Assembly (NCBI GenBank): GCA_020344015.1
Contig: CP070812.1
Coordinates: 4,261,489 to 4,325,488 of the forward strand
Source: Gemmatimonadota bacterium
GTDB lineage: Bacteria; Gemmatimonadota; Gemmatimonadetes; Palauibacterales; KS3-K002
Reading direction: 5' to 3'
DNA length: 64,000 nucleotides
In this document: one piece after another, positions 1-64,000 of the stretch
How the letters are laid out: the number at the start of each line of letters is the position of its first letter
How positions within the stretch are numbered: position 1 is the stretch's first letter
The notes under the pieces: model-generated
Database searches by the model: none
The model's input: only the letters and a program-made list of their open reading frames with translations
What the model was told of the DNA's origin: nothing
Translations under genes and position numbers: made by a program

Positions 1-300
1 CTTCGAGACCTCCAACCCTTCGATACCCGCCTGATATGCCGCCGCGGCTCGCCGTACAACCCCCGGGCCCAGATCGATGAGGTACGGCGTGTCGTCCACG
101 ACGATGGCGACCGCTGAACCCGAGCGGTCGGGCTCGGCGTTCGGCGTGCCGGTCCCCAGCAGGACGACCTTTGTGCGCGCCGCCTGCTCGAGCTTCGCCG
201 GCGCGCGCTCCTCGTCGTCGGGCGAACTCGGACGACAGGCCGTAATGGTCGCCATTGCCAGCACGAGAGAGTAGCGAAGCGCGCTGCGGACTATCCTCAC
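1..300 (-). CDS. MBL-fold metallo-hydrolase, N-terminal fragment (gene runs off left edge of window)
   Basis: Minus-strand reading from GTG at 300..298 gives VRIVRSALRYSLVLAMATITACRPSS...KVVLLGTGTPNAEPDRSGSAVAIVVDDTPYLIDLGPGVV. This is a signal/lipoprotein-like N-terminus followed by the classic MBL beta-strand/Asp motif. A GAAGGGG Shine-Dalgarno sits about 8 nt upstream. The ORF is in frame to position 1 with no stop. It is absent from the ORF track because it is open-ended. Confidence 0.55.
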   Translation of the reverse strand, partial: MRIVRSALRYSLVLAMATITACRPSSPDDEERAPAKLEQAARTKVVLLGTGTPNAEPDRSGSAVAIVVDDTPYLIDLGPGVVRRAAAAYQAGIEGLEVSK

Positions 301-320
301 GCGTGCAACCCCTTCGTAAT

Positions 321-459
321 GGGAATTCGGCAATCCATGACTAATTGACTAATAGAACAACTGAGCATCTGAATTCGGAACCGGCTTTGCAGACACGTTC
401 CATATTCAAGTAGTCTATTAGTCTATTACTCAAGTAGTCATGGATTGCCGAATTCTCCC
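321..459. repeat. AT-rich palindromic element with 21-bp perfect terminal inverted repeats (MITE-like / long hairpin)
   Basis: The left arm GGGAATTCGGCAATCCATGACTA (321-343) is the exact reverse complement of the right arm TAGTCATGGATTGCCGAATTC (435-455). The arms extend imperfectly for about 15 more bp. Internal sub-repeats are TGACTAAT x2 and TAGTCTAT x2. The block is markedly AT-rich relative to its flanks. Confidence 0.6.
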
Positions 460-485
460 CGTTCTTCTTGTTCCCACTACAACAT

Positions 486-2057
486 CTACCGCCGCCGGTA
501 TTCTCCCCAGCTCCTCATCGGCGTCCGGCACTCGGGCCAGGTCATCTGCTCGCCCGTGCGTTGGCTCACCGGCAGCACGCGCTGGTCCCGCGGCATTAGC
601 TCGTCCTCCTCGGCGGCGAGGTAGGCGAGCATAGCGTACAGCGTCGCGTTGTTCTTGAGATCGTCCAGCACGATCTTGTCGAACGTGTCACGCTGTGTGT
701 GCCAGGTGTATGGGAAGTACGACCAGTTGAGCGACCCCAGGCCCATGGCGGGCCCGCCCGTGCACGCGAACGACGCGTGATCGCTGCCACCGCCACTCGG
801 TGTGCCGGGTACCGTGAGGTCGATGTGTCGCGAGATCTCCGTAGGTATCGCAGAAAGCCAGCGCCCGAGGTACTCACCGGAACGGGTCAGGCCGCCCCCG
901 CTGGCCCGCACGATCCGGCCGGTCCCGTTGTCCTGGTTGAGCAGGACCTGCAGCCCATCGACCACCTCGGGATGGTCGGCCACGAAGGCACGTGACCCGA
1001 TGAGCCCCTGCTCCTCAGCGCCCCACAGTCCGGCGATGATCGTGCGCTTCGGGTTGGGATAAACGGCCTTGAGGATCCGCATCGCCTCCATCATGATGAC
1101 GCTGCCCGTCCCGTTGTCGGTGGCACCCGAGCCGCCGTCCCAGGAGTCGAAGTGGGCCGAGAACACGACGTACTCGTCGGGCTTCTCGGTACCACGAATC
1201 TCGGCGATCGTGTTGAATATCGGCTCCTCACCATGGAACCGGGCATGTGCCTCGACCTCGAGCACCGGACCCTGATCGTGCTTGGCGAGGCGGTAAACGA
1301 GTCCGTAGTCCTCGCAGCTCAGTCCCAGCGACGGCCCCTCCTCGGTACTGGCGCTGAACACCCGGTGTACACCCCAACCGCCGGGCCAGCTGGTCGTCAG
1401 GATCCCGCTGACGCCCGCCTCCTCGAGAACGCCCGGAAGGCTACGCTGGTTGTAACCGGTGCGTTCGATCCGCGCCCGCCACTCGCGGCGCGCGGTGTCG
1501 CGCTCGGCCTGCATCCGCTCAAACGACGCGGCCGTTGCGTACTCTTCCCAGTTGTCGTTGGGACGACACGAGGGTTCGGGGTACGAAACGAGGACGAACT
1601 TGTTCCTCGCCTCGGGCAGCCAGGCCTGGAAGGCGGCCGAGTCCGCGACGTCGGGAAGGATCACTACCCCGGCCTTTACCTTTCCACGCGTGCCGGCGCT
1701 CCAGGCGAGCAACATCCCTTCCAGGGTGCGGACTCGGGGCTCGAGGAGATCGATGTGCGTGATCCCGCGCTCCCAATTCATCCACGTACCATACTGCTCG
1801 TTGCGCGCCTCGATGCCCCAGCTCTGGTACATCTGCACCGCCCATTGGTTTGCCGCCTTGTGGGCGGGTGACCCACTGAGCCGTGGGCCGATCGAGTCGA
1901 GCAGCGCCTGCGCCAGACTGTAGGTCTGCGAGTTCTCCGTCCCCTCCTCCCAGATGCGCTGGAGGACGGGGTCCTCAACCGGGAAGGTCTGGGCCGACGT
2001 CGTGGAAGCAACCGTGAACAGCGCGGCGACGAGCGTGAAACCGATCCTGATTCGCAT
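486..2057 (-). CDS. M28-family zinc aminopeptidase, secreted
   Basis: Internal start MRIRIGFTLVAALFTVASTTSAQ is a signal peptide with a GGAG RBS upstream. HFDSWDGGSGATDNGTG, EEQGLIGS and GGGSDHASF match the M28 metal-binding motifs. The ORF track start at 2192 is probably an upstream alternative start. Confidence 0.85.
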   Translation of the reverse strand: MRIRIGFTLVAALFTVASTTSAQTFPVEDPVLQRIWEEGTENSQTYSLAQALLDSIGPRLSGSPAHKAANQWAVQMYQSWGIEARNEQYGTWMNWERGITHIDLLEPRVRTLEGMLLAWSAGTRGKVKAGVVILPDVADSAAFQAWLPEARNKFVLVSYPEPSCRPNDNWEEYATAASFERMQAERDTARREWRARIERTGYNQRSLPGVLEEAGVSGILTTSWPGGWGVHRVFSASTEEGPSLGLSCEDYGLVYRLAKHDQGPVLEVEAHARFHGEEPIFNTIAEIRGTEKPDEYVVFSAHFDSWDGGSGATDNGTGSVIMMEAMRILKAVYPNPKRTIIAGLWGAEEQGLIGSRAFVADHPEVVDGLQVLLNQDNGTGRIVRASGGGLTRSGEYLGRWLSAIPTEISRHIDLTVPGTPSGGGSDHASFACTGGPAMGLGSLNWSYFPYTWHTQRDTFDKIVLDDLKNNATLYAMLAYLAAEEDELMPRDQRVLPVSQRTGEQMTWPECRTPMRSWGEYRRR

Positions 2058-2283
2058 GGTCGGATTCCTCCTGAAGCAGTACGTGTATCTTTGCGGCAAC
2101 CTTCCAGAGCGCCGGCTCCGGCGGCTGCGCAGATGGGGGCCCACGCCGAGTAGAGGGTGCGTAAGGATGGCCACTGGTCCCCCCGGCGACAAGATGCCCT
2201 GCCGTCCGCCCTGTCGGCGCTCTCAGGGCGACACTAGTTTGCTGCGTTCACCCGAGCACCCCAACCGGAGAAGGAGAACGACC

Positions 2284-2805
2284 GTGGCCATCAGAGAAGC
2301 TCTTTTGGTGGAACTGGCGATGGAGACCGCAGCGACGCGGAAGGTCTTGGAGCGGCTACCCGAGGACAAACTGGACTGGAAGCCGGCGGACAAGTCGATG
2401 ACGATGAGCCGTCTGGCAACGCACCTGGCCGAGATGCCCAGCTGGGGTGTCCACGCGCTGACGATGGACGAGCTGGACATCAATCCGCCGGGCGGCGAGC
2501 CGTACCAGCCCGTCGAGCTGGGCTCGGTCGCGGAGATCCTCGAGCTGTTCGACGCCAACGTCGCCAAGCTGCTCGCGACCCTCGAATCGACCAGCGACGA
2601 CGACTTCAAGAGGCCTTGGACGCTCAAGAACGCCGGCGTTGAGATCTTTACCGAGCCGAAGATCGGTGTGCTGCGCGGTATGGTGATGAACCATTCGATC
2701 CATCACCGCGGACAGCTCTCGGTCTTCCTGCGACTCAACGGGGTGCCGCTGCCGGCGATATACGGACCATCCGCCGACGAACAAATGACGGGAGGTTCCA
2801 GTTAG
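2284..2805 (+). CDS. DinB/YfiT-family (DinB_2) metal-dependent hydrolase-like protein
   Basis: GTG start is preceded by GGAGAAGGAG. The C-terminal MVMNHSIHHRGQLSVFLRLNGVPLPAIYGPS is the characteristic DinB-family His triad region. Confidence 0.8.
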   Translation: MAIREALLVELAMETAATRKVLERLPEDKLDWKPADKSMTMSRLATHLAEMPSWGVHALTMDELDINPPGGEPYQPVELGSVAEILELFDANVAKLLATLESTSDDDFKRPWTLKNAGVEIFTEPKIGVLRGMVMNHSIHHRGQLSVFLRLNGVPLPAIYGPSADEQMTGGSS

Positions 2806-2826
2806 GGACTTGGGGAAGTCCCTTGG
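2805..2826 (+). terminator. putative hairpin terminator after the DinB-family gene
   Basis: GGGACTT-GGGG-AAGTCCC forms a 7-bp stem with a 4-nt loop, followed by TTGGG. It overlaps the stop codon. The downstream U-tract is weak. Confidence 0.35.
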
Positions 2827-3012
2827 GAATCCTCGACTGTCGATTCGGGGACCAGTACAACAAGGGAGGTGGGGAAGTCAGAGATGACCCTGAGGGGGCG
2901 ACCTCTTCACTTCCCAACCTCCCCGATACCACGGATTCCACGGACTCCACGGATTCTCGGATCGACCTCCCGGCCTCGCTATTCGGGGATTCCCGGACGA
3001 CTTCGGACTATC

Positions 3013-3042
3013 CCAAAAAAAGCCCGGCTAACGCCGGGCTTT
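3013..3042 (-). terminator. intrinsic terminator of the rplU-rpmA operon
   Basis: On the minus strand, GCCCGGCGTTAGCCGGGC forms a 7-bp GC stem with a 4-nt loop, followed by TTTTTTTGGG. It lies about 20 nt after the rpmA stop. Confidence 0.6.
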
Positions 3043-3060
3043 CTCACGAATTCCCCAATC

Positions 3061-3315
3061 CTAGTTTTCGGGAACGACCGAGACGACCTTTCTTCCGCGG
3101 CTCGTTCCGAAAGTCACGTAGCCATCCGAGAGGGCGAACAATGTGTAGTCGGTGCCTTTGCCGACATTGTGGCCCGGATGGTACTTGGTGCCGCGCTGCC
3201 GCATGATGATGTTGCCGGCACGCACGAACTGCCCCCCGTACTTCTTGACGCCGAGGAACTTAGGGTTGCTGTCGCGGCCGTTCCGAGTCGAGCCGCCTGC
3301 CTTCTTATGAGCCAT
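3061..3315 (-). CDS. rpmA: 50S ribosomal protein L27
   Basis: [29 protein letters not shown] is the canonical L27 N-terminus. Length is 84 aa. Confidence 0.95.
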
Positions 3316-3329
3316 GGGGTCCGGTCCCG

Positions 3330-3914
3330 CTAAGATTTCTTCTTCTTGGACTTCGTAGTGGTCTTGGCTTTGGCCTTGGTCGTCGTCTTCGACGTCGTCT
3401 TGGCCTTTGCCGTAGTCTTTTTCGCCGTCGTCTTCTTGGCCGTGGTCTTGGCCTTCGCCTTGGGAGCCGCCTTTTTCGCCGGCGCCTTCTTCGGCTTCGC
3501 CGCCGCCTTCGCCTGCGGCTCCTTCGCCTCCGCTTTCTTGGCCACCTTCTTCTTCGGAGCTGCCTTCTTCGGCTTCTCCAGGCTCACCCGCCGATCGCCG
3601 CCGAAGTCGATCTCGCTAACCCGCACCTCGGTGTAGTCCTGGCGGTGGCCCGTCTTGCTCCGCACGTTCTTGCGGCGCTTGAACTTGAAGACCACGACCT
3701 TGTCGGCCCGGCCGTGCCCCAGGACCTCGGCGCGCACCGCCGCCCCCTCCAGGGTCGGCCGCCCGATCAACACGTCGCCCTCCGTGGCGCCGAGCAGCAC
3801 CTCGTCGAAGGTGACGGTGTCGCCGGATTCGACGTCCAGCGACGGCAGCCGCAGCACGTCGCCGAGCTCAGCGCGGTACTGGAAGCCTGCGGCCTTGAAG
3901 ATGGCGTATGTCAC
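3330..3914 (-). CDS. rplU: 50S ribosomal protein L21 with long Lys/Ala-rich C-terminal extension
   Basis: [27 protein letters not shown] matches the L21 core for about 100 aa. It is followed by about 95 aa of [16 protein letters not shown]...[10 protein letters not shown], a histone H1-like tail. The gene sits immediately upstream of rpmA. Confidence 0.9.
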
Positions 3915-4245
3915 AACCGTGTTACCACGTGAAAGTTACCGATTTTGAGAACCTTATAGGCTATCCGCCCAAGCCACCCCTGTCAACCACGACCTGAGGC
4001 TGCCGCAACCCCTTCCCGCTCCTCGCCTTTGGTCCCATACCAGGACCCAAGTGCGATAGCCCCTGGTCGAGCCTCGACGGATCGGGTGCCCTCCAACAAG
4101 AGCGGCTCTTCTTGCCGAGCGCCCATCCGCCCGGCTGGGCTTGGAACTGTTTACACCCCATACGCGTTGAGGTTGACACAGCCGCGCGGCACAGCGTGCC
4201 GGTCGACCCAGTGTTCTTCGTCCACTGGCCCACCGGGAGAATACT

Positions 4246-5622
4246 ATGCCAGCCAACAACAACGTCGGAGCGTTCAAGGCGAGTCTGCACGGTGAGCTGA
4301 TCCAACCGAACGACGCGGGCTATGACGAGGCCCGCAAGATCTACAACGGCATGATAGACAAGCGGCCGCGCATGATCGCCTACTGCGCGGACGTGGAGGA
4401 CGTCCAGAGAGCGGTACGATTCGGCCGGGAGAACGAGATGCTGACGGCGATCCGCGGCGGCGGCCACAACGGCGGAGGCTTGGGTCTCTGCGATGACGGC
4501 CTCGTCGTCGACCTCTCGAAGATGAACGACGTAGCCATCGACTCCGAGGCCCGTACTGTGAGGGTGGGCGGCGGCTGCACCTGGAACGATGTGGACACGG
4601 CGACGCACGAGCACGGTTTGGCAGTCCCCGCCGGCACCATCTCCACTACAGGGGTCGCCGGCCTGACGCTGGGCGGCGGCGTCGGCCATCTGACCCGGAA
4701 GTACGGCCTCACCATCGACAACTTGCTCGCCGCTGACCTGGTGCTGGCCGATGGGAGCACGGTCACCGCCAGCGCAGAGGACAACGAGGAACTCTACTGG
4801 GCGATCCGCGGCGGCGGCGGCAACTTCGGCGTCGTCACGTCGTTCGTGTTCAGGGCGCATCCCGTACACACGAACTACGCCGGGCCGACGCTCTGGGAGC
4901 TCGACCAGGCGGCCGAGGTATTGAGTTGGTACCGTGAGTTCATATTGAAGGCACCGGAGGAGCTAGGCGGCTTCTTCGCTTTCCTCGTAGTCCCCGGACC
5001 TCCTTTCCCCGAACATCTGCACGGCAAGGCGATGTGCGGCGTCGTCTGGTGCTACACGGGTCCGATGGAGAAAGCCGAGGAGGTCTTCAAGCCGATTCGT
5101 GAGTTCGGGCCACCGGCCTTCGAGCACGTGGGACCGATGCCGCACCCGATGATGCAGAGCATGTTCGACGTCTTTTATCCGCCGGGGCTACAGTGGTACT
5201 GGCGGGCCGACTTTGTTAACGAGATCAGCGATCAGGCTATCGCCGAGCACGTGAGGTTCGGCTCCGACATCCCCACCGGGCACTCGACGATGCACATGTA
5301 TCCCATCGACGGGGCGGCCCACCGTATCAGCAACAGCGAAACGCCTTGGGCCTATCGCGAGAGCAACTGGGCTCAGGTAATCGTCGGTGTCGATCCGAAC
5401 CCGGCGAACAAAGGCAAGATCATCGACTGGACGAAGTCGTACTTTGACGCGCTCCACCCCCACTCGGCAGGCGGTGCGTACGTGAACTTCATGATGGACG
5501 AAGGACAGGAGCGCGTTAAGGCGACGTACCGTGACAACTATGCCCGGCTGGCCCGAATCAAGAAGCGGTACGATCCGGACAACTTCTTCCGGGTGAACCA
5601 GAACATCGAGCCAGCCGGCTGA
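4246..5622 (+). CDS. FAD-linked oxidoreductase (FAD_binding_4 / berberine-bridge-enzyme-like)
   Basis: RGGGHNGGG and GGGCTWNDV are FAD-binding PCMH motifs. C-terminal ...ARIKKRYDPDNFFRVNQNI is a BBE-like tail. Confidence 0.9.
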   Translation: MPANNNVGAFKASLHGELIQPNDAGYDEARKIYNGMIDKRPRMIAYCADVEDVQRAVRFGRENEMLTAIRGGGHNGGGLGLCDDGLVVDLSKMNDVAIDSEARTVRVGGGCTWNDVDTATHEHGLAVPAGTISTTGVAGLTLGGGVGHLTRKYGLTIDNLLAADLVLADGSTVTASAEDNEELYWAIRGGGGNFGVVTSFVFRAHPVHTNYAGPTLWELDQAAEVLSWYREFILKAPEELGGFFAFLVVPGPPFPEHLHGKAMCGVVWCYTGPMEKAEEVFKPIREFGPPAFEHVGPMPHPMMQSMFDVFYPPGLQWYWRADFVNEISDQAIAEHVRFGSDIPTGHSTMHMYPIDGAAHRISNSETPWAYRESNWAQVIVGVDPNPANKGKIIDWTKSYFDALHPHSAGGAYVNFMMDEGQERVKATYRDNYARLARIKKRYDPDNFFRVNQNIEPAG

Positions 5623-5642
5623 GGCGACGCCGGGGGGCGCAT

Positions 5643-7154
5643 TCAGGCCACGGCGTAACGCGACGTCACGTCCGTGTCGGCCGGACCGGCCAGGATACGG
5701 AACTCGTCCGCCCGCATCAGCGGGTCGTCGCGGACCTCGATGTCGACCCTGTACTCGGACTCGAGCCGCCGCAGCAGGTTCGGTTCCTCCTCCAGGATGT
5801 GGAGGGCCACTTCGGGGTGCAGGCGGATCACTAAACGCCTCTCCTCCCGCGCCGCCGCCACTCGGTGCACCGCGCGCTCGACCCGGCGAACCACGGTGGC
5901 CGGGGCAACGATGCGCCCGGCTCCCTCGCAGTAGGGGCACGGCCGGGTTACCGTATGGTAGACCGTCGGCCTCACACGCTGGCGGGTCATCTCGACCAAC
6001 CCCAGGTCGGAGATCGGGAACGCCTTGGTTCGCGCCCGGTCGCGGCCCAGGTGCATGCGCAGCTCTTGCATCACCCGATCGCGGTTCGCCTTGTCCTCCA
6101 TATCGATGAAGTCGACGACGATGATCCCGCCGATGTCACGCAGGCGCAGCTGCCGCGCGATCTCGCGAGCGGCGTCCAGATTGGTCCGCAGGATCGTCTT
6201 CTCGGGATCCTTCTTGCCCGTGTAGCGACCGGTGTTCACGTCGATCGCCACGAGGCCCTCCGTAGGCTCGATAATCACGTAGCCGCCCGACGGCAGCTCG
6301 ACCCGGCTCTCGAGCGAGCGGCGGATCTCCTCTTCGATCTCGTACTTGTCGAACAGTGGGACCGTGCCGTCGTAGAGGTTCACGCGGCGCATCAACTCGG
6401 GGTCCACTGCCTCGAGGTAGCCGCGGACCTCGTTGTAGATCTCCCGCGAGTCGACGATCAGCGCGTCGACCTTCTCGCTGAACAGGTCTCTGATGATACC
6501 GGCGGCGAGATGCGCCTCCTGATGAATCAGAGCGGGCGCCTGGGCTTGTGAGACGCGAGCCTCGATCTTCTTCCACGTCTTGCGCAACCCTTTCAGCTCG
6601 CGCTCCAGCGGCTTGCGGGCCGCGTCCTCACCCACCGTCCTGACGATGACGCCGCCCTGGCCGGTCTGTAAGACGTTGCGCATCACGCGGCGCAGGCGGG
6701 TCCGCTCGTCACGGTTCTCTATCTTGCGCGAGACGCCGATGTGCTCGCTGCGCGGCATGTAGACCAGATAGCGGCCGGGCAGCGATATCTGCGCGGTGAC
6801 GCGTGGCCCCTTCGTCCCGATCGGCTCCTTGGTGACCTGGACGAGAAGCTCCTCGCTCTTCTTGATCAGGGTCTGGATGGGCGGGTAGCGCTTGACGCCC
6901 TTCTCTTCTTCCGACGCCTCGGGGTCCTCATCGGCGAGGTCGGAGACGTGGAGAAAGGCGGCCTTCTCGGTCCCTATGTTGACGAAGGCGGCTTGTATGC
7001 CCGGTAGTACGCCCTCAACGCGCCCCAAGTAGATGTCGCCCACCATCCGCTGCGCGTCGGGGCGATCCAGCATCAACTCTACAAGGACGCTGTCCTCCAT
7101 GATCGCGACTCGCGTCTCGTGCGGAGCCGCGTTTATCAATATTTGCCTTTTCAT
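5643..7154 (-). CDS. rng: ribonuclease G (RNase E/G family)
   Basis: MKRQILINAAPHETRVAIMEDSVLVELMLDR opens with an S1 domain. DVNTGRYTGKKDPEKTILRTNLDAAREIARQLRLRDIGGIIVVDFIDM is the catalytic core, and CPYCEGAGRI is the Zn-link. Length is 503 aa. Confidence 0.9.
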   Translation of the reverse strand: MKRQILINAAPHETRVAIMEDSVLVELMLDRPDAQRMVGDIYLGRVEGVLPGIQAAFVNIGTEKAAFLHVSDLADEDPEASEEEKGVKRYPPIQTLIKKSEELLVQVTKEPIGTKGPRVTAQISLPGRYLVYMPRSEHIGVSRKIENRDERTRLRRVMRNVLQTGQGGVIVRTVGEDAARKPLERELKGLRKTWKKIEARVSQAQAPALIHQEAHLAAGIIRDLFSEKVDALIVDSREIYNEVRGYLEAVDPELMRRVNLYDGTVPLFDKYEIEEEIRRSLESRVELPSGGYVIIEPTEGLVAIDVNTGRYTGKKDPEKTILRTNLDAAREIARQLRLRDIGGIIVVDFIDMEDKANRDRVMQELRMHLGRDRARTKAFPISDLGLVEMTRQRVRPTVYHTVTRPCPYCEGAGRIVAPATVVRRVERAVHRVAAAREERRLVIRLHPEVALHILEEEPNLLRRLESEYRVDIEVRDDPLMRADEFRILAGPADTDVTSRYAVA

Positions 7155-7178
7155 TTGCTGCTAATCTGACTCCATTCA

Positions 7179-8435
7179 TTAGGCGTCCTCCTTCTCCGGC
7201 GTCGTTTCCGGACCGAGAAGGTGGCGCGCAATCACCATCCTCTGGACCTCGGAGGTTCCTTCTCCGATTTCCCCTATCTTGGCATCTCTCATTAGCCGTT
7301 CCACGCGGTATTCGGTCGTGTAACCGTACGCACCATGGAACTGCACAGCTTTTACCGTAGCCCAGTTGGCCAGCTCCGAGCAGTAGAGCTTCGCCATCGC
7401 CGCTTCCTTCGAATGCGGCTCGCCCGCTTGCCTCAAGTTCGCCGCATGATACGTCAGGTGCTTCCCCGCCTCGATACGGGTCAACCAGTCGGCGATCTCG
7501 AAGCGTATACCCTGGAAGTCGCAGATCCGCGTATTGAATTGCCTGCGCTCGCTGGTGAACTTGAGTGTCTGCTCCAGCGCACCCTCGGCGATGCCTAGCA
7601 GGTGCGCCGCCATCCCGATCCGCCCCCCGTCCAGCGTCTGCATGAAGTTCTTGAAACCGTGACCGCGTTCGCCCAGCATGTTCTCTTTGGGCACGATCGC
7701 GTCCTCGAAGATGAGCTCCGTCGTGTCCGAGGCGCGCCAGCCCAGCTTGTCCTCTTTCTTTCCGTGCGTGAAGCCCGGCGTGTACTCCAGGTCGACGGCG
7801 TGGCCTGTGCCTACCGCCAGCGCTTCCTCCAGATCCCGCGTCTCCTTCGTCAGGATGAACGAGCTGATTTCCTTCTGCCCGTTCGACCGCCGGCCCGTAA
7901 CCGCCGTGGCCACGAATATCTCCCCTACACCACCGTTGGTGATGAAGATCTTCGTCCCGTTCAGGACCCAGTGGTCGCTCTTTTCTTCCGCCCGGGTCTG
8001 CGTACCTTGGGCATCGGACCCCGCCTCCGGCTCCGTCAGCCCGAACGCTCCCAGAACTTCACCCCTGGCAAGCTTCGTCAGGTAACGTTGCTTCTGTTCC
8101 TCATTACCGAAGTAGTATATCGGGCTCGCCGCAAGCGAGATCGTCGCACCCACCGTGATCGCGTGGGAGGGACACACCTTCGCCAGCTCTTCGCTCACCA
8201 GCGCCGAGGCCAGCACATCCATCCCGGCGCCGTCGTACTCCTCCGGCCACGGAATGCCGAACAGCCCCAGCTCCGCCATCTTGGCGACGTTCCCCCAGGG
8301 GAACTTCCCCTCTCTGTCGAACTCACGGGCGACCGGCGCGATCTCGTTATCCGCAAACTCACGCACCATGTCGCGGAGCATGCGGTGCTCGTCGCTCAGA
8401 TAGTTGTCGTCAACGCTGCTCGTTAGCCCATGCAT
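7179..8435 (-). CDS. acyl-CoA dehydrogenase
   Basis: GAFGLTEPEAGSDAQ, FITNGGVGEIF and EIGEGTSEVQRMVIAR are ACAD signatures. Start taken at MHGLTSS; the ORF track extends to 8492. Confidence 0.88.
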   Translation of the reverse strand: MHGLTSSVDDNYLSDEHRMLRDMVREFADNEIAPVAREFDREGKFPWGNVAKMAELGLFGIPWPEEYDGAGMDVLASALVSEELAKVCPSHAITVGATISLAASPIYYFGNEEQKQRYLTKLARGEVLGAFGLTEPEAGSDAQGTQTRAEEKSDHWVLNGTKIFITNGGVGEIFVATAVTGRRSNGQKEISSFILTKETRDLEEALAVGTGHAVDLEYTPGFTHGKKEDKLGWRASDTTELIFEDAIVPKENMLGERGHGFKNFMQTLDGGRIGMAAHLLGIAEGALEQTLKFTSERRQFNTRICDFQGIRFEIADWLTRIEAGKHLTYHAANLRQAGEPHSKEAAMAKLYCSELANWATVKAVQFHGAYGYTTEYRVERLMRDAKIGEIGEGTSEVQRMVIARHLLGPETTPEKEDA

Positions 8436-8626
8436 GTCTGTCTCGCGCTCGCTTCGGAACCGCCCCGGGGCTTTAGGCCGGCCCGTTATCAACTACCAAT
8501 AATAACCGATAAGTATGTAAAGAAGTTGACCCTAATTCCAGTGGCCCGAACCCCGGAACGGCCCAAAGTCGTTGACGGACGAGGCCTCGAGCCCTTATCC
8601 TCCACCGATCTCAACGGAGGATCCGC

Positions 8627-8812
8627 ATGACGACAGGAGCCGACCTGGATCGTATTGACTGCCCCGGCTGCGGTGGAGGCTTCCGGATGGAGGAGCTTCT
8701 AGCGGTGAATGAAGTGAAGTGCCCTAACTGCGGCAAGGAATGGCAGGTAGCGGTTCAGGACGCACCCGGCGGCCGGTTCCTGGTCAATCTCGACCCGCCT
8801 CGGCCGACCTGA
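8627..8812 (+). CDS. small zinc-ribbon protein (two CxxC pairs)
   Basis: CPGC...CPNC spaced about 20 aa apart. A GGAGGA RBS sits 6 nt before the ATG. Length is 61 aa with no family recognised. Confidence 0.45.
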   Translation: MTTGADLDRIDCPGCGGGFRMEELLAVNEVKCPNCGKEWQVAVQDAPGGRFLVNLDPPRPT

Positions 8813-9008
8813 GCCAACCTCAACTCACCTGTCGTCTTCTCGCCAGAGCGTAGTGCCGCTTACGGAAAACGCCGCCTGGCTCCGGGCCCCCGACCACCCC
8901 ATGCCGTAGAGAGCGATGGGCATCCCAAGACCCGGTCATTGATCGGCCCTATGGTAGGCGGCATATTCCGGCGATCAAAACAGGAAACCACCCTTCGCGA
9001 ACGGGGTC

Positions 9009-11429
9009 ATGTCGCGTTTCCGTAGGCTCATAGTCGAGGCGCATCGTCGCTCGATCTGGCAGGTGCTGCTCATCTACTTGGGTGCATCGTACGCGGTCCT
9101 CGAAGCGGTCGATCTGTTCACCGAGCGCTTCGGCCTGCCGGCCTGGTTCTTCCCGACCGCCGCGGTGCTCCTGTTGATCGGGCTGCCGATCGTGCTGGCG
9201 ACGGCCCTGGTCGAGAACGCCGAGGGCGCGGCTCGGGAAGCCGGCGGCGAGGGCGGGGGCGAAGACCAACTTGAGTACGCGCCGAGGCGCTCCGGTCGCC
9301 AGGCCAAACGTCGACTGACCTGGCGCAACGCCATCGCCGGCGCGGTGATCGCCTTTGCGGTCTGGGGGGTGGTGGCAGCCGGCTGGATGCTTCTCGGAGG
9401 TGGAAGGCCCGGCGGTGACGGAGCCGGTGAAGCTGGGTTGGACCCTGGTGTCGTCGCCGTCCTCCCCTTCCGCGTTGCCGGTGCCGATCCGGCGATCGTC
9501 TACCTGAGGGAGGGGATGGTCGACCTTCTGGCCGCCAAGCTCACCGGCGAAGGGGGTCCCCGGGCGGTCGATCCGAGAGCGGCCATCAGCGCCTGGAACC
9601 GCGCCGGCGACTCGAGAGACGCCGACCTCACGGAGGCGGCTGCACTCGACCTCGCGCGCTCCCTGGGCGCCGGTCGCGTTCTGCTCGGCGGCCTGGTTGG
9701 AACGGCCGGGCACGTGGTCCTCAACGCGTCGCTCCTCACGGTCGATGCGGAGGATCGCGGCGTCCAGGCGAGCGTCGAAGGCACGACCGACAGCCTGACG
9801 GCGCTGGTAGACGGGCTCACCGCGCAACTTCTGGCACGTGGGGCCGGTGAGTCGCGACAGCGGCTCGCCGCCCTTACCAGCACATCGCTACCTGCGCTAC
9901 GCGCCTATCTCGAGGGCCAGGCGACTTACCGCAGCGGTCGCTTCGTCGATGCGGAACGACTCTTCCGCGAGGCCGTCGACCTCGACCCTACTTTCTCACT
10001 CGCCGCGCTGGGGCTTGTGTCGGCGCGCTACTGGACGGAAAACGGTTTCAGCCGCGAAGCGATCAGCATCGCATGGGCGCATCGGGATCGCCTGAGCGAG
10101 CGTGACCGAGCGCTCCTCGTCGCACTGGCCGGACCCAATTTCCCGCAAGGGTCCCCGTACGGGGAAGTTTTCGCCGCCCTGCAGCGAGCCGTGGATTCCG
10201 CGCCCGACAGACCCGAAGCCTGGTACTGGCTGGGTGAATCGTACTACCACAACGCGCGGCAGCTCGGCTACGCCGACGCACACCGCCACGCGGAGGACGC
10301 TTTTCGCCGGGCCGTCGACCTCGACTCGACATTCTCGGCCCCCGTCGGGCATCTGCTGGACCACGCGCTGATGAGGGGCGACAGCGCGAGAGCGGAGGAA
10401 GTGTTGGCGTACTACCTCACCGTCAATCCGACCGGCGAGTTTCGGGATTACGAGCTCTGGCAAACCGCGCTCACTTTCGGAGACAGCGTCGCCCTCGACT
10501 CGCTGCGACGGAAGTTCCTCGAGATGAACGTCCTGCCCCTGCGCGCCGTCGTGAGGACCAGCATGCTCAAGGGGTACGACCCGGATGACGCCGAGCTAGC
10601 GGCCGCGATCCTGCGCGAGCGGCCGGCGGCGCGGGGCGAACGTGTCACGACACTATGGCTGTTGCACGATTTCGAGTTGAACCGCGGACGGCCCTCCGCC
10701 GCGTTGGCGGTGACGGAGGAAATTGGACGCATCCAGCCCGATGGTCGGCTGCGCCTTCGGCTCCGAGTCTTCGACGCTCTGTATGGAGAAGGCGACGAAG
10801 CCGCCGCCACCCATGCGGTTGATTCGCTTATGCGCGAGGCCTCGGCACCGCTTTCGCCCGACGTGAACCAGCGGGCGTCACAGCTAGCCGACCTATGTGC
10901 GGTCGAGCATTGGCGGCTTTGGAACGGTGACTTTTCGTCGGCGCCCACATCGATTGATAGGCTGCGCAGCTCGAGCTACCCGGCCGACTCGATCTGGACG
11001 GCGAGCGGCGCGAATACCTGTGCGTCCATCCTCGAGGCGGTCCACGCCTCGGCAACGGGCCAACCTGACAGTGAGATCCTGGTGGCCCAGCTCGACTCAC
11101 TCCTCCGACCGATTCCATACGGTGCCATCGTCCCCGAACGCCTCGACCGAACGGGCACGCTGGCCGTCGCCCGGCTCCTGGAATCACAGGGCGATATCGA
11201 GGCTGCCTATCGCGCGCTCCAGCGGCGCGAGTTCTTTCAGACACGCTACCTCGCGAATTACCTGCGCGAGGAAGCCCGGCTGGCCGCGCTCTTGGGTGAG
11301 CGCGAGGCCGCCGTGCGGGCTTACCGCCACTACCTGACCTTGCGGTCCGACCCGGAACCGGCGCTGGCCGTGGAGGTCGAGCGGGTCCGCGCCGAATTGG
11401 GGAGGCTCACCGCCGAGTCGGGACCCTAG
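9009..11429 (+). CDS. membrane-anchored TolB-N-like/TPR repeat protein
   Basis: N-terminal amphipathic motif RRSIWQVLLIYLGASYAVLEAVD is followed by a TM helix. Next comes VVAVLPFRVAGADPAIVYLREGMVDLLAAKL, a TolB-N-like periplasmic module common in kinase/cyclase-associated proteins. About 500 aa of TPR-like helical repeats follow. Confidence 0.7.
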   Translation: MSRFRRLIVEAHRRSIWQVLLIYLGASYAVLEAVDLFTERFGLPAWFFPTAAVLLLIGLPIVLATALVENAEGAAREAGGEGGGEDQLEYAPRRSGRQAKRRLTWRNAIAGAVIAFAVWGVVAAGWMLLGGGRPGGDGAGEAGLDPGVVAVLPFRVAGADPAIVYLREGMVDLLAAKLTGEGGPRAVDPRAAISAWNRAGDSRDADLTEAAALDLARSLGAGRVLLGGLVGTAGHVVLNASLLTVDAEDRGVQASVEGTTDSLTALVDGLTAQLLARGAGESRQRLAALTSTSLPALRAYLEGQATYRSGRFVDAERLFREAVDLDPTFSLAALGLVSARYWTENGFSREAISIAWAHRDRLSERDRALLVALAGPNFPQGSPYGEVFAALQRAVDSAPDRPEAWYWLGESYYHNARQLGYADAHRHAEDAFRRAVDLDSTFSAPVGHLLDHALMRGDSARAEEVLAYYLTVNPTGEFRDYELWQTALTFGDSVALDSLRRKFLEMNVLPLRAVVRTSMLKGYDPDDAELAAAILRERPAARGERVTTLWLLHDFELNRGRPSAALAVTEEIGRIQPDGRLRLRLRVFDALYGEGDEAAATHAVDSLMREASAPLSPDVNQRASQLADLCAVEHWRLWNGDFSSAPTSIDRLRSSSYPADSIWTASGANTCASILEAVHASATGQPDSEILVAQLDSLLRPIPYGAIVPERLDRTGTLAVARLLESQGDIEAAYRALQRREFFQTRYLANYLREEARLAALLGEREAAVRAYRHYLTLRSDPEPALAVEVERVRAELGRLTAESGP

Positions 11430-11446
11430 CTCAGAGAAAGACGTCA

Positions 11447-11791
11447 ATGAAACTGAGTGAATACCAAACCAGAGCCCATCGGACGAGCCTGGAGACCCGC
11501 TACGGCGCGGACGAAGTGATGGGCCGCTTGCTCTACCCGACGCTCAAGCTGGCCGGCGAAGCCGGCGAGTTCGGCGAGAAAGTCGGCAAGCTGCTGCGCG
11601 ACAAAGGCGGGGTGATCGGCCCCGAAGACAGAGATGCGCTGGCCGACGAGCTGGGCGACGTGCTCTGGTACGTGGCCGAGGTCGCCACCGTGCTCGATGT
11701 TGACCTGGACCATGTGGCGACGGACAACCTGGAGAAGCTGAGAAGCCGGGCTGATCGGGGCGTGATTCAGGGCAGCGGCGACGACCGGTAG
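11447..11791 (+). CDS. MazG-like nucleotide pyrophosphohydrolase
   Basis: EVGELAE-type helix GEAGEFGEKVGK...ELGDVLWYVAEVATVLDVDLDHV. Length is 114 aa. Confidence 0.85.
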   Translation: MKLSEYQTRAHRTSLETRYGADEVMGRLLYPTLKLAGEAGEFGEKVGKLLRDKGGVIGPEDRDALADELGDVLWYVAEVATVLDVDLDHVATDNLEKLRSRADRGVIQGSGDDR

Positions 11792-11964
11792 CCACCCCGA
11801 CTGGATCCCGGTCAGGCGAGGTTAGCGCACGCCTGGTCCGTCGGAACGTCCTGGCCCTGTGCCTATCGCATCACGGCGGACCGAACCCTTCTCACCCTCG
11901 GCATGACTGTTCTGGTCTTCCCGGGCAAGCGGGCGAGTCGTCCAATAACGACCGTTATCCGCAC

Positions 11965-13557
11965 CTACGGGCCGTGCCGACCTGTATTACGCAGATCGTG
12001 TCTGTACTTCGGCCATGGGCTGGCGGCGAGGCCTGGAGTGGTCGCGAAAGTCCTCAGAGCGTAAAGATTACCATCATCCGAGCCTATGTAGACGACCGGG
12101 ACCGTTGGATCGAGGGTTGGCGGCGAGGCCACCCACCAACCGGTCAGGTAGGTCCACAGCACCTGCCCGGTGGAACTCACGGCGTAGACGTTGTAATCCA
12201 GTCCGCCTAGGTAAATGGTGCCGTCCGCGCCGACAGCCGGCGAGGCGTTCCAAACCCCCTCCCCAATAGTGACTGTCCACTTCACGTTCCCGTTCGGATC
12301 TGCAGCGTACAGGCATCCCTGGCTCGGGTCGCTACCACCGGGGCACGCGGCATACGAGGGAACGTAAATCGTGCCGTCGGGCCCAAGCGCAGGTGCCGCG
12401 TTCAGCTGAGTCTCGTCCGGATCATCAATCTCCACCCGCCACTGCTCGACGCCGGTTGTGGCATCAAGTGCGTGGAGGTAGGCTTCCCGGCTCGGAACAT
12501 ACAGCGTGCCAACGCCGTCGTGGATTGGCGCTGCTTCCGTAAAATGCAGCGGCCCGACCCGCCACCGCTCGTTCGACAGGTCGGGCGTAAAGGCGTGAAT
12601 GAAGCCGTCCGGGTAATTCGGCCCGGCTGATGTCATGTACACAGTTCCATCGGGGCCGATGGTGGGTGCGGAATAAGCGTTATGGCCAGAGCCAACACTC
12701 GCGCTGTACACAACCGAACCGTCATTCGGGTCAACGGCGTGGACATCACCGTCACCCGTACCGAGGTAGAGCAAACCGTTACCCAACGCGACCCCGTACA
12801 GAATGGGGCCTCTATTCTTCCCCTTGCGTCTCCCGAAGTATAAGTCCCAGATGAGGTCGCCAGCCGCCGCGTCCAGCGCGTAGAGGGTCCGAAGACCTAT
12901 CACGAACACTGCTGACCCGTCCGCCGAGACAGCCGCAGGTTTGTGGACCCGCCCGTCGGTTCTAAACTTCCATTTCAGACAGCCTTCAGTCGTCACAGCG
13001 TAGAAGAACTCGTCCGCAGAGCCGAAGTAGATGGTGCCGTTCGCAAAGGCCGGAGCGCTGAATACTCCGTCTTGAGTCTTGAAGGTCCAGGCCACCCGGC
13101 TGCTCGGGTCCGAAGATACCCCGCACTGGTTCCTCGCCCTGACCTGGAACATCTCGGTCCCCATACCCTTCTTGCCACGAGGCGTACTCACCATCACGTC
13201 GTACCATTCCACCGGGGCGTCTGACTCTATGGTGATGTTCGCAATCAGTTTCCGCGGGTTGGCGTAGCGGGTCGAGTTGGTTTTGATCTTCGGATGTGGC
13301 ACCCATTCGTGACCGAATTCCACCACCGAACCATCAACGAACCCGGAGCCGTACACCTCCACGTCTAGAGTCGTCCCCTGTTCCGCTTCGCTGGGGTCTG
13401 TCGCAGTAACGGTGACGTCCTTGTCCCCCTTGCCAAGGTTGACGCCGGTGATCTCGGGGCGGGTGCCGGCCGGATCGCCGCAGCCCATGGTCCAGGCGAA
13501 AGCAGCTGCCGCGAGTACTACGACCGTGACGAGGTAGGACTGCCGTGACCGTCTCAT
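11965..13557 (-). CDS. PQQ-like beta-propeller lipoprotein with N-terminal Ig-like domain
   Basis: Signal plus lipobox AFAWTMGCGD. There are repeated YA(V/L)D...G..(L/V)W... blades: YALDAAAGDLIWD, HAVDPNDGSVVYS, HALDATTGVEQWR, YAVSSTGQVLWTY. Confidence 0.8.
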   Translation of the reverse strand: MRRSRQSYLVTVVVLAAAAFAWTMGCGDPAGTRPEITGVNLGKGDKDVTVTATDPSEAEQGTTLDVEVYGSGFVDGSVVEFGHEWVPHPKIKTNSTRYANPRKLIANITIESDAPVEWYDVMVSTPRGKKGMGTEMFQVRARNQCGVSSDPSSRVAWTFKTQDGVFSAPAFANGTIYFGSADEFFYAVTTEGCLKWKFRTDGRVHKPAAVSADGSAVFVIGLRTLYALDAAAGDLIWDLYFGRRKGKNRGPILYGVALGNGLLYLGTGDGDVHAVDPNDGSVVYSASVGSGHNAYSAPTIGPDGTVYMTSAGPNYPDGFIHAFTPDLSNERWRVGPLHFTEAAPIHDGVGTLYVPSREAYLHALDATTGVEQWRVEIDDPDETQLNAAPALGPDGTIYVPSYAACPGGSDPSQGCLYAADPNGNVKWTVTIGEGVWNASPAVGADGTIYLGGLDYNVYAVSSTGQVLWTYLTGWWVASPPTLDPTVPVVYIGSDDGNLYALRTFATTPGLAASPWPKYRHDLRNTGRHGP

Positions 13558-13622
13558 CGCCAGACTCCTGTCAGGGTGTGGGCGTGGGGCGTTCTACTTT
13601 GATAGACGGACAATGCTCCCGC

Positions 13623-16526
13623 TTATTGCGGGGCAATTCCCAGTTCTCTTCCGCCGCTCAGGGTGTAGGCCGCCCAATAGTAGGGCGCCTCGTACGTTGA
13701 ATCGGCCATCATGTCTCGCTGCGCCCGCGCCAGCGCCTCGACCGGTGGGGCGTCCTGCAAATGGCGATAAAAGCGCGCGGCGAAGACCCCGGCGCCCGCA
13801 TCGTCCACCGGCCAGAGTGTCGCGATTACATTGCCTGCACCGGCGTATAGAAAAGCCTGCGCCAGCGTCGCAAAATCCTCGCCGCGCCTGTACTCGGTTG
13901 ACCAAGCGACTCCGACTCCGGTCTCGCAGCCAGATAGAAACACGAGCGGGCTGCGAACCTTCAGTCCGAGCAACTCGTGGACCTCCAACCTACCATCGCT
14001 GGGGCGCCCGTCGGTGGCGTCGCCCCTGAGCTCGATTCTCGAGAACATCGGGTTGCGAGAATTCAACACACCGTGCGTGGCTACATGCACTATCGCGCCG
14101 TCCGAGAGGGCCCGGCGTAGCTCTGCTTCCGTCGCGCGATCACCGATGAAGGTCCCGGCTTCGGGCAACGCTTCAGCAAACGCCGCCACCTCCTCCCGTG
14201 TGGCTGGCAAACGTCTAGGAAATGGCGCGAAGCTTCGCCCGGGAGCGCTGCGCACCTGGGGACCGTGGGTATCGCCAGCGCGGAGGATGGGAAGCGCTGC
14301 CGCCGTCGGCAGATGCAGAAGCGAAAAACCCTCCGCCAGGTAACGGCCGCTCGCTTGATCTCGCAGAGCAGCAAATGGCAGGTACGACAACTCCGCGTGA
14401 GGCACAATGATCAGACGATGCACTCCCTCGAGCGCGCCGGCTGTCACCGCCGGTCGAATAAGGTCATTGTAGAGCCGTGCCAAGGCTGCGTTTGCGTCAC
14501 TCCAGCGCCGGCGCCTTGCCAGCAGGTCACGCGCAACGCGAATACGGCTCAACAGCCCGATGGATCCGGAGCTGGCTTCCAGGCTGAGAATACCTTGCTG
14601 GGTGACCACGAACAGAAGTACCCGATCCGGCGTCACCAGGTACTCCAACAGCGCCTCTCCCGGCTCCAGAACGCTGACGATTGAACCGGCGCTCGCCGGG
14701 GCACTGCCGAGCAACGTCGCCCCTCCGATGTCGCGAACCAGGGCCCGGCTGCGCAGCGATTCGTATTCGGAGCGAGCCGCCGCGAGAGCGCTTGTCAGTT
14801 CCTCCTCCGACGCCACGAAGTCCGCACCACGTTCACCCGACGGGACCTCCTCGACTTCACCCAGTCGCGTGAGGAGCTCATCGATTCTGCGCAAGACCTC
14901 CTCCGCCTCGGCAAGCTCGGCGGCTGACCCTGTCGAGCCAAGCTCATGCCGCGCCGCCGTCAGGTGCTCTAGCAGCGCACGCCCCCGTCCGGCATCCGCC
15001 ACCTGAAAGGCCTCCTCGATCTCACCGCGACGAAGGTGCACCAACACGAGATCCGAGTAGACGCTCGCTTTGTCGGAGAGGTAAGACGTTCGGAGATACC
15101 CGGTCGAGAACCTCGCGCGGGCTCGCTCAACAGCCGCCACTGCTCTCTGGCCCTCAACCACCGCAGAATCGAGCACACCCAGACGCGAGTACGCACGCGC
15201 CGCCAGAGCGTGCGCCTGCCACTCGGTGCCGTAGCCGCCGCGGGTGAGATCGTCTTGAACGGTCTCCAATACTCGAAGCACTTCCGCGCCGTCACGGTCC
15301 TGATCGGCGAGACGCGCTCGCGTGAGTGCGATCTCCACCCGAGCACTACGGACCCCTAGTCCTCGCGAGAGGCTGTCTGCTACACTGAGATGCCTTTGTG
15401 CTTCCTCGTGAGCGCCCCTCTCATGCGCCATCTCGGCGGACACCGCCAGGTCGAACAACTCCTCCAAAGGCGCGCCCGTCTCTTGGTGAATGCGCAGCGC
15501 TTCATCTACATAGCGTCCCGCCAGGCCAAGATCGCCTAGCAGTGCGTGGATCTCGGCTGCGCTCCTGAGGTTGACCCCGATCTCGATCTGTAGCCCCAGT
15601 TCTTCGTTGATCTCGTTCGCATCGCGGTACAGTTCAAGGGCGCGCCGATAGTCGCCCGCCTTCAGGTAGAACTCGGCCATGATCTCCAGGTTGCTCGCCT
15701 CTTCTTGACGCAGGCCTTGCCGGCGAGTTAGGGCTAGTGCGCTGTCCAGCGCCGCGAACGCGAGACTCGGCTCACCCAACGCGTCATAAGCGGTCGCCAG
15801 TTGGCCCAGTGCATTCTGCTCACCTGTTGCATAGTCGATCGATTCGTAAAGGCGACGCGCTTCCCGCAGCGACTCGACCGCCGCGACCGGATTGCCGACC
15901 TTGATATCGAGCATCGCCAGGTTGTTGAGAGCATTACCTTCGATGCGCGCATCGCCGAGGGCCCGGCCGGCCTCCCTCATACCGTTGAAGCCGCGGCGCG
16001 CCTCCGTGAACCGACCCAAGTCGGTAAGCACCAATGCTAGGTTCCCCTCGGCAGCAACAAGCCGTCTTTGGTCTCCCACCCCCCGAGCCGCCGCAGCTGC
16101 CAGGCGGAAGAGATCGGTGGCATCGGACAGCCTTGATTCGTTCCAGGCGAGCAGGCCCAATGCGTTGTACGACCTCGAGAGTTTGTCTTCGAGCCCGAGG
16201 TGCAACTTAAGCCGCAGAGCTTCTTCGCCCAGTCGGCGCGCCGCTTTGTAGTCGCCGGTTCTCCAAGCCGCCAGCCCAAGCCAGGTCAACACCTCCGACT
16301 CTGCCAGCGAGTCGGACTGCGATCGCGCCATCTCCAGCGCGAGCCGGAACGACGCCTGCGCCTCATCGAACTCGCCGGCCCAGTACGCTTTTTCAGCAGA
16401 TGACATTAGCGAATCGAGGGGCGACGCCCAGACCTCAACGGTCCGCGCCTCCAAATAGACTCCGGTCTCTCTTTGGGACGCCTCATCGTCGCCGAAACAG
16501 GCGGACTGAACAAGCGCCGCGCACAA
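13623..16526 (-). CDS. TPR-repeat CHAT-domain protein (caspase-like His/Cys protease fold)
   Basis: The N-terminal ~600 aa carry many TPR-like repeats. The C-terminal CHAT has catalytic dyad motifs IVHVATHGV and LVFLSGCETG. Start is 8 nt after the anti-sigma stop. No clear signal peptide. Confidence 0.85.
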   Translation of the reverse strand: MCAALVQSACFGDDEASQRETGVYLEARTVEVWASPLDSLMSSAEKAYWAGEFDEAQASFRLALEMARSQSDSLAESEVLTWLGLAAWRTGDYKAARRLGEEALRLKLHLGLEDKLSRSYNALGLLAWNESRLSDATDLFRLAAAAARGVGDQRRLVAAEGNLALVLTDLGRFTEARRGFNGMREAGRALGDARIEGNALNNLAMLDIKVGNPVAAVESLREARRLYESIDYATGEQNALGQLATAYDALGEPSLAFAALDSALALTRRQGLRQEEASNLEIMAEFYLKAGDYRRALELYRDANEINEELGLQIEIGVNLRSAAEIHALLGDLGLAGRYVDEALRIHQETGAPLEELFDLAVSAEMAHERGAHEEAQRHLSVADSLSRGLGVRSARVEIALTRARLADQDRDGAEVLRVLETVQDDLTRGGYGTEWQAHALAARAYSRLGVLDSAVVEGQRAVAAVERARARFSTGYLRTSYLSDKASVYSDLVLVHLRRGEIEEAFQVADAGRGRALLEHLTAARHELGSTGSAAELAEAEEVLRRIDELLTRLGEVEEVPSGERGADFVASEEELTSALAAARSEYESLRSRALVRDIGGATLLGSAPASAGSIVSVLEPGEALLEYLVTPDRVLLFVVTQQGILSLEASSGSIGLLSRIRVARDLLARRRRWSDANAALARLYNDLIRPAVTAGALEGVHRLIIVPHAELSYLPFAALRDQASGRYLAEGFSLLHLPTAAALPILRAGDTHGPQVRSAPGRSFAPFPRRLPATREEVAAFAEALPEAGTFIGDRATEAELRRALSDGAIVHVATHGVLNSRNPMFSRIELRGDATDGRPSDGRLEVHELLGLKVRSPLVFLSGCETGVGVAWSTEYRRGEDFATLAQAFLYAGAGNVIATLWPVDDAGAGVFAARFYRHLQDAPPVEALARAQRDMMADSTYEAPYYWAAYTLSGGRELGIAPQ

Positions 16527-16534
16527 GGCAGCGA

Positions 16535-17155
16535 CTAGTGCCCTGCGCCGTCGTTCTGACGCAACGTCGAGAATTGCTTGACTCCCGTAGTGGTGGATTG
16601 ACCGTCAGCTAACAGCGCGTCGACGTACCAGAAGTAGATACGATCGGGTAGCAGAGTTTCCGGCGTTGGAACAGCCACAGTCGTATCCGACGTCGTAGTG
16701 CTCCATACCACCTGACCATCTGCTTCGGTCAGGGTCAACCGGTAAGAGGCATCGGGCGCTGCTGAGCGCCACACAAACACGACCTCATCGCCCAGCAGAG
16801 CGGTGCCGTCGACGGGAGCAACGACCTGGAATCTCGGAGTTGTGGCCAGCTGCGCTTCAGTGTCGGTACCTCTCAGGACCGGCCTCGAATCCGGTCCGGA
16901 TATCTTAGGTCCGAGGAAAAGGATGGCAGCGATAGCCGCCGCAGCCGTCACTGGACCTGCCACGTACCACGGACTGAAACGCTTCAGCTCCTTTAGATCC
17001 CGAGACACCTCGATGACTTCGCGTCGGCACTCATCGCATGTGGCCAGATGAGCTTCGACTCGGGCTGTCTCCTCGTTGCTGATAGCGCCCTCCAGATAAC
17101 CGGCGACGATATCGCTGCTCAGGTGTTCGGCCAAAGACCCATCCTCTGTCATCAC
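16535..17155 (-). CDS. zinc-finger anti-sigma factor with TM helix and ~120-aa extracytoplasmic domain
   Basis: HLATCDECRREV is the ZAS H-x3-C-x2-C motif. TM segment is WYVAGPVTAAAAIAAILFLG. The gene is immediately downstream of the ECF sigma gene. Confidence 0.7.
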   Translation of the reverse strand: MMTEDGSLAEHLSSDIVAGYLEGAISNEETARVEAHLATCDECRREVIEVSRDLKELKRFSPWYVAGPVTAAAAIAAILFLGPKISGPDSRPVLRGTDTEAQLATTPRFQVVAPVDGTALLGDEVVFVWRSAAPDASYRLTLTEADGQVVWSTTTSDTTVAVPTPETLLPDRIYFWYVDALLADGQSTTTGVKQFSTLRQNDGAGH

Positions 17156-17258
17156 AGTCTCAGCGCTACCATGAACAACGTGCCTCCATTCTTATTGGAC
17201 GGACAACCACACCTCGTCTTGCAGCGGTCCGTTTCCTACGTCCGGCACACAGGCAGAA

Positions 17259-17921
17259 TCAAGGCGATGCATCCTCGACGCCTCGCTGCATTAGGTCCTG
17301 CCGGAGCGACCTGCAGATCAAGTCAAGACGACGATAGACACTAAAGACGGACGGAAATCGCATTAATCTGGCGATCTCACGAACCGAGATTTCGTCGTGG
17401 AATCTCAACTTCAAGAGAAGCTGATCCCGATGATCGAGGCGCCCGATCGCCGACTGTAAAGCGTCTCGGAGCTCAGCTTCACGTAACTCGACCTCCGGAT
17501 TGCCGCGGGAGGGATCGGGGACAGCAGACAGGTCAATCTCCACGGCCACCAGATCAGCCAAGCGTCTTCGGGTCGCCCGCGCTTCAAGGGCGGCACGACC
17601 TGACTGTGCCCTATTGCGGCCGTATACGCGCCGCCCGTAGTCCAGGCAGAGGCGCCGGGCTACAACTGCCAGCCAAGTAGAAAACTTGCCGCGTCCCGCG
17701 GTGGCATAGGCGCGCAATCGCCTAAAATCGTCCCGGCGAAGCTCCTCCAGCATGTACGCGTAGCGGTCCATGGCGCTGTCGTAGTCCCGGCTGTAGGCGT
17801 GCGCCGCATGCAGGAGCAGGCGGTTGTATTTGGCGGTGAACGCCGCCCAGTTCGTTTCAACAGAGGGAGGGTCGGACGAATCGAGCAGGCGGGATAACTC
17901 GGGAGGAAGCGATGTTGCCAT
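17259..17921 (-). CDS. ECF-type sigma-70 family RNA polymerase sigma factor
   Basis: Region 2 is KFSTWLAVVARRLCLDY. Region 4 HTH is LLLKLRFHDEISVREIARLM. Start taken at MATSLPPELS (aa 43 of the track ORF, which begins with TTG). Confidence 0.8.
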   Translation of the reverse strand: MATSLPPELSRLLDSSDPPSVETNWAAFTAKYNRLLLHAAHAYSRDYDSAMDRYAYMLEELRRDDFRRLRAYATAGRGKFSTWLAVVARRLCLDYGRRVYGRNRAQSGRAALEARATRRRLADLVAVEIDLSAVPDPSRGNPEVELREAELRDALQSAIGRLDHRDQLLLKLRFHDEISVREIARLMRFPSVFSVYRRLDLICRSLRQDLMQRGVEDASP

Positions 17922-18181
17922 CCGTGCCTCAGCGTCGTGACCGACGTGCTTGAAGTTCGGACGCAGCCCAGCAGTATCGCACGAGTCCAACCTAGAGTTT
18001 AACACTACTGCTCCCCACAGGACTTGGCCAGACTGCGTGGCTAGCAACTAGTGGCGCTGACGATACCGGCTGCTCCTTGGGCACGATGGTTGCGCCTGCT
18101 TCGATCGTTGCTCACTCTATGTCGTTGGGACATCAAGACTACATAGTGGTTCGGTCAAGATTCCAGGAGTAGAGCTCGGTC

Positions 18182-19165
18182 ATGCACACACCGGCCTCGT
18201 ATTCTCGACGGGAGTTCCTCGGAAGGTCCCTCTCCTGTGTCTGCCATCTCGCTCTGATGGCCCTGCCCTTCAATCCGTCTGTACGTCGGCTCTGGTCCTC
18301 CCGGGCACGCGGCCAGGTCGTCGCAGAGGAACCGTTCGCCCGACTGGAGGAGATCGGCGAAGGCCTGTTCGCCCTGATATCGACCCCGCTGGGCGGCGAC
18401 TACACCACGGTCTCCAACGGCGGGATCATCGCCGGTAGCGACGGCGTCCTGGCGGTCGAGGGCTTCATGAGCCCCGATGGCGCGCTCTGGCTAGCAGAAA
18501 AGACCAGGGAGCTCACGGGGCGCTGGCCCACCCACGCCGTCATCACACACTACCATTCGGACCACAGCAGGGGCGTTGACGGCTACCTCACCGAGGCCGA
18601 CGGACCTGACGTTCGGGCCACTGCTGTGACGAGCGAGCTCGTGCTCACGCGACGCAGAGAGCCGGCCGATGACAAAACCCAGAGGGTGTGGGCCGACGTC
18701 ACTCTACTGGACGAGAACGAGGCGAGTCTCATCGACCTCGGTGGACGGACGGTTCGAGTCGTGCCACGCAAAGGGCACACGCCCAGCGACGTCACGATCG
18801 AGCTGGCCGAAGAGAGCATCGTGTGGTGCGGCGACCTCGTTTGGAATGGGATGTTCCCAAACTACGTCGATGCCATACCCTCTCAATTGTCCGAGGCGGT
18901 CCGGGCTATCGGGCGCGGCGCCTGGTCGGCGTACGTCCCCGGCCACGGCCCGCTGGCCGATGCGGCGGAGCTGGAGAAGTACGTGGCGGTGCTGGACGAC
19001 ATCGAGGCCGCGGCGCGCCGTGCCTTCGAGCGGGGGGCCAGCGCGGAGGACGCGGGCGCCGCTTACGAGATCCCGGCCGAGCTCGGCGAGTGGACCCTCT
19101 TCAATCCGCAGTACTTCGAGCGCGCCATCGGGGCCTGGATGCGTGAACTGCGCGCGTCCGGATGA
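18182..19165 (+). CDS. MBL-fold metallo-hydrolase, Tat-exported
   Basis: Twin-arginine motif SRREFLGRS. HxHxDH motif ITHYHSDHSRG, with later His/Asp ligands. Confidence 0.85.
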   Translation: MHTPASYSRREFLGRSLSCVCHLALMALPFNPSVRRLWSSRARGQVVAEEPFARLEEIGEGLFALISTPLGGDYTTVSNGGIIAGSDGVLAVEGFMSPDGALWLAEKTRELTGRWPTHAVITHYHSDHSRGVDGYLTEADGPDVRATAVTSELVLTRRREPADDKTQRVWADVTLLDENEASLIDLGGRTVRVVPRKGHTPSDVTIELAEESIVWCGDLVWNGMFPNYVDAIPSQLSEAVRAIGRGAWSAYVPGHGPLADAAELEKYVAVLDDIEAAARRAFERGASAEDAGAAYEIPAELGEWTLFNPQYFERAIGAWMRELRASG

Positions 19166-19272
19166 GTACACACAGCGGCCGCAACGATGCGTCGCGCCAA
19201 GCTGTTACGTTAGTGGGAGTCTCGCACCCACAACCATCTTCATCTGCTTCCACCCGGTACAAGGAGAAATCC

Positions 19273-21261
19273 GTGCGGAACGAGAGAATCTGCATCTCGA
19301 AGCTCGCCGCGGGGCTGATCTTCCTCACGGCGTCGGCGCTGGCCCTCCCCGGGAGCGGCCAGGCGCAAGCGACGTCGTATCTGGATTTCGATCAGCTCAC
19401 GCGCCAGCTCCGATCTCTGGTGAATAGCTCCGACATGGCCCGCATGAACTCGGTGGGGACATCGATCGAGGGCCGGGAGATCTGGGTCGTGGAGATCGGG
19501 AATCCATCAGGAAAGCCGTTGGAGGAACGCCCCGCCGTCCTGGTGATCGGAAACCTCGAGGGCGACCACGTGGTCGGCAGCGCCCTGGCGCTGGAGACCA
19601 TCCGCTACCTCCTGGACGGAGCCGAGGACAACGCCGAAATCCAGACGATCCTGGAGGAACAGACAGTCTACGTCTTCCCGCGGGTGAACCCCGACGGTGC
19701 GGAAGCGATGTTCGCGTCGGTCAAGTGGGAGAGGTCGAGGAACGCCCGCCCCTACGACGATGACAACGACGGCCGTATCGACGAGGACGGGCCCGAAGAC
19801 CTGAACGGGGACGGACTCATCACCGTCATGCGCGTCCCCAATCCTTCCGGCGACTACATGATCGACACGGTCGACGCTCGCCTTATGAAGAAGGCGGATC
19901 CCACAAAGGGCGAGCAGGGAGAGTACACGCTCTACTGGGAGGGCACCGACTCGGACGGCGACGGGTTCTTGAACGAGGACGGGCCCGGCGGCGTCGATCT
20001 CAACCGCAACTTCCAGCACGCCTATCCCTACTGGCAGCGGGACGCGGGTCCTCACATGGTCAGCGAGCCGGAGAGCCGCGCGCTGATGGATTTCGTGATC
20101 GCCCACCGCAACATCGGCGCGATCCTGGCATTCGGTCGCACAGACAATCTGGTTACGCCTCCCGACTCGCGAGGCAACGTCGCCGACGCGAGCATCCTGG
20201 ACCTGCCATCGTTCGCGGACGCTTCAAACGCGGAAATCTCCGAGGTCGGTGTATTCGGAGCTCAGCAACCTTCCGGCTTCGGTTTCTTCTTCTTCCGCGG
20301 CGGCAGAGGATCCGGCTTCCGCGGCGCACAACCGGGACGCGACAACGATCCGAACGCCGGCCGCAGGCCGGCCACCACGTTCAATCAGGCGGACCTCGAG
20401 TACTTCAATGCCGCCTCCGAAGCATACAAGTCCATCACAGGGATCGAGTCGGTCGGAATCCACCGGACGCCCGAAGGCGCCTTCTTCCAGTACGGCTACT
20501 TCCAGTTCGGCGTCCCCTCCTTCAGCACCCCGGGGTGGGGGCTTCCCTCGGCAGAGCCAGAAGAGCCTGGCGAGGAAACTCCGGGCGCCGCTGAGGAGCG
20601 CCCCGAAGGCGCCGCCCGTGAGAGGCCTCCTGGGGGCGCCAGACCGGCGGGCGCAGGCGCGAGAGCCGGCGGCGGGAGAGCCATGCCTCAGGGAGGACGT
20701 CCCGGCGGCGGTGGCGTTGCGGCCGGGGCGGATGCTCGCGTTCTCTCCGCCCTCGACGCCGCCGGGATCGACGCCTTCGTGGACTGGACCGCCTACACTC
20801 ACCCGACACTGGGTGAGGTCGAGATCGGCGGGTTCCGACCCTACGCCGCGACTAATCCCCCCGCCGAGGATCTTGCGGGGCTGGGGCGTGACCACGGCGA
20901 GTTCGTCGCCCGCCTGGCCCGTATGCTCCCGCGGGTGACGATCGTCGAGACCGAGGTGACGGCGCACGGCGGTGGCATCTACACCGTGGCGGTCGAGATC
21001 GAGAACTCGGGATACTTCCCGACATCGCTCCAACACGGGGTCGTGTCCCGTTCGGTCGGGCCGACGACCGTGCAGATCCACGTTCCACCGGAAGATGTGA
21101 TCACTGGCGACGCGAAGACGAGCTCGATTCGACAACTGAACGGTTCGCACAACCGAGAGCGTTTCGAGTGGGTGATTCGGGGACGCGATGGTGCGAGGGT
21201 AGAGATCACTGCGCTCGCCCAAAAGGGCGGGACCGACAGTGCCACCGTGACGCTGAGGTGA
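19273..21261 (+). CDS. M14-family carboxypeptidase-like protein, secreted, with divergent metal site and low-complexity insert
   Basis: GTG start follows AAGGAGA. Signal peptide is KLAAGLIFLTASALALPGSGQA. It aligns along its length with the downstream M14 gene (VYVFPRVNPDGAE vs FYIVPTVNPDGRD). EGDH replaces the HGNE zinc motif. There is a Gly/Pro/Arg-rich ~120-aa insert. Confidence 0.8.
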   Translation: MRNERICISKLAAGLIFLTASALALPGSGQAQATSYLDFDQLTRQLRSLVNSSDMARMNSVGTSIEGREIWVVEIGNPSGKPLEERPAVLVIGNLEGDHVVGSALALETIRYLLDGAEDNAEIQTILEEQTVYVFPRVNPDGAEAMFASVKWERSRNARPYDDDNDGRIDEDGPEDLNGDGLITVMRVPNPSGDYMIDTVDARLMKKADPTKGEQGEYTLYWEGTDSDGDGFLNEDGPGGVDLNRNFQHAYPYWQRDAGPHMVSEPESRALMDFVIAHRNIGAILAFGRTDNLVTPPDSRGNVADASILDLPSFADASNAEISEVGVFGAQQPSGFGFFFFRGGRGSGFRGAQPGRDNDPNAGRRPATTFNQADLEYFNAASEAYKSITGIESVGIHRTPEGAFFQYGYFQFGVPSFSTPGWGLPSAEPEEPGEETPGAAEERPEGAARERPPGGARPAGAGARAGGGRAMPQGGRPGGGGVAAGADARVLSALDAAGIDAFVDWTAYTHPTLGEVEIGGFRPYAATNPPAEDLAGLGRDHGEFVARLARMLPRVTIVETEVTAHGGGIYTVAVEIENSGYFPTSLQHGVVSRSVGPTTVQIHVPPEDVITGDAKTSSIRQLNGSHNRERFEWVIRGRDGARVEITALAQKGGTDSATVTLR

Positions 21262-23057
21262 TGGAAATGAACTACGTAAAAGAGAACAGAATGGTGACGA
21301 GGCTAGGCGCGGCCTTCCTGGCCATCGCCATCATCCTGGCCGGCGCGCCCGACCTGAGCGCCCAGCAGCGCGGTGGTTCCGACCCGGAGCACAGGTTGCC
21401 ACTCACCTGGGATCGCTGGCTCGATCACGCGGGCATGGCTGAGCGGATGAGGCAGATGGCCGACACGTGGCCCGAGTTCCTGACCCTCACGTCACTGGGC
21501 AAGAGCTACGGCGGCCGCGACCTGTGGATGATGACCATCAACAACCCCAGCACCGGCCCCGAGATGAACAAGGCGGCCATGTACATCGAGGCCAACGTGC
21601 ACGGGAACGAGATCCAGGGCGGTGAGATCTGCCTCTATACGATCTGGTACCTGATGGAGAACTACGGCCGCATAGAAGAGATCACGCGCCTGGTCGACGA
21701 GCGGGTCTTCTACATCGTTCCGACCGTCAATCCCGACGGCCGCGATTACTTCATGCACGGCACGGGCTCCGGCTCGCGCACCGGGCACGTACCCGTCGAC
21801 AGCGACGGAGACGGCCTCTTCGATGAGGATGGACCCGACGATCTGAACGGGAGCGGCATGATCGAGCAGATCCGCAAGTACGTCCCCGGTGAAGGTACCC
21901 ACCGCATCAGTCACGACGATCCGAGGATCATGGAGACCGTCCCCTCGGGCGAGACCGGTGACTGGATCCTGCTGGGGTCCGAGGGAATCGACAACGACGG
22001 CGACGGGCGCGTCAACGAGGACCCGGTCGGCGGCTACGACCCGAACCGCAACTACGGCGCGGGCTGGCAGCCCAACTACATCCAGGGCGGCTCGATGAAT
22101 TACCCGTTCGAGCTGCCGGAATCGCGTGCCACCAACGACTTCTGGATGACGCATCCCAACATCGCCGGCGCCCAGTCGTACCACAATTCGGGCGGGATGA
22201 TCCTACGCGGCCCGGGGACCGCCTGGCACGGCACCTACCCCAGAGAGGACATCCGCGTCTACGACGAGCTGGGCGAAAACGGCGAGCGGATCCTTCCTTA
22301 CTACAACTACCTTATCATCTGGCAGGGGCTCTATACGGTGCACGGGGGCTCCATCGACTGGACGAATGATGGGCTCGGCGCCGTCTCCTTCTCCAACGAG
22401 CTCTGGAGCGGCAGCCTGTACTTCGGCAGCGATCTGCTACGAGAACAACAGGAGGACCCGGACTCGCCGATCTCGGGCCAGAAGTCGCGGTTCTTCTTCG
22501 ATGACTTCGTCGAGTTCGGCGACAACTACGTCGAGTGGACGCCATTCGATCATCCACAGTTCGGAGCGGTAGAGCTGGGCGGGTGGAAGAAGTACTTCGG
22601 TCGGATAAACCCACGCTTCACGAGCATGGAGCAGTTCCACCGCAACATGGCCTTCACACTGTATCACGCCGATCAGATGCCGCTCATGTCTATCGGTGAA
22701 ACCACGGTAGAGAACGTGGGCGGGAACGTGTACAGGGTGCGGGTGGACATCAGGAACGAACGGCTGATCCCGACCATCACCGTGCGGGCGCGGCAGAACA
22801 ACGTCGTGCGCCCCGATCTCCTCACTGTTGACGGTAACGTCGAGGTCATCGCCGCGGGCTGGGTGCCCAACAAGCACCGGCCCGGCCCCACCGACCGAAT
22901 CGACCAGGACGAGCTCGACCGCATCATCATCCGCAGCGGCCACCCCGGCCGCACGACCCGGACCATCGAGTACCTGGTCCGCGGCTCCGGCTCGATGACG
23001 GTCACCTACTCTGCAGTCAAGGGCGGCACGGCTTCCACAACCGTGCGGCTCCGCTGA
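21261..23057 (+). CDS. M14-family zinc carboxypeptidase, secreted
   Basis: Signal peptide is MVTRLGAAFLAIAIILAGAPDLSAQ. The HGNE zinc motif lies in IEANVHGNEIQGGE. VNPDGRDY and SYHNSGG supply the third His. ATG overlaps the upstream stop by 1 nt. Confidence 0.85.
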   Translation: MEMNYVKENRMVTRLGAAFLAIAIILAGAPDLSAQQRGGSDPEHRLPLTWDRWLDHAGMAERMRQMADTWPEFLTLTSLGKSYGGRDLWMMTINNPSTGPEMNKAAMYIEANVHGNEIQGGEICLYTIWYLMENYGRIEEITRLVDERVFYIVPTVNPDGRDYFMHGTGSGSRTGHVPVDSDGDGLFDEDGPDDLNGSGMIEQIRKYVPGEGTHRISHDDPRIMETVPSGETGDWILLGSEGIDNDGDGRVNEDPVGGYDPNRNYGAGWQPNYIQGGSMNYPFELPESRATNDFWMTHPNIAGAQSYHNSGGMILRGPGTAWHGTYPREDIRVYDELGENGERILPYYNYLIIWQGLYTVHGGSIDWTNDGLGAVSFSNELWSGSLYFGSDLLREQQEDPDSPISGQKSRFFFDDFVEFGDNYVEWTPFDHPQFGAVELGGWKKYFGRINPRFTSMEQFHRNMAFTLYHADQMPLMSIGETTVENVGGNVYRVRVDIRNERLIPTITVRARQNNVVRPDLLTVDGNVEVIAAGWVPNKHRPGPTDRIDQDELDRIIIRSGHPGRTTRTIEYLVRGSGSMTVTYSAVKGGTASTTVRLR

Positions 23058-23064
23058 TGCACGA

Positions 23065-23097
23065 GGGGCAGGAGGGCGCAAGCCGCCCTCCTGCCCC
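23065..23097. terminator. strong GC hairpin between convergent genes (bidirectional terminator candidate)
   Basis: GGGGCAGGAGGGCG-CAAGC-CGCCCTCCTGCCCC is a perfect 14-bp stem with a 5-nt loop. It sits 8 nt after the M14 stop and 13 nt after the minus-strand lipoprotein stop. The U-tract on the plus side is weak (CAACTTTCATT). Confidence 0.55.
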
Positions 23098-23109
23098 GCC
23101 CAACTTTCA

Positions 23110-23511
23110 TTAACGAGATTCCGGTGACGACGCGCTCTCGGTCTGACCGAACTTGCATTCCGGCACACCCCGGGTCAGACCGTAATCCGTGATGACCGGC
23201 CCGACCTCCGCCGGAAATTCGCCGTCCCACCACCCATCGTAACGCGCGCAGATCGCTCCTTCTGCTTGCGCCGTTCCGATCCAGCCGCTCTCGTCCGCGT
23301 AGAGGATCGTCGTCGTTACTCTCGCCGATACACTGTGCTCCGGCAGTTCGAGCTCCGTCGTGTAGGTCCCGTTATCCGCGAAGTAGTACTCCTGCGCTGT
23401 CCCAACCGCCCACAGGCTCCTTTTCACCACGGCGCTCGAGACTTGTTCCTGCCCGGACGAGCAACCGACCACTAGGGTCAGCGCCGTCAGTCCTATCAAC
23501 AGCACCTTCAC
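23110..23511 (-). CDS. hypothetical lipoprotein
   Basis: Signal plus lipobox LTLVVGCSSG. Length is 133 aa with no family recognised. It is the first gene of the AT-richer islet. Confidence 0.5.
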   Translation of the reverse strand: MKVLLIGLTALTLVVGCSSGQEQVSSAVVKRSLWAVGTAQEYYFADNGTYTTELELPEHSVSARVTTTILYADESGWIGTAQAEGAICARYDGWWDGEFPAEVGPVITDYGLTRGVPECKFGQTESASSPESR

Positions 23512-23924
23512 CGTTCACCTCGCCGGGTTGGGATGACCTGGAACCCCTGGTCCTCGAAATCTTGATCGAGGGCCAACGCTTCCTGTATGCCCTCTGCCTC
23601 CATCAGCACGAAGCTGACGGAGTCCACCAAGCTCAACCCGCGGCGGTCGGTGCTGAACAGTCGTTCAAGCGCGCGGCGGTGTAGGCCTTCGTCGACCCAG
23701 TGTACCCCGAGGAGAGGAACGAGTCGGTTCTCGAAGTCCCGAACGGCCGCGAGCCCGAATCGATGCTGCAGCAGCGCGCACGTCTCGAGCAAGACATAGT
23801 TGGTGCTCACCAGGCGCCGGTGCGCCTTTAGTAGTCCGCTGAACGCGTCCACCACGATGTCGTGATCCTCTTCTGTGCGGACGAGGAGAGCGTAGAGCGC
23901 CGACGTATCGACGAACACGCTCAT
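23508..23924 (-). CDS. vapC: PIN-domain toxin VapC
   Basis: MSVFVDTSALYALL...LLET...D... shows the PIN acidic residues. A 4-nt overlap with the upstream RHH antitoxin suggests operon coupling. Confidence 0.85.
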   Translation of the reverse strand: MSVFVDTSALYALLVRTEEDHDIVVDAFSGLLKAHRRLVSTNYVLLETCALLQHRFGLAAVRDFENRLVPLLGVHWVDEGLHRRALERLFSTDRRGLSLVDSVSFVLMEAEGIQEALALDQDFEDQGFQVIPTRRGER

Positions 23925-24184
23925 CCTTCGTACGCCTCAGACAGATGCTCATCGTGGTCTTCCGCGACCCGAGATCGACCTTCCGGGTCGGCGTACTTCC
24001 CCACCACCGCCATAGCCTCGCGCACCAGCCCGTCTCGGCCAAGCTCCAGCTGCTCACCGGCCAACCGCTCCGCCACGCAGCGCCGCACGGCCTCCGACAT
24101 CGAGATCCCTACGCGATTCGCCCAAGCCTTCAAGCGCCGGTGCATCTCATCGGGCAATTGGATCTGAGTACGTACCATCTTCAT
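23921..24184 (-). CDS. vapB: ribbon-helix-helix antitoxin VapB
   Basis: MKMVRTQIQLPDEMHRRLKAWANRVGISMSEAVRRCV is an RHH/CopG fold. Start moved from the track M1 to the internal MKM. The track M1 would include the promoter palindrome. Confidence 0.7.
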   Translation of the reverse strand: MKMVRTQIQLPDEMHRRLKAWANRVGISMSEAVRRCVAERLAGEQLELGRDGLVREAMAVVGKYADPEGRSRVAEDHDEHLSEAYEG

Positions 24185-24187
24185 GCC

Positions 24188-24210
24188 ACCATTATATGAT
24201 ATCATAATGT
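24188..24210 (-). promoter_or_regulatory. vapBC promoter/operator: TATAAT -10 box overlapping a 12-bp palindrome
   Basis: On the minus strand, TATGATATCATA is a perfect palindrome at 24195-24206. It is followed by TATAAT (24196..24191) about 7 nt before the MKM start. RHH antitoxins typically bind such palindromes. Confidence 0.4.
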
Positions 24211-24266
24211 AATGATCAAGCTGCTACCCAGAGTGGGAGGCTGGCGGACGCGACCCGAGAAGCTTT

Positions 24267-24611
24267 CTATTCGGCCTCGAGCAGGATGTGCAGTTTCGAG
24301 ACCACGTCTCTTATAACACGTCCAGGTACCTGGCAGATGAACTCCACCTTCCGCTTCTCCCAATCCAAGCTCTTGACCTGATCCGACAACACCACGCCTT
24401 CCACACCACTCCCCTTCGGGGTTTCGACTTCGAAGGGATAGCCCTTGACACGCGACGTGATCGGGCAGACCAAAGCCAGGCCGACCTTCTCATTGTAAGA
24501 AGCCGGTGAGACTACGAGCGCCCGTCGCCGCCCCCCTTGTTCGTGACCCGGCTGCGGGTCGAAGCTCAGCCAAATCGCGTGACCGCGGCCCGGCACGTAG
24601 CCCACTACCAC
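24267..24611 (-). CDS. mazF: MazF/PemK-family endoribonuclease toxin
   Basis: VPGRGHAIWLSFDPQPGHEQGGRRRALVVSPASYNEKVGLALVCPITS is typical PemK/MazF. It overlaps the antitoxin by 7 nt. Confidence 0.85.
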   Translation of the reverse strand: MVVGYVPGRGHAIWLSFDPQPGHEQGGRRRALVVSPASYNEKVGLALVCPITSRVKGYPFEVETPKGSGVEGVVLSDQVKSLDWEKRKVEFICQVPGRVIRDVVSKLHILLEAE

Positions 24612-24847
24612 ACCTCCCTACCGACTGAACGGCCCGTCTCGATTTCGCCATGCCTGTTCTGCGGCGTCACACCGGCGAGCAAATCGGTGAGGGAATAACC
24701 CTCAGCCCTCACCGCCCTCACGCTCAACTTGTCGCCATCCAGCTCGATCTCCACCCGCGACCCCTCGGAGATCCCGGCCTCGACCGCCAGGGCTTTCGGG
24801 ATCCGCAGCGCAAGGCTGTTACCCCACTTTCGTACGTGCGATTCCAT
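24605..24847 (-). CDS. mazE: MazE/AbrB-type (SpoVT_AbrB) antitoxin
   Basis: HVRKWGNSLALRIPKALAVEAGISEGSRVEIELDGDKLSV is a swapped-hairpin AbrB fold. Confidence 0.85.
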   Translation of the reverse strand: MESHVRKWGNSLALRIPKALAVEAGISEGSRVEIELDGDKLSVRAVRAEGYSLTDLLAGVTPQNRHGEIETGRSVGREVW

Positions 24848-24968
24848 GAGTCTCTATCTCAGTTAACTCTTTGTTTCATAGACATTTACATTATGTCCAT
24901 ATACGTATCTACATAGTATCTACATAGAATCTACATCAGCTCCGTTGTTCCGTCAAACTGCGACCACG
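24848..24968 (-). promoter_or_regulatory. AT-rich mazEF upstream region with 11-bp tandem repeats and an inverted repeat
   Basis: ATCTACATAG x3 occurs with period 11 at 24907-24937. GACAT-N7-ATGTC inverted repeat lies at 24881-24897. GC content is much lower than the surrounding DNA. Confidence 0.45.
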
Positions 24969-26678
24969 TCACCCGCAGCGGTCGCACCCGGCGCACCGCC
25001 GGTGCGGTAACACTTCCCCGAAGTAGCGGAGCAGGTAGCGACGCCGGCACCCGCCCTGGTACGCGTACGTCTCCATCCGCTTGAGCTTGCGCATCTCCAG
25101 CGCACGCCGTGCGGCGACCCGCTCCCAGTCGACGGGCAATGCGTCGGGATCCAGCTTCAGGTCGGCGGGCACGTAGCCCGACCTGAGACCGTCATCGCGC
25201 CAGCCGATGAGGCCGGCCGCCTGAAGGGCATCGAGGGCGTCACGGGCGGCGCCGAAGTCGCCACCGGTCCAGCGGGCGACTTCGCGACGCGAGATACGCA
25301 GGTGGCGGCGCTCGGCCTGAGCCGAGATCCGGGCCAGGCCTTCGAGCACGGGAATAACGGCGAGGCGTTCTTCCGAGCCGTTGTCGTACTCGAGCAACTC
25401 ACGCACCTGAGCCGAGCTGGCGATCCATCTGATGGTACAGCTGGAGCGGTTCGCGGTGTCTTCGACGGCGCCTGCATCGCGGAGGATGCGTAGCGCCGAG
25501 TAGATCTCGCCCTCGCCCTTGGCGTCTTTGACGCGAGCCGCAAACTGGGCGGGCGTGACGGGACCGCCGGCGGCGCGCACCGCATCGCGAAGCGCGCTGA
25601 ACGTCGCACGCACAATCTTCCGTGGAGGATAGGATGAGCGGATGAAGAACTCGTGGGTGAAGCGATCGCGGTAACTATGCAAGAGGGTGCACTCGGCGGG
25701 CTCGCCGTCGCGGCCGGCGCGGCCCGCCTCCTGATAGTACGCCTCGAGCGATCCCGGCATCTGGAAGTGGATCACCCGGCGAACGTTGTCCTTATCGATC
25801 CCCATGCCGAAAGCGTTGGTGGCGACGACGACCGGCAGGTTCCCGACGGTCCACTCCTCCTGCACCCGGGCGCGGCGCTCGCGCGGCAGCCCGGCATGGT
25901 AGGCGGCGGCATCGATTCCTTCACCTCTCAGTAGTTCGCTCGTAGCCTCGACCACTTTGCGCGTCGATGCGTAGACCACCGCCGTCTCGTCGCCGTTCCC
26001 GAGGGTCGAGATCAGCAGCCCAGCCTTCTCGCTCAGCTTCTCTTCGCGGCGCACGGTCCAGCGCAGGTTGGGACGATCGAAGCCGCGGACGATGACGCGG
26101 GGCTCGCGGAGCCCCAATTCCTCGACGATATCGTCCCGCACCTCGGGCGTCGCCGTGGCGGTCAGCGCCATGAGGCGTGGTCGGCCGATCTCCCGCCATA
26201 CGTCCCGCAGCAGTAGATAGCTGGGCCGGAAATCGTGACCCCACTGAGAAACGCAATGCGCTTCATCGATGGCGACCAGTCCGATTTCCGTCGCGCCCAG
26301 CGCGCGCCGGAAGACGGGACTTCCGAACCGCTCCGGCGCCACGTAGAGCATATCGAGCTCGCCGGCGGCCGCCCGGGCGAGGCGCTCCTCGATCTCGGCG
26401 CTCGACAGCGTGCTGTTGACCAGGGCGGCCCGGATCCCACGGCGTTCCAAGGCGTTCACCTGATCGAGCATTAGGGCGATGAGCGGCGAGACGACGAGGG
26501 TGAGGCCTGGGAGGACGAGGGCGGGGACCTGGAAGCAGAGGGATTTGCCGCCGCCGGTGGGCATGACGATCAACGTGTCGCGACCGCGCAGGATCGACAG
26601 GATCGCCTCACGCTGACCGGGCCGGAAATCGCCGTACCCGAAGTACCGCCGGAGAGCGGAACGTGCCTCTGACCACAT
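24969..26678 (-). CDS. recQ: ATP-dependent DNA helicase RecQ
   Basis: FRPGQREAI, MPTGGGKSLCFQ, DEAHCVSQWGHDFRP, the helicase C-terminal domain, the zinc-binding RQC region and the HRDC-like C-terminus are all present. Length is 569 aa. Confidence 0.95.
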   Translation of the reverse strand: MWSEARSALRRYFGYGDFRPGQREAILSILRGRDTLIVMPTGGGKSLCFQVPALVLPGLTLVVSPLIALMLDQVNALERRGIRAALVNSTLSSAEIEERLARAAAGELDMLYVAPERFGSPVFRRALGATEIGLVAIDEAHCVSQWGHDFRPSYLLLRDVWREIGRPRLMALTATATPEVRDDIVEELGLREPRVIVRGFDRPNLRWTVRREEKLSEKAGLLISTLGNGDETAVVYASTRKVVEATSELLRGEGIDAAAYHAGLPRERRARVQEEWTVGNLPVVVATNAFGMGIDKDNVRRVIHFQMPGSLEAYYQEAGRAGRDGEPAECTLLHSYRDRFTHEFFIRSSYPPRKIVRATFSALRDAVRAAGGPVTPAQFAARVKDAKGEGEIYSALRILRDAGAVEDTANRSSCTIRWIASSAQVRELLEYDNGSEERLAVIPVLEGLARISAQAERRHLRISRREVARWTGGDFGAARDALDALQAAGLIGWRDDGLRSGYVPADLKLDPDALPVDWERVAARRALEMRKLKRMETYAYQGGCRRRYLLRYFGEVLPHRRCAGCDRCG

Positions 26679-26842
26679 GGGGCAAGGTCGCCCAGTGCGA
26701 TCAACGGAATATCAATGCGCCGGTGTAAGGTATGCCGTGTGCCGTTCGCGGTAGAAATCTCATTGGCGGGACCAGAACGCCGGCCAGGCCACCTCAGTGC
26801 GCACGCCTCGGTCCCGCGACAGTCCGAGGTCGCGCGGTCGGC

Positions 26843-29074
26843 TCATTTCGCGTGTATCACTATGCTGCCGCCGCCGATCTCCTGGTTGAAGCCGTTGTCG
26901 TAGACGTCGGTCTCAACGCCGGCGGCGTCGTCCTCCTCCCAGATCCGAATCCGGAAGGTGTCCGTGTCTTTGTCACCAGCCCAGATCATGAACTTGTAGT
27001 CGCTCACGCCGTTGATCGTGGCCGATCCCTTTAACAGCGCGTAGTCGCCGCCGGTGCCGGTAACGACCAGCCACTCGTAGTTGATGCTGTGGAGGTTGAG
27101 GCGGGCCAGGTGGAACTGGAACTCCGCCTGGCCGGTCGGTACGTACATGCCCTTCTTGTACTTGGCGACGAAGCCGAAGTTGGCCCTACCCGCCAGCGAC
27201 GGGTCTGGCGCGTACGCTCCTGGGGGCGAGTCGATCCAGCCGCCGCCGGTGACGAAGCCGGCGGTCGGGTCGTAGACGACGACGTACGCGAAGACGGGCG
27301 AGAAGCCCGAGTCGCCGTCGTCGTCGGTCACCGCCAGGCGGATCTTGTACAGCCCCGCCTCGTTATAGGTGTGGCTGTCGGTCACCGAGCCGGAGCCCGC
27401 ACCCTGGGTCACGGTTCCTGCCTCGCCGATTCCGGCGGGCCAGTCCCAAACCCATTCGGCCGTGTGGGTGTCCAGCGTACCAGGATCGGTGAAACCGGCC
27501 GATACGGTGATCGGCGTGCCCACCGAGACAAGGGTTAGCGGCGCAGCGATCGTGCCCACCGTCGGGGCGACGTTGCTGATGGTCGCGGCCGCGGTGGCCG
27601 AGTTTGACTGGCCGTCGTCGTCGGTCACTGTCAGCGTGACCATGTATACACCGTCGTCCGCATAGGAATGTTCCGGGGTCGCGCCGCTGCCCGTTTCGCC
27701 ATCGCCAAAATCCCAAAAGAAGCTCACGATGCTGCCGTCGGGATCGGCCGATCCGCTGCCATCGAACATCACGGGCGCGCCCTCATCGCCCGCATAGGGT
27801 CCGCCGGCGTCGGCGACCGGAGGCACAGTTGCCGGGGGCGTAGGCACCACCACCCCGCTCAGCACGACCCGCGCGGTAAGTAGTGATGAGTGGCGGCAGC
27901 AGTCGTCCACATGAGTGATGAGGATAGTGTTCACCTCGCCCCGGACCACGTAGTCCTGTAGATCGGCCGTACCTTCACCGCCCAGGTACACATAGCTGCC
28001 GGGCACGACGAGCCCCTCGGGGTACTGGGAGTTGTAGATCGACACGCGTATCCCGTCGTCCACTCCCGAAGTGACGATTCTGAACTCGGTAAGCCAGGTG
28101 TCCGCCGGAATATCAACGTACGTTCGGAAGTAGGTGAAGTCGCCACCGGTTAGGCAATCACATACGCCACAGACAGTGGAGGGGATCTGGAAGTTTACGA
28201 CTTCGGGATCGGGTGCCGGTCCCCAGCCGGGATCGCCAGGTGACGGTATCGTCGCGTAGTCGTACTCCAGCGGATCCCCGTGTTGTGGCGATTCGAACCC
28301 CCATTGGACGATCCCCTCTCCGTAGTGCATCTCCCACGGCGTTCGGGTGGGCGGTGGGCCAGCCGGTGGGGTGAAGGCGATGTCGTCCATCACCCACCAG
28401 CAGGTATCTCCAACGTTACAAGTCCTCCGGAACACCACCCGGTCGACGGTATCTTCGAAATCGGCCGATAGCCACTGCATGGTCGAGGTCAACGTCAGAT
28501 GACCCGACTCACCGACCTTCGTCGTCCCGTTGTATCCCTCGAACCAGAATTCGTCGGCGTAGATATACTGTGACGGAGGCTTGCCCACCCACGCACCGGC
28601 GAAGGTCACAGGCTGTTCGACGGTAATTTGCTCGCTGTCACGGCCACCGGCGTTGAACAGGAACACCTGACCAGAATGGGGATTCCCGTACGAAACACTG
28701 TTCCAGTGGTAGATACCAAACGTCCCCTGCGCACCAGCCGAAAAGGTGAACCCCAGGTACGGGTTGTGCACGGCCATGGTGTGGTAGCCATCGCCCCAAT
28801 CGGTAAGGTCCTCGAAATCGAGGACTATCGCGCCAGCGGGGACCGAACTTGCACTGACGGCGGCTGCAACCGCTTCCTGCAGCCTTAGAGCTTCCAGCGC
28901 CGCCAGCTCTTCCGGAGTTGTGCCGGTTAGTTCGAAAAAGCTGACCTCGGAGGTCTCAGAGAGGGCCACTCCGCTCGGCGGGCCGGTAAGGTCGCCCAAC
29001 TCATCACGACAGCCCGTCACCAGCAGAATACCGATCAGGCCGATCGACAGAGAACGTGTAAGCGTCTTCTTCAC
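26843..29074 (-). CDS. PKD-domain lipoprotein (two PKD domains)
   Basis: GTG start follows GGAAGGGAAAG. Lipobox is ILLVTGCRD. PKD motifs are WDFGDGETGSGATPEHSYADDGVYMVTLTVTDDDG and HTYNEAGLYKIRLAVTDDDG. Confidence 0.8.
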   Translation of the reverse strand: MKKTLTRSLSIGLIGILLVTGCRDELGDLTGPPSGVALSETSEVSFFELTGTTPEELAALEALRLQEAVAAAVSASSVPAGAIVLDFEDLTDWGDGYHTMAVHNPYLGFTFSAGAQGTFGIYHWNSVSYGNPHSGQVFLFNAGGRDSEQITVEQPVTFAGAWVGKPPSQYIYADEFWFEGYNGTTKVGESGHLTLTSTMQWLSADFEDTVDRVVFRRTCNVGDTCWWVMDDIAFTPPAGPPPTRTPWEMHYGEGIVQWGFESPQHGDPLEYDYATIPSPGDPGWGPAPDPEVVNFQIPSTVCGVCDCLTGGDFTYFRTYVDIPADTWLTEFRIVTSGVDDGIRVSIYNSQYPEGLVVPGSYVYLGGEGTADLQDYVVRGEVNTILITHVDDCCRHSSLLTARVVLSGVVVPTPPATVPPVADAGGPYAGDEGAPVMFDGSGSADPDGSIVSFFWDFGDGETGSGATPEHSYADDGVYMVTLTVTDDDGQSNSATAAATISNVAPTVGTIAAPLTLVSVGTPITVSAGFTDPGTLDTHTAEWVWDWPAGIGEAGTVTQGAGSGSVTDSHTYNEAGLYKIRLAVTDDDGDSGFSPVFAYVVVYDPTAGFVTGGGWIDSPPGAYAPDPSLAGRANFGFVAKYKKGMYVPTGQAEFQFHLARLNLHSINYEWLVVTGTGGDYALLKGSATINGVSDYKFMIWAGDKDTDTFRIRIWEEDDAAGVETDVYDNGFNQEIGGGSIVIHAK

Positions 29075-29401
29075 TGTACTTTCCCTTCCACAGCACGAGT
29101 ACGGACCTCGACAGCCCCCCGCCTGCAACGCGACCGTTGAAGGTGTTTGGCCGCTTTTTTGCCGGCACAGGGACCTCTTGTGAGAACCGCTAATGCTTCA
29201 GAGCGGGAGAACGTTGCGGCCCGTCTGGAGGGAGGGTCCAGAGGCGTCAACCACCGGACGCCATGTTTCTGCAAATAGTACTGAGGCTAGTTACAGGTGC
29301 CGCCACCTGGACTACAGGGTTGTACCCTAGCGCCGACGCAAAGTTCGATGGCAAAACGCGCCTGCGGCCGCACCGGGAGAGCTTCGCCGGCGTGGGTTCG
29401 G

Positions 29402-31696
29402 TCAACGCGGCGGTGGCCGCAAAACGAGCCGGTGGGCCGCGTTCGCCTCCACCGCCTCGCGGGTGAACAAGAGCGGGAAGTAACGGCCCTCAGCCCAGAG
29501 TGGCAGCAGGTCGCCGTAATGAGGGCCACCCGGCTGGCCGGACTGGCCGGGCGTGCTGGTAGCGACGGAGCGGTCCCAGTCGGCGAGGTCGATGATCTCG
29601 CGGAACGAGGCGCCGCTCGAGCGGCCGGCGACGTTCACCGTGGTCCTATCGCCGCTACGCCCCACCGCGGGAAGCTCGAAGGCCGGAATACCCAGCGGAT
29701 GGGGGAACTGTATTTCGTTCATCGGACCCCAGCGCCAGGCCGTCCAATCGGTCCCCTGCTCCGCCTCGAGCCGGCCCACCGCCGCCGCCAGAGCGAGCTC
29801 GACCAGCGAGTCGCGCAGCGCACCCGGCGTCGCTTCCCGCAGCGCGCGACCGTCCAGCGTATCGCGCCAGGCGTGATAGAGCGCTGCGGCCGGGCTATCG
29901 CGATCGATCTCGGCGTCCCATTCCACCAGCATCCGCCGCGCCCGCTCGGTGGCGTCCGTCGTGGCCGTCCACGTCTGAAGAGTCGCGCAAGCTCTGGCCG
30001 CGGCGGATGAGTAGACGTCGAGTTGCAGCCGCTGGTAGTCCTCGACGTCGAAGTCGCCGCCCGCCGACAGCACATCGACGATCCGCAGATATCGCCGCGG
30101 CGAAGCCCAATCGAAACCGAGCGGTGGCTCGTAGCCCTCGGGCATGATGTTGTGGTTCGCCGTGGCGATGAACCCGCGGGCCGGGTTGTACTCGCGTGGC
30201 AGCCGCTCGAGCGGCAGAAAGCCGCGCCACTCGTACTCACCGGTCCCGGGGACCGGCAGCCGCCCGTACCAGCCATCTCTCACCGGAGTCAGGCCCGCCG
30301 CCTGCCAGCCGATGTTCCCGTCGACGTCGGCGTAGATCATGTTCTCCGACGGGACCTTCCAGGCCTTCATCGCCTCGAGGTACTCGTTCCAGTTCCGCGC
30401 CTGGTCGACGCGCAGCGAGCCCAGGTAGCCCGCCGTCCCCGGCTCGGCGAGCACCGAGCGGAAGGCGTAGGCGCGATGGATCACCGTGTCCTCGTAGAGG
30501 ATCGGGCCGTGGCGGCTGAACTTGAGCTCGACGACGCGTGGGTCCTCTCCTTTCACTCGGATCGTGTCGAACTCCACCCGCAGCGGCTCCCAACTACCGT
30601 TCCAGCGCACTTCGTTTCTGTTCTGAGGATTCACCTCCTCGACCACTATGTCCTGCTGGTCGATTCCGACGATCGTCAGCCCCCAGGCGATCCGCTCGTT
30701 GTGGCCGATAGCGACTCCGGGCAAGGCGGGCTCGCCGGATCCGATCACGTTCCAGCCCGGGCCGTTGAGGTGCACCAGGTAGCGCAGCGAGGGGACTATG
30801 ATCGAGCGGTGCGGGTCGTTGGCGAGGATCGGCGCCCCCGTGGCCGTGAGCCGCCCGGCCACGACCCAGTTGTTGCTGCCCGCGTCGCCCCGTCCCGCAG
30901 GGGACGCCGCGGCAGGCGACCGGTAGGGTTCGACGAGCGGCGGCCGGGGCATCCCGGCGTAGGCCGCCCCTATGATCTCGAGCACGGTATCCGGGAGGGC
31001 TCCGACGTCGAGTCCCTCGGGCACCCGGAGCTCCTGCCACGGATCGGGCGCGTCACGCCGGTTCGCCTCCTCGACCCCTACCTGCCCGACCCGCAAGGCG
31101 AGCCGCATCTCGCCGAGGGCGTTGTCGGTCATCGGCAGGCCCGCCATCCGGAGGAGCGGCACCTCAACGGACCAGGGCTCAGGCTGAATCCCGGTCAGCT
31201 TGAACTCGACGGGTGGGTTCTCCCGGCTATGTTCGATGAACGCGTTCACGCCCCTCACGAACGACGTGATGATCCGCTCCCCGTCCGGGTGGTAGCTGGT
31301 CCACTCCGCCTCCATGTCGCCACGGTAGCGTAAGAGCCGCGCCACCCGATCGCGCTCGAACGCCCCCGGCCCAACGATCTCGGCGACCCGCCCCTCGCCG
31401 ACGCGCCGCCACATCTCCAGCTGCCACAGCCGGTCCTGGGCGGCGACGAACCCCTGGGCAAAGAACAGGTCGTCCACCGTCTGCGCGTAGATGTGGGGCA
31501 CGCCCCAGCGGTCGCGCAGGACCTCCACCTCCTGCTCCAGACCGGCGATCGCGATCGTCCCCTCGATCTGAGCCAGGGCCTCCCGGGCCATCTCTTCGAG
31601 ATGCTCTTGATCGACAGGGCCGGGCGTGCAGAAGGAAACCGCCCAGGCGAGGGCGAGGACGGGTAGCGTGTGAGACCATCGTGTGTGTTCAGACAT
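29402..31696 (-). CDS. penicillin acylase family protein (Ntn-hydrolase, peptidase S45)
   Basis: Signal is MSEHTRWSHTLPVLALAWAVS. GSNNWVVAGRLTATGAPILANDPH is the beta-subunit N-terminal Ser nucleophile motif. Start taken at aa 39 of the track ORF. Confidence 0.88.
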   Translation of the reverse strand: MSEHTRWSHTLPVLALAWAVSFCTPGPVDQEHLEEMAREALAQIEGTIAIAGLEQEVEVLRDRWGVPHIYAQTVDDLFFAQGFVAAQDRLWQLEMWRRVGEGRVAEIVGPGAFERDRVARLLRYRGDMEAEWTSYHPDGERIITSFVRGVNAFIEHSRENPPVEFKLTGIQPEPWSVEVPLLRMAGLPMTDNALGEMRLALRVGQVGVEEANRRDAPDPWQELRVPEGLDVGALPDTVLEIIGAAYAGMPRPPLVEPYRSPAAASPAGRGDAGSNNWVVAGRLTATGAPILANDPHRSIIVPSLRYLVHLNGPGWNVIGSGEPALPGVAIGHNERIAWGLTIVGIDQQDIVVEEVNPQNRNEVRWNGSWEPLRVEFDTIRVKGEDPRVVELKFSRHGPILYEDTVIHRAYAFRSVLAEPGTAGYLGSLRVDQARNWNEYLEAMKAWKVPSENMIYADVDGNIGWQAAGLTPVRDGWYGRLPVPGTGEYEWRGFLPLERLPREYNPARGFIATANHNIMPEGYEPPLGFDWASPRRYLRIVDVLSAGGDFDVEDYQRLQLDVYSSAAARACATLQTWTATTDATERARRMLVEWDAEIDRDSPAAALYHAWRDTLDGRALREATPGALRDSLVELALAAAVGRLEAEQGTDWTAWRWGPMNEIQFPHPLGIPAFELPAVGRSGDRTTVNVAGRSSGASFREIIDLADWDRSVATSTPGQSGQPGGPHYGDLLPLWAEGRYFPLLFTREAVEANAAHRLVLRPPPR

Positions 31697-31710
31697 CAGC
31701 GCCCCTGTAG

Positions 31711-31895
31711 CCGGTGGCCGGTAGGTCGGTGGTCGGTAATGGCCAATCGCGGGATGGGAATCGGAAACTACCGGCACACCGGCCCACTGGCCACCGGCTA
31801 CCGTTCGCACCGGCTACCGTTCCCACCGGCCCACCGGCTACAGGCTACCGTTCCCACCGCCTCACCGACCACCGACCACCGCCCACCGGCACCAT
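31711..31895. repeat. structured repeat block in divergent promoter (inverted arms plus 16-bp direct repeats)
   Basis: Left arm CCGGTGGCCGGTAGGTCGGTGGTCGGTA (31711-31738) pairs with right arm CACCGACCACCGACCACCGCCCACCGG (31863-31890). Between them are CACCGGCTACCGTTC(G/C) x2 plus CACCGGCTACAGGCTACCGTTCC with a 16-bp period (31792-31854). The ORF-track ORFs here (TGYRSHRLPF repeats) are artefacts of the repeats. Confidence 0.6.
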
Positions 31896-32054
31896 GGCAC
31901 CTGCAAGACCAACTGGTGTAAGAAGAAGCGGCCGTGCTCGGTGGGCTCAAAGCGGCCGCCGCTCCCCCTCCGGACGGCGTCCTCCAGGCGCTGGAAACCC
32001 TTATTAGAAGCGGGACAAGGTGTAATTGACAGTCCGTGCACGTAGTCCCTAACA

Positions 32055-32768
32055 TTGTGGGCGTACGGCTATACTGACCTTCCCCGCACAGGAGTAGGAC
32101 CACTGGGCGCACAGTCCAACGGTGCAGCGCTCATCGGGCAGTTCTACGCGGAGCGGAACCGGGTGTATCCCCTCCGGGCGCCTGTGATGTCGGTCGGCCG
32201 TGCTAATGCCAACACGCTGAGGATTCGCGATTCGCGGATCGCCGCCCACCACGTCCGCATAGAACGCGATGGTGGCCAGTTCGTCCTCGCGGTGACGGCG
32301 GACGACGCTCCGACCACGCTCAACGGCTCGGAGTTGCGGTCGGGCGACCGCCGGACCCTGACAGAAGGGGACCTGATCGGGCTAGCCGACCTCGTGTTCC
32401 GATTCACCGACGATCACGGGGACGGGGTGCTCGGCCGCTTATGGGTCGTGGCTGGTGTCCACCGGGGCAAGGTGTTCCGTATCGATCGGCCGGACTACGC
32501 GATTGGCCGCGCCACAGACAACGACGTCCAGTTCCCCGATCGTTCCGTGTCCAGGCATCACTGCCGGATCCATAAGAACGACCAGGCCTGGTGGATCGAA
32601 GATCTGGAGAGCACCAACGGTACGATACTGCACGGGGCGCCGCTGCAGGCGCCGGTGCGACTCGAGCATGGAGATGAGATAGCAACCGGGTTCTCGAGAT
32701 TCGTTTTCCAGGACGGAGATCGACCGCTCGTGAGCCTCAGATTGGAGCCTACGCCGCCGTGCAACTGA
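32055..32768 (+). CDS. dual FHA-domain protein
   Basis: Two FHA cores are present: VMSVGRANANTLRIRDSRIAAHHVRIERDGGQFVLAVTADDAPTTLNGSEL and YAIGRATDNDVQFPDRSVSRHHCRIHKNDQAWWIEDLESTNGTILHGAPL. Start is uncertain: TTG at 32055, with AGGAG at 32090. Confidence 0.75.
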   Translation: MWAYGYTDLPRTGVGPLGAQSNGAALIGQFYAERNRVYPLRAPVMSVGRANANTLRIRDSRIAAHHVRIERDGGQFVLAVTADDAPTTLNGSELRSGDRRTLTEGDLIGLADLVFRFTDDHGDGVLGRLWVVAGVHRGKVFRIDRPDYAIGRATDNDVQFPDRSVSRHHCRIHKNDQAWWIEDLESTNGTILHGAPLQAPVRLEHGDEIATGFSRFVFQDGDRPLVSLRLEPTPPCN

Positions 32769-35710
32769 ATCACCGTCTGTACACCGAGCGAGGTCACGCG
32801 AGAGGGCTGATTATCTGGGCCGTCGCCCTCGCGTCCGTCGTCCTCTTCGCCGCGAACGGCTACGCCCAGGCCGTTCCCAAGGCAGCCTACGTGCCCGAGG
32901 GCTCGTTCCAGCTACCCGGTAGAGGGCAGCCCGGCACGCCCGACCAGCCCGTCGCGCTGGCGCTGGGCCACGACCGAACCATTCACATCGCCGACGGCCG
33001 CGGCTTGGTCTTCGTCTTCGACTCGAGCGGCGTCTACCGTCGGAGCTACGGCGACGAACTGGATGAGCCGGTGGCGATCGGGATTACCTCGGAGGGCGAA
33101 TCCTACGTGCTCGATGGCGATCAGAACGGGGTGTACGTGTTCGGTCCCGGCGGCCAATACCTGCGCTTCATCGGAGGCAAGGGCAACAGAGGCGGCCAGC
33201 TGTCCGACCCGGTAGATCTAGCTCTGGGTCCCTGCGGGCAAGTCTACGTCCTCGACGCCGGCAGGAGAGCCGTGCACGTGTTCAGCCGGGACGGCCTCTT
33301 CGTCCGCACGGTCAGCCTGGGGATGGCGCTCACTCAGCCGCTGTCGTTGGCGGTGGGGAACGACGGCCGGATATTCGTCGCCGACGCACGGACCCCGACC
33401 AATATCTTCGCCCTGCCTCCGTTCACCCAGGTACCCTGGGTCGGAGCGACGCCCCGCGGCCTGGCCGGCACCGTGACCTTCCGCGGCGCCGAATTAGAGG
33501 AGCCCGTCGCCACGGCAGTTAACGACCTGGGGAGTGTCGTCGTCCTCGACAAGGAAGCCGGCCGCCTGTACCGGGCCAACGGCGACCAGGTGATCGGACC
33601 CACCGACCTGCTGTACGGCGGCGCGGGTACGGGGCGCGGGTCGTTCCGCGAAGCTGTAGACATCGCCTTCGCAGGCTCCGACGAGCTGCTGATCCTCGAC
33701 CGCAGGCTGCGCAAGGTGGAGAGGATTCGCCTCACAACTGAGGAGGGGTTGCCACCGCGAATCGCGATGGACTTCCCGATCCGGGTCAGCCAGGTGCCGA
33801 CCAGCCTCGCTTCGCAGTTGCTCGACATCGGTTACGCGCCCGACGGTACTCCCCGCTTTCTGGTGGAGACCGAGGACCGGAGCCTCACCATGCACACGGC
33901 AATGGCCCAGCTCCACGAGACGGTCTACGGCGATAGCGTGAACATGTACAGGCCCGACCCTGAGGGCGGGTCGCGCCTGTTCAGCGGCGATATCGGCCGG
34001 GTCGAACAGGCCGCGATCACCGATACCTCGGTCATCGCCGCCGACTCGCGGCGCAATCGCTTCGCCGTCTTCGACCTCGAGAGCGGAGAGCTGACCGGCA
34101 CGTACGGCGACAACTACCAGGACAACCGCAAGCTCAGGGATCCGAAAGGTGTGGGAGTCCTGGCCGATGGCCGCATCGTCATCGCCGATACGGGCAACGA
34201 TCAGGTCAAGATCTTCAGCCCTGACCTGGCGAGCCTCGTTGCCAGCTTCACGTTCAATGATCCGGCGGGCGTAGCGATCGACCCAGACGGCGAGATCTTC
34301 ATCTGGGACGAGAGCGGCGCCCAGGTCGCCCGACTCGACGCCGCCGCGCAGACCTTCGAGCCTCTGCCGGGCGGGTTCCTGCCCGGCCCGGTCGCCGCCA
34401 TCACCTTCGACCAGGCGGGCAATCTCTTCGCCCTCCACCGCGCCACGCACCGAATCACGATCATCACGGCCGGCCTGACGGGAGTGATGATCCAGCTGGG
34501 CGCGGAAGGCGCTTTCGGTAATCCGACGACGCTCAACGTCGATCGCGACGGGAATATCTATATTACCGACGAACGTTCTAAGCGGACCGCGATCTACCGT
34601 TGGGACGTAGTGTTCCCCCCGCTGGCCGGATTCGATGTCGACTTCCAGCCCAACGTGGCGGTGCTGAGCTGGCAGTCGGGTCCTTCAGGCTTCATCCGTG
34701 GGTACGAGATCCAGGGTGCCGACGCGCCGAACGGGCCTTACAGCGGCCTGTTCGTCACGGCCGCGTCGCCATTCCGCATCACCGCCGATAATGTCCCGGA
34801 AAGGCCGCCGCGCTACATCCGGGTGGCCCCCGTCTTCATCACCGGCGTCCGGGGCCGCGCGTCGAATCCGCTGCCGCTAGCCTACTTCGCTGCGAACAGA
34901 GCCTATGCGGACCAGGACTACACCACAGCGCTGCAGGACGTCGCTGAGGCGGACCGACTGATCGAGCGCGGCGTGATCGAGGCCAGCAGCGAGGCCCACG
35001 GGCGGCTGTTGTTCATCGCCACCGCCAGCAGCTACGCCCAAGGCGACTTTCGCACGGCTGTGGATTGGGGACAGAAGGCAGCGCCTCACGTCGACGCGAT
35101 GCCCCGGGAACAGAGGATACAGTTCCACTTCATCGTTGCGGAAACCTTCATGCGGCTCGGCGACCCGCGCTCGGCGAGTCAGCATGTCCTGGCGCTGGTC
35201 GGCCAGGGGCCGCGCCCGGAGTACTACGAAGACCAGTCGGTGGTCGATCAGTCGTTCCGAGTCTATAGGGGCGTCCGCGACGCCGGCTACTCCGAAGACG
35301 CGCTCGAGTACCTGCGCCTCTACTGGCAGTCGATCCCGGAGAGCGTCGAGTACCTGAAGAACCAGTACGCAGACTCGGTGATCGTCTTCTCGACGCGTCA
35401 GGTGCTCGGACCCGGGTTCCAGTTCTGGAGAGAGGCGGACTACGGGCGCGTGGTCGGGTTTTTCGAGAATCTGCTGGCGGAGGGCGGCTTGCACGGCGAG
35501 CAGACGGTGGTCGGGCGGCAGGTGTTGGCGTGCGCCTACTTCGCCTACGGTGATCGCGTCAGAGCCGAGGACACATTCCGCGAGATCTTCGGAATTAGGT
35601 CCGACTTCAACCTCGACCGCGAGATCCCGCGGCTTCTGCAGCTGTATGGTCTGCGGATATACAACCCGGAGACACAGCGTTTCTTCGGGGCTCTGAGACC
35701 CGGGTCGTAG
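32759..35710 (+). CDS. secreted NHL-repeat beta-propeller protein with C-terminal helical domain
   Basis: Signal is LIIWAVALASVVLFAANGYAQA. NHL-type blades recur, e.g. DPVDLALGPCGQVYVLDAGRRAVHVF, DPKGVGVLADGRIVIADTGNDQVKIF and NPTTLNVDRDGNIYITDERSKRTAIY. It overlaps the FHA gene by 10 nt. Confidence 0.8.
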   Translation: MQLNHRLYTERGHARGLIIWAVALASVVLFAANGYAQAVPKAAYVPEGSFQLPGRGQPGTPDQPVALALGHDRTIHIADGRGLVFVFDSSGVYRRSYGDELDEPVAIGITSEGESYVLDGDQNGVYVFGPGGQYLRFIGGKGNRGGQLSDPVDLALGPCGQVYVLDAGRRAVHVFSRDGLFVRTVSLGMALTQPLSLAVGNDGRIFVADARTPTNIFALPPFTQVPWVGATPRGLAGTVTFRGAELEEPVATAVNDLGSVVVLDKEAGRLYRANGDQVIGPTDLLYGGAGTGRGSFREAVDIAFAGSDELLILDRRLRKVERIRLTTEEGLPPRIAMDFPIRVSQVPTSLASQLLDIGYAPDGTPRFLVETEDRSLTMHTAMAQLHETVYGDSVNMYRPDPEGGSRLFSGDIGRVEQAAITDTSVIAADSRRNRFAVFDLESGELTGTYGDNYQDNRKLRDPKGVGVLADGRIVIADTGNDQVKIFSPDLASLVASFTFNDPAGVAIDPDGEIFIWDESGAQVARLDAAAQTFEPLPGGFLPGPVAAITFDQAGNLFALHRATHRITIITAGLTGVMIQLGAEGAFGNPTTLNVDRDGNIYITDERSKRTAIYRWDVVFPPLAGFDVDFQPNVAVLSWQSGPSGFIRGYEIQGADAPNGPYSGLFVTAASPFRITADNVPERPPRYIRVAPVFITGVRGRASNPLPLAYFAANRAYADQDYTTALQDVAEADRLIERGVIEASSEAHGRLLFIATASSYAQGDFRTAVDWGQKAAPHVDAMPREQRIQFHFIVAETFMRLGDPRSASQHVLALVGQGPRPEYYEDQSVVDQSFRVYRGVRDAGYSEDALEYLRLYWQSIPESVEYLKNQYADSVIVFSTRQVLGPGFQFWREADYGRVVGFFENLLAEGGLHGEQTVVGRQVLACAYFAYGDRVRAEDTFREIFGIRSDFNLDREIPRLLQLYGLRIYNPETQRFFGALRPGS

Positions 35711-35764
35711 AAACATGGCAAGGGGGCCACGCTGAAGAAGAAGGACTTATTCCTAGGCCGTCGG

Positions 35765-38053
35765 GTGGCGGTCTACCGGATCGACAAGTTCCTCGGTGAG
35801 GGCGGCTTCGCCTATGTCTATAGGGCGCGGGACACGAACCTCGACATCGACGTAGCGCTCAAGATCCTCAAGCCTGCCTTCGCCTACGACGAGGTGTTCG
35901 AAGAGAACTTCCGGCGCGAAGCACACCGGGCGGCGAAGTTCCGTCACCCCAACGTCATCGCCATCCACTATGCCGGCAAGGACGACGACATTGTCTTCTT
36001 CTCCATGGACCTGCTGGAGACCGGCCTCAAGGATCTCATGACCCCGGGCAAGCCGATGGAGGAGGGCGCCATCATCAAGGTCGGGTTGGACGTCGCCTCC
36101 GCCCTGCAGTTCGCCCACACCCACGAAGGCGGAATAGTCCACCGCGACCTGAAGCCCGACAACATCCTCTTCGACCGTCACGGCAATGCCGTCGTGACCG
36201 ACTTCGGGATCGCCGAAGCAGCGACGAACTACACGGCGGCGACCGGTACGACGGTCTACGTCGGAACCCCGAAATACATGTCGCCGGAGCAGGCGCGTGG
36301 CCATCGCGTCGACCACCGCTCCGACATCTACTCGTTGGGCGTAACCCTCTACGAGATGGCCACCGGCGAGGCGCCGTTCACCGGGCGCGACTGGTTCGAG
36401 TTGGGCCGCAAGCACATCGAGGAACTCCCCTCACTGCCACGTGAAAAGAACACCGATCTCGATCCGGATCTCGAGCGCATCATCCTCAAGTGCCTGCAAA
36501 AGAACCCGGCCGATCGGTACCAGAGCGCCGAACACCTCAAGTCCGAGCTGTCGAGGCTGGAAGGCGCGACGCAGCGAACCGTCGTGCTCACCGTACAGAA
36601 GACCGAGGAGGAGAAGACCCCGACACCGGTGACGCCGGCTCCGTCGGTGGCGGCGGCACAGGAGTCGGAGGCTCGCGAGGTACAGCGCAGCCCGGCCGAT
36701 CTCTACGAGGCGACGACGCAGCCGCCGAAAAAGCGGAGCCGCGCCTGGCTGTGGCTGACCGCGGCGGCCGTGCTGATCGGCACCGTCGCTTCCTACGCCA
36801 CAGACCTCGCCGGCTTCCGCACTTTCGGCGAGGAGAAAATGCCGTTCCTCGCTAACCTGCCGCTCATCGGCTCCGGCGGCGTCTACGTTACGAGCTTCTA
36901 CTACGCCGCCGTGGAGGGCGGAGCCGATGTCGAGAATGCGACGTTCGACATCAGGTTCAGCGCACCCGTCGATCCGGTGACCGCCAGCTCGGAGAACGTC
37001 AAGCTCCTCGGCCCCAATTCGCGCGCCCTGCCTGCCGAGGTCGAGGTAAAGGAGGGCGGCGCGCGGATCACGGTCCTGCCAAGCCTCCGTCTGCGCTACA
37101 ACACCCGGTACGAGATCCAGATCGGCGAAGGGCTGCTGAGCCAGAAGGGAACGCCGATAAGGCAGAACGCGCGCGCGGCGCAGCCGGGTGCCGTCTTCTC
37201 GTTCAACACACGCCTGCCACCGCCCGATACGGAGCGCCCGACCCTGGCGGAGAGCACGCCGGCCAAGAACGCCCGCAACGTCCAGACTGGCGCTACAATT
37301 ACACTCGGCTTCAGCGAGCAGCTCGAGCCCTCGACGGTGAATTCCGGGACGGTGCTATTGCGCGACGCGCGGGGGATACAGCAGGAGATCAACTTGCTCA
37401 CGGGCGACGGCGGACGGACGGTTGAGATCAGACCGATGTCTCAGCTGAGCGCCGGTGCCAGCTACACGGTGGTCCTAACCAACGAGGTCAGGGACCCGAC
37501 GGGTAACAGGCTGGTCCCCGATAGCATCGTCTTCGAGACGAGAGCCGCCACGCCGACACCGGTTGTCCCGGTTGACCCGGGCACCGTCACCGTGAACGTG
37601 ATGCCGCCCGAGGCGCGGGGCTTCGTGAAGGTGTTCATAGACAACGAGGACATGGGATACGTGCCGAAGCTCGGACTGGAAGTCGAGGCACGCAGCCAGC
37701 ACAACCTGAGGTTGGTCGGCGCCCCGCCTTACTCCGCCTTCTCGTTCACGGTCTATCGCGAGGCCTTCACACTCGCTCCGGGTCAGCACCGAGAGATCGT
37801 TCCTGAAATTCAGCCGTTCGGCTGGATCACCGTGACGACTGCCAGCGACGCCCCTGCGGCCGATGTGTTCATCGACGGCGAGTATGTTTCCTCCACACCG
37901 CTTGCGGGTTACACTTTACCCTCTGGACCGCACTCGCTGGAATTGCACCCGAGCGAGGAAGACCTTCAGCGTTACGGGGTGTACACAGCTAATTTCACGG
38001 TCCCGAGGTTCGGTGAGGAGAGGCTCACCAATCTGAGACTGCCCGCCAAGTGA
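35765..38053 (+). CDS. Hanks-type Ser/Thr protein kinase with TM helix, extracellular Ig-like domains and C-terminal PEGA domain
   Basis: Kinase subdomains I, II, VIb, VII and VIII are LGEGGFAYVY, VALK, HRDLKPDNIL, DFG and GTPKYMSPE. TM is AWLWLTAAAVLIGTV. SbsA-like Ig repeats follow. PEGA-like VFIDGEYVSSTPLAGYTLPSGPHSLEL is C-terminal. GTG start. Confidence 0.9.
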   Translation: MAVYRIDKFLGEGGFAYVYRARDTNLDIDVALKILKPAFAYDEVFEENFRREAHRAAKFRHPNVIAIHYAGKDDDIVFFSMDLLETGLKDLMTPGKPMEEGAIIKVGLDVASALQFAHTHEGGIVHRDLKPDNILFDRHGNAVVTDFGIAEAATNYTAATGTTVYVGTPKYMSPEQARGHRVDHRSDIYSLGVTLYEMATGEAPFTGRDWFELGRKHIEELPSLPREKNTDLDPDLERIILKCLQKNPADRYQSAEHLKSELSRLEGATQRTVVLTVQKTEEEKTPTPVTPAPSVAAAQESEAREVQRSPADLYEATTQPPKKRSRAWLWLTAAAVLIGTVASYATDLAGFRTFGEEKMPFLANLPLIGSGGVYVTSFYYAAVEGGADVENATFDIRFSAPVDPVTASSENVKLLGPNSRALPAEVEVKEGGARITVLPSLRLRYNTRYEIQIGEGLLSQKGTPIRQNARAAQPGAVFSFNTRLPPPDTERPTLAESTPAKNARNVQTGATITLGFSEQLEPSTVNSGTVLLRDARGIQQEINLLTGDGGRTVEIRPMSQLSAGASYTVVLTNEVRDPTGNRLVPDSIVFETRAATPTPVVPVDPGTVTVNVMPPEARGFVKVFIDNEDMGYVPKLGLEVEARSQHNLRLVGAPPYSAFSFTVYREAFTLAPGQHREIVPEIQPFGWITVTTASDAPAADVFIDGEYVSSTPLAGYTLPSGPHSLELHPSEEDLQRYGVYTANFTVPRFGEERLTNLRLPAK

Positions 38054-38071
38054 GGGGAGGACCCGGCGCGA

Positions 38072-39661
38072 ATGGATCTAGTCCTCGTTGTCCGTGAAGG
38101 CGCGCAAGTTGGGCGCGTTTTCACCGTCTCACGGGGCGATCGCAAGACGATCGGCCGCGCGCCCGAATGCGATATCCGCCTGCCCGACCAGGGCGTCTCG
38201 CGCCGCCACTGCACAATCGAAAACGTGGGTGCCGTGCTCCGGGTCGTCGACCTGGAGTCGGCGAACGGCAGCTTCATCAACGGGCAGCTGGTGGAACGCG
38301 GCTCGCTGGGGCCCGGCGACCAGCTGGCGGTGGGCCCGACGATCCTCGAGTGCCGGGCGCGGCCGACCGCCCCGGACAGAGCACCCGGCGAGGCGACGCT
38401 CGCCTATCGCGAGGAGGGTACCACGACCGTGGTCCGCAAGGTCGTGGACACCCAGTACACGGGCATGGAGGCGCTGGCCGCCGCTGGAAAGCCCGAGGAT
38501 CTGGACGACCTGCAGCGCGCTCAGCGCAACCTGGCCACCGCCTATCAGGTCTCCAAGATGCTGGCCAACGCCCCCAGACTGGAAAAGCTACTCGACGAGG
38601 TCATCGACTCGATCTTCGCCGCCATCAACGCTGATCGCGCTGCCCTCTTGCTCCACGACGCCAGCGACGGATCGAACGAGCTCAGAATCGTGGCATCGCG
38701 TTCGCGCACCGGCGAGGAAAGCGACCTGGACGAGATTAGCGTAAGCCGGACAGTGGTACAGGACGTGCTCGAGAACGCCGCGTCCTCACTGAGCCGTGAC
38801 GCCAGCGCCGACGCCCGTTACAAAGCCGGGGAGAGCATCATCCAGCAGAAGATCCGCTCGGTGATGTGCGCGCCGGTCTCCACCGACGACAGCGTGATTG
38901 GCGTCCTATACGCCGACAGCCGGAGCCTCACCGGCGCCTTTGCGGAGAGCGACCTCGAGCTGCTGGCTTTGATCGGCAACCAGGCCGGCGTGGCCATCCA
39001 CCGGGCCCAGTTGCTCGCCCAACTCGAGAAGTTCTTCTTCGACACGATCCGCGCGATCGTAGCGACGATCGACGCGAAGGACGGCTACACGCACCGCCAC
39101 TCGGAGCGCGTGGCACGCTTCGCTGCCAAAATCGCTAACGAGCTAGGCAGAAGCGAGGAGGAGATCGAGGTCGTCAAGCTCTCCGCCCTCCTGCACGACG
39201 TCGGCAAGGTCGGCGTGCCCGAGGCCATCCTCAACAAACCGGGCAAGCTGACCAAGGAAGAGTTCGACGAGATCAAGAAGCACCCGGTACACGGTGTGAA
39301 CATACTGGGCCACATCGAGAGCCCCCGCTTCAAGGAGATCCTCCCCGGCGTGCGGCACCATCACGAAAAGTGGGACGGCTCGGGCTACCCGGACGGTCTC
39401 TCCGGCGAAACCATACCATTCCTCGGCCGCCTGCTCGCCGTGGCCGACGTGCTCGACGCTCTGAGCTCCGACCGCTCGTACCGCAAGGGCCTAGGCTTCG
39501 ATAAGTCTGTGGAAATCATCCGGCAGGATGCCGGTAGCCACTTCGATCCCGATGTCGCCGCAGCGGCTGCGGAGCTGCACTCGCGTGGTGAACTGGAAGT
39601 GTTGCCCGAGTGGATCGAGCCCGATTCGGAACCCATGCCCACGACGACCCTGGACCCTTAG
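38072..39661 (+). CDS. FHA-GAF-HD-GYP protein (predicted c-di-GMP phosphodiesterase with phosphothreonine-binding input)
   Basis: FHA is IGRAPECDIRLPDQGVSRRHCTIENVGAVLRVVDLESANGSFING. The GAF region has LLLHD...VMCAPV. HD-GYP has LLHDVGKVGVPEAIL...HHHEKWDGSGYPDGL. Confidence 0.9.
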   Translation: MDLVLVVREGAQVGRVFTVSRGDRKTIGRAPECDIRLPDQGVSRRHCTIENVGAVLRVVDLESANGSFINGQLVERGSLGPGDQLAVGPTILECRARPTAPDRAPGEATLAYREEGTTTVVRKVVDTQYTGMEALAAAGKPEDLDDLQRAQRNLATAYQVSKMLANAPRLEKLLDEVIDSIFAAINADRAALLLHDASDGSNELRIVASRSRTGEESDLDEISVSRTVVQDVLENAASSLSRDASADARYKAGESIIQQKIRSVMCAPVSTDDSVIGVLYADSRSLTGAFAESDLELLALIGNQAGVAIHRAQLLAQLEKFFFDTIRAIVATIDAKDGYTHRHSERVARFAAKIANELGRSEEEIEVVKLSALLHDVGKVGVPEAILNKPGKLTKEEFDEIKKHPVHGVNILGHIESPRFKEILPGVRHHHEKWDGSGYPDGLSGETIPFLGRLLAVADVLDALSSDRSYRKGLGFDKSVEIIRQDAGSHFDPDVAAAAAELHSRGELEVLPEWIEPDSEPMPTTTLDP

Positions 39662-39869
39662 TCACGCCGGAGCCAACGCGAGCCCGGCAGATGGCGTACC
39701 AGGCTGTTCAACCGCTGGCCCAGCGTCTGACCCGGGCGAGCGGGTATGGCGAGTGCGATAATCAGCAACGCCAGCCCCACGTAGAAAAGCCAGCGCTGGC
39801 CCAAGCGATCGGCAGACAGCGCCAGCGGCGCGCCTACGAGTATCAGGGCCAGCTTCAAGCGAAGGTGGA

Positions 39870-40667
39870 TCAGTCACCTCCTTTGCCGCGTCTCGATTCC
39901 AGGAAACGTCGCACGCCCTCGCGATAGTCCTCGGTCAACCTGGCTAGAGCGTTCACCTCGGCGCCCGCCCGGATCGCCGCTTCGAACGAGTGCCGCTCCG
40001 TCTGATAGATCAGCCGCTTCGATAGCGCCAGCGCACTCGCACTGCGCCCGGCCAGTTCCTCGGTGAACTCGCGGCTCTTATCCTCGAACGAATCGGTCGA
40101 GTAGATGTGATGGACGAGGCCGTAGCGCTCCGCAGTATCCGCGTCAATGATCCGGCCGGTAACCACCAGCTCGAAGGCCCGTTTTTCGCCGACCGCGCGC
40201 CGCAGCATAGCGATCACCATCGCCGGCAGGAAGCCGATCTTCACTTCGGGGTAACCGAACCGCGCGTCTGAGGCCGCGAGAACGATGTCACACGCGGTGG
40301 CAAGCCCACAGCCGCCAGCCACCGCATGCCCCCGCACCGCCGCCACGACCGGCAGCTCGATCCTCCGCAAGATCAGGAACAGATCGCCCAGCGCATCCGC
40401 ATCATCGATCTGCTCTTCCACCCCCGCCTCCATCATCTCCGACAATGCCTCGAGATCGGCACCGGCACAGAAGTCCTTTCCCTCACCACGCAAGAGGATC
40501 GCTCTCACCTGCTCGTCCGCGTCGGCCCACGCCAGCGCATCCGATAGCTCATCGACCAGCTCGGAGCTCAACGCGTTTCGCTTCTCCGGCCGGTTCAGGC
40601 TGATCGTCGCAACCCCCGTCGACTCATCGATGTCGACCGTGATCGTGCTGTAGCTCTCTTCGTACAT
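39870..40667 (-). CDS. enoyl-CoA hydratase/isomerase (crotonase family)
   Basis: ISLNRPEKRNALS, FCAGADL and VAAVRGHAVAGGCGLATACDIVLA give the oxyanion hole and the catalytic Glu region. Confidence 0.9.
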   Translation of the reverse strand: MYEESYSTITVDIDESTGVATISLNRPEKRNALSSELVDELSDALAWADADEQVRAILLRGEGKDFCAGADLEALSEMMEAGVEEQIDDADALGDLFLILRRIELPVVAAVRGHAVAGGCGLATACDIVLAASDARFGYPEVKIGFLPAMVIAMLRRAVGEKRAFELVVTGRIIDADTAERYGLVHHIYSTDSFEDKSREFTEELAGRSASALALSKRLIYQTERHSFEAAIRAGAEVNALARLTEDYREGVRRFLESRRGKGGD

Positions 40668-40702
40668 TCAGCTCTCTCCAGTCGAACGGAGATCCGGCAC
40701 CC

Positions 40703-40876
40703 TCAACGCCCGAACCAGCGCCGCTCGGCTATGACCGCCAGCCCCAGGATCAGAAAGCCAACGCTTCCCAACACGAGCAACGTCGACCCGACTTCACCGA
40801 GTTCGGCCACAACACCGACTACGGCGACGATCGCGCAAGCGATCAGTAGTACCCATATGATCCAACGGACAAGCAT
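40703..40876 (-). CDS. small membrane protein (57 aa), not in ORF track
   Basis: Minus-strand reading gives MLVRWIIWVLLIACAIVAVVGVVAELGEVGSTLLVLGSVGFLILGLAVIAERRWFGR*, which is two hydrophobic helices. A perfect AGGAGGA SD lies 6 nt upstream of the ATG. The ORF exactly fills the gap between the flanking genes. Confidence 0.35.
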   Translation of the reverse strand: MLVRWIIWVLLIACAIVAVVGVVAELGEVGSTLLVLGSVGFLILGLAVIAERRWFGR

Positions 40877-40897
40877 CCCCGGTCCTCCTGGTTTAGC

Positions 40898-41257
40898 TCA
40901 ACCGCCCTCCCGAGCCCCACCGGCGATCAGCTCGCCCAGCTCGTCGGGGACGGTGATCTCCATCCGCAAAAGCGCCGCACCGAACGTCTTCGCCTGTGCG
41001 TCGGTCCGCAGCGACAGCGTGCCACCTCCACCCAGCGATTGGTGAAGCAGAAAATTGAGTGCCAGCAGGTTGGGCAGCTCGAATCGCTCCACCGGTCCTT
41101 CGCATATGCCCTTGAAGTGAGTCTTTACGCGATCGGCTGTAACCTCACTAACGATAACGGGATAGAACTCGGGCCTCAAAGCGATTAGACCTATATTGGC
41201 CGTGTCACCCTTGTCGCCCGACCGCGCGTGGGCGACCTCGAGGAGCCGGACCTCCAT
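40898..41257 (-). CDS. DUF4387-family protein (AtuA-associated)
   Basis: MEVRLLEVAHARSGDKGDTANIGLIA is the conserved DUF4387 opening. A GGGGAAGA RBS lies upstream. It is co-oriented directly downstream of the AtuA-family gene. Confidence 0.7.
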   Translation of the reverse strand: MEVRLLEVAHARSGDKGDTANIGLIALRPEFYPVIVSEVTADRVKTHFKGICEGPVERFELPNLLALNFLLHQSLGGGGTLSLRTDAQAKTFGAALLRMEITVPDELGELIAGGAREGG

Positions 41258-41259
41258 GG

Positions 41260-41616
41260 TCAGTCTTCCCCGCCGTAGGTCCGGCCCCGCAGCCATTCGA
41301 CGCCGGCACCGGCGGCGGCGATCCACAGGCCTGCGACCCCAACCGTGCCCAGCCAGTCAACCTCCACACCGACGAACAGACTGGATATTGCCAGCGCGAT
41401 GGCGAGGATGCTGAGGAAGCGTACGCCGAGACTAGCCGCCGCCCCACTCTTTCGCACGGCGAGGGCCCAGGCCGCTACCGCCGCGACGGCCCCCGCGCCT
41501 GCGAAGGCTTGTGCGGCAGGTCCAGCCGCGCCGAGCCCCTCGAGGATGGCCGCGATGACCGATATGGTGGCGCCCGAGGGGAGAAGCAGGCTCGGCTTCG
41601 CGGTCTCGGTCATCAT
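41260..41616 (-). CDS. hypothetical Ala/Gly-rich small membrane protein
   Basis: The 118-aa ORF exactly fills the AtuA-DUF4387 gap, with a 4-nt start/stop overlap to AtuA and 2 nt to the DUF4387 start. It has 3-4 hydrophobic segments. High GC makes a spurious ORF possible. Confidence 0.4.
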   Translation of the reverse strand: MMTETAKPSLLLPSGATISVIAAILEGLGAAGPAAQAFAGAGAVAAVAAWALAVRKSGAAASLGVRFLSILAIALAISSLFVGVEVDWLGTVGVAGLWIAAAGAGVEWLRGRTYGGED

Positions 41617-42992
41617 GGAACGACCTCTACTTCGACACGTGGCTGAACGTGTGCCTTGGGGATGAGCGCCGGCCAGTAGGCTACCATCTCCTGTACGCGA
41701 GGCCGGCCGCCGCCGAAACCGGTAGCGGTGGGCGGCCCGGCGAGGATGAGCGAGGCGATCTCGCGCGAGAACCGCTCGACGGCCGAGCGCTCGCTCGAAT
41801 GCTTTACGCCGATGCGCAACTCGACCTCCGGCAGATCGTCACCCAGCGGACCGGCGAGTGATCCATGACAGGCGCCCGCACCGAAGTACTCCGTATGAAC
41901 CTCATCGAAGCGCAGGCCGATGCGATCCAAGCGACCGCGTATCGTGCGGTCTGCGGTCTGCGCCTTCGCCAAGGCATCGGGCCACGAGTACGCCATCCGG
42001 CCCACGGCCTTGTAACCCGCGAGATAAGATATCGACACCTTGAGCTGATCGGTGGCGCGGTATCCACTCACACCGTACACACGAACGCGATTGGGAGCCT
42101 GCTGCTCCAGCTGTATCGTCCTGAAGTCGGCGACACAATCGGGAGTAATGTACTCCGAGGGATCGCCCATCTCGTAGAGCAGTTGCTCGGTGACGGTAGC
42201 CTCGGTCACGCGACCGCCCAGGTTCTCATGTTTTGTTACGACGAACTCGCCGCTCGCTTGCGATTCTATGATCGGATAGCCGATGTCGATATAATCGACG
42301 GACTGCCAGTCCACGCCCGTGTTGCCGCCCGTGGCCTGTGCGCCGCATTCATTTATGTGCCCGGCGACGACCCCTGCGGCGAGCTTATCCCAGTCATCGC
42401 GAGGCCAACCGTGCTCGAACATCATCGGCGCGTAGGTCAGTGCGGTGTCAGTCGTCCTGCCGGCGATAACCACATCGGCCCCCCGCTGCAACGCCTCGAT
42501 GATCGGAGCAGCACCGAGGTAGGCGTTGGCCGACTGGATCCGGTCGCGAACCATCTCGAGCGGCTCACCGGTTTCCATGCTGCGCAGCTCGACGCCGGCC
42601 GCGAGCAGCTCGTCGATCCGTTCGAGCAGATCGTCACCGGTGATGACGCCGATGCGAGCGCGCCCTGCCAGGCCCTCAGCATTCGCGAGCTCGAAGACCG
42701 CGTCGCGGCAGGCTAACGGATTCACGCCGCCGGCGTTGGCGATCACGCGGATGCCGCTCTCGATGCACGTGCCGAGGATCCGGCCCATCAGGGGCACGAA
42801 ATCGCGAGCGTATCCTTGCGACGGGTCGCGGCCTCGCTGCTTCTGGAGTATGGACATCGTGACTTCCGCCAGGTAGTCCATTACCAGGTAGTCGATGGGC
42901 CCCGACTGGACCTGCAGGACCGGAGCCTCAAGCCAATCGCCCCAGAAACCCTGCCCGGAGGCAACCCGTACACTCTGGGCCCCGTCGCTCAC
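41613..42992 (-). CDS. AtuA-family (DUF1446) acyclic-terpene-utilisation-like protein
   Basis: RVASGQGFWGDW, IDYLVMDYLAEVTMSIL and HINECGAQATGGN are characteristic of the AtuA N-terminal and middle regions. Confidence 0.85.
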   Translation of the reverse strand: MSDGAQSVRVASGQGFWGDWLEAPVLQVQSGPIDYLVMDYLAEVTMSILQKQRGRDPSQGYARDFVPLMGRILGTCIESGIRVIANAGGVNPLACRDAVFELANAEGLAGRARIGVITGDDLLERIDELLAAGVELRSMETGEPLEMVRDRIQSANAYLGAAPIIEALQRGADVVIAGRTTDTALTYAPMMFEHGWPRDDWDKLAAGVVAGHINECGAQATGGNTGVDWQSVDYIDIGYPIIESQASGEFVVTKHENLGGRVTEATVTEQLLYEMGDPSEYITPDCVADFRTIQLEQQAPNRVRVYGVSGYRATDQLKVSISYLAGYKAVGRMAYSWPDALAKAQTADRTIRGRLDRIGLRFDEVHTEYFGAGACHGSLAGPLGDDLPEVELRIGVKHSSERSAVERFSREIASLILAGPPTATGFGGGRPRVQEMVAYWPALIPKAHVQPRVEVEVVP

Positions 42993-44641
42993 GCGAGGAA
43001 GGATTCCAGCGAGCCGGGGAGGGCGAAGGGCCCGATATGGGGTCCCGGGTTCTGGATCGCCGCCCGGAGCGCCAGCGTCAGTGCGTCCCGCGTTCTCTCC
43101 GGCGTGATGACCGCATCGACCAAACCACGGGCGGCGGCGAACCGCGCATCGAGCTGGTGCTCGTAGTCGGCGAGCGTCTTCTCCATCGCCTTCTGGGTCT
43201 CCTCATCCAACTCCCGGCCCGCCTGCTCCGCCTCGTTGATAGCCCGGCCGTGGACAGCCTGCACCGCCGACTCGCCCTCCATCACGCCCATGCGACCGGT
43301 GGGCCAGGAGAAGATGAAGTCGGGGTCAAAACCCTGGCCGGCCATAGCGTAGTAGCCGGCACCGCTGGCGTGGTTCAATGTGAGAACGATCTTCGGCGCT
43401 GTGGCCACCGACATCGCTTCCACCATGCGCGCGCCCGCCCGGATGATCCCCGAGTGCTCGGCGTCGGTGCCTACCATGAAGCCCGAAACATCTTGAACGT
43501 AGAGCAGCGGCCTGCGGTGCCGGTCGCACGTCTCAATGTAGTAGGCACATTTCTCGGCACTCTCGGTGTAGATAATGCCGCCGAAACGAGGTGGCCCCGG
43601 TCGGTGATCCCGCATGATGCCCCTGTCGTTGGCCAGGATGCCCACCGGAATACCACTGATGCGTGCGTCGACGCATATCATCTCGGACGCATGCTCGGGT
43701 TGGAACTCGGTCCACTCGCCTTCATCGACGATGGTCTCCAGCACGGCCCGCATGTCGTAGCCACCACGGTGATCATCGGGAAGCAGATCGTATGCCTCCT
43801 CGGGCGCTCGAACCGGTGGCCGCGGCTCCGCCAACGTTATGGGCATCCGGCCGCCGGGTGGCAGATCCGCGACGTAGCGGCGGATCGACTCGATGCAGGC
43901 CTCGTCGTTCTCCGGCTCGTAGTGGGCGACGGCCGAGATCTTGGTGTGCGTATCGGCACCGCCCAGCGTCTCGCCGTCCACCGTCTGGCCCGTGGCACCC
44001 TTCACCAGGTTGGGTCCGCCCAATCCCATGAAGCTGGTGCCTTTCACCATGAAGATCACGTCAGAGAGCGCCGGCAGGTACGCGCCGCCGGCGATGCAGT
44101 TCCCCATCACCGCGGAGACCTGCGGCACGCGCAGGTACCGCCGCATGAGCGAGTTGTAGTAGAAGATCCGTGACGCCCCGTATTGACCCGGAAAGACGCC
44201 GCCCTGATACGGCAGATTGATGCCCGAAGAGTCGACCAGGTAGATGATCGGGATCCGGCAGCGCATCGCCATCTCCTGGGCGCGGAGTATCTTGGGGATC
44301 GTCTCCGGCCACCAGGAGCCCGCCTTCACGGTGCCATCGTTGGCCACCACCACGACCTCGCGGCCCTCAACGACTCCGTAACCGGTGATCACACCGGCGG
44401 CGGGCGCGTTGCCATCGTACCGGTCGTAGGCGACGAGCAGGCCGACTTCCTGGAAATAGGAACCCTTGTCAAAGAGCAGGTCGAGCCGCTCGCGCGCGGT
44501 GAGCTTGCCCTCCGAATGCTGCTTGTCGACGTACTTTGGGCCGCCACCCTGCTGCAGCTTCGCCTCGAGCTCGCCGAGCTCCTCCGCCAGGCGGCTCATG
44601 CGCGACTTCGATCCCTCCGCCTTCGCAGCCTTCTTCCCCAT
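42989..44641 (-). CDS. acyl-CoA carboxylase carboxyltransferase (beta) subunit
   Basis: This is a propionyl-/methylcrotonyl-CoA carboxylase beta-type protein. Both CT halves are present: GKLTARERLDLLFDKGSY, VVANDGTVKAGSWWPET and GIIRAGARMVEA. It overlaps AtuA by 4 nt. Confidence 0.9.
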   Translation of the reverse strand: MGKKAAKAEGSKSRMSRLAEELGELEAKLQQGGGPKYVDKQHSEGKLTARERLDLLFDKGSYFQEVGLLVAYDRYDGNAPAAGVITGYGVVEGREVVVVANDGTVKAGSWWPETIPKILRAQEMAMRCRIPIIYLVDSSGINLPYQGGVFPGQYGASRIFYYNSLMRRYLRVPQVSAVMGNCIAGGAYLPALSDVIFMVKGTSFMGLGGPNLVKGATGQTVDGETLGGADTHTKISAVAHYEPENDEACIESIRRYVADLPPGGRMPITLAEPRPPVRAPEEAYDLLPDDHRGGYDMRAVLETIVDEGEWTEFQPEHASEMICVDARISGIPVGILANDRGIMRDHRPGPPRFGGIIYTESAEKCAYYIETCDRHRRPLLYVQDVSGFMVGTDAEHSGIIRAGARMVEAMSVATAPKIVLTLNHASGAGYYAMAGQGFDPDFIFSWPTGRMGVMEGESAVQAVHGRAINEAEQAGRELDEETQKAMEKTLADYEHQLDARFAAARGLVDAVITPERTRDALTLALRAAIQNPGPHIGPFALPGSLESFLA

Positions 44642-44677
44642 GCTGTACTCGCTATCAGGCGCTTCGCGCCGCTAGGA

Positions 44678-45100
44678 TCAACCCTCGTCTTCTCCGGCCC
44701 TTGCCTCCGCGAACCACTCGCGGATATACGCCACGGCTTCCGAAGTCGGCGTACCCGGTCCAAAGAGTTTCCCCACCCCCATCTCTTGCAGCTTCTCCAT
44801 ATCCTCGGAAGGGATGATGCCGCCACCCGTCAGCAGCACGTGATCGGCACCTTCCTCGCGCAGCAGGTTGAGGACCCTGGGGAATAGAGTCATGTGGGCC
44901 CCGGAGAGAATGGACAACGCCACCACATCGACGTCTTCCTGGATTACTGCCTGAACGATCTGCTCGGGCGTCTGGTGCAAGCCGGTGTAGATGACCTCCA
45001 TGCCGGCATCGCGCAACGCCGCGGCCACGACCTTGGCACCGCGGTCGTGACCATCGAGTCCGGGTTTGCCTATCAGCACGCGTATCTTACGTTCTGCCAT
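44678..45100 (-). CDS. methylmalonyl-CoA mutase-type cobalamin-binding subunit (B12-binding domain)
   Basis: [37 protein letters not shown] contains the DxHxxG B12-binding motif. Length is 140 aa from MAERK. Confidence 0.85.
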
Positions 45101-45155
45101 AGCGTTGTGAGGTGTAGGGTCAGTCGAGACTCGCGACCGAAAAATACCCGCGGCC

Positions 45156-46145
45156 TCAGAGCCCGGCAACCTTGCGGAACGCCGATCTCAGAGTTTGGGC
45201 GGCGCTCTCGGGCGCCGTCGTCAAGATCCGCACCCCGATCCCCATCTCGAAGCCCGCACTCACCGCACAGCGTGGGATGATTTGCAGGTACCAAGGCAGC
45301 AGGCGTTCGGTCGCGCCCCCCAGCGGCGCTGTGTGGAGCATCAAGTTGTAGTCCGGGTTTCCCAAAGCGACCGCGAGCACACGGGTGGCCCGCCGCACGG
45401 CGTCTCCCAACTCCCGCAGGTCCTGGTCGTCGACCCGGTCGAAGCGCGGCGGCAGCTGGCGCGGCACGATCCAAATCTCGTTGTCGTGTGCGGCGGCGAA
45501 GGGCACGAAGGTGGCGAGCCGCTCGGTCGTGTCGAGCAGCCTCGCGCCGTCCTCCACCTCCGCCTTCGCCATCCCGAGGAGTAGTACCGCCCCGCACTCG
45601 GCCGCATACGTTCGAGAACGCTCGAGAACCTGGGCGATGAAGGGCGGCACGAACGGAAGGCCGGCCAACTGGGAGTGTGGGTGGGGCAGCGACGCGTGGG
45701 CCAGCCGGCCCTGATTGCGGAAGATCACCACATGTTCGATTCGTGGATCGGCGGCCGCCGCCGCGAAACGCTCACGGACTGTCTGCAGCACCTCCAGCAT
45801 CTCGTCCGAGCCGAATCCTGCCAGCTCCGCGTCGTGGATCGGGGTCTCGACAATCACCTCGTGCCGACCCACAGCGGGCTCGACTTGCCGGAACGCACCG
45901 GGCTCGCCAACCGCCGCCGGCATCTCATCCAGCAGCACCGGGTACTTGTTGCACACGACCCGCACGCGCCAGCCCGGTCCGTCTCCCCCCGGTTCCCGAG
46001 CAGGAAGCCGAAAGAGTTCCTCCGTCGTCTGCGCCTCGTTTCCTGGACAGAACGGACAGCCGGGGTCGAACGGTCGAGATCCCTTATCTCCCCGCGGCAC
46101 CTCTGAGGGGCGGGGACGTTCCGCCCTTCCTGGCGCGACGATCAC
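45156..46145 (-). CDS. galactose-1-phosphate uridylyltransferase-like (GalT / HIT superfamily) protein
   Basis: CPFCPGNE is the zinc knuckle. HPHSQL is the HxH nucleotidyl-transfer motif. Exact activity is uncertain. Confidence 0.75.
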
Positions 46146-46191
46146 GCGCTCGCCGGTCAGGGCGTTGGTGCGGACGTGGGGTTGCTCGCCA

Positions 46192-46265
46192 GTCAGTGGT
46201 CGGTGGTCGGTAGTCGGTGAACGTTCAACGTTCGATGTCCGATGTCCAATGTTCTATGTTCAGTA
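46192..46265. repeat. degenerate heptanucleotide tandem array (period 7, ~10 units)
   Basis: GTGGTCG GTGGTCG GTAGTCG GTGAACG TTCAACG TTCGATG TCCGATG TCCAATG TTCTATG TTCAGTA. The array lies between the mutase stop and the GalT-like start. Confidence 0.55.
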
Positions 46266-46270
46266 CATCG

Positions 46271-47998
46271 TCAGAAGAACAGCGGCTCCCTGAACCTCCC
46301 GTATACCTTCTCCAGCGCGTGCCTGATTTCTCCCAGAGTGGCATAAGCGCGAACCGCGCCCAGCATCGGGTCCATCAGGTTCTCGTCGTTCACCGCCGCC
46401 TCGGCCAGACGCTCGAGCGCCCTATCGACTCCCGGTTGACTACGCCGCGCCCTCAGCTCACTCAGCCGCAGTCGCTGTTTCTCCTCGATCTCGGGGCCGA
46501 TCTTCAAGAGATCGATGGAGAGGTCCTCGTTGCCACCGGTGAAATCGTTTACCCCGACGATGATGCGCTGGTTGGTTTCGACCTCGTGTTGGAAGCGCTC
46601 CGCGGACAGGGCGATTTGCCCCTGGAAGTAACCCTCTTCTATGCCCTTCACCACACCGCCCATCTCATCGATCTCGGCGAAGATGCGCTCCGCATCCTCC
46701 TCCATACTGTCGGTCAACCACTCGACGTAGTACGAGCCGGCCAGTGGATCGATGGTGTTGGGCACACCCGTCTCGTAGGCCAGTATCTGCTGGGTTCGTA
46801 GCGCGATACGGACCGCCTTTTCTGTGGGTAGCGCCAGCGTTTCGTCCAGAGCGTTGGTGTGTAGCGACTGCGTGCCACCCAGCACAGCCGCCAGCCCCTG
46901 GTAGGCCACGCGCGCGATGTTGTTTTCAGGCTGCTGCGCCATCAGCGACACGCCCGCCGTCTGCGCGTGGGTGCGGAGCCGCCAGCTGTCGGGACTGTTT
47001 GCCCCGTAGACGTCCTTCAGGTGACGCGCCCAAATGCGGCGCGCGGCGCGGAACTTGGCGACTTCCTCGAAGAAGTCGTTGTGGACGTCCCAGAAGAAGG
47101 AGAGTCTGGGCGCGAACTCGTCTACGTCGAGGCCGCGCTCGATCCCCTTCTCCACGTAGGTGAACCCGTTCTTCAGCGTGTAGGCAAGCTCCTGCACGGC
47201 GGTCGATCCCGCCTCACGGATGTGATAACCGCTGATCGAGATCGTATTGAACTTCGGCGCATTGATCGACGACCACTCGAAGATGTCGGCGATGATCTTG
47301 AGCGCCGGTTCCGGCGGAAAGATCCAGGCGTGCTGCGCCATGTACTCCTTCAGGATGTCGTTCTGGATCGTCCCCCGAAGTTCCGTCAGGTCAACACCCT
47401 GCTTCTCCGCCGTCGCCAGCAGGAAGCAGTAGAGCATCATCGCCGGGCCGTTGATGGTCATGGATACGGAGACGTCTTTCAACGGAATGCCGTCGAACAG
47501 TGTCTCCATGTCGGCCAGGCTCGAGATCGCCACGCCGCAGACACCGACCTCGCCTTCCGAGCGCGGATCGTCGGAGTCATATCCCATGAGCGTGGGGAAG
47601 TCGAAAGCCACCGACAGTCCGGTCTGGCCGTGATCGAGGAGGTACTTGTAGCGCAGGTTGGTTTCTTCCGACGTGCCGAAGCCGGAGAATTGGCGCATCG
47701 TCCAGAGCCGGGTTCGGTACATCGTCGTGTACGGTCCACGAGTGAACGGGTACTCGCCGGGGAAGCCCAGCTTCTCGGTGTACTCCGGGTCGTAGGCGCC
47801 CGTGTCGACCGGCGTGTAGAGCGGTTGGACCTCGGACCCCGAGAGGGTGTCGAAGAGGACGTCCTCCCGCTTCGGCATCGACTTGTACTTTCCCAGCCAG
47901 GCGGCGCGCTCGCGCCGCAACCTCTCGAGCTCCGCCTTCAACTCCCGGTTCTCGGCGGACAGCTCATCTACGGACAACTTCTTCTTTCTCTCGCCCAT
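46271..47998 (-). CDS. methylmalonyl-CoA mutase family, large catalytic (TIM-barrel) subunit
   Basis: FPFTRGPYTTMYRTRLWTMRQFSGFG, GYDSDDPRSEGEVG and RAARRIWARHL are MCM motifs. There is an N-terminal coiled-coil-like extension (ENRELKAELERLRRERAAW). Confidence 0.9.
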   Translation of the reverse strand: MGERKKKLSVDELSAENRELKAELERLRRERAAWLGKYKSMPKREDVLFDTLSGSEVQPLYTPVDTGAYDPEYTEKLGFPGEYPFTRGPYTTMYRTRLWTMRQFSGFGTSEETNLRYKYLLDHGQTGLSVAFDFPTLMGYDSDDPRSEGEVGVCGVAISSLADMETLFDGIPLKDVSVSMTINGPAMMLYCFLLATAEKQGVDLTELRGTIQNDILKEYMAQHAWIFPPEPALKIIADIFEWSSINAPKFNTISISGYHIREAGSTAVQELAYTLKNGFTYVEKGIERGLDVDEFAPRLSFFWDVHNDFFEEVAKFRAARRIWARHLKDVYGANSPDSWRLRTHAQTAGVSLMAQQPENNIARVAYQGLAAVLGGTQSLHTNALDETLALPTEKAVRIALRTQQILAYETGVPNTIDPLAGSYYVEWLTDSMEEDAERIFAEIDEMGGVVKGIEEGYFQGQIALSAERFQHEVETNQRIIVGVNDFTGGNEDLSIDLLKIGPEIEEKQRLRLSELRARRSQPGVDRALERLAEAAVNDENLMDPMLGAVRAYATLGEIRHALEKVYGRFREPLFF

Positions 47999-48017
47999 TC
48001 TCCCAACCGTCTACCGT

Positions 48018-49124
48018 CTACCGTCCACCGCCCACCGAATCACCGCCCACCGCCCCCAGTATCTCCGCCGCGACATCGTACGGGGTCCGGCTCCCCAACT
48101 CCAGGTCGGCGCGGGCGCGCTCGAGGATCGCTTCACCATCGCCATCTCGCCAGACCTGGGTCCTGAGGCCGCGGTCGACGACCGCACGGACCCGCTCCAA
48201 CAGGCGCTTGGCGCGGCGCTCCGCCAGTTCGCCGGTCTCCTTCACAAGCGCGTAATGACTCTCCAGCGTCTCCACCAGCTCCGAGACCCCTTCGCCGTCG
48301 TGGGCGCTGGTCAGCAGCACCGGGATCTCCCAGGGCTGCGGATCGTCCGTTCGCTCCTCGGCCGTCTCGCTGGCTGCACCGTCCGCCTTCTCCTGGTCCG
48401 CCCGACGCTTCGCCATCGCTGTGAGGTCGACCCCGTGGTGGGCCGGCACCCGATCGTAGACCTGCCCCTGGCGGAGACGGAGTATGGTCTTGAGCTCACC
48501 GGCCGCGCGGGCCGCATCGGGTCGGTCGGCCTTGTTGACGACGAAGATATCGGCGATTTCCATCAGGCCGGCCTTCATCGCCTGGATCGAGTCACCCGAC
48601 TCGGGCGTCAAGACCACGACGGTCGTGTCCGCCGCTTCGGCTATCTCGAGCTCCGACTGGCCCACGCCAACCGTCTCGACGACGACGCGCTCGAATCCGA
48701 AGGCGTCCATCAGGTCGGCGACCTCGCGGGTCGTCGTCGCCAAGCCGCCCCGTGACCCTCTGCTCGCCATCGACCGGATGAACACGCCGTCATCGCCGGC
48801 CGTTCCGGTCATGCGTATCCGATCACCCAGCAGCGCGCCACCGGTAAACGGCGACGTGGGGTCAACCGCCACGACTCCGACTCGCCCGCCGTCCTTCCGC
48901 ACGACCTTAGCGAGACCGTAGATGAGCGTGGACTTCCCCGCCCCGGGCGGCCCGGTAATACCTATCCGGTGCGCACGGCCGACTCGACTGTGTAGCGCGC
49001 TCAGCAGTCGCTCGAACCCGGGCCGAGCGTTCTCCACCCACGAAATAGCCCGGGCCAGAGCCCGGGCTTCGCCCGCTTCGAACGCCTCCAGCAGCTCGCT
49101 TTCGCTGGACTTGAGATCGTTCAC
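48018..49124 (-). CDS. meaB: methylmalonyl-CoA mutase-associated GTPase MeaB/ArgK
   Basis: GITGPPGAGKST is the P-loop. FVVNKADR and VLLTSAHDGEGV are G4/G5. Start taken at GTG (VNDLKSS). The C-terminus has a Gly-rich GGDSVGGGR tail. Confidence 0.85.
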   Translation of the reverse strand: MNDLKSSESELLEAFEAGEARALARAISWVENARPGFERLLSALHSRVGRAHRIGITGPPGAGKSTLIYGLAKVVRKDGGRVGVVAVDPTSPFTGGALLGDRIRMTGTAGDDGVFIRSMASRGSRGGLATTTREVADLMDAFGFERVVVETVGVGQSELEIAEAADTTVVVLTPESGDSIQAMKAGLMEIADIFVVNKADRPDAARAAGELKTILRLRQGQVYDRVPAHHGVDLTAMAKRRADQEKADGAASETAEERTDDPQPWEIPVLLTSAHDGEGVSELVETLESHYALVKETGELAERRAKRLLERVRAVVDRGLRTQVWRDGDGEAILERARADLELGSRTPYDVAAEILGAVGGDSVGGGR

Positions 49125-49289
49125 CTCAACCCCGACTCCATAGTAACTGGTAAAAATAACCGATCTCCGCGCCCTCTTACAGCCCTGGGCCGGAGGCGCA
49201 TGACCACCGGCCCCCATCCTCCCCATCCGCATCGCCATCGCGATCGCCAACGAAGCCACCGCCCGATGGCGATGGAGATTTGATGCGGA

Positions 49290-50672
49290 CTAGAGCCGGG
49301 GCAGCAGGATCCAGCTGGCGAGACCGAGCAACAGGAAGAAGCCAAAGATGTCGGTCAGCGCGGTGAAGAAGACGGAAGATGCCACGGCCGGATCGACGCC
49401 CAGCTTTTCGAGCAGCACCGGTACGAAGGCGCCGGCGAAGCCGGCCACGATCAGGTTGCCCCACATGGCGAGCAGCACGACCAAGCCCAGGTAGACGCTG
49501 CCCTCGGGCAGTAGGAAGCCGACGAGCGCCGCCAAAAGGCCGATTGCGGCCCCGTTGACCAGCCCCACGGTCAACTCCTTGAGCACGACCCTGCGGGCGC
49601 CGGAACGCTCCGGTGAGAGCGCGAGCCTTCGGACAGTCACGGCAAGGGCCTGCGTGCCGGCGTTGCCACCCAGGGCAGCAATTACCGGCATGATGGCTGC
49701 GAGGATGACGACCTGTGCGACGGTCTCCTTGTACAGGTATATGACCGCCGCTGCGATCGATGTGGTTACCAGGGCGACGGCAAGCCACGGTAGACGGTTC
49801 TTCACCGCCTGGCCGACACCGCCGTGCAAGTACTCCTCGTCCAAAACACCGGAGAAGCGCAGGATGTCCTCGGTGGTCTCGGCCTCGACGATGTCCATGA
49901 CGTCATCGAAAGTGATACGGCCGATCAGGCGTCCGGCGGGATCGACAACCGGGACCGAGACCAGGTTGTAGCGGGACATCACTCGTGCCACCTCCTCCTG
50001 GTCCATCGTCGCCGCCACCGCCGCCACGGCTGGCTCGACCACCTCTCGTATCGGGGTAGACGGCTGCAAGAGGATGAGATTCTGGAAGGAGACCGTTCCC
50101 AGCAGCCGGCCGCCCTCGTCGACGACGAAGACCGTGTAGTACTCCTCGCCCTCGGCGACCTGTCGGCGGATCTCGGCGATCGCTTCACCGATCGAGGCAC
50201 TTTCCTGGACCGCGACGACCTGGGTGGTCATCACGCCGCCGGCCGACTCCTCGTCGTAGGCCAGCAGGTCCCGGATGTCCTCAGCCTCCTCATCGGGCAG
50301 CTGCGCCAGGACCTCTTTCTGCTTCTCCACCGGCAGCTCGCCGATGATGTCGGCGGCATCATCGACGGACAGCTTGTGAACGAGCTCCGCAACCCGCTCG
50401 GTCTCGGCGATCAGCAACTCTTCGGGATGCTCCTCCTCCTCCATCTCGGCGAGGGTCTCGGACGCGAGCTCGTGCGGGAGGACATGGAGTACACGCCCAC
50501 GCTCCTCCTCATCGAGTAACTCGACCAGGTCGGCAAGGTCGCTAGGATGGAAGCCCTCGAGGTGACGGAGAAGCTTCTCGTCCTCGCGGCCCTCAAGGAG
50601 CTGGCGGACCCGCGCGACGTTCGCTTCCAGTGCCTGGGGGTCGCTCACTTTGTCGCCGCGCCTAGCCATCAT
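49290..50672 (-). CDS. mgtE: magnesium transporter MgtE
   Basis: N-domain, tandem CBS (VMTTQVVAV..., VVDPAGRLIGRITFDDVMD) and C-terminal 5-TM MgtE domain are present. Confidence 0.9.
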   Translation of the reverse strand: MMARRGDKVSDPQALEANVARVRQLLEGREDEKLLRHLEGFHPSDLADLVELLDEEERGRVLHVLPHELASETLAEMEEEEHPEELLIAETERVAELVHKLSVDDAADIIGELPVEKQKEVLAQLPDEEAEDIRDLLAYDEESAGGVMTTQVVAVQESASIGEAIAEIRRQVAEGEEYYTVFVVDEGGRLLGTVSFQNLILLQPSTPIREVVEPAVAAVAATMDQEEVARVMSRYNLVSVPVVDPAGRLIGRITFDDVMDIVEAETTEDILRFSGVLDEEYLHGGVGQAVKNRLPWLAVALVTTSIAAAVIYLYKETVAQVVILAAIMPVIAALGGNAGTQALAVTVRRLALSPERSGARRVVLKELTVGLVNGAAIGLLAALVGFLLPEGSVYLGLVVLLAMWGNLIVAGFAGAFVPVLLEKLGVDPAVASSVFFTALTDIFGFFLLLGLASWILLPRL

Positions 50673-51291
50673 CCGAACCCAGCTGCTGTGTCAGCTCCGG
50701 TGTCACCGCACCGGCCGAGACCACGAGCTTGAAGCCCTCCTCCACGCTCATGTCGAGGCGCCGCACCTGGGCGCGCGGCAGGAACACGATGTACCCCGAG
50801 GTCGGGTTGGGAGTGGTGGGCAGGAATATCGAAACCGAATCCGCCTGAGCGGTATCGCTGATCTCCCCGGACGCCTCGCTGGTGAGAAAACCGATCGCCC
50901 AACAGCCGGGGCGCGGGTACTCCACCAGCACGCACGCTTTGAAGAACTTGCGATCCTCTCCCACGATCTGCTCGACGATCTGACTCGCCGCGCTGTAGAT
51001 AGTGCGGGTGAGCGGGAACCTCTTCAGCCAGTTGCGGCCGAGCGCGATGAACTCACGCCCCACCGCTTGGTGAGCCGCCCAGCCGACACCGATCACGATG
51101 GCCACCAGCACGACGAGACCCAGGCCGGGGATCCGGATCCCGATCACGTTGAACAGGCGGCCCAAGATCCTGTCCAGGTTGGCGAAAATCCACCAGAGCA
51201 CGTACGCCGTCACGCCAACCGGCGCGATCACAACGATCCCGGTCAGAAAGTAGCGCCTGAGCAGCTGAAAAAGCGTCTTGTCTTTTGCCAT
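50662..51291 (-). CDS. DUF502-family membrane protein
   Basis: LLRRYFLTGIVVIAPVGVTAYVLWWIF...TRTIYSAASQIVEQ...PRPGCWAIGFLT is characteristic of DUF502. It overlaps mgtE by 11 nt. Confidence 0.8.
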   Translation of the reverse strand: MAKDKTLFQLLRRYFLTGIVVIAPVGVTAYVLWWIFANLDRILGRLFNVIGIRIPGLGLVVLVAIVIGVGWAAHQAVGREFIALGRNWLKRFPLTRTIYSAASQIVEQIVGEDRKFFKACVLVEYPRPGCWAIGFLTSEASGEISDTAQADSVSIFLPTTPNPTSGYIVFLPRAQVRRLDMSVEEGFKLVVSAGAVTPELTQQLGSDDG

Positions 51292-51343
51292 AGCAATCCA
51301 CCCGGCCTAACTGTATCCGGATCCGGGCCTCGCGTCTACAGTC

Positions 51344-51382
51344 GCATGAACGTCGAACGTCGGACTTCGGAAGTCGACCGCT
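51344..51382. repeat. heptanucleotide tandem repeats (GAACGTC family) upstream of DUF502-mgtE
   Basis: GAACGTC GAACGTC GGACTTC GGAAGTC GACCGCT. Same 7-bp periodicity and similar units (AACGTTC) as the array at 46192-46265. Confidence 0.4.
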
Positions 51383-51431
51383 GAGAGGAAGCCGAGAAAC
51401 TGACAGTTTGCTGTCCGCTGTCGAGTGTCGA

Positions 51432-51866
51432 CTACAATACCAGGGAGAGGATCTCTTCTTGACGCCGGAACATCTCGCTCTCCATACGCTCCGGCCCTTC
51501 CGGGTGGTCGTGGCCGAGGACATGCAGCACTCCGTGCACCACCAGCCGTAACAGCTCCTCCCGCAGCTCGACCCCGTACTCGCTGGCCGATTCCTGCGCC
51601 ACAGCAGGGCAGATGTACACGTCACCCAGCGGATCCGCCGGCTCGGCCAGATTGAAAGCGATCACATCGGTGGGATCCGTGCGCCCCAGGTGAGCCGCGC
51701 CGAGGGCTGCCATGGCGTCCGCGTCGAGGAAGGTGACCGAGATCTCACCGCCTTCGACACCTTCAGCTTCCGCTGTTAGCGTCACCGCCCGCTCCACGTC
51801 GGCCGCTTCGAGAACCGAGACTGTTTCCAGCCTGTTGGCGTGGATGACGAGGCCGGTCGGTGTCAC
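51432..51866 (-). CDS. ybeY: rRNA maturation endoribonuclease YbeY
   Basis: HGVLHVLGHDH is the H3xH5xH zinc motif. Length is 144 aa. It is downstream of pgpH/phoH. Confidence 0.9.
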   Translation of the reverse strand: MTPTGLVIHANRLETVSVLEAADVERAVTLTAEAEGVEGGEISVTFLDADAMAALGAAHLGRTDPTDVIAFNLAEPADPLGDVYICPAVAQESASEYGVELREELLRLVVHGVLHVLGHDHPEGPERMESEMFRRQEEILSLVL

Positions 51867-54127
51867 GACGCGCCGGGTACCGCCGGTTCTTCCGCCTCCG
51901 CAGCCTGACTGTTCTGCAGTGGATAGTCGAGGCGGTGGTGGTACATGCTGGTGAGTACCTTCACGAACTGCTGCTTGATGATATCGATCTCGCGCATGGT
52001 GAGCGGCGCCTCGTCCAGCTGGCCTTCGGAGATCTTGAATCCGACTATGCGGTCGACAAGTTCCTCGATGCCCTCAGGCGTCGGATCCTGGAGCACGCGC
52101 GCCGCCGACTCGACGGAATCGGCGAGTAGAACGATGGCCGTTTCTCTGCTCTGCGGCTTGGGACCGCCGTAGCGGAAGTCCTTCGAGCTGAGCTCGGCCT
52201 CAGGGTCGAGCTCCAATGCCCTATCCCAGAAGAAGCCGATTTTCTGGGTCCCGTGATGCTCGGTGATGAACGCCATCACGGTACCCGGCAGCCGCGCTTC
52301 CTCTGCCAACTCGAGCCCATCCTTAACGTGTTCGCGGACTATGCCGGCGCTCGTGACAGGCTTAAGCTTGTCGTGTGGGTTGCGCCCCGGTGGCTGGTTC
52401 TCGACGAAGTACTGGGGCTTCTTCACCTTGCCGATGTCATGGTAGTAGACGCCGACGCGCACTAGTAGAGCGTTCGCCCCGATTTCACGAGCCGCAGCTT
52501 CCGCCAGGTTGGCGACGTTGATCGAGTGCGCGTACGTGCCCGGCGCCTCCAACGATAGACGCCTCAATAGTGGCCGGTTGACGTCTGCCAGCTCAAGCAG
52601 CGATTGGTCCGTGATGATCTTCGTAAACGATTCGGCCAGCGGCAAAACGCCCACCGCGAGCAACGTGCAGCCCACACCGTTCACCGTCCCCCAGAACACG
52701 CTCAGTACGACACCGTCAGTACCCTGAAGCCCCATTAGGCCAAGGCTGAAGGCAGTCAGTATGTAGGTGCCAGCGATCACTGCGGCAAACGCCCAGGTAT
52801 GGGCCCGCCTTCGCACTACCCTGCCGCTCAACGCCGCCGCGGCTCCCCCCATCACCGTGAAGAATGAAACGTAGAGACCGGCAAACGCCGGGTTCGACGA
52901 GATCAGGGCTACCAGCACGAACACCGTCAGCAGCGCCAGCACGCCGTCGTAGAGAGTCGCGATCGTCAGTGCAGCAAACGCGATCGGGATCAACTGCCAC
53001 GGCGCGTCGGTCCGCGAGACCAACGCCGCCGCACCCGCCACCGCCAATACGAGGAACCAGATCAGGGTCAGCGAGCGACCGGAAGCATAGACGTCAGGGC
53101 GGTAGTACCTGACGACCAGGCCGAGAACGACGAGCAACAGAATGTTGTACAGGAAACCGCCCAGGTTGGCCGGCCACATACGCCCGGCCTCTTGGCCGGC
53201 AAGATGTTGCTGCAGCGCGACCAGACGTTCCCGCTGCTCGGCGCCCACTCGCTCATGCGCCGCCACGATCATTTCCCCTTCCAGCACCTCGTAGGCAACC
53301 CGGTTCACGGCCTGCCGCGCCTGGTTCCTGGCCGCCTCGGTCGCTTCCCGGTTGAGCACGATCGTCGGGCGCGCGAAGTGTACGATGATGTTGTGGAACA
53401 GACGGTGCGCATCCACCCCCAACTCGGAGGGCGATCGCGAGTCGGCCCGCTCGAAGAACTGCTCCATTGTCGTCAGCGTATCACCTCGCACCAGCGTTTC
53501 GCCGCCCGCTGCTGACCGCAGGCTGACTCCGCTGGAGGCCACGTCGCCCAGCTCGGATCCACTCACCACTCCCGGCCGCAGCAGTCCTTGGAACGTCGAC
53601 TCGACGGACGTCCAGAACAGCCCACGCGACTCGGCCGCCATCAGAAGCGTCACCTGGTTCTCGGACGCCGCGATCCCATAACCGTCAAGCAGAGCGCGTA
53701 CCTCGTTGCGTCCTCCCTCCGGGTCCGTGGCAGCGGAGACGACCACCTCCACCGTGTCGAAGAACGCTCGCGCGGCGCTGATCGAGCTATCGGCGAGTCC
53801 CGGCGAGTGCTCGAAGATAGGCTCGACACCGGCGGCAGCCTCCGCCCGTGCCCGAGTCAACTCCGCCTCCGACTTGTAGACCGGGAAGCTGACCGGAGCG
53901 ATCACGTCCTCCTGCGCCACCATCCCTTCCTGGAGCGGCGCGACGACGTCGCGAGCCGAGCCGCGCGGGAAGACGAAGACGATGACGATCGCGGCGGAGA
54001 TCAGCAGAAGTAGACGATAGGCTTGGCTGAAACGGCGTGCCAAGATCTGTACGCCGCGGCGCCTCGTCAGCTCACGCATCAGGTAGCGTATCCGGACCGT
54101 GGTCTTGCTTTTGCCACCCGGGTTCAT
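51863..54127 (-). CDS. pgpH: 7TM-receptor with intracellular HD hydrolase (PgpH/YqfF, c-di-AMP phosphodiesterase family)
   Basis: N-terminal extracellular domain, then 7 TM helices, then HD domain YAHSINVANLAEAAA...YYHDIGK...EHHGTQ. Conserved phoH-pgpH-ybeY order. Confidence 0.85.
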   Translation of the reverse strand: MNPGGKSKTTVRIRYLMRELTRRRGVQILARRFSQAYRLLLLISAAIVIVFVFPRGSARDVVAPLQEGMVAQEDVIAPVSFPVYKSEAELTRARAEAAAGVEPIFEHSPGLADSSISAARAFFDTVEVVVSAATDPEGGRNEVRALLDGYGIAASENQVTLLMAAESRGLFWTSVESTFQGLLRPGVVSGSELGDVASSGVSLRSAAGGETLVRGDTLTTMEQFFERADSRSPSELGVDAHRLFHNIIVHFARPTIVLNREATEAARNQARQAVNRVAYEVLEGEMIVAAHERVGAEQRERLVALQQHLAGQEAGRMWPANLGGFLYNILLLVVLGLVVRYYRPDVYASGRSLTLIWFLVLAVAGAAALVSRTDAPWQLIPIAFAALTIATLYDGVLALLTVFVLVALISSNPAFAGLYVSFFTVMGGAAAALSGRVVRRRAHTWAFAAVIAGTYILTAFSLGLMGLQGTDGVVLSVFWGTVNGVGCTLLAVGVLPLAESFTKIITDQSLLELADVNRPLLRRLSLEAPGTYAHSINVANLAEAAAREIGANALLVRVGVYYHDIGKVKKPQYFVENQPPGRNPHDKLKPVTSAGIVREHVKDGLELAEEARLPGTVMAFITEHHGTQKIGFFWDRALELDPEAELSSKDFRYGGPKPQSRETAIVLLADSVESAARVLQDPTPEGIEELVDRIVGFKISEGQLDEAPLTMREIDIIKQQFVKVLTSMYHHRLDYPLQNSQAAEAEEPAVPGAS

Positions 54128-55128
54128 TCGCTCTCCTGGGAACCGGCGTTGCCCGGGCGGACCCGTGCATACGCTTTGATGATCTCTTTGACCAGGCGGT
54201 GACGCACCACGTCCACCTCGGTCAGGTAAACGAATGATATCCCATCAATCCCTTGTAGTATCCGCTCGACCTCGAGCAGCCCGGAGTCCTCGCGGCGCGG
54301 CAGGTCGATCTGCGTCTTGTCGCCGGTGATCACCGCTTTCGAGTTGAGGCCCAACCGCGTCAGGAACATCTTCATCTGCAACGTGGTCGTATTCTGGGCC
54401 TCATCGAGTATGACGAACGCATCGGACAACGTGCGGCCGCGCATATAGGCGAGCGGCGCGATTTCCAGTGTTCGGTTCTCCAGCGCTCGACGGAGTTGCT
54501 CCGGTGGCATCATGTCGCCCAGCGCATCGTACAGCGGGCGCAAGTAGGGGTCGACCTTCTCTTCCACGCTGCCGGGAAGGAAGCCGAGTTGCTCGCCGGC
54601 CTCGACCACGGGGCGAACGAGGACTATGCGGCGCAGGCGCTTCTTGTGAAGAGCGTCGACCGCCATGGCCACGGCGAGGTACGTCTTGCCGGTTCCCGCC
54701 GGGCCGACACCGATCACGATCTCGGTGCGGTTGATCTCGTCGATGTAAAGCTTCTGACCGGCGGATTTCGGTGTAATGACTTTCCGCGAGCCCGGCAGGA
54801 TGATCTTGCTACCCTCGAGGGCGCTGGGCGGCAGTCCCTCGCTCTCGGCCACGACATCTGCGAAGCGACCGATATCGCTCACGGAGAACGGAGTCTCCAT
54901 GCGGGCGAGATCGATCATGTGCCGAGCGATGGGCACGCAACGCTCCACGTCGGCGAGTGACCCTGAGAGTACTACCTCGTCGTCCCTCAAGACGACACGG
55001 CATCCGCAAATACGAGCCAACTCCTGGAGGTTGGCATCGTTCACGCCAGCCAGAATGAGCTGGTCGGCCCCTTCGGCCGCCAGGCGATGTTGGATGATCT
55101 GCGACGAGTCCGTCGACTGATCAGGCAT
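54124..55128 (-). CDS. phoH: PhoH-like ATPase (YbeZ)
   Basis: GPAGTGKTYLAVAMAV is Walker A. ILDEAQNTT is Walker B. Start taken at MPDQS (aa 23) with an AGGCGGA RBS. Confidence 0.9.
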   Translation of the reverse strand: MPDQSTDSSQIIQHRLAAEGADQLILAGVNDANLQELARICGCRVVLRDDEVVLSGSLADVERCVPIARHMIDLARMETPFSVSDIGRFADVVAESEGLPPSALEGSKIILPGSRKVITPKSAGQKLYIDEINRTEIVIGVGPAGTGKTYLAVAMAVDALHKKRLRRIVLVRPVVEAGEQLGFLPGSVEEKVDPYLRPLYDALGDMMPPEQLRRALENRTLEIAPLAYMRGRTLSDAFVILDEAQNTTTLQMKMFLTRLGLNSKAVITGDKTQIDLPRREDSGLLEVERILQGIDGISFVYLTEVDVVRHRLVKEIIKAYARVRPGNAGSQESE

Positions 55129-56935
55129 CGGTCCGCCTAATTCTCTTGATTCCCAATTCTTTGAGCTCCTCATCGGCAACCGGCGCGGGCGCACCTTCCA
55201 TGAGTGCGCGAGCCGCCGTGGTCTTCGGGAAGGCGATCACCTCACGTAACGATGAACCGCCTGCCAGGTGCATGACGACGCGATCGAGGCCTATAGCGAA
55301 CCCGCCGTGAGGCGGCGCGCCGTACTTGAACGCCTCCAACAGGAAACCGAACTTTCGCTCCGCCTCCTCGGGCCCAATGCCGAGGACGGCCAATACCCGG
55401 CGCTGCATGCTCGGGTCGTTGATACGAATACTGCCGCTTCCCAACTCCGAGCCGTTGTAGACCAGATCGTAGGCACGCGAACGTATCGACAGCGGGTCTT
55501 TCTCCAGCAGATCCACGTCTTCAAGATTGAGTCCGGTAAACGGGTGGTGGCTCGGTACCGGCTCGCCGCTCTCCGGGTCACGCTCGAACAGCGGAAACTC
55601 GGTCACCCAGAGGAATCGGTCGCCCTCTTCCACGGCGTCCATGACCGACCCGAGGTGGCGGCGCAAGGCATCGAGGGCAGCGTTCCCCTGTGGCTCTGGA
55701 CCGGCGATCGACACGATGAGGTCACCCTCTTTCGCCTGGAGCCGTCCCCTCAGAGCGGTGAGCTCCGTCTCTGAGAGCTTGGCTCCGAAACCTCCCTGCG
55801 CCCCCGTATCGCTGAGCTTGGTCCAGAGTGCACCAGGGGCGCCGGCGTCCTGAGCCACCTTGTCCAAACCATCGAGGACCTTGCGGGAAAGCTTCGCGCC
55901 GCCGGGCACGCGGAAGCCGCGTACCCTACCGCCACCCTCTATGGCTCCGCGGAAGATGCGGAATTCGCTACTCCGCAAGTCATCGCTGAGGTCGCACAGC
56001 TCCCAGGCGATTCGCAGGTCCGGCTTGTCCGTGCCGTAGCGCTCCGTCGCATCGCGATACGACATACGCTGGAAGGGGCGCTCGACGGTGCGGCCGGCAA
56101 CCTCCTTCCATACCGCCGCCATCACGATCTCGATCACCGTCCAGACGTCGTCCTCGGCGACGAAAGACATCTCGACGTCGAGCTGAGTGAACTCCGGCTG
56201 GCGGTCGGCGCGCAGATCTTCATCGCGCAGGCAGCGGGCGATCTGGAAATAGCGGTCGAAGCCCGACACCATGAGGATCTGCTTGTAGAGCTGCGGCGAT
56301 TGGGGCAGAGCGTAGAACTCACCGTGGCTCACGCGGCTCGGTACAACGTAGTCGCGTGCGCCTTCGGGAGTCGGCCGCGTAAGCATCGGCGTTTCGACAT
56401 CGACGAAATCCAGCTCGTCCAGCGCGCCGCGGATCGTGTGGAAGACACGATGGCGCAGCACGAAGTTACCCAGCATCTCGGGGCGTCGCAGGTCGAGATA
56501 GCGATAGCGCAGTCGCAACTCCTCCGAAGCCAGCTCCTCGTCCGCACCGTAGGCGACCAGTATCGGAGTTGTCTCGGCCGGCGCCAGTTGAACGATACCC
56601 TCCGCCTTCACCTCGACTTCACCCGTTGCCATGTCCGGATTCACGGCCTCCGGCGGCCGCGCCACGACATCGCCCTCGATTGCCACCACGACCTCAGAGC
56701 CGATCCGGCGCGCACTCTCCATCGCCTCGCTCGACAACACGTCGGGATCGCACGATACCTGCACGACGCCCTTGCGATCACGCAGGTCGATGAAGATCAG
56801 GCCGCCCAAATCCCGACGCCGGTGGACCCAGCCTGCCAGGCGGACCCTGCTGCCGACATGTTCGGACCGTAACTCGCCCGCCATGTGGCTGCGATACGAA
56901 GTGCTGTACAAGGAAGCCGTCATGCGGTCAGCCAA
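55121..56935 (-). CDS. aspS: aspartate--tRNA ligase
   Basis: AGWVHRRRDLGGLIFIDLRDRKGVVQV is the OB anticodon domain. Class II motifs are FYALPQSPQLYKQ, GSGSIRI and GGFAIGLDRVVM. Length is 604 aa. Confidence 0.95.
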   Translation of the reverse strand: MADRMTASLYSTSYRSHMAGELRSEHVGSRVRLAGWVHRRRDLGGLIFIDLRDRKGVVQVSCDPDVLSSEAMESARRIGSEVVVAIEGDVVARPPEAVNPDMATGEVEVKAEGIVQLAPAETTPILVAYGADEELASEELRLRYRYLDLRRPEMLGNFVLRHRVFHTIRGALDELDFVDVETPMLTRPTPEGARDYVVPSRVSHGEFYALPQSPQLYKQILMVSGFDRYFQIARCLRDEDLRADRQPEFTQLDVEMSFVAEDDVWTVIEIVMAAVWKEVAGRTVERPFQRMSYRDATERYGTDKPDLRIAWELCDLSDDLRSSEFRIFRGAIEGGGRVRGFRVPGGAKLSRKVLDGLDKVAQDAGAPGALWTKLSDTGAQGGFGAKLSETELTALRGRLQAKEGDLIVSIAGPEPQGNAALDALRRHLGSVMDAVEEGDRFLWVTEFPLFERDPESGEPVPSHHPFTGLNLEDVDLLEKDPLSIRSRAYDLVYNGSELGSGSIRINDPSMQRRVLAVLGIGPEEAERKFGFLLEAFKYGAPPHGGFAIGLDRVVMHLAGGSSLREVIAFPKTTAARALMEGAPAPVADEELKELGIKRIRRTDA

Positions 56936-57051
56936 TCGCTAGGGTGTGTCGTTTCAGTCCAGCGTGACAGTCGCTCGATACGGATGGGGAGGAACCGGAC
57001 GTGAGGGTCTGAGCGACTTTCTCATTTATCTCCTGGGACCGAGCGTGCCTC

Positions 57052-57558
57052 TCAGATCGCGCTCTCGGCCTCTCTTAGTATTTCACAGAACCGCCGCGCA
57101 TCCTCCGCCGACACGAGCCGCTGGCGCAGCGACTCCCCACTCAACAGCCGGCTGATCCGGCTCAACAGGCGCACCTGCACGTCCGCCGCGGTTTCCGGGC
57201 CGAGGACCAAGAACAGCAGCCGCACGGGCTCAGCGTCCAACGCGCCGAATTCCACCGGCCCCCGTGAGACCCCGGCGGCCACGGCAACGGTGTCCAGGCC
57301 GCCGATCTTGGCGTGCGGGAGCGCGATCCCGTCTCCGATACCTGTGCTCAGCACTTCCTCACGCTCCCAAACGGCCTGGTGTATCTCGTCGCGTCGCGCT
57401 GCGAGCCCCGCCGACTGCGTGGCGAGGTCCACCAGCTCCGCCAGGATGCTCTCCTTATCGAGGCCCTCCAGGGGTACCTTGACACGCTCGGGGGCGAGCA
57501 GGTCGACGACCCGCAATATAGTCTGATCCCCGGCGGCGCTTTCTGCCCCGCTCTGCAT
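57052..57558 (-). CDS. PTS EIIA(Ntr)-like protein (PtsN family)
   Basis: STGIGDGIALPHAKI is the EIIA type-2 phospho-His region. Start is MQSG, with a GAGGGGGA SD immediately upstream. Confidence 0.75.
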   Translation of the reverse strand: MQSGAESAAGDQTILRVVDLLAPERVKVPLEGLDKESILAELVDLATQSAGLAARRDEIHQAVWEREEVLSTGIGDGIALPHAKIGGLDTVAVAAGVSRGPVEFGALDAEPVRLLFLVLGPETAADVQVRLLSRISRLLSGESLRQRLVSAEDARRFCEILREAESAI

Positions 57559-57645
57559 TCCCCCTCGCGACCTCGACAATAGCGGTAACCACGACGATTT
57601 CCCAACGAGCAAAGATAAAAGCGCCACTCGGGCCCATCAACATGA

Positions 57646-58149
57646 CTAGCCCGGCCACAGACGGCGTGCCGCCCGCTTCACACGTTTCCACCAAACCCCT
57701 CCCCCTTGAGCCTGCGGCTCGGGGTTGCGCGGCTCGGGACTGCGGCCCCAATCCGACCCAAGTATCACCGTGACGTCCAGATAGAGATTCCTGTCGGGTT
57801 CGTGCACGACATGGCGAAGCCCGAGGGCGTCGGCGACGTGCCGAGCAGGCTCCACGTCATCCAGCCGAGCGATGACAACCGAGCTGTCGCGGCCGAACGA
57901 CGGGAGGTTGCCGTAGTAGACGACGTCGAAGTCGAGTTCGCGCAGCCTTTCGGTGGCACGAACGGCCAGCCTGTCCACACCCGCGCCGTTGAGGACTTCC
58001 ACGCGGATTCGCCGTCCACCCCAGTGTCCCTCCGGCTGCTCGACGGTCATAGGGGTCTCGTGCCGGATCTCGAGCCATAGCGAAGCTACGAACACTCCCA
58101 CCACGAAGAACACCAAAGCGAGGATAGCGGTGCGCAGGTGGCTACTCAA
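57646..58149 (-). CDS. LytR_C (cell-envelope-related transcriptional attenuator C-terminal) domain membrane protein
   Basis: N-terminal TM is ILALVFFVVGVFVASLWL. This is followed by RIRVEVLNGAGVDRLAVRATERLRELDFDVVYYGNL, a typical LytR_C. Confidence 0.6.
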   Translation of the reverse strand: MSSHLRTAILALVFFVVGVFVASLWLEIRHETPMTVEQPEGHWGGRRIRVEVLNGAGVDRLAVRATERLRELDFDVVYYGNLPSFGRDSSVVIARLDDVEPARHVADALGLRHVVHEPDRNLYLDVTVILGSDWGRSPEPRNPEPQAQGGGVWWKRVKRAARRLWPG

Positions 58150-58745
58150 ATGTCCCCCCTGCTATCTACCGCGCCGTTCTCCTGCAGCTCGTTCCAAAAC
58201 GCGACGGTCTCAGGGCGTAGAGGTCGGCCGCGACTGAGAACCTCCTGAATGCGGAGAGCACAAATACGCCTCAGGACCGCGTCGGGCTCGTGGGGAAGCG
58301 CGGCGCGCATCGCGGCGTTCTCCACCGGGGAAAAAGGCCGCCCGGGCTCGAGGTAGTCCGCCAGATAGAGATAGCGTCCAAGGGCACCGAATCCGCTGTT
58401 GCCCAGACTGTGGAAGCGGATCGCGTCCAGTAGCTCGCGATCGTCAACGCCCTCTGCGCCGAGCCGCTCCGCGGCAGCCGGCCCATGCTGCACTTGAATA
58501 GGATACTCGGGCGCTGCAGCGGCGAGCGACTCGGGAACCTCATCACGTAGCGAATCGTGCAACCAGCCGGCCGCGACCCAGCGTAGGCGATCGCCCTCGT
58601 CCAGGCCGAGCTCGGCCGCCCAGCGTGACAGCAGCTCCGCCACCGACGCGAGGTGGGTCAGGCGCCCCGTCCGCACGCGGGCCCAGGCGGGCAGCTCTCC
58701 ACGGGCCGCTCTAATAATAAGAGGATGCAACTCCCGGCGTGTCAT
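58146..58745 (-). CDS. HD-domain hydrolase (YqeK-like)
   Basis: HLASVAELLSRWAAELGLDEGDRLRWVAAGWLHDSLRD is the H...HD motif arrangement of YqeK-type HD proteins. Start taken at MTRRELH (aa 34) to avoid overlap with panC. Confidence 0.55.
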   Translation of the reverse strand: MTRRELHPLIIRAARGELPAWARVRTGRLTHLASVAELLSRWAAELGLDEGDRLRWVAAGWLHDSLRDEVPESLAAAAPEYPIQVQHGPAAAERLGAEGVDDRELLDAIRFHSLGNSGFGALGRYLYLADYLEPGRPFSPVENAAMRAALPHEPDAVLRRICALRIQEVLSRGRPLRPETVAFWNELQENGAVDSRGDI

Positions 58746-58758
58746 ATGTCTCAATACT

Positions 58759-59631
58759 CTATAATAGCCTTGCCAGGCCCGGGTCTGGCGCGCCCAGTCG
58801 CGCATTATCGATGAGCCGTGTGGTGCCGACCCGAGCAGCCACAACCACGACCGTCTCCTCGTCCGCCTGTTGGACCGGCTCCAGGTCGTCGGCGGAGACT
58901 ACCTCTACGTACTCGACGTCCACACCGCCGGCCTCCTCCATCGTCTGCAAGACACCCCGACCGATCATCGCCGCGTCCCGCTCGCCCGATCTGAAAGACC
59001 TCAGCGCCCCGGCGAGGCCCCGCGAGATGCTCAGAGCCCGCCGCCGCTCGTCGGCCGATAAGTATTCGTTGCGCGAGCTCATGGCGATACCGTCCGCCTC
59101 CCGCACCGTAGGTGCCACCTCGACGCGGACGGGCATGTCGAGATCGATCACCATCTTCTGGATCAGGACCGCCTGCTGGAAATCCTTCTGGCCAAAGACT
59201 GCGAGGTCAGGCTGAACGATGCCGAACAGCTTGCCGACGACCGTAAGCACGCCCTCAAAGTGGCCCGGCCGGCTGAGGCCACAGAGCCGGTCGGCCAGCC
59301 GCCTGGGCGCAACGGTCACGGTGAGCTCAGTCGGATACAGTTCGCGGTCAGCGGGAGCGAACACCAGGTCGACGCCTCGCTCTTCGGCCAACGCCAAGTC
59401 GCGCTCCAGCGCTCGCGGGTACTCGTCGAAGTCTTCTGAGGGCCCGAACTGCAGGGGGTTCACGTAGATCGACATGACCACGTAGCCGGCGAGCTCGCAG
59501 CAACGGTCTGCCAGGCTGAGATGTCCCTCGTGGAGGAATCCCATTGTGGGGACCAGGCCGATGCTCCGTCCGCTACTGCGGGCCCGACCGACTTCCGCCC
59601 TGACCTCCGAGATCGTCTTGACAAGCTTCAC
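58759..59631 (-). CDS. panC: pantoate--beta-alanine ligase
   Basis: VPTMGFLHEGHLSL has the HIGH-like motif. Length is 290 aa. Confidence 0.9.
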   Translation of the reverse strand: MKLVKTISEVRAEVGRARSSGRSIGLVPTMGFLHEGHLSLADRCCELAGYVVMSIYVNPLQFGPSEDFDEYPRALERDLALAEERGVDLVFAPADRELYPTELTVTVAPRRLADRLCGLSRPGHFEGVLTVVGKLFGIVQPDLAVFGQKDFQQAVLIQKMVIDLDMPVRVEVAPTVREADGIAMSSRNEYLSADERRRALSISRGLAGALRSFRSGERDAAMIGRGVLQTMEEAGGVDVEYVEVVSADDLEPVQQADEETVVVVAARVGTTRLIDNARLGAPDPGLARLL

Positions 59632-59652
59632 GGCAGGAATAGCGCGTCACCC

Positions 59653-60492
59653 TCACTCGTACGAGTGCTCGGGACCGGGATAGACGCCCTCTTTCACCTC
59701 ACGCACGTAGTCGGAAACCGCCTCACGGACGCCGGCAGCCAGGTCGGCATACCGCTTCAGAAAGCCGGGGCTGAAGGCCTCGTTCAGGCCCAGCATGTCT
59801 GGCAGGACCAGAACCTGCCCGTCGCATTCGGGACCGGCCCCGATCCCGATGGTGGGGATCGGCACCGCCCGGGTAATTGCGCCGGCCAACCCCTTGGGAA
59901 GCATCTCCAGCACTATGCTGAAGCACCCCGCGTCGACCAGCCGCGCCGCTTCGGCCAGCAGCCGCTCCTGTTCCTGTTCGACCCTGCCGACCAGGCGATA
60001 GCCCCCGAGCTTGTGGACTGACTGTGGCGTGAGGCCCAGGTGACCCATCACCGGTATACCCGAGACGACCAACCTGTCGATGGTCCGCGCCATCTCTTCA
60101 TGGCCACCCTCCAACTTCACCGCCTGCGCCCCGGTCTCCTGTAGCACCCGGCCGCAGTTGCGGATCGCTTCCTCGACCGAGACCTGGTAGGTGAGAAACG
60201 GCATGTCGACGACGAGTAGTGCCCGCTCGATTCCCCGTCGCACCGCCTTCGCGTGATAGATCATCTGCTCGATGGTGACGGGGAGGGTCGATTCCTCTCC
60301 GGCGACGACCTGGCCCAGCGAGTCGCCGACGAGCACACAGTCGACCCCGGCCTCGTCGAGCAGCCCCGCCATTAGATAATCGTAAGCGGTGAGCACGGCG
60401 ATTCGCTCGCCGCGCTGTTTCATGGCGACGAACTCGAGCGTGGTCATACGACGCCGAGGGTCCTTCTGGTCTGGAGGTTCCTTGGCCATCAC
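59653..60492 (-). CDS. panB: 3-methyl-2-oxobutanoate hydroxymethyltransferase
   Basis: RIAVLTAYDY, LVGDSLG and VKLEGG are KPHMT motifs. Length is 279 aa. Confidence 0.9.
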   Translation of the reverse strand: MMAKEPPDQKDPRRRMTTLEFVAMKQRGERIAVLTAYDYLMAGLLDEAGVDCVLVGDSLGQVVAGEESTLPVTIEQMIYHAKAVRRGIERALLVVDMPFLTYQVSVEEAIRNCGRVLQETGAQAVKLEGGHEEMARTIDRLVVSGIPVMGHLGLTPQSVHKLGGYRLVGRVEQEQERLLAEAARLVDAGCFSIVLEMLPKGLAGAITRAVPIPTIGIGAGPECDGQVLVLPDMLGLNEAFSPGFLKRYADLAAGVREAVSDYVREVKEGVYPGPEHSYE

Positions 60493-60558
60493 GGCTGGGA
60501 TGTTAGCGCCGTCGATTCCAAGGTGTCAAACCGGGCAGGCGCGTGTCGCCACCGTCGC

Positions 60559-62022
60559 TCAGGCTACGTAGTCGGAAACCGTGATGCTGTATTTGTCAGG
60601 GTCGGTTGTCTTCACGATCGTGCGGACCGGACGACCCGTCGCCGCGTCCTCCTCCGACAGGTCAACCAGCGGTGGTTCCGGGAGCTTGCGGCCACTGGCA
60701 TCGGAGACCACCCGTACCAGAGGCCGGTGCAGCTCTTCCGGGTTCGGGCTCGGCGCGACGACGACGGCCAACTCGCCCGTGTCCAGAATGCATAGCGTTC
60801 CCACCGGATAGATGCCCATCATGTTCACGAACGCCTTGACGATTGTGGCATCGAATCCGCGAGACGGATTGTCCCGCATCTCCCGCAGCACCTCGTCGGG
60901 TGGAAACGGTATGTACTGGTAACTCCGCTTACTCGTCGCCGCGTCGAAGGCATCGGCGACAGCCACGATCCGCGAGAAGAAACCCATCCAGCGGTCCCGG
61001 ACCACCCGCGGGTAGCCGGTGAAATCGGTCCGCATATGGTGCTCGTACGCCGTCAGCATCGCCCGATAGGGCGGCTCCTCGAACCCGTGTAGGTCGAACA
61101 GGAGGATGAGCCCGAACTCGGGGTGCTGGCTCATGACCCGCCACTCCTCTTTGTCCAGCCGGCCTTCCTTGTTCAGCACGCTGAGCGGGACACGCGACTT
61201 GCCCACGTCGTGGAACAGGGCGCCGAGCCCGAGGTCGAACAGCTGATGTCTGCTGAAACCGAGTTTCTGGCCGAGCGCCACCGAGAGGATGCAGACGTTC
61301 ACCGAGTGAGTAAACGTGTACTCGTCGTAGTCGCGCAGCGTCGTCATTCCCAGCATCGCGGCCTCGTCGTGCAGAACCTGGTCGACGATACCCAGCACTA
61401 CGCGCTTGACTCGACGCCCGCTCCAAGCCTTGCCGAGTCGAACGCTGGTCATCACGTCCTTGACCACGCTAACCGAGCGCGCGTACGTGCGTCGCGCCGC
61501 TTCCTTGGCTTCTTCGCTCAGGCTCAGCGTATCGACCAGCGCTGCAGCCGGCCCCACCGCGATGTTCTCGACGCCCGCCTGTTGGATGCGCTGCTGGACC
61601 GACTCCAGCGCCTGCTGAGCAGTCCCCTCCGGTTCCTGGACCAGCAGCGACAGGAACGACGTCCACTCGCGGATGTCGACCGCCGGGTTCACGTCGATGC
61701 TTCCGACGCCATGTGCTTCCAAGATCTTCCGGACGAAGACGAAGCTGGCGTAGTTACCGAGATCGAGCCGCAACCGCACGTCGTTGAAGAAGACGAAATC
61801 GCCAGCCAAACGCAGTTGCAGGCGCCCTTCCCGGTTGAGCGAGATCCGCGCGCTCGCCTCTACCTCGGCCAACGCCCGCTGTACCACTTGGTTCTCCAGA
61901 GGATAGAGGCGCAACGAGCGCATCGTCGCGTAGAGCGCCGCCAGGACCTTGCGCCCTTCACCGCTCAATAGGGCGCTGGTATCCTGGATCAGCCCATCCT
62001 CACTCCTCGTTACCATCATCAT
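60559..62022 (-). CDS. HD-GYP domain protein with ~230-aa N-terminal domain of unknown function
   Basis: LFHDVGKSRVPLSVLNKEGRLDKEEWRVMSQHPEFG...YEHHMRTDFTGYPRV has HD plus GYP. Start is MMMV (aa 17) with a perfect AGGAGG 9 nt upstream. Confidence 0.85.
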   Translation of the reverse strand: MMMVTRSEDGLIQDTSALLSGEGRKVLAALYATMRSLRLYPLENQVVQRALAEVEASARISLNREGRLQLRLAGDFVFFNDVRLRLDLGNYASFVFVRKILEAHGVGSIDVNPAVDIREWTSFLSLLVQEPEGTAQQALESVQQRIQQAGVENIAVGPAAALVDTLSLSEEAKEAARRTYARSVSVVKDVMTSVRLGKAWSGRRVKRVVLGIVDQVLHDEAAMLGMTTLRDYDEYTFTHSVNVCILSVALGQKLGFSRHQLFDLGLGALFHDVGKSRVPLSVLNKEGRLDKEEWRVMSQHPEFGLILLFDLHGFEEPPYRAMLTAYEHHMRTDFTGYPRVVRDRWMGFFSRIVAVADAFDAATSKRSYQYIPFPPDEVLREMRDNPSRGFDATIVKAFVNMMGIYPVGTLCILDTGELAVVVAPSPNPEELHRPLVRVVSDASGRKLPEPPLVDLSEEDAATGRPVRTIVKTTDPDKYSITVSDYVA

Positions 62023-63778
62023 CCGATTCGCCCTCCTCGGGCGGTTCGCGCCGCGCTGCATGCACCGCACTCAGGACCATCGGGTCCTTGTCGAACTCCG
62101 CTACATTGAGTTCCTTCTCCGCCTCCGCGCCACCCACCAAGCCCAGCGCCCGCGCCGCACAGGCGCGCATCTGGCTCGGATACTTGAACCACAGATAACG
62201 ACGTCCGTTCAGCATACGCGCCAACAGCCGGGTCCCTTTGTCGCCGGCGGCGCGAGCGTAGGCCTCGAAGAAGGCTAGCTGTTCCGTCAAATCCCGCTTG
62301 CGCAGGTCGTTGCCCTTGATGTACCCCTCAAGTTGCTGAGCGCCGGGGCTGTACTTGAGCCGCGCGATGCCTTTGGCCGCCGCCACCCGAACGTCGCGAC
62401 TCTCGTCAGTCAGCGCTCCCATCAGCGGACTGCCCGCCATCGAGGTCCGCAGCGCCACCAGCGCCTCGACCGCGGCGAGCCTCACTTCCTGCTCGGGCCG
62501 CTTGAGCAGCCCCGAGATAGGCTCCGCCGTGCCGCTCATCTTCAGACGCCCGGCGATCTTCGCCGCCTCCGCCGCCACCCGCGGATCGTCGGCCGTGACC
62601 AGGCCCGGCATCAGCTTCGGATTTATCGAGGCCAGCCGGTCGAGCGTCGCCATGAGCTGCTCCCGTGCCTCCTTGCGCGCCACTAAGGGCAACGCCTGGA
62701 TCAGCACGATAATCGCCTGCGGCTTGAGCGCCCCCAGCAAGGTGGCCAGCGCCTCGCTGTTCGGATCGACCGTCCCGTCTTCCAGGATCTTGACCAGCTG
62801 CTCGAGCACGATCGGCTCGCTCAGTTCGCCGATGATCGCGTCTACTTCCTCTATGACCGCCGCGTCCTCCTGCTTCTTGACGGCGATCCCCTTCAGCTCA
62901 CCGACAATGAAGGACGCCTTGGCGAAGTCCCCTTCCGCTAGCACGCGCGGCAGCATCTGACGCAGCATGTCCACGACTTCGGCGCGACGCTCCTCATCAC
63001 CCAGCTCGTACTGGTCGAGGACCGCAACCGTCACATCCTGCCTCACCGGCCGATCCCACTCGCGAAGCAGTTCCTGTTGGAGGTGCGCCACGTCGGCTTC
63101 GTCCAGGAAGTACAGCGACGGCTCGAAGTCCTCGCGCAGTGTTGGCGTCTGCAACTCCGGAGACAGCTCCAACTCGGGAAGCGCTGGAAGCGTGTCGTCG
63201 GCCTGCGACAAGTCCGGTACAGGCACCGGCGGTTCATCACCCAGTACGTCGACGTACTCGTAGCGGATCAGACTGAAGTCGCAGTTCCACAGCAACGTCA
63301 GCAGGTCGTCCTCATCCTCCTTCAGCGTTTTCGAGAGGCGTAGAACGTCGATGAACTGACGAAGCTCGTCATCTTCGACGCCCGGCAATAACTCCACCCG
63401 CCTGATACCGTCCCTGTACAGGTTGAAGGCCAGGTTATCCTGCCCTCCCAGCTTCTCCTGGTAGACCTGGCTGTCGAGCCAGCGGATCTCGCTCTCGTAG
63501 ACCGTTAAGTTGAGCGAGGGGACGCGGTCCCAGATCGCGTTCAGGCGTCGCTTAAGGTCTTCGATGAACTGATGCAGAAGTGGGTTGCCCTGGACGTACA
63601 GTTGCGCCGCCCGAACCGTCTTCACGAAGGCCGTGAGGAACTCCCGCACTTCCGTGTCGAGTCCACCCTCCTCCGCGACCGGAACCGCTTCCGTTCCCGG
63701 GTCCGTGGCCGGCCCTACATCCGATTCGAAATCGGAATCGAAATCAGGTAAACCACCGAGGACGTTCTCGTCCATCAC
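62000..63778 (-). CDS. HEAT-repeat (PBS-lyase-like) protein with acidic N-terminus
   Basis: Repeated AAVEALVAL...D..VRVAAAKGIARL and ARALGLVGG helices. The 3' end overlaps the HD-GYP start by 23 nt. Confidence 0.65.
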   Translation of the reverse strand: MMDENVLGGLPDFDSDFESDVGPATDPGTEAVPVAEEGGLDTEVREFLTAFVKTVRAAQLYVQGNPLLHQFIEDLKRRLNAIWDRVPSLNLTVYESEIRWLDSQVYQEKLGGQDNLAFNLYRDGIRRVELLPGVEDDELRQFIDVLRLSKTLKEDEDDLLTLLWNCDFSLIRYEYVDVLGDEPPVPVPDLSQADDTLPALPELELSPELQTPTLREDFEPSLYFLDEADVAHLQQELLREWDRPVRQDVTVAVLDQYELGDEERRAEVVDMLRQMLPRVLAEGDFAKASFIVGELKGIAVKKQEDAAVIEEVDAIIGELSEPIVLEQLVKILEDGTVDPNSEALATLLGALKPQAIIVLIQALPLVARKEAREQLMATLDRLASINPKLMPGLVTADDPRVAAEAAKIAGRLKMSGTAEPISGLLKRPEQEVRLAAVEALVALRTSMAGSPLMGALTDESRDVRVAAAKGIARLKYSPGAQQLEGYIKGNDLRKRDLTEQLAFFEAYARAAGDKGTRLLARMLNGRRYLWFKYPSQMRACAARALGLVGGAEAEKELNVAEFDKDPMVLSAVHAARREPPEEGESDDDGNEE

Positions 63779-64000
63779 CGCTTCCCTCTCGGCAGCGTGC
63801 CGCCGTCAGTTTCGAGACGCCCTACGTCCTCCACGTCCCTGCCGCCCGTGCCTAGTTTTACCGCCCCCTTATACGCGAGGATCCCGCGGTCAGCTTCTCG
63901 TTGGTTTCTGGAACCTCAGCCGGCATAGCAAGTGGCGCCGTCTGGCCAACGGCCTGCGAAGACTGCCCTATGACGGCCTGGGACTCGCGGACAAGGCAGG

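Follow-up and report, generated by a model that had tools for sequence, protein, structure and literature searches.

The segment at positions 23110-24968 very probably carries two independent, canonical type II toxin-antitoxin (TA) operons, mazEF and vapBC, that have long resided in a variable stretch bounded by recQ and genes for M14 peptidases. Positions are those of the window, the whole 64-kb stretch of DNA that was analysed. On the minus strand the gene order is recQ, mazE-mazF, vapB-vapC and a lipoprotein gene, followed by a strong hairpin; recQ flanks the interval on one side and M14 peptidase (carboxypeptidase) genes, including M14b, flank it on the other. All five ORFs of the segment are present on the minus strand where a sequence-only reading of this DNA had placed them. 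That reading had described two complete type II TA pairs (ribbon-helix-helix/PIN and AbrB-type MazE/MazF), which Pfam matches and intact ORFs bear out, and it was also correct in noting a small lipoprotein gene, a 133-aa ORF with a lipobox, and in locating the segment between M14 peptidase genes and recQ. The features discussed below are these:

23065-23097, no strand assigned: GC-rich hairpin with a perfect 14-bp stem and 5-nt loop, between the convergent M14b and lipoprotein genes (by folding)
23110-23511, minus strand: lipoprotein with a type IV pilin-like head domain, 133 aa (lipobox; pilin homologues)
23508-23924, minus strand: vapC, PIN-domain toxin, 138 aa (Pfam PIN)
23524-23529, no strand assigned: junction of a derived 1,525-bp deletion (blastn breakpoints versus the sister lineage L081)
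23921-24184, minus strand: vapB, ribbon-helix-helix antitoxin, 87 aa (Pfam RHH_1, FitA-like_RHH)
24185-24266, minus strand: vapBC promoter/operator region (10/12 promoter match)
24267-24611 (longest ORF, 114 aa), minus strand: mazF, endoribonuclease toxin (Pfam PemK_toxin)
24605-24847, minus strand: mazE, AbrB/SpoVT-type antitoxin, 80 aa, C-terminus ...GREVW (Pfam MazE_antitoxin)
24848-24968, minus strand: mazEF promoter/operator region (GC 0.38)

The mazEF pair was identified from both of its proteins. MazE matched the Pfam family MazE_antitoxin (PF04014) at 9.9e-13 and, from end to end with the C-terminal ...EVW tail included, solved MazE proteins (PDB 7d2n, 1.1e-20; E. coli MazE 1ub4_C, 3.9e-11); its NCBIfam equivalog score of 45.8 bits lies below the cut-off of 113. 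MazF covered 109/109 positions of the PemK_toxin profile (PF02452, 1.1e-23), scored above the cut-off of its NCBIfam equivalog (121.2 versus 120 bits) and matched the structures PDB 7d28/7dhp (6.5e-38) and E. coli MazF (about 3e-23). The probable start of mazF is the GTG at 24605 (112 aa); gene finders choose it in identical or related contigs, and it overlaps the mazE stop by 1 nt and has GGGAGG just upstream. Numbered along the 114-aa ORF, R29 (GGRRRALV) and T52 (CPITSR) are retained, in blocks that align with MazF-dr; we take Arg29 and Thr52 to be the catalytic residues of MazF in E. coli numbering. The pair thus combines a PemK/MazF-domain toxin bearing Arg29/Thr52 with an upstream, overlapping MazE of AbrB/SpoVT fold, and it resembles E. 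coli MazEF and Deinococcus radiodurans MazEF-dr (7DHP/7D28/7D2N) in its antitoxin-first bicistron, its overlapping ORFs and its full-length MazF match. By analogy only, MazF may be expected to perform ACA-type cleavage (PMC7933679).

VapC matched the Pfam PIN family (PF01850) at 1.5e-10, and its closest solved relative is M. tuberculosis VapC20 (5wzf; 4.1e-11, 46 bits). Four acidic residues, D6, E47, D101 and D120, align with the VapC20 blocks FVDTS, GET, FVD and FDGDF. VapC20 is specific for the 23S sarcin-ricin loop, a specificity that need not transfer to the VapC of the window. No NCBIfam model matched VapC; a 100% identical protein (P0150), encoded on a 4.8-Mb NCBI contig of a Gemmatimonadota MAG, carries the name 'PIN domain-containing protein [Gemmatimonadota bacterium]', whereas looking up RecQ by exact sequence returned nothing. 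The VapB ORF (23921-24205) matched RHH_1 at 7.6e-6 (26.1 bits, cut-off 20.5) and FitA-like_RHH at 5.4e-6 (26.7 bits, just under the cut-off of 27), and gave nothing significant against PDB (best E 0.11). Its likely start is at 24184 (87 aa), as in gene-finder calls on identical or related contigs, and in the relative L087 an in-frame stop comes after the alternative ATG further upstream (24205). The vapB stop overlaps the vapC start (ATGA, 23921-23924), and the same pairing of RHH antitoxin and PIN toxin is seen in L081, L087 and L170. A PIN toxin with four acidic residues and an upstream, overlapping RHH antitoxin are the hallmarks of VapBC, and the likeness to RHH-type VapBC systems (e.g. 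FitAB-like; VapC20, 5WZF) extends from the acidic residues and the ATGA overlap to a palindrome in the promoter; unlike VapC20, the VapC of the window has a C-terminus altered by a deletion.

Both antitoxin genes precede their toxin genes, with overlaps of 1 nt (mazE/mazF) and 4 nt (vapB/vapC), and purifying selection acts on each of the four TA genes, with dN/dS of 0.06-0.24 (mazE 0.11-0.22, mazF 0.17-0.23, vapB 0.06-0.24, vapC 0.15). The assignment is based on domains, catalytic residues, overlaps, conservation of cis-elements and these selection statistics. From membership of their families, the AbrB-fold MazE would neutralise a toxic MazF endoribonuclease, and the ribbon-helix-helix VapB would neutralise a toxic PIN-domain RNase, VapC. 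PADLOC gave no matches for any of the five proteins, and an Rfam scan of 22800-25300 at E <= 1 also gave none.

Two promoter-like sites were found by scanning, one upstream of each TA pair, versus 0.5 expected. The mazEF promoter has a -35 of TTGACG (24956-24951) and a -10 of TAGATT (24933-24928), and three tandem 11-nt repeats at 24905-24937 (repeat family D1; minus-strand units GATGTAGATTC, TATGTAGATAC and TATGTAGATAC) overlap the -10. The block GTAGATTnnATGTAGATACnATGT, the -10 and a TTGnnG -35 are conserved across the window, L081, L088 and L002, the last with a RecQ of 72% identity. Autoregulation of mazEF is well established, and an AT-rich promoter with repeated sites overlapping the -10 fits such control. 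The E. coli mazEF operator is an 'alternating palindrome', whereas the candidate operator here consists of three direct 11-nt repeats; MazE probably binds these repeats and would through them repress its own promoter. The vapBC promoter has a -35 of TTGATC (24219-24214) and a -10 of TATAAT (24196-24191), with a perfect 12-bp palindrome, TATGATATCATA (24195-24206), that sits in the spacer and runs into the -10. The block TTGAT..ACATTATGATATCATA..ATGGTGGCATG is conserved in the window, L081 and L087 and is degraded in L088, where vapC is lost. We infer that this palindrome is bound by VapB as a candidate operator, through which VapB would repress the vapBC promoter. The vapB ATG lies only 6 nt past the -10, and transcription of vapB is likely to be leaderless.

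Comparison with relatives supports the view of the region as accessory that the sequence-only reading had taken, in that modules vary in presence and absence at about 90% RecQ identity. The recQ-to-peptidase interval takes at least five architectures at this distance, including vapBC only, higBA with mazEF and vapBC, and an inserted kinase or peptidase. Directly after recQ and on the same strand lies mazEF in the window, L081 and L002, and vapBC in L087 and L172, where mazEF is cleanly absent; mazEF is missing from L173 as well. In L088 and L170, higBA is wedged between recQ and mazEF. The lipoprotein gene is missing from L087, L088 and L170, and vapC has been lost in L088 and L168. Genes additional to those of the window in some relatives are higBA, a 948-aa kinase gene and a gene for a 391-aa peptidase-like lipoprotein, and higB itself is cut short in L088 and seems to be frameshifted in L001. 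In L002, where mazEF still adjoins recQ, MazE and MazF have 69% and 72% identity to those of the window; since MazFs of other phyla reach 60-69%, the L002 MazF is only slightly closer, and orthology of its mazEF is suggested by position and the shared operator, not by identity alone. More distant Gemmatimonadaceae RecQ loci (L050, L059, L064 and L072, about 49% identity) have none of the genes of the segment, and were left out of the inference because they may be paralogues.

The divergence of the genes speaks to their age. Relative to the sister lineage L081, dS is 0.38-0.58 for the TA genes, 0.52 for recQ and 0.375 for M14b. A tRNA scan of the 64-kb window found none, no integrase or transposase is present in the segment, where all ORFs are accounted for, and no flanking direct repeats were found around it. 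The TA genes are not recent imports and are as old as their flanks, because their dS equals that of the flanks, their codon usage is low-normal, and integrase, tRNA and flanking repeat are all lacking. Both TA pairs were very probably in place before this lineage and its sister lineages parted, and purifying selection has kept them since. Within the same recQ-M14 interval, relatives have lost, decayed or added modules. The locus resembles chromosomal TA islets or hot spots in that a single interval holds a stack of several promoter-bearing TA cassettes (mazEF and vapBC, joined in relatives by higBA), and in their independent presence and absence and toxin-first decay among close relatives. It is unlike them in having no mobility genes, tRNA or att-like repeats, a near-native composition, and modules as old as the flanks.

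One relative suggests how such modules might be exchanged. In L088 the higBA cassette has a complete recQ on one side and, on the other, an 84-bp second copy of the ancestral recQ 3' end. This copy still adjoins the mazEF promoter, and the layout looks as though incoming DNA had brought its own replacement recQ terminus. That the recQ 3' end is a preferred docking site, exchanging promoter-bearing TA cassettes without a recognisable integrase, is an idea we regard as improbable.

Improbable, and largely refuted as a recent, single-unit event, is the alternative that horizontal transfer recently brought in the entire 1.9 kb as one AT-rich islet, which then came to lie between recQ and the peptidase genes. 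In its favour are the presence/absence variation among close relatives and the wide distribution of the MazF and VapC families, members of which in many phyla have 60-69% identity, and part of the base composition also points this way. The mazEF upstream region (24848-24968) contains the lowest-GC 60-nt and 100-nt windows in the whole 64 kb (0.27 and 0.32), and the region upstream of vapB has the second-lowest 60-nt minimum (0.33), against a mean of 0.643 for the window. The claim of AT-rich intergenic DNA therefore stands for these two promoter regions, but not for the segment as a whole, since its coding DNA is only mildly GC-low (0.60-0.63), with GC3 of 0.73-0.79 versus 0.71-0.91 in the neighbours. 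All five genes lie somewhat below average, each at the 10th to 31st percentile in GC3 and codon score, and thus no gene is a compositional outlier. Combined, the coding GC falls at the 1.9th percentile of equal-sized chunks, and GC3 and codon score at the 21st. The proposed check of GC and codon usage accordingly gave a divided answer, with AT-rich promoter DNA and a low combined coding GC on one side and no single gene outlying in GC3 or codon usage on the other. The low-side GC3 and codon scores of all five genes, together with the 1.9th-percentile GC, leave room for acquisition from a foreign source long ago, with most of its signature since ameliorated; in a high-GC genome, AT-rich spots may be no more than promoters with their operators and need not mark foreign DNA.

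Against recent import of the block stand the dS to the sister lineage, which is the same as that of the flanking housekeeping genes, the restriction of AT-richness to promoter DNA, and the lack of tRNA, integrase, IS or flanking repeats. In addition, mazEF adjoins recQ with co-divergence even at 72% RecQ identity, and the modules occur separately in relatives, so that the block is not one unit. The segment shows the presence/absence polymorphism of a genomic island and neither the mobility signatures nor, outside the core of the lipoprotein gene, a divergence discordant with the flanks, and the horizontally acquired look ascribed to it is not supported as a sign of recent import.

The GC hairpin at 23065-23097 had been proposed to set the segment apart from the convergent peptidase gene. 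A scan for T-run terminators called none, this hairpin included, and it was for this reason assessed by folding and conservation. Its folding energy is -35.5 kcal/mol on the plus strand and -40.4 kcal/mol on the minus strand (z of -5.2 and -4.7), and 0/200 shuffled sequences folded equally well. The hairpin also comes directly after the stop codon of M14b in both L081 and L088; the latter lacks the lipoprotein gene, and in its hairpin a G:C pair at the stem's top has become C:G, a compensatory change. The strong hairpin next to the convergent peptidase gene is thus real, but it is most likely the terminator of M14b, possibly bidirectional; a role as the border of an islet was rejected, as it follows M14b even in relatives without the lipoprotein gene.

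We consider it very unlikely that mazEF is tied to recQ as a DNA-damage-responsive module, co-transcribed or co-regulated with it, although this would explain the persistence of mazEF at the recQ 3' end. Consistent with such a tie are the same-strand adjacency in the window, L081 and L002, the absence of any called terminator between recQ and mazEF, and the inclusion in the closest solved MazF/MazE pair of MazF-dr of D. radiodurans (7DHP), an organism whose MazEF-dr is reported to mediate a DNA-damage response (PMC7933679). Yet mazEF has its own conserved promoter, is cleanly missing from L087 and L172, where vapBC comes next to recQ, is separated from recQ by higBA in L088 and L170, and is absent from the more distant Gemmatimonadaceae RecQ loci.

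That either TA pair, or both, is a relic in decay and no longer functional is likewise very unlikely. Relatives do show TA decay in this interval (the loss of vapC and degraded vapB promoter in L088; higB in L088 and L001), and vapC of the window has lost its native stop codon. On the other hand, the four ORFs are intact with catalytic residues kept, dN/dS is low throughout, and the promoters and candidate operators are conserved.

The altered end of vapC results from a deletion that also changed the position of the lipoprotein gene. By blastn, window position 23529 corresponds to L081 position 8462 and 23524 to 9988; relative to L081, the deletion took the vapC stop codon, the gene for the 391-aa peptidase-MA-like lipoprotein and the lipoprotein gene's own upstream region. 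The last 5-6 codons of vapC are an extension (TRRGER) that arose from the deletion, derived in the window because vapC ends ...PS* in L081 and L087. An independent Logan contig, L167 (99.75% identical), has the identical junction. As a consequence the lipoprotein gene, 1.5 kb away from vapC in L081, now starts with a GTG that overlaps the vapC stop (GTGA, 4 nt) and retains a GAGGTG Shine-Dalgarno site; it is probably co-transcribed with vapBC, and would be a third cistron behind vapC only by way of this lineage-specific event.

The 133-aa protein has an N-terminal lipoprotein signal, MKVLLIGLTALTLVVGC, with the lipobox LVVGC. It had no match in Pfam (including N_methyl) or NCBIfam, and Foldseek against PDB returned nothing. 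Its homologues P0010, P0012, P0017 and P0026 have GFTLIELL; a PDB profile search with the family was dominated by the N-terminal helix of true pilins, and backs the identification of the homologues but not, in a direct way, of the protein in the window. Like type IV pilins and pseudopilins, it keeps the helix motif K.DLRNL.TAQE.YFADN.TY, followed by a beta-sheet that ends ..GW.ATA, and a C-terminal Cys pair (C88, C119), and thus the alpha/beta head domain with a C-terminal disulfide pair. Unlike them, it has a lipobox signal peptide in place of the prepilin leader, the N-methylation motif GFTLIELL and the hydrophobic alpha1-N, and so lacks the class III signal peptide with G/FTLIE and alpha1-N that define a type IV pilin. 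The protein cannot be processed by prepilin peptidase or assembled into a pilus. The protein joins a pilin head domain to a lipoprotein signal peptide; it has a separate history and no part in the TA systems, and its core dS of 0.079 is the sole deviation from the flank-like values.

That vapB, vapC and the lipoprotein gene form a functional three-gene system, with the translationally coupled lipoprotein as accessory or effector, is extremely unlikely: the GTGA overlap with its Shine-Dalgarno sequence and the recurrence of the junction in an independent contig would fit, but the coupling stems from the lineage-specific deletion, a 391-aa gene and intergenic DNA separate the two genes in the sister lineage, vapBC occurs without the lipoprotein gene in L087, L170 and L172, the pilin-like homologues are unrelated to TA systems, and the dS history differs from that of vapC. 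A lipoprotein as third TA component was discarded because of the synteny with the sister lineage, and the distant homologues hint that the family may regularly occur apart from vapBC.

The TA pairs are ordinary in kind, and NCBI names for the toxins already exist (PIN-domain protein; PemK/MazF toxin). In themselves the pairs are of little consequence beyond annotation quality; the pilin-head lipoprotein family is a small curiosity. To our knowledge, experimental TA work in this phylum is almost nil, and the conserved repeat and palindrome provide ready candidates for the operators of MazE and VapB. As this locus illustrates, TA modules stacked in a variable part of the chromosome can be of long standing, passed on vertically and maintained by selection even as the genes beside them are exchanged. 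If docking at the recQ 3' end recurs and is directed, and is not a single event of homologous recombination between lineages, it would represent an undescribed route for the shuffling of TA modules in Gemmatimonadota chromosomes.

Two toxin-antitoxin (TA) pairs and a small lipoprotein gene occupy the segment between recQ and M14b, the second M14 carboxypeptidase gene, and the relevant genes of 23110-24968 all lie on the minus strand.

Features of the segment and its borders (protein lengths from gene callers)
26678-24969, minus strand: recQ (Pfam DEAD, Helicase_C, RecQ_Zn_bind)
121 bp: recQ-mazE spacer
24847-24605, minus strand: mazE, 80 aa (Pfam MazE_antitoxin, 9.9e-13)
24611 or 24605 to 24267, minus strand: mazF, 112 aa (Pfam PemK_toxin, 1.1e-23)
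82 bp: mazF-vapB spacer
24184-23921, minus strand: vapB, 87 aa (Pfam RHH_1, 7.6e-6; FitA-like_RHH, 5.4e-6)
23924-23508, minus strand: vapC, 138 (or 133) aa (Pfam PIN, 1.5e-10)
23511-23110, minus strand: lipoprotein gene, 133 aa
23097-23065: hairpin, 3' of the lipoprotein gene
stop ending at 23057: M14b, M14 carboxypeptidase gene, converging on the segment

Start sites were chosen from gene callers on a near-identical Logan contig and on sister MAGs; because these pick 112 aa for MazF and 87 aa for VapB, the likely starts are 24605 and 24184, respectively. In L087, the locus of a relative, an in-frame stop comes after the ATG at 24205 that lies upstream of vapB. The observations of the sequence-only reading were thus confirmed, these being two complete pairs (RHH/PIN and AbrB-type MazE/MazF), a small lipoprotein gene, and a location between the peptidase genes and recQ; its interpretation of the segment as an AT-rich, horizontally acquired TA islet was supported in part. 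The longest ORF of the second M14 peptidase shares 94 nt (21168-21261) with the first peptidase gene; its true start probably lies at the ATG near 21267 (MEMNYVKE...), as the protein is called at 596 aa in relatives. The window RecQ is 90-91% identical to that of Gemmatimonadales MAGs. Its zinc-binding domain lies at the extreme C-terminus (residues 523-568), parted from the helicase core, which ends near residue 325-350, by approximately 170 residues without a match to RecQ of other phyla, and tblastn hits split into 5-351 and 514-568.

Pfam domains, catalytic residues and ORF overlaps agree that both TA pairs are complete. MazF has R and T at positions 29 and 52, where E. coli MazF has its catalytic Arg29 and Thr52. 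MazF aligned over its full length with solved MazFs (7d28/7dhp at 6.5e-38, E. coli MazF at about 3e-23), 7DHP being MazF-dr of Deinococcus radiodurans (PMC7933679), and narrowly passed the NCBIfam MazF equivalog model (121.2 bits, cut-off 120). MazE aligned end to end with the 7d2n MazE (1.1e-20) and E. coli MazE (3.9e-11), its C-terminal ...EVW included in the match. The best solved relative of VapC was VapC20 of M. tuberculosis (4.1e-11), with which the four acidic PIN residues D6, E47, D101 and D120 align. The ORF overlaps, TAGTG for mazE/mazF and ATGA for vapB/vapC, are of the classical kind. Computed against orthologues from 3-4 related lineages, dN/dS was 0.11-0.22 for MazE, 0.17-0.23 for MazF, 0.06-0.24 for VapB and 0.15 for VapC, similar to the values for the flanking RecQ (0.09-0.19) and M14b (0.08-0.14), indicating that the four TA genes are maintained by selection. 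The pairs add new, uncharacterised members to the MazEF and VapBC families, and the NCBI pipeline already names them so: MazF is a 'type II toxin-antitoxin system PemK/MazF family toxin', and a 100% identical VapC from a Gemmatimonadota MAG is a 'PIN domain-containing protein'.

The AT-richness attributed to the islet holds for its intergenic DNA but not for the segment as a whole. Against a window GC of 0.643, the region upstream of mazEF has a GC of 0.38 and holds the lowest-GC 60-nt and 100-nt windows in the 64 kb, and the region upstream of vapBC holds the second-lowest 60-nt minimum; by position, this AT-rich DNA coincides with promoter/operator DNA. The five coding sequences have a GC of 0.60-0.63 and a GC3 of 0.73-0.79. 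Against a background of 256 chunks, each of 110 codons and cut from 34 long genes of the window, the segment genes fall consistently on the low side (10th-31st percentile for GC3, 17th-23rd for codon score), but none of the five is an outlier. Taken together, they rank at the 21st percentile both in GC3 and in codon score, and at the 1.9th in total GC.

A promoter scan of 2.5 kb returned two sites (0.5 expected), each directly before one antitoxin gene. In the predicted mazEF promoter, a 17-nt spacer separates the -35 TTGACG from the -10 TAGATT; three tandem 11-nt repeats occupy 24905-24937, and the first of them contains the -10. Four aligned lineages, including one whose RecQ is just 72% identical, retain the block GTAGATTnnATGTAGATACnATGT, a TTGnnG -35 and the -10, while the DNA around these is not conserved. 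The predicted vapBC promoter (-35 TTGATC, 17-nt spacer, -10 TATAAT) is overlapped at its -10 by a perfect 12-bp palindrome, TATGATATCATA; this block is kept in the window, L081 and L087, and is degraded in L088, where vapC has been lost. The mazEF repeats and the vapBC palindrome would be the autoregulatory operators expected for AbrB-type and RHH-type antitoxins, respectively. Because the vapB ATG lies only 6 nt past the predicted -10 (24184-24196), the vapBC mRNA may have no leader or almost none, even though a GGTGG closely precedes the ATG. An Rfam search of the segment gave no match.

Loci of relatives were found by a RecQ anchor in genomes, an M14b anchor in metagenomes, and homologue look-ups.

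Gene content from recQ to M14b, listed on the recQ strand
Window: mazEF, vapBC, lipoprotein
L081-L083 (RecQ 91%): mazEF, vapBC, 391-aa peptidase-MA-like lipoprotein, lipoprotein
L087, L172, L173 (RecQ 90%): vapBC only, vapC ending 26 bp from the M14b stop
L170, L171: higB (Gp49), small ORF, mazEF, vapBC
L088, L168 (RecQ 90%): truncated higB, higA, 84-bp recQ 3'-end copy, mazEF, vapB, 948-aa Ser/Thr kinase-TPR protein; vapC absent
L002 (RecQ 72%): mazEF, then a TPR gene with a C-terminus like that of the L088 kinase
L090 (RecQ 67%, M14b 80%): 414-aa ORF and guaA-like gene; TA genes absent

Since the gene sets differ among relatives, the interval is a mosaic whose content is accessory by presence/absence, in line with the sequence-only reading, and the TA modules behave independently, each with its own promoter. 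In L088 an 84-bp stretch of the ancestral recQ 3' end is present as a duplicate (16524-16607) adjoining the mazEF promoter. The complete recQ of this locus differs at its 3' end, and after it comes a higBA cassette (16726-17282) in which higB is truncated to 70 aa and higA is intact. This duplicated terminus raises the idea that the recQ 3' end is a docking mechanism for TA cassettes, which we consider very improbable. In L001 a Gp49/HigB-like toxin gene, apparently frameshifted (two overlapping frames), and an XRE-type higA come after recQ (5229-5882); upstream of recQ is a gene for an 888-aa protein where the window has a PKD protein. The kinase-TPR gene of L088 and L168 takes the place of vapC and the lipoprotein gene (L088 12378-15224); the similar C-terminus of the gene after mazEF in L002 (7537-8208) is a possible sign that the kinase has long resided in the interval.

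This variability agrees with accessory DNA, but recent acquisition of the segment as a unit is not supported. Between the window and L081, dS was 0.58 for MazE, 0.38 for MazF, 0.40 for VapB and 0.49 for VapC, as compared with 0.52 for RecQ and 0.375 for M14b. Amino-acid identities agree (84-95% for the TA proteins, 86-94% for the flanks), and in L002 identities were 69% for MazE, 72% for MazF and 72% for RecQ. These matching values indicate that the TA genes were in place before the lineages split and diverged together with the chromosome. No tRNA was found in the window, and no integrase, transposase or flanking direct repeats were found for the segment. Paenibacillus, Deltaproteobacteria and the PVC group have MazF homologues that are 60-69% identical. 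An ancient foreign origin is plausible for TA genes generally, and may apply to these.

The hairpin at 23065-23097 is a strong stem between the lipoprotein gene and M14b (perfect 14-bp stem, folding z-score of about -5 on either strand), as had been proposed. It follows the M14b stop codon in L081 and also in L088, where a kinase gene rather than the lipoprotein gene lies downstream and a compensatory change from G:C to C:G is seen at the top of the stem; it is missing from L087, where vapC abuts M14b. The most likely role of the hairpin is as the terminator of M14b, which may act in both directions, rather than as an islet border or a part of the TA modules; it has no T-run and was not called by a consensus terminator scan.

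The lipoprotein had no match in Pfam, NCBIfam or PADLOC. A word-indexed search found only 2 close homologues, and an exhaustive HMMER search brought up 28 at E <= 1e-3; among these are several true prepilins, which carry GFTLIELL and the N_methyl motif. The prepilins and the window protein share the helix motif K.DLRNL.TAQE.YFADN.TY, the strands that follow it, and a conserved C-terminal Cys pair. Unlike type IV pilins, the window protein has a lipoprotein signal peptide and lipobox in place of the prepilin leader, N-methylation motif and transmembrane helix, and at least two distant homologues (P0003, P0006) are apparently, from their N-terminal sequence, lipoprotein versions of the same kind. 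The protein is thus predicted to be a type IV pilin head domain on a lipoprotein signal peptide; it is not itself a pilin, as it lacks the defining N-terminal feature of pilins.

Alignment with L081 placed the breakpoints at window 23529 (L081 8462) and window 23524 (L081 9988), such that 1,525 bp of L081 are missing from the window: the vapC stop codon, the 391-aa peptidase-MA-like gene, and the DNA upstream of the lipoprotein gene except its Shine-Dalgarno site. Because VapC ends in ...PS* in L081 and L087, the TRRGER tail of the window VapC (a 5-6-aa extension) and its GTGA overlap are derived features. The junction is also present in an independent Logan assembly (99.75% identical over 2,851 bp), so a fault in a single assembly does not explain it. 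The deletion would have coupled the lipoprotein gene translationally to vapC, and the vapBC promoter now probably drives expression of both. The lipoprotein does not belong to the TA modules, and its adjacency to vapC is an accident of the deletion rather than evidence for a tripartite vapB-vapC-lipoprotein system.

Inside the lipoprotein gene, approximately 300 bp (23150-23450) are 97-100% identical in nucleotides to L081 at about 10060-10360, whereas its flanks reach 81-91%. Over the entire gene, dS against L081 was 0.079 with a dN/dS of 0.54, as compared with a dS of 0.38-0.58 for its neighbours. These data are most simply read as a tract recently recombined between the two lineages and limited to the part coding for the mature domain. 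Any recent movement within the segment would concern this lipoprotein tract and not the TA genes.

What the first reader, a model, noticed from the sequence alone, without database searches (positions are those of the whole stretch)
31697..32054. 358-bp divergent promoter packed with inverted arms and 16-bp direct repeats
The region lies between the penicillin acylase start (31696, minus) and the FHA-operon start (32055, plus). G/T-rich heptad-like arms (GGTCGGTGGTCGGTA) face their reverse complement about 120 bp away. Tandem CACCGGCTACCGTTC units with a 16-bp spacing lie between them. This is a strong candidate for a multi-site transcription-factor binding array controlling one or both divergent units, or a cruciform-prone element.
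Basis: seen in the sequence. Interest (0 to 1): 0.5.

Follow-up and report, generated by a model that had tools for sequence, protein, structure and literature searches.

The report
Opposed short-repeat arrays forming a hairpin
The "binding-site array" is two facing blocks of a 7-9-base tandem repeat (core ACCG/CGGT) around a conserved 32-base loop; its copy number differs between related genomes, and the neighbouring FHA (phosphopeptide-binding signalling) operon's conserved promoter is kept in relatives that have no such repeats, so it is a fairly ordinary repeat element.

Summary
The sequence observation is real. 31707-31737 holds 4 CGGT-core units. 31770-31895 holds 14 exact and 3 degenerate ACCG-core units in the opposite orientation. 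A 32-nt unique loop (31738-31769) lies between them. The "16-bp repeat" is a window-specific duplication inside the array: the 15-mer occurs in none of 39 related loci.

Orthologous regions from Gemmatimonadota MAGs keep the layout, but unit number and sequence change (right array 3-14 units). Four relatives have no repeat arrays there, and a fifth has a different repeat at that spot. All keep the 220-nt FHA upstream region and the TTGACA-N18-TAACAT promoter (32026-32055). In one relative the loop is reverse-complemented, so the arms have interacted in vivo.

ACCG/CGGT arrays recur at other intergenic sites (window 46192, 48006, 26722; related loci). None appear in 200 shuffles.

Best reading: a lineage-specific short-tandem-repeat family. 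It resembles the Xanthomonas GGGAATC, Nostoc GGGGAYT and cyanobacterial heptamer repeats. Here it is arranged as a hairpin- or cruciform-prone quasi-palindrome that evolves by slippage and recombination. A dedicated transcription-factor array for the FHA operon is not supported. A structural or RNA-level effect on the acylase leader is possible but untested. Interest is modest.

The parts
29402..31696 (-). Penicillin amidase gene (context). ATG at 31694-31696, with an SD-like AGGGG about 7 nt upstream.
   Evidence: Pfam PF01804, E = 1.3e-201. The start is aligned with L001 and L002.
31707..31737 (+). Left array: 4 CGGT-core units (GC CGGTGGC CGGTAGGT CGGTGGT CGGT). On the acylase sense strand it reads (ACCGNNN)n and ends just before the SD.
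   Evidence: Relatives have 2-5 units here.
31738..31769 (.). Conserved 32-nt loop AATGGCCAATCGCGGGATGGGAATCGGAAACT. It is locus-specific and is reverse-complemented in L018.
   Evidence: 25-29 of 32 identical in L001, L002 and L021; L018 matches only as the reverse complement (23-26 of 32). Not found elsewhere in the first 20 related loci (L001-L020). No promoter-like site.
31770..31895 (+). Right array: 14 exact ACCG-core units plus 3 degenerate ones, 7-9 nt each. C 51%, G 20% on the + strand. It is the inverse of the left array.
   Evidence: TRF period 7, 15.9 copies. Unit parse and composition. Orthologs have 3-10 units.
31792..31822 (+).
   Evidence: The 15-mer is absent from all 39 related loci.
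31896..32025 (+). Conserved upstream region of the FHA operon (GGCACCTGCAAGACCAACTGGTGTAAGAAGAA ... CCCCCTCCGGA ... AGAAGCGGG). Its length is nearly fixed, and it is present in relatives with and without arrays.
   Evidence: 10-sequence alignment: lengths 219-222 nt, 88% column identity. No compensatory pairs. Indels are not multiples of 3, so it is not coding.
32026..32055 (+). Sigma-70-like promoter TTGACA-N18-TAACAT of the FHA operon.
   Evidence: The only promoter-like hit in 31500-32300: 10 of 12 matches, with 0.1 expected from shuffles. TTGAC of the -35 is invariant; the -10 region is conserved with single substitutions in 4 of 9 relatives (L018, L026, L029, L024).
32103..32768 (+). FHA-domain gene. 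Probable true start is CTG 32103, with SD AGGAG at 32091-32095.
   Evidence: The 221-aa homologs P0008, P0034 and P0035 start at this position. TTG 32055 is out of frame in relatives. Pfam FHA x2.
46192..46261 (+). Second locus of the family: (GTCGGTG)x4, which includes an exact GGTCGGTGGTCGGTA, followed by (GTYCRAT)x4.6. It lies between the methylmalonyl-CoA mutase stop and the next gene.
48006..48069 (+). Third locus: (ACCGTCT/ACCGCCC)x7-8, between the MeaB ORF end and the methylmalonyl-CoA mutase start (47998, minus strand).
26722..26760 (-). Degenerate ACCG-type array between the PKD-protein stop and the RecQ start. It is orthologous to longer arrays at L002 14881-14955 (10 units) and L001 15941-15979.

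Best explanation
Identity. The repeat-rich part of the region (31707-31895) is a quasi-palindromic short-tandem-repeat element. Two opposed arrays of 7-9-nt units share an almost invariant ACCG/CGGT core and flank a conserved 32-nt loop. It is one locus of a lineage-specific family of ACCG-core tandem repeats scattered through intergenic DNA of this Gemmatimonadota clade.

How it changes. The arrays expand, contract and turn over by slipped-strand mispairing or unequal recombination. In this genome that shows as a 16-nt and a 47-nt internal duplication. Because the two arrays are inverted, they can pair as a hairpin or cruciform, or recombine. This has flipped the loop in at least one relative.

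Relation to the flanking genes. The element is not the operator of the FHA operon. That operon's promoter (32026-32055) and about 130 nt of conserved upstream DNA (31896-32025) lie outside the repeats and persist in relatives that have no arrays.

Inferred, not shown: any present-day effect is structural. The candidates are a strong stem-loop in or just upstream of the acylase leader (the left array abuts the acylase SD), or a C-rich structured barrier between the upstream unit and the FHA promoter. Sequence-specific recruitment of a regulator to phased sites is unlikely.
For: Shown:
1. Tandem 7-9-nt units in two opposite blocks.
2. The same layout occurs at the orthologous site in L001/L022, L002, L023, L026/L027, L028, L021 and L018. 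Unit counts differ (left 2-5, right 3-14) and so do unit sequences, while the flanks stay about 90-100% identical.
3. The window's extra roughly 90 nt relative to L001 consists of internal duplications.
4. The 15-mer is absent from 39 related loci.
5. No arrays are present in L024/L025, L029/L030, L031 and L039, yet promoter and upstream region are conserved.
6. Among all 256 4-mers, only ACCG/CGGT and their overlapping frames form arrays of at least 4 units at several independent loci in 258 kb of Gemmatimonadota DNA. The window has 3 such arrays against 0 in 200 shuffles.
7. Other loci: window 46192, 48006 and 26722; L021 2633; L008 434; L002 14881 / L001 15941. The last pair are orthologous arrays that differ in length and unit sequence.
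8. Folding z-scores are -4.2 (DNA) and -6.8 (RNA).
9. The loop is inverted in L018 but not in L021, which has the same gene context.

Precedent: intergenic heptameric repeat families vary in length and sequence between close relatives at the same intergenic positions, and some occur as inverted pairs. Examples are Xanthomonas GGGAATC and Nostoc GGGGAYT (PMC4692102) and Beggiatoaceae TAACTGA (PMC4679880).
Against: - The ACCG core is kept in nearly every unit while the other 3-5 positions drift. The presence of both blocks and the loop is maintained across genomes whose acylase is only about 86-87% identical. This hints at selection or homogenisation beyond neutral slippage.
- At the same spot L032 carries a different C-rich array, (TCCCCGAA)x4-5. 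L033-L038 carry a short ACCG/CGGT hairpin of opposite polarity. Some repeat or hairpin may therefore be favoured at this position.
- Arrays are 100% identical between samples of the same species (L001 vs L022; L026 vs L027). Turnover is therefore not fast.
- No transcription or binding data exist. The acylase promoter was not found, so whether the hairpin is transcribed is unknown.
Confidence: 0.7

Rival explanations
1. Transcription-factor or nucleoid-protein binding array. A protein recognises the repeated ACCG/CGGT units and controls the acylase, the FHA operon, or both, as ToxR and H-NS do on the variable TTTTGAT heptads of the ctxAB promoter.
For: The ACCG core is conserved in almost every unit across genomes while other positions drift. 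The same core is used at several loci, which would fit a global binder. Variable-number heptad operators exist (bioRxiv 10.1101/2021.05.14.444153, listed).
Against: The 15-mer is absent in orthologs. Unit number and phasing are not conserved. The 7-9-nt irregular spacing is out of helical phase. The FHA promoter region is conserved without arrays in 4 lineages. Arrays also lie downstream of stop codons and in either orientation relative to genes. The right array ends about 130 nt upstream of the -35.
Confidence: 0.1
2. RNA-level leader element. The arrays are transcribed. As C/A-rich (ACCGNNN)n tracts just 5' of Shine-Dalgarno sequences, or as a long leader hairpin, they modulate translation or mRNA stability, as proposed for TAACTGA repeats in Beggiatoaceae.
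For: On the acylase sense strand the left array ends 2-3 nt before the SD, both in the window and in L021, where a separate (ACCGACGC)x4 array abuts AAGGAGG. ACCG-sense arrays also lie within about 50 nt upstream of RecQ (26678) and of the gene starting at 46145. The RNA fold is very stable. Precedent: PMC4679880.
Against: Upstream of the methylmalonyl-CoA mutase start the sense strand carries the opposite (CGGT) polarity. No promoter was found that would place the whole element in the acylase leader. There are no Rfam matches above noise. Unit number is variable. Only about 6 loci were examined.
Confidence: 0.12
3. Transcriptional insulator or terminator. A hairpin plus a C-rich, G-poor tract on the FHA-sense strand stops read-through from the upstream unit before the FHA promoter, acting as a terminator hairpin without a T tail or as a Rho-utilisation-like tract.
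For: In L018, L021 and L033-L038 the element starts right at the stop codon of a co-directional upstream gene. The right array is 51% C and 20% G on the + strand. L032 has an unrelated but also C-rich array at the same spot. Arrays at 46192, 26722 and L002 14881 follow stop codons in C-rich sense.
Against: In the window and most close relatives the upstream gene is divergent, so there is nothing to terminate. There is no T-run after the stem, and the terminator scan is negative here. Rho dependence cannot be tested. Relatives lacking arrays appear not to need them.
Confidence: 0.08
4. Programmed invertible switch or contingency locus. The 32-nt loop flips, or the arrays change length, at high frequency to vary expression.
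For: Both loop orientations exist among relatives with the same gene context (L018 vs L021). Copy number differs between genomes.
Against: Only 1 of 8 distinct sequences is flipped. The loop has no promoter-like site and is far shorter than known invertible promoters. No recombinase was seen among the flanking genes examined. The repeats are imperfect, with 69% matches, and lie outside the -35/-10 spacer. Arrays are identical across samples of the same species.
Confidence: 0.04
5. G-quadruplex-forming repeat, like Xanthomonas GGGAATC or Nostoc GGGGAYT, acting through four-stranded DNA or RNA on the G-rich strand.
For: The G-rich strands contain many GG runs with 1-2-nt loops. ViennaRNA with G-quadruplexes enabled predicts two-tetrad quadruplexes in 4 of 6 arrays tested. 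L008 has a canonical G3N5 x4 motif. Precedent: PMC4692102.
Against: There is no canonical G3+ motif in any window array. The (CGGTGCGT)n arrays of L021 and L018 have none at all. Two-tetrad structures compete poorly with the perfect hairpin or duplex.
Confidence: 0.05

Closest known systems
Intergenic heptameric simple-sequence-repeat families: Xanthomonas (GGGAATC)n, Nostoc (GGGGAYT)n and Calothrix heptanucleotide repeats (PMC4692102)
   Same: Units of about 7 nt in tandem. Only part of the unit is conserved. They are intergenic and occur at many loci per genome. They lie between the same genes in relatives but differ widely in length and sequence. Some occur as inverted pairs able to form stem-loops or cruciforms.
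   Different: The unit is different (ACCG/CGGT core, 7-9 nt, irregular) and the phylum is different (Gemmatimonadota). There is no canonical G-quadruplex motif. Here the inverted pair encloses a conserved loop. Abundance per genome is not known; only about 0.4 Mb was sampled.
TAACTGA direct repeats of marine Beggiatoaceae, cyanobacteria and Bacteroidetes (PMC4679880)
   Same: Heptamer direct repeats, mostly intergenic and often a few nucleotides upstream of start codons. Function is unknown. An RNA-level role has been proposed.
   Different: Those repeats are perfect copies of one heptamer, with 2-6 copies, and are almost never inverted. Here the units are degenerate around a 4-nt core and are arranged as opposed arrays.
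Heptad-repeat operator of the Vibrio cholerae ctxAB promoter ((TTTTGAT)n with ToxR/H-NS; bioRxiv 10.1101/2021.05.14.444153)
   Same: Heptad tandem repeats upstream of a promoter, with copy number varying between strains.
   Different: The ctx heptads are perfect, AT-rich, lie next to the -35 and have known binders. Here the array is 130 nt from the -35, is dispensable in relatives, and its unit sequence drifts.
Hairpin-associated small inversions in chloroplast non-coding DNA (reviewed in PMC12371153; Kelchner & Wendel 1996, cited from my own knowledge)
   Same: A short loop between inverted-repeat arms is found in either orientation in related genomes.
   Different: That is an organelle phenomenon with unique arms. 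Here the genome is bacterial and the arms are themselves tandem-repeat arrays.
REP/BIME-type palindromic intergenic elements (from my own knowledge)
   Same: Intergenic, hairpin-forming, found in either orientation, variable between strains.
   Different: REP elements are dispersed as whole palindromic units of fixed sequence. Here only the short repeat unit is dispersed, and the loop is unique to this locus.

Membership tests
Intergenic heptameric SSR class (general kind) | Head-to-tail units of about 7 nt | tested here: met
   TRF period 7, 15.9 copies, 69% matches. Core spacings are 7-9 nt.
Intergenic heptameric SSR class (general kind) | Several dispersed intergenic loci in the genome sharing the unit consensus | tested here: met
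   Window loci at 31707, 31770, 46192, 48006 and 26722; L021 2633, L008 434, L002 14881. Arrays are absent from shuffles. Only about 0.26 Mb was sampled.
Intergenic heptameric SSR class (general kind) | Length and sequence polymorphism at orthologous positions while flanks are conserved | tested here: met
   Right array has 3-14 units and left array 2-5 across 8 distinct orthologs. A second orthologous set is window 26722 / L001 15941 / L002 14881.
Named families: Calothrix-type cyanobacterial heptamers, GGGAATC, GGGGAYT, TAACTGA | Unit sequence matches the family consensus | tested here: not met
   The units are CCACCGG, CTACCGT, GCACCGG and similar. None matches the published heptamers (PMC4692102, PMC4679880).
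Transcription-factor operator array | Sites conserved in sequence, number and spacing in orthologous promoters | tested here: not met
   The 15-mer is absent from 39 loci. Counts and phasing are variable. Arrays are absent in 4 lineages that keep the promoter.
Transcription-factor operator array | A cognate DNA-binding protein binds the units | not testable with these tools
   This needs pull-down or footprinting.
Phase-variable SSR contingency locus | Near-perfect repeats placed in a promoter spacer or reading frame, varying between near-identical strains | tested here: not met
   69% matches. The array lies outside the -35/-10 spacer. Arrays are identical in L001 vs L022 and in L026 vs L027.
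Invertible promoter (inverton) | Inverted repeats flanking a segment found in both orientations | tested here: met
   The loop is flipped in L018 relative to 7 other sequences.
Invertible promoter (inverton) | The invertible segment carries a promoter, and a recombinase is encoded nearby | tested here: not met
   The segment is 32 nt with no promoter-like site. The neighbours are acylase, PKD, RecQ, FHA, NHL, kinase and GAF-HD proteins. More distant genes were not scanned.
Intrinsic terminator | GC-rich stem followed by a T-run | tested here: not met
   The terminator scan finds none in the element. The sequence after the right arm is GGCACCTGCAAG.
REP/MITE-like dispersed palindromic element | The whole element, including its loop, is repeated elsewhere | tested here: not met
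   The spacer is found only at orthologous sites, even allowing up to 25% mismatches.
Canonical G-quadruplex repeat | Four or more G3+ runs with loops of 1-7 nt | tested here: not met
   There are 0 canonical motifs in the window arrays; only two-tetrad potential exists.
Any Rfam RNA family | A covariance-model hit at or above the gathering score | tested here: not met
   Only sub-threshold miRNA-hairpin noise: 29 bits against a gathering score of 168.

The most novel reading that the evidence does not exclude
ACCG-core 7-9-nt arrays may be a functional, lineage-specific repeat system of Gemmatimonadota rather than slippage debris. The core would be kept by selection because a single-strand or duplex binding factor, or a non-B structure, uses it. 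The arrays would mark and mediate gain or loss of gene cassettes: the PKD+acylase block and the 447-aa gene are each flanked by direct arrays. The opposed pair upstream of the FHA operon would act as a flip-capable hairpin insulator. L032's different C-rich array at the same spot would mean that some such element is required there.
Probability: 0.1. Interest if true: 0.6.

Novelty: new member of a known kind. Interest (0 to 1): 0.3.

Why it matters
As found, it mainly corrects an over-interpretation. The eye-catching repeats are a drifting tandem-repeat hairpin. The real conserved control region of the FHA, NHL-repeat and Ser/Thr-kinase operon is the 31896-32102 stretch next to it.

It also adds a Gemmatimonadota example, with an ACCG core, to the poorly understood class of over-represented bacterial heptamer repeats. 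It gives a clean natural case of hairpin-loop inversion, and of repeat arrays sitting at the junctions of variable gene blocks. These could be used to ask whether such repeats drive local rearrangement.

Tried and rejected
1. Exact-protein look-ups of the window's acylase and methylmalonyl-CoA mutase returned nothing on record. The source genome is not in that index.
2. The Rfam scan at E <= 1 gave only sub-threshold miRNA-like hairpin noise.
3. An RNA structure in the conserved 31896-32116 region was tested with RNAalifold on 10 sequences. It found 0 compensatory pairs and a positive covariation term. Only a short GGCGYC-N5-GGCGCY stem tolerates G.U changes, so this was rejected as evidence for a structured RNA.
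4. Small ORFs through the repeats or the conserved region (31670-31921, 31714-32007, 31798-32112) were rejected. Array indels and single-base indels among relatives break every frame.
5. No promoter for the acylase was detected in the loop or arrays.
6. No canonical G-quadruplex motifs were found, and the feature is not shared by all arrays.
7. The spacer is not a dispersed element: it was not found outside orthologous sites.
8. Literature searches for repeat families in Gemmatimonadota found nothing relevant in the held library.
9. The metagenome scan with a 26-nt conserved leader pattern gave only 3 contigs. More orthologs came from FHA-protein look-ups instead.

Full report
**1. What is in the sequence**

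Between the penicillin-amidase start (ATG 31696, minus strand; Pfam PF01804) and the FHA gene, the + strand reads as follows:

- four CGGT-core units, GC|CGGTGGC|CGGTAGGT|CGGTGGT|CGGT (31707-31737);
- a unique 32-nt segment, AATGGCCAATCGCGGGATGGGAATCGGAAACT (31738-31769);
- a run of ACCG-core units of 7-9 nt, 14 exact and 3 degenerate (31770-31895).

So are the two exact CACCGGCTACCGTTC copies at 31792 and 31808.

Tandem Repeats Finder sees period 7 with 15.9 copies. It also sees higher-order periods of 16 and 47 nt, which are internal duplications.

The pattern is far beyond chance:
- Arrays of at least 4 ACCG/CGGT cores number 3 in the window against 0 in 200 dinucleotide shuffles.
- The arm 15-mer with up to 3 mismatches gives 12 hits against 3.35 expected.
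- The 201-nt segment folds better than all shuffles, with DNA z = -4.2 and minus-strand RNA z = -6.8.

**2. Origin and orthologs**

The acylase finds 86-87% identical genes in Gemmatimonadota MAGs. I recovered the FHA-upstream region from 19 further contigs.

The same block-loop-block layout is present in eight distinct sequences. The table gives CGGT units (left) and ACCG units (right).

| Sequence | Left units | Right units |
|---|---|---|
| window | 4 | 14 (+3 degenerate) |
| L001 = L022 | 3 | 4 |
| L002 | 2 | 9 |
| L023 | not available | 10 |
| L026 = L027 | 3 | 6-7 |
| L028 | 3 | 10 |
| L021 | 5 | 10 |
| L018 | 4 | 3 |

- Unit sequences differ between genomes: CCACCGG, CTACCGT, CGCACCG, ACCGACGC.
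- The ACCG core and the edge units persist.
- The window's extra roughly 90 nt relative to L001 is internal to the array.
Only the sub-unit ACCGTTCCCACCG is shared, with L002 and L026/27.
- Arrays are 100% identical between different samples of the same species. Turnover is therefore evolutionary, not rapid.

**3. What is conserved instead**

From GGCACCTGCAAG (31896) to the FHA start, ten relatives align with almost fixed length (219-222 nt) and 88% column identity. This stretch includes TTGACA-N18-TAACAT (32026-55), the only promoter-like site in 31500-32300.

The stretch is retained in L024/25, L029/30 (complete genome CP070815.1), L031 and L039, which have no arrays. The arrays are therefore dispensable for the FHA promoter.

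RNAalifold gives no compensatory support for an RNA structure here. Rfam has nothing. Single-base indels rule out coding.

The FHA gene most likely starts at CTG 32103, with SD AGGAG 7 nt upstream:
- The 221-aa homologs start exactly there.

**4. A family, not a one-off**

In 258 kb of Gemmatimonadota DNA, ACCG/CGGT and their overlapping frames are the only 4-mer cores that form arrays of at least 4 units with 7-8-nt spacing at several independent loci. The other loci are:

- window 46192-46219, which contains an exact GGTCGGTGGTCGGTA;
- window 48006-48069;
- the degenerate window 26722-26760, whose orthologs L002 14881 (10 units) and L001 15941 again differ in length and unit sequence;
- L021 2633;
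- L008 434.

These are covered. All are intergenic or at gene ends. Period 7 is the commonest period that is not a multiple of 3 in the TRF output.

This is the behaviour described for Xanthomonas GGGAATC and Nostoc GGGGAYT heptamer repeats. Those sit in the same intergenic positions in relatives, vary widely in length and sequence, and sometimes form inverted pairs (PMC4692102). The Beggiatoaceae TAACTGA repeats are comparable (PMC4679880).

**5. Evidence that the arms interact**

L018 and L021 share the same gene context: a 447-aa gene lies between the acylase and the element. The 32-nt loop of L018 is nevertheless the reverse complement of that in L021 and all the others. It matches at 26/32 as the reverse complement, against 21/33 with gaps in the same orientation. 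This is a hairpin-associated minute inversion, as known from chloroplast spacers (PMC12371153).

Direct arrays also flank variable gene blocks:
- On the window + strand, CGGT-type arrays at 26722-26760 and 31707-31737 bracket PKD+acylase. That block is missing in L029, L031 and L039, where RecQ abuts the FHA region.
- In L021, (CGGTGCGY)n arrays at 2633 and 4093 bracket the 447-aa gene.

That the arrays act as recombination substrates is an inference from this pattern.

**6. Mechanism**

Shown: this is a drifting tandem-repeat quasi-palindrome outside the conserved promoter.

Inferred: it grows and shrinks by slippage or unequal exchange, and any effect is structural.

Rival readings:
- A binding array, as with the ctxAB heptads. 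Disfavoured by the lack of conservation, the off-helix period and the dispensability of the arrays.
- An RNA leader element. The left array abuts the acylase SD in the window, and a separate array does so in L021. However, the polarity is opposite upstream of the mutase gene.
- An insulator or terminator. The element follows a stop codon in L018, L021 and L033-38, and the + strand is 51% C and 20% G. However, there is no T-run and the upstream gene is divergent here.
- A programmed switch. One flip in eight sequences, no promoter in the loop, imperfect repeats.
- A G-quadruplex. Only two-tetrad potential, and not in all arrays.

Two facts keep a functional reading alive. The ACCG core is preserved while other positions drift. 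L032 carries a different C-rich array, (TCCCCGAA)n, at exactly this spot.

**7. Verdict**

The TF-array part is not. The element is a new member (new unit, new phylum) of the known class of intergenic heptamer repeat families. Interest is modest, at 0.3.

Noticed in passing
window 32055-32103: The FHA gene probably starts at CTG 32103 (SD AGGAG at 32091-32095), not at TTG 32055. The 221-aa homologs begin MGAQSNGAAL... at that codon. In all nine aligned relatives an extra base right after the TTG puts it out of frame. TTG 32055 also overlaps the -10 of the predicted promoter.
   Followed up: yes
window 31896-32102; alignment A2: The FHA-operon upstream region is unusually conserved. Its length is 219-222 nt in 10 relatives, and the 5' leader is almost invariant at the DNA level, more so than the acylase coding sequence. 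Fixed blocks include GCACCTGCAA, CTGGTGTAAGAAGAA, CCCCCTCCGGA and AGAAGCGGG. A GGCGYC-N5-GGCGCY stem (31977-31993) is kept through G.U changes. No compensatory pairs and no Rfam hit were found. Its regulators are unknown.
   Followed up: partly
L018 8330-8405 vs L021 4093-4160: The 32-nt loop between the opposed arrays is reverse-complemented in L018 only (26/32 identity to L021 as the reverse complement). This is a minute inversion between repeat arms in a bacterial intergenic region.
   Followed up: yes
window 26722-26760 and 31707-31737; L021 2633-2668 and 4093-4127: Variable gene blocks are bracketed by same-polarity ACCG/CGGT arrays. One is PKD protein + acylase, which is absent where RecQ abuts the FHA region in L029, L031 and L039. 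The other is a 447-aa protein with no Pfam match in L018, L021 and L033-38. This suggests deletion or insertion through the arrays.
   Followed up: partly
L032 630-675: At the position of the window's right array, just upstream of the conserved GGCACCT flank, this relative has a different octamer array, (TCCCCGAA)x4-5. It is also C-rich on the FHA-sense strand, and its complement is a canonical G4-type motif.
   Followed up: no
L033 2671-2723 (identical in L034-L038): More distant relatives have a short perfect hairpin built from the same units but with opposite polarity: ACCGCCACCGGTTACCGGC, a 15-nt loop, then GCCGGTAACCGGTTAGCGG. It sits directly after the stop of the upstream 440-aa gene.
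   Followed up: no
window 46230-46261: A second, unrelated heptamer array, (GTTCGAT/GTCCGAT/GTCCAAT/GTTCTAT)x4.6, directly abuts the (GTCGGTG)x4 array. Two different heptamer repeats lie side by side in one intergenic region.
   Followed up: no
window 48006-48069: The ACCG array between MeaB and methylmalonyl-CoA mutase overlaps the last roughly 17 codons of the MeaB ORF as listed (stop at 48018). It ends 8 nt from the mutase ATG, overlapping its SD-like GGGAG. The MeaB C-terminus may be mis-extended into the repeat.
   Followed up: no
L008 430-462: (GGGCGGTW)x4, a canonical G3N5 quadruplex motif, lies at or inside the 5' end of a minus-strand ORF encoding a signal-peptide-like N-terminus.
   Followed up: no
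L024 480-690, L025: Upstream of the FHA region these contigs carry what looks like a fragment of the acylase gene (CACATCTCCAGCTGCCA...GACGAAGCCCTGGGCG) fused near the last CCACCG unit. The acylase 5' part and the whole hairpin appear to be deleted.
   Followed up: no
window 338-439 and 24905-24936: Other short AT-richer tandem repeats were listed by TRF: TGACTAAT x2, TAGTCTAT x3.6 and GTATCTACATA x2.9. Their composition is atypical for this 64% GC window. They were not examined.
   Followed up: no

Follow-up and report, generated by a model that had tools for sequence, protein, structure and literature searches.

The four genes at positions 32103–39661 on the forward strand of the window (the whole 64-kb stretch of DNA analysed) probably form an operon, conserved in Gemmatimonadota, that signals across the membrane by Ser/Thr phosphorylation and has c-di-GMP hydrolysis as its output. 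In order, they encode a dual-FHA protein (gene 1), an exported NHL-TPR protein (gene 2), a receptor Hanks-type kinase (gene 3) and an FHA-GAF-HD-GYP protein (gene 4). We infer the route from kinase to phosphothreonine (pThr), from there to an FHA domain and finally to the phosphodiesterase from the anatomy of the proteins and the association of their genes, and the protein-protein contacts, the phosphosites and the sign of regulation proposed below are deduced in the same manner.

Layout and conservation of the four-gene block

The open reading frames of genes 1 to 4 were listed at 32055–32768 (with a start revised below), 32759–35710, 35765–38053 and 38072–39661, all on the + strand. These coordinates give spacings of −10, 54 and 18 nt between successive genes, in full agreement with an earlier note on this DNA, which had described four co-directional genes. 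The neighbourhood comparison across relatives that the note had proposed revealed the same four genes in the same order in 12 further loci, so the arrangement is not due to chance. The order is kept in 13/13 Gemmatimonadota loci with enough flank and an NHL identity of at least 53% (the window, L081, L082, L090, L094–L100, L102 and L104), and in all 13 the kinase stop is separated from the phosphodiesterase start by 17–23 nt. Genes 1 and 2 overlap by 10 nt in L081 and L082 and by 1 nt in L090. The upstream neighbours vary: L081 and L090 have RecQ there, L082 has a LytTR two-component system, and the window has a penicillin amidase together with a PKD protein. The downstream ECH/AtuA synteny on the opposite strand is conserved as well as the block itself (L081, L082 and L090), and part of the conservation is therefore plain clade-level synteny.

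A consensus scan of 31500–40000 gave no promoter-like match between the four genes. Three weak terminator-like patterns on the + strand lie inside genes 2 and 3; such patterns numbered 8 against 4.2 expected after shuffling, which is little above expectation. With one strand, short gaps, no internal promoter match, and conserved order and spacing, the four genes behave, as judged from sequence, as one conserved unit, and they are probably co-transcribed. Profile scans of the likely-coding ORFs of at least 200 aa in the 64-kb window, taken from a crude GC3-based gene call and from the gaps between its genes, gave no PP2C or SpoIIE match, which bears out the claimed absence of a cognate PP2C phosphatase. 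Pfam scans found no PP2C gene in the flanks of L081, L082, L090 and L093 either; thus the reset step is missing from the locus.

The region upstream of gene 1 needed to be reinterpreted, since the earlier note had placed a repeat-rich promoter at 31.7–32.0 kb and the gene 1 start at 32055. The repeat-rich stretch (31703–31897), composed of four direct copies and nine inverted pairs, was not found by alignment in the equivalent intergenic region of relatives, and its motif family recurs at an unrelated intergenic site in L094. By these signs the stretch at about 31.70–31.90 kb is a lineage-specific dispersed repeat and not the promoter. The conserved, promoter-like −35/−10 pair sits instead at 32026–32055 on the + strand (TTGACA, an 18-nt spacer and TAACAT). 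This element agrees with the consensus at 10/12 positions and is the only sigma-70-like match in 31500–40000; in the alignment of the window, L081, L090 and L082, ATTGAC is invariant and the −10 box is conserved. The TTG at 32055 was rejected as the gene 1 start, as it overlaps the −10 box of this sole match. A Shine-Dalgarno sequence, AGGAG (32089–32093, +), lies 9 nt upstream of a CTG at 32103; it is invariant in the four-way alignment and stands at the same spacing in further loci. In the window and its relatives this start position is 9 codons before the conserved LIGQFY, with CTG in 10 loci (window included), ATG in 1 and GTG in 2 (in L093 the GTG is 8 codons before LIGQFY). An AGGAG-like Shine-Dalgarno sequence precedes each of these codons, and in L099 and L082 there are in-frame stops upstream of the position. 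Given the conserved position, the Shine-Dalgarno sequence and the in-frame stops, the true start of gene 1 is CTG 32103.

Anatomy of the four proteins

A Pfam profile search proved the earlier domain calls on all four proteins correct. Gene 1 (32103–32768, +) encodes a predicted cytoplasmic protein of 221 aa with two FHA stretches (Pfam, E 3.6e-33) and no hydrophobic segment by hydropathy. FHA2 is canonical (GR, SRHH and STNG), and its IGRATDNDVQFPDRSVSRHHC...STNGT residues are nearly invariant among 14 orthologues, comprising all of the GR, SxxH and NG motifs that define a pThr-binding FHA domain (definition from PMC1262709). FHA1 keeps GR and NG, but the Ser of SxxH is replaced by Ala (IAAHH) in 13 of the 14 orthologues; in L093 the Arg is lost instead of the Ser. 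Hence the term dual-FHA holds for the two FHA stretches but not for a canonical set of pThr residues in FHA1, which has an FHA fold but for which canonical phosphate binding is doubtful.

Gene 2 (32759–35710, +) starts with a GTG that overlaps the gene 1 stop by 10 nt and has GGAG 11 nt upstream, and encodes a predicted exported NHL-TPR protein of 983 aa. The claimed large secreted NHL beta-propeller agrees with an NHL profile match (Pfam, E 5.4e-25) and with a hydrophobic N-terminal signal or anchor helix (residues about 12–36), followed by AQA|VP. In the AlphaFold2 model (pLDDT 89.5), residues 42–617 are all-beta and form two NHL beta-propellers with an inserted beta region, followed by a beta-sandwich (residues 626–693) and a TPR-like alpha-solenoid (residues 708–977). 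By Foldseek, a single propeller resembles the NHL domains of TRIM71 and Thin (target TM-score 0.79–0.83; TRIM71 0.82), and the whole chain, at low TM-score, resembles propeller-solenoid coat proteins and the periplasmic sensors, also with two propellers, of hybrid two-component systems in Bacteroides.

Gene 3 (35765–38053, +) encodes a receptor Hanks-type Ser/Thr kinase of 762 aa, as assigned from Pfam, motifs and hydropathy. The Pkinase match (E 2.1e-50) spans profile positions 1–260 of 263, and the kinase domain (residues 1–270) contains the catalytic motifs GEGGFAYV, ALK31, HRDLKPDN126, DFG146 and SPE173. The juxtamembrane region with QRTVVL (270) and EATTQ (315) leads to KKRSR and a single hydrophobic transmembrane segment (residues 327–345). 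Beyond it, the ectodomain (residues about 346–762) has two Big_5 domains (1.6e-28) and a PEGA domain (3.1e-05), consistent with the extracellular Ig-like and PEGA domains reported before. Across 14 orthologues the activation loop does not vary, and 13 of them retain the EATT motif. The kinase domain has a sub-threshold NCBIfam match to PknD. Assignment to the PASTA-type PknB/Stk1 family (NCBIfam NF033483) was rejected: the score of 325 bits falls short of the 450-bit cut-off, the alignment covers just the kinase and juxtamembrane part, and the extracellular domains are Big_5/PEGA and not PASTA.

Gene 4 (38072–39661, +) begins with an ATG 18 nt after the kinase stop, with GGGGAGGA upstream, and encodes a predicted cytoplasmic protein of 529 aa. 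Pfam detects FHA (2.1e-17), GAF (1.3e-14) and HD_5 (1.8e-40) domains, the last with 138.9 bits against a gathering cut-off of 27.2 and over profile positions 6–170 of 170. In the AlphaFold2 model (pLDDT 88), the FHA domain (residues 1–97) is joined by a disordered linker (100–117) to the GAF domain (about 144–312), from which a long helix (292–336) leads into the HD-GYP domain (about 320–504). In 112 sequences G28, R29 and S43 of the FHA domain are invariant, and R44, H46, N65 and G66 are at least 90% conserved, so that the GR, SxxH and NG motifs are all present. These residues fit the proposed role of this domain as a pThr reader. The closest solved folds and sequences to it are those of GarA and OdhI (Foldseek, rmsd 1.3–1.8 Å).

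The earlier note had made its reading of the HD-GYP domain dependent on the catalytic residues being found in a full alignment, and they were. The HD dyad LHDVGK (H375, D376) and HHEKWDGSGYP (H430–P440) are intact in the translation, and the residues of the dyad and of HHExxDGxGYP are invariant or at least 90% conserved in the 112 homologues; invariant are H343, H375, D376, H404, H430, H431, E432, G436, G438, Y439, P440 and D459. Among solved structures, the best relative is Persephonella marina PmGH (PDB 4MCW; phmmer E 2e-52 over residues 149–495, Foldseek target TM-score 0.78), with which gene 4 shares the GAF and HD-GYP core. Of the eight metal ligands in PmGH, seven (H189, H221, D222, H250, H276, H277 and D305) align with conserved residues of gene 4 (H343, H375, D376, H404, H430, H431 and D459), and the eighth, E185, with the invariant Y339. 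This substitution suggests either a binuclear site or a different third-metal site. The NK of the NKFDE-like signature in the PmGH GAF domain corresponds to A281-D282. Unlike gene 4, PmGH has no FHA domain, and it has no known kinase input.

Distant homologues and the FHA-GAF module

Distant homologues lent real support to the proposed sensing by the NHL protein together with, or by way of, the ectodomain of the kinase: in them the NHL-TPR/ectodomain pairing persists despite a swap of the kinase for a cyclase. In L092 and L174, the protein encoded after the NHL-TPR homologue (34–37% identity) combines a cytoplasmic class III cyclase domain with an ectodomain homologous to that of gene 3 (30–32% over about 400 aa, E 1e-47 to 1e-50). 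A GGDEF-PilZ gene lies 31 nt downstream of the cyclase variant in L174. L106 carries a PEGA-only ORF directly behind its NHL-TPR gene. Hence, the distant NHL-TPR homologues examined are always followed by a protein with a homologous Big_5/PEGA ectodomain or a PEGA domain.

The FHA-GAF combination recurs with many outputs. Among 81 representatives (50%-identity clusters), the outputs were HD_5 in 46, HATPase_c in 12, SpoIIE in 10, Guanylate_cyc in 9, Sigma54 in 2 and GGDEF in 1, and the best-scoring 120 of the 90%-identity clusters listed all have FHA, GAF and HD_5. The fusion of FHA to HD-GYP, which the earlier note had called an uncommon architecture, is thus not rare, and from domain composition FHA-GAF is a portable input module with HD-GYP as its commonest output. 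Our literature search found no paper on the FHA-GAF-HD-GYP fusion.

Proposed pathway, alternatives and known systems

In the mechanism that we favour, a periplasmic sensor in two parts would be formed by the exported NHL-TPR protein with its two propellers and by the Big_5/PEGA ectodomain of the kinase; a glycan or envelope component is a plausible ligand. Sensor occupancy would alter the activity of the kinase, which would autophosphorylate in the juxtamembrane region and the Thr-rich activation loop and might also phosphorylate its partners. The resulting phosphothreonines would be read by the two cytoplasmic FHA proteins of the operon, namely the dual-FHA adaptor and the FHA-GAF-HD-GYP phosphodiesterase. 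Binding of pThr to FHA would recruit the phosphodiesterase to the kinase or rearrange its FHA, GAF and HD-GYP domains, and the ensuing shift in phosphodiesterase activity would shift the level of c-di-GMP. Counted against this pathway are the atypical FHA1 of the adaptor, the lack of a PP2C gene at the locus, the weak terminator-like patterns, Y339 in the place of the PmGH ligand E185, the orthologues of gene 4 without a nearby kinase (see below) and the only partial conservation of the candidate phosphosites: the Thr of QRTVVL in gene 3 is T, S or P across orthologues, and T119 of gene 4 varies as described below.

It is also conceivable, though not the likelier course, that the kinase phosphorylates a linker Thr of gene 4 (E114-E-G-T-T-T119-V-V-R-K-V-V-D-T), which the protein's own FHA domain would bind in cis or across a dimer, rearranging GAF and HD-GYP as in GarA, OdhI or the FHA-GGDEF protein DgcB; this would be a variant of the main model and not an exclusive alternative to it. 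The linker motif E114..[T/S]119-V-V-R-K-V-V-D-T is conserved ([T/S]119 in 111/121, R122 in 113/121, K/R123 in 119/121 and D/E126 in 116/121), and in the AlphaFold2 model it lies in a disordered linker beside a short predicted strand (120–123). We take it to resemble the ETTSVFR phosphosite of GarA and OdhI. However, 23/121 sequences have Ser at position 119 and a few have M, P, Q or R, whereas FHA domains bind pThr specifically and discriminate against pSer. The residue at +3 is Arg, and the usual +3 preference of FHA domains is for hydrophobic or acidic residues. The motif could also be a structural strand docking on a neighbouring domain. In favour of such a switch, DgcB does bind its own pThr tail (PMC6733907).

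Next, the four genes might be neighbours that are conserved but not directly linked in a pathway. The FHA domain of gene 4 would then read pThr marks that other kinases make or that other proteins bear, and the adjacency would reflect shared regulation or single-clade inheritance. Four of the six FHA-GAF-HD-GYP orthologues with at most 62% identity (L086–L089) have no kinase nearby, which shows that the phosphodiesterase does not need a linked kinase, and L093 keeps the dual-FHA, NHL and kinase genes without the phosphodiesterase. The conserved ECH/AtuA synteny downstream of the block also speaks for this reading. Against this, the 17–23-nt gap is constant in 13/13 loci, the block is kept while its upstream neighbours change, and independent pairings with other, propeller-linked kinases occur: in L091 the FHA-GAF-HD-GYP gene has a divergent WD40-Pkinase fusion, and in L084 and L085 a Pkinase fragment and PD40 ORFs lie directly upstream of it (this fragment is frameshifted and could be a pseudogene or an assembly error). 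We consider this explanation improbable.

Equally improbable is an output other than the hydrolysis of c-di-GMP, such as action on 3′3′-cGAMP or another nucleotide, a stop at pGpG, or a role mainly in binding or as a scaffold. The second-best solved sequence match of gene 4 is the cGAMP phosphodiesterase V-cGAP3 (PDB 5z7c), which likewise has a Tyr where PmGH has E185 (DAKDGYTHRH in gene 4, DAKSPYTAGH in V-cGAP3), and Pfam scans of the window ORFs found no GGDEF, EAL or PilZ gene. But the best match across GAF and HD-GYP is the c-di-GMP phosphodiesterase PmGH, the c-di-GMP-bound HD-GYP protein DvhD matches as well (target TM-score 0.84), all HD and GYP motif residues are invariant, and a GGDEF-PilZ gene follows the cyclase variant of the sensor; c-di-GMP is the probable substrate. 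Still less likely is a main role of the kinase, the NHL protein and the two FHA proteins in governing secretion or an envelope process, with the phosphodiesterase as a side branch, as in FhaA/FhaB-PknB or the T6SS PpkA-Fha1-TagR: the best NCBIfam matches of gene 1 are FhaB/FipA and T6SS TagH (both far under their cut-offs), L093 lacks the phosphodiesterase, and a periplasmic accessory protein upstream of a kinase recalls TagR and PpkA, yet no cell-wall, division or secretion gene lies in the block or flanks of any locus compared, and the sole enzymatic output of the operon is the phosphodiesterase.

The favoured pathway from receptor kinase through FHA to phosphodiesterase has partial counterparts in known systems. 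In RpfC/RpfG and other REC-HD-GYP systems, a membrane sensor kinase encoded nearby controls an HD-GYP phosphodiesterase by phosphorylation; there the route is His-Asp phosphotransfer to REC, whereas here it would be Ser/Thr phosphorylation read by FHA. In the H1-T6SS of Pseudomonas aeruginosa (TagR, PpkA, Fha1 and PppA), a receptor Hanks kinase acts downstream of a periplasmic accessory and its pThr marks are read by an FHA protein, but the output there is the assembly of a secretion apparatus, and the cluster contains the PP2C PppA, none being encoded in the operon here. GarA and OdhI, with PknB or PknG, exemplify a pThr-FHA switch controlling enzyme activity as proposed here; they stand alone as FHA proteins and act in trans to inhibit metabolic enzymes, whereas the FHA domain of gene 4 is fused to the enzyme it would regulate. 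PknD (Mbk) of Mycobacterium tuberculosis is a Hanks receptor kinase with an extracytoplasmic NHL propeller sensor (PMC1262709). PknD joins the kinase to one six-bladed propeller in a single chain and has no c-di-GMP output; here, a separate exported protein contains two propellers plus a TPR solenoid, and the kinase has Big_5/PEGA in place of a propeller.

A close parallel is Bdellovibrio DgcB (Bd0742), in which binding of a pThr peptide to the FHA domain activates the diguanylate cyclase (PMC6733907). Both proteins have an N-terminal consensus FHA domain that gates, or in gene 4 would gate, a c-di-GMP enzyme, and for DgcB an upstream Ser/Thr kinase is postulated; the FHA domains are alike in structure (PDB 6HBZ, 6HC0 and 6HC1; target TM-score 0.83–0.86). 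DgcB makes c-di-GMP, whereas gene 4 is predicted to degrade it. DgcB also lacks a GAF domain, the ligand of its FHA domain is its own N-terminal tail, and its postulated kinase is unlinked, whereas in the operon here the receptor kinase is encoded together with an adaptor and a periplasmic partner.

The c-di-GMP enzymes are mostly known under the control of two-component (REC) systems, small-molecule sensor domains or light. DgcB, on the side of synthesis, is the only characterised link from Ser/Thr phosphorylation to c-di-GMP enzymes that we found, and the operon here would be the complementary case on the side of degradation. Since all presumed components, namely the periplasmic co-sensor, the receptor kinase, the FHA adaptor and the putatively FHA-gated phosphodiesterase, are encoded together, the pathway could be reconstituted from four genes. 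The exchange of kinase for cyclase on one ectodomain is a natural experiment that assigns sensing to the NHL-TPR protein together with the ectodomain, and the FHA-GAF survey suggests a general input module joining Hanks kinases to many outputs. As a tentative extension, the NHL-TPR protein and the Big_5/PEGA receptor might be a previously undescribed modular periplasmic sensor of Gemmatimonadota, whose transmitter is exchanged between a Hanks kinase and a class III cyclase, with both versions feeding c-di-GMP turnover, via FHA-GAF-HD-GYP or alongside GGDEF-PilZ; FHA-GAF might then be a widespread, unrecognised pThr-input module, a counterpart of REC for Ser/Thr kinases, fused to HD-GYP, histidine-kinase, SpoIIE, cyclase, sigma-54 and GGDEF outputs. 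For the Gemmatimonadota, a common but little-studied soil phylum, the operon would offer a first handle on signalling.

Gene anatomy, start codon and promoter of the operon

The four plus-strand genes encode a dual-FHA protein (the adaptor, 32103–32768), an NHL-TPR protein (32759–35710), a Hanks kinase (35765–38053) and an FHA-GAF-HD-GYP protein, the predicted phosphodiesterase (38072–39661), in a window of 64% G+C. Their ORF coordinates agree with the spacings of −10, 54 and 18 nt in the earlier note, and its domain calls were all borne out by a Pfam HMM check: gene 1 has two FHA stretches, gene 2 NHL, gene 3 Pkinase, two copies of Big_5 and PEGA, and gene 4 FHA, GAF and HD_5. In the translation of gene 3 one reads the kinase motifs GEGGFAYV, ALK31, HRDLKPDN, DFG and SPE, and in that of gene 4 the HD-GYP catalytic motifs LHDVGK and HHEKWDGSGYP are intact. 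NCBIfam gives an equivalog-level name to none of genes 1–4. The public records identical to the products of genes 2–4 (UCC82925.1, UCC82926.1 and UCC82927.1, from a metagenome-assembled Gemmatimonadota genome) are named 'NHL repeat-containing protein', 'protein kinase' and 'HD domain-containing protein', with nothing further. From hydropathy, the gene 2 product is predicted to be exported, since a single N-terminal hydrophobic segment is followed by AQA|VP; the kinase is predicted to be single-pass with its N-terminus inside, given one hydrophobic segment (residues 327–345) after KKRSR; and the products of genes 1 and 4, in which a hydrophobic segment is absent, are predicted to be cytoplasmic. 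The original observation is thus confirmed as a whole, although two of its coordinates need correcting; its interpretation is partly supported.

One correction concerns the start of gene 1, previously placed at TTG 32055. The only sigma-70-like match within 31500–40000 is TTGACA-18-TAACAT at 32026–32055, and its −10 box ends on that very TTG. When the region is aligned with that of three relatives (the loci L081, L090 and L082), the ATTGAC of the −35 box and a downstream AGGAG are invariant and the −10 box is conserved; the AGGAG lies 9 nt upstream of CTG 32103–32105. The codon nine positions before the conserved LIGQFYAERN is CTG in ten loci (the window, L081, L082, L094, L096, L098, L099, L101, L104 and L108), ATG in L090 and GTG in L103 and L105, and in L093 a GTG stands eight codons ahead of the same motif. 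Upstream in-frame stops occur in L099 (TAG, five codons up) and L082 (TAA). This start-codon comparison and the upstream stops place the start at CTG 32103, giving a protein of 221 aa; with the −10 overlap they rule out TTG 32055. Judging from the compared sequences, a non-canonical CTG seems to be the conserved start codon of the dual-FHA gene. Gene callers in the public record picked a downstream GTG or ATG, which truncates FHA1.

The earlier note also had the operon fed by a repeat-rich divergent promoter. The repeats are real: a palindromic element of about 200 nt at 31697–31903, composed of CCACCGGCTACCG-type units, occurs once in the window, and the repeat-rich stretch holds four direct copies of a CCACCGGCTACCGTTC-type unit with nine inverted pairs and folds into a long hairpin (−55 kcal/mol, z = −4.1). 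A role as operon promoter or operator is ruled out, since the stretch is missing from the homologous intergenic regions of the relatives in the alignment and its motif family also occurs at an unrelated intergenic site of L094 (about 1260–1340); the conserved −35/−10 pair sits at 32026–32055 instead. The element looks like a dispersed, REP- or MITE-like, lineage-specific repeat adjoining the start of a penicillin amidase gene. Upstream of the −35 box, the non-coding stretch 31900–32020 is conserved between the window and L081 and might serve as an operator or a regulatory site; a search of the whole window, this stretch included, against Rfam at gathering thresholds gave no match. Its conservation goes with the operon and not with the upstream gene.

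Conservation of the block amid changing neighbours

Loci were gathered by neighbourhood look-ups and by scanning metagenomes with the NHL alignment as seed. The same four-gene order was found in every locus with NHL identity of at least 53% and enough flank (13 of 13, window included), and five shorter contigs are consistent with it over their extent. In all 13 loci, 17–23 nt separate the stop codon of the kinase gene from the start of the phosphodiesterase gene, and genes 1 and 2 overlap by 10 nt in L081 and L082 and by 1 nt in L090. Upstream, the neighbour is RecQ, which is divergent, in L081 and L090 and a LytTR two-component system in L082. In the window, RecQ (24969–26678) is separated from the operon by two minus-strand genes, for a PKD-domain protein (26843–29128) and the penicillin amidase (29402–31810, probable ATG near 31697); this pair is a two-gene insertion or rearrangement with the repeat element at its border. 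With such different upstream neighbours, the block persists amid changing surroundings.

Synteny also extends downstream, to an ECH/AtuA operon on the opposite strand, and the conservation is therefore in part a matter of clade-level synteny. A 66-aa ORF on the minus strand (39658–39858), with two hydrophobic stretches and convergent to the phosphodiesterase gene, has no Pfam match, and tblastn finds it downstream of the phosphodiesterase gene in all 13 contigs examined (59–80% identity, E < 1e-7); the ECH/AtuA operon probably ends with this ORF. The rival reading that the four genes form a gene neighbourhood without a direct pathway is favoured by the shared synteny downstream and opposed by the persistence of the block beside differing upstream neighbours.

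Other genes of the window were covered by scanning ORFs of at least 200 aa, judged likely coding by a crude GC3-based gene call, together with the gaps left. Among the scanned ORFs, a PP2C or SpoIIE phosphatase is absent, in accordance with the earlier note, and there are no GGDEF, EAL or PilZ proteins. A second HD_5 protein of 503 aa (60559–62070, minus strand) has HDVGK and the degenerate signature HHMRTDFTGYP, in which the Glu and the DG are lost; judged by its sequence, it is predicted to be a divergent member of the HD-GYP family. At 51432–55194 on the minus strand, a phoH-like gene, the gene of an HD-domain receptor (7TMR-HDED/7TM-HD) and ybeY follow one another, and the domain set of the receptor is that of the PgpH-type c-di-AMP phosphodiesterase. 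A CHAT-TPR protein (967 aa) with a zf-HC2 anti-sigma-like neighbour (13623–18047, minus strand) and the PIN-domain and MazF/PemK toxin genes (23508–24611, minus strand) are unrelated to the operon; the sigma-70 region-2 (ECF-sigma-like) match adjoining the CHAT-TPR gene is weak and sub-threshold.

The phosphodiesterase and its FHA-GAF input module

The AlphaFold2 model of gene 4 (pLDDT 88) consists of an FHA domain (1–97), a GAF domain and an HD-GYP domain, with a disordered linker (100–117), a short strand (120–123) and a long connecting helix (292–336). Among solved structures, PmGH, a GAF-HD-GYP enzyme, comes closest (4mcw; Foldseek target TM-score 0.78, E 2e-52), followed by PA4781 and c-di-GMP-bound DvhD, and the FHA domain of gene 4 resembles those of GarA, OdhI and DgcB. 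Of the eight metal ligands of PmGH, whose residue numbering agrees with the present alignment, seven align with invariant gene 4 residues. The eighth, E185, is opposite an invariant Y339, and V-cGAP3, a cGAMP phosphodiesterase, likewise has Tyr there. A second rival, a substrate other than c-di-GMP, draws on this Tyr; the closer match to PmGH and the match to c-di-GMP-bound DvhD speak against it.

In the FHA domain, G28, R29 and S43 are invariant, and conservation reaches 90% or more at H46 and N65. The linker carries a conserved motif, E-E-x-x-x-[T/S]-V-V-R-K-V-V-D-T, which recalls the GarA/OdhI phosphosite and gives rise to another rival, a cis pThr switch within gene 4; however, Ser occupies the [T/S] position in 19% of sequences, which weakens the linker Thr as an obligatory cis ligand and leaves it the status of a rival. 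The N-K of the NKFDE signature, a mark of cNMP-sensing GAF domains, is replaced by A281-D282, both conserved, so that a GAF cNMP sensor, which would have tied gene 4 to the cyclase variants described below, is unsupported.

How widespread is this architecture? The best 120 clusters of gene 4 homologues at 90% identity, from Gemmatimonadota and Acidobacteriota (Vicinamibacterales, Thermoanaerobaculia), all have FHA, GAF and HD_5, down to 49% identity. A scan of genome contigs with the phosphodiesterase alignment was dominated by generic HD-GYP patterns (HHE[KR]WDG[ST], DAKDGYTH); among the matches listed, L073 (Oligoflexales) was the only true FHA-GAF-HD-GYP protein and close Gemmatimonadota relatives did not appear. 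A full HMMER search with gene 4 residues 1–320 against 1.84 billion 50%-identity representatives gave 410 matches at E ≤ 1e-30, and outputs were counted in the best 150, of which 81 were full-length (470–1000 aa) with an N-terminal FHA-GAF. The output was HD_5 (HD-GYP) in 46 representatives, HATPase_c in 12, SpoIIE in 10, Guanylate_cyc in 9, Sigma54_activat in 2 and GGDEF in 1. Hence FHA-GAF is a portable input module of which FHA-GAF-HD-GYP is the commonest form, and the description of the architecture as uncommon does not hold for these 81 among the best 150 matches. A literature search found neither a publication on any FHA-HD-GYP protein nor one on c-di-GMP in Gemmatimonadota. The ten clusters (50% identity) joining FHA-GAF to a SpoIIE/PP2C-type phosphatase (P0317, P0331, P0362, P0372, P0376, P0378, P0385, P0398, P0420 and P0421) come from other metagenomes, not from the window; such a fusion would place a pThr reader on a Ser/Thr phosphatase.

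Six neighbourhoods of more distant FHA-GAF-HD-GYP orthologues (at most 62% identity) were examined. There is no kinase near the gene in four of them (L086–L089). Elsewhere, a divergent WD40-Pkinase fusion lies beside it in L091, and in L084 and L085 a Pkinase fragment and PD40 ORFs are directly upstream, with an overlapping FG-GAP gene downstream; the L084 kinase is frameshifted, which could reflect a pseudogene or a fault in the assembly.

A probable periplasmic sensing unit and the proposed pathway

Outside the clade, in L093 (NHL 45% identity), the dual-FHA, NHL and kinase genes are kept and the phosphodiesterase is absent; a small Guanylate_cyc-FHA protein (class III cyclase) is encoded at 21022–21921, 5.4 kb from the kinase. 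A second NHL-TPR group (about 1120 aa, 34–39% identity) has other neighbours. The L092 member shares 4 nt with a following Guanylate_cyc-TM-Big_5x2 gene (13393–15309) whose ectodomain is homologous to that of the window kinase (residues 380–762; 32%, E 3e-45). The same succession of NHL-TPR and cyclase-ectodomain genes is seen in L174 and L175, with ectodomains 30% identical across about 400 aa (E about 1e-49). In L174 (9439–13134) a GGDEF-PilZ gene follows 31 nt downstream of the cyclase gene, and the L175 contig stops within the cyclase gene. In L106 and L107, a PEGA-only ORF of 178 aa comes after NHL-TPR. These neighbours indicate that NHL-TPR and the Big_5/PEGA ectodomain stay together, whereas one cytoplasmic transmitter is swapped for another. 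The swap from kinase to cyclase was detected through the neighbours of the NHL protein, not by homology search with the kinase ectodomain alone, whose 6 matches (5 kinase-linked proteins and 1 without a kinase domain) are too few for a survey of alternative cytoplasmic domains.

From this co-travel, the strongest evidence here, we infer that the NHL-TPR protein and the Big_5/PEGA ectodomain would form one periplasmic sensing unit. The AlphaFold2 model of gene 2 (pLDDT 89.5) contains two propellers, a beta-sandwich and an alpha-solenoid, and the whole-chain Foldseek matches include, at low TM-score only, the sensor domains of Bacteroides hybrid two-component systems, which likewise have two periplasmic propellers.

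Candidate phosphosites and their readers were compared among orthologues. The activation loop of the kinase is Thr-rich and invariant, its juxtamembrane motif YEATTQPPKKR is present in 13 of 14 orthologues, and the Thr of QRTVVL is variable. Candidate autophosphorylation sites are the loop TNYTAATGTT and, next to the membrane, T272 and T317/T318. In the adaptor, FHA2 is canonical and nearly invariant (14 orthologues); the phosphate-binding Ser of FHA1 is replaced by Ala in 13 of 14.

The best-supported reading, built on anatomy, gene association and precedent, is that a cue would be sensed by the periplasmic NHL-TPR protein together with the Big_5/PEGA ectodomain, the kinase would autophosphorylate, its pThr marks would be read by the adaptor and the phosphodiesterase through their canonical FHA domains, and the activity of the latter, hence the c-di-GMP level, would shift. 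A pathway directed at the envelope is a further rival reading. The main precedent is DgcB, a GGDEF enzyme activated when a pThr peptide binds its FHA domain (PMC6733907); a further one is PknD, a kinase with an NHL propeller as sensor (PMC1262709). The system described here is a variant of two known kinds, c-di-GMP enzymes gated by FHA domains and Hanks receptor kinases that sense through a propeller.
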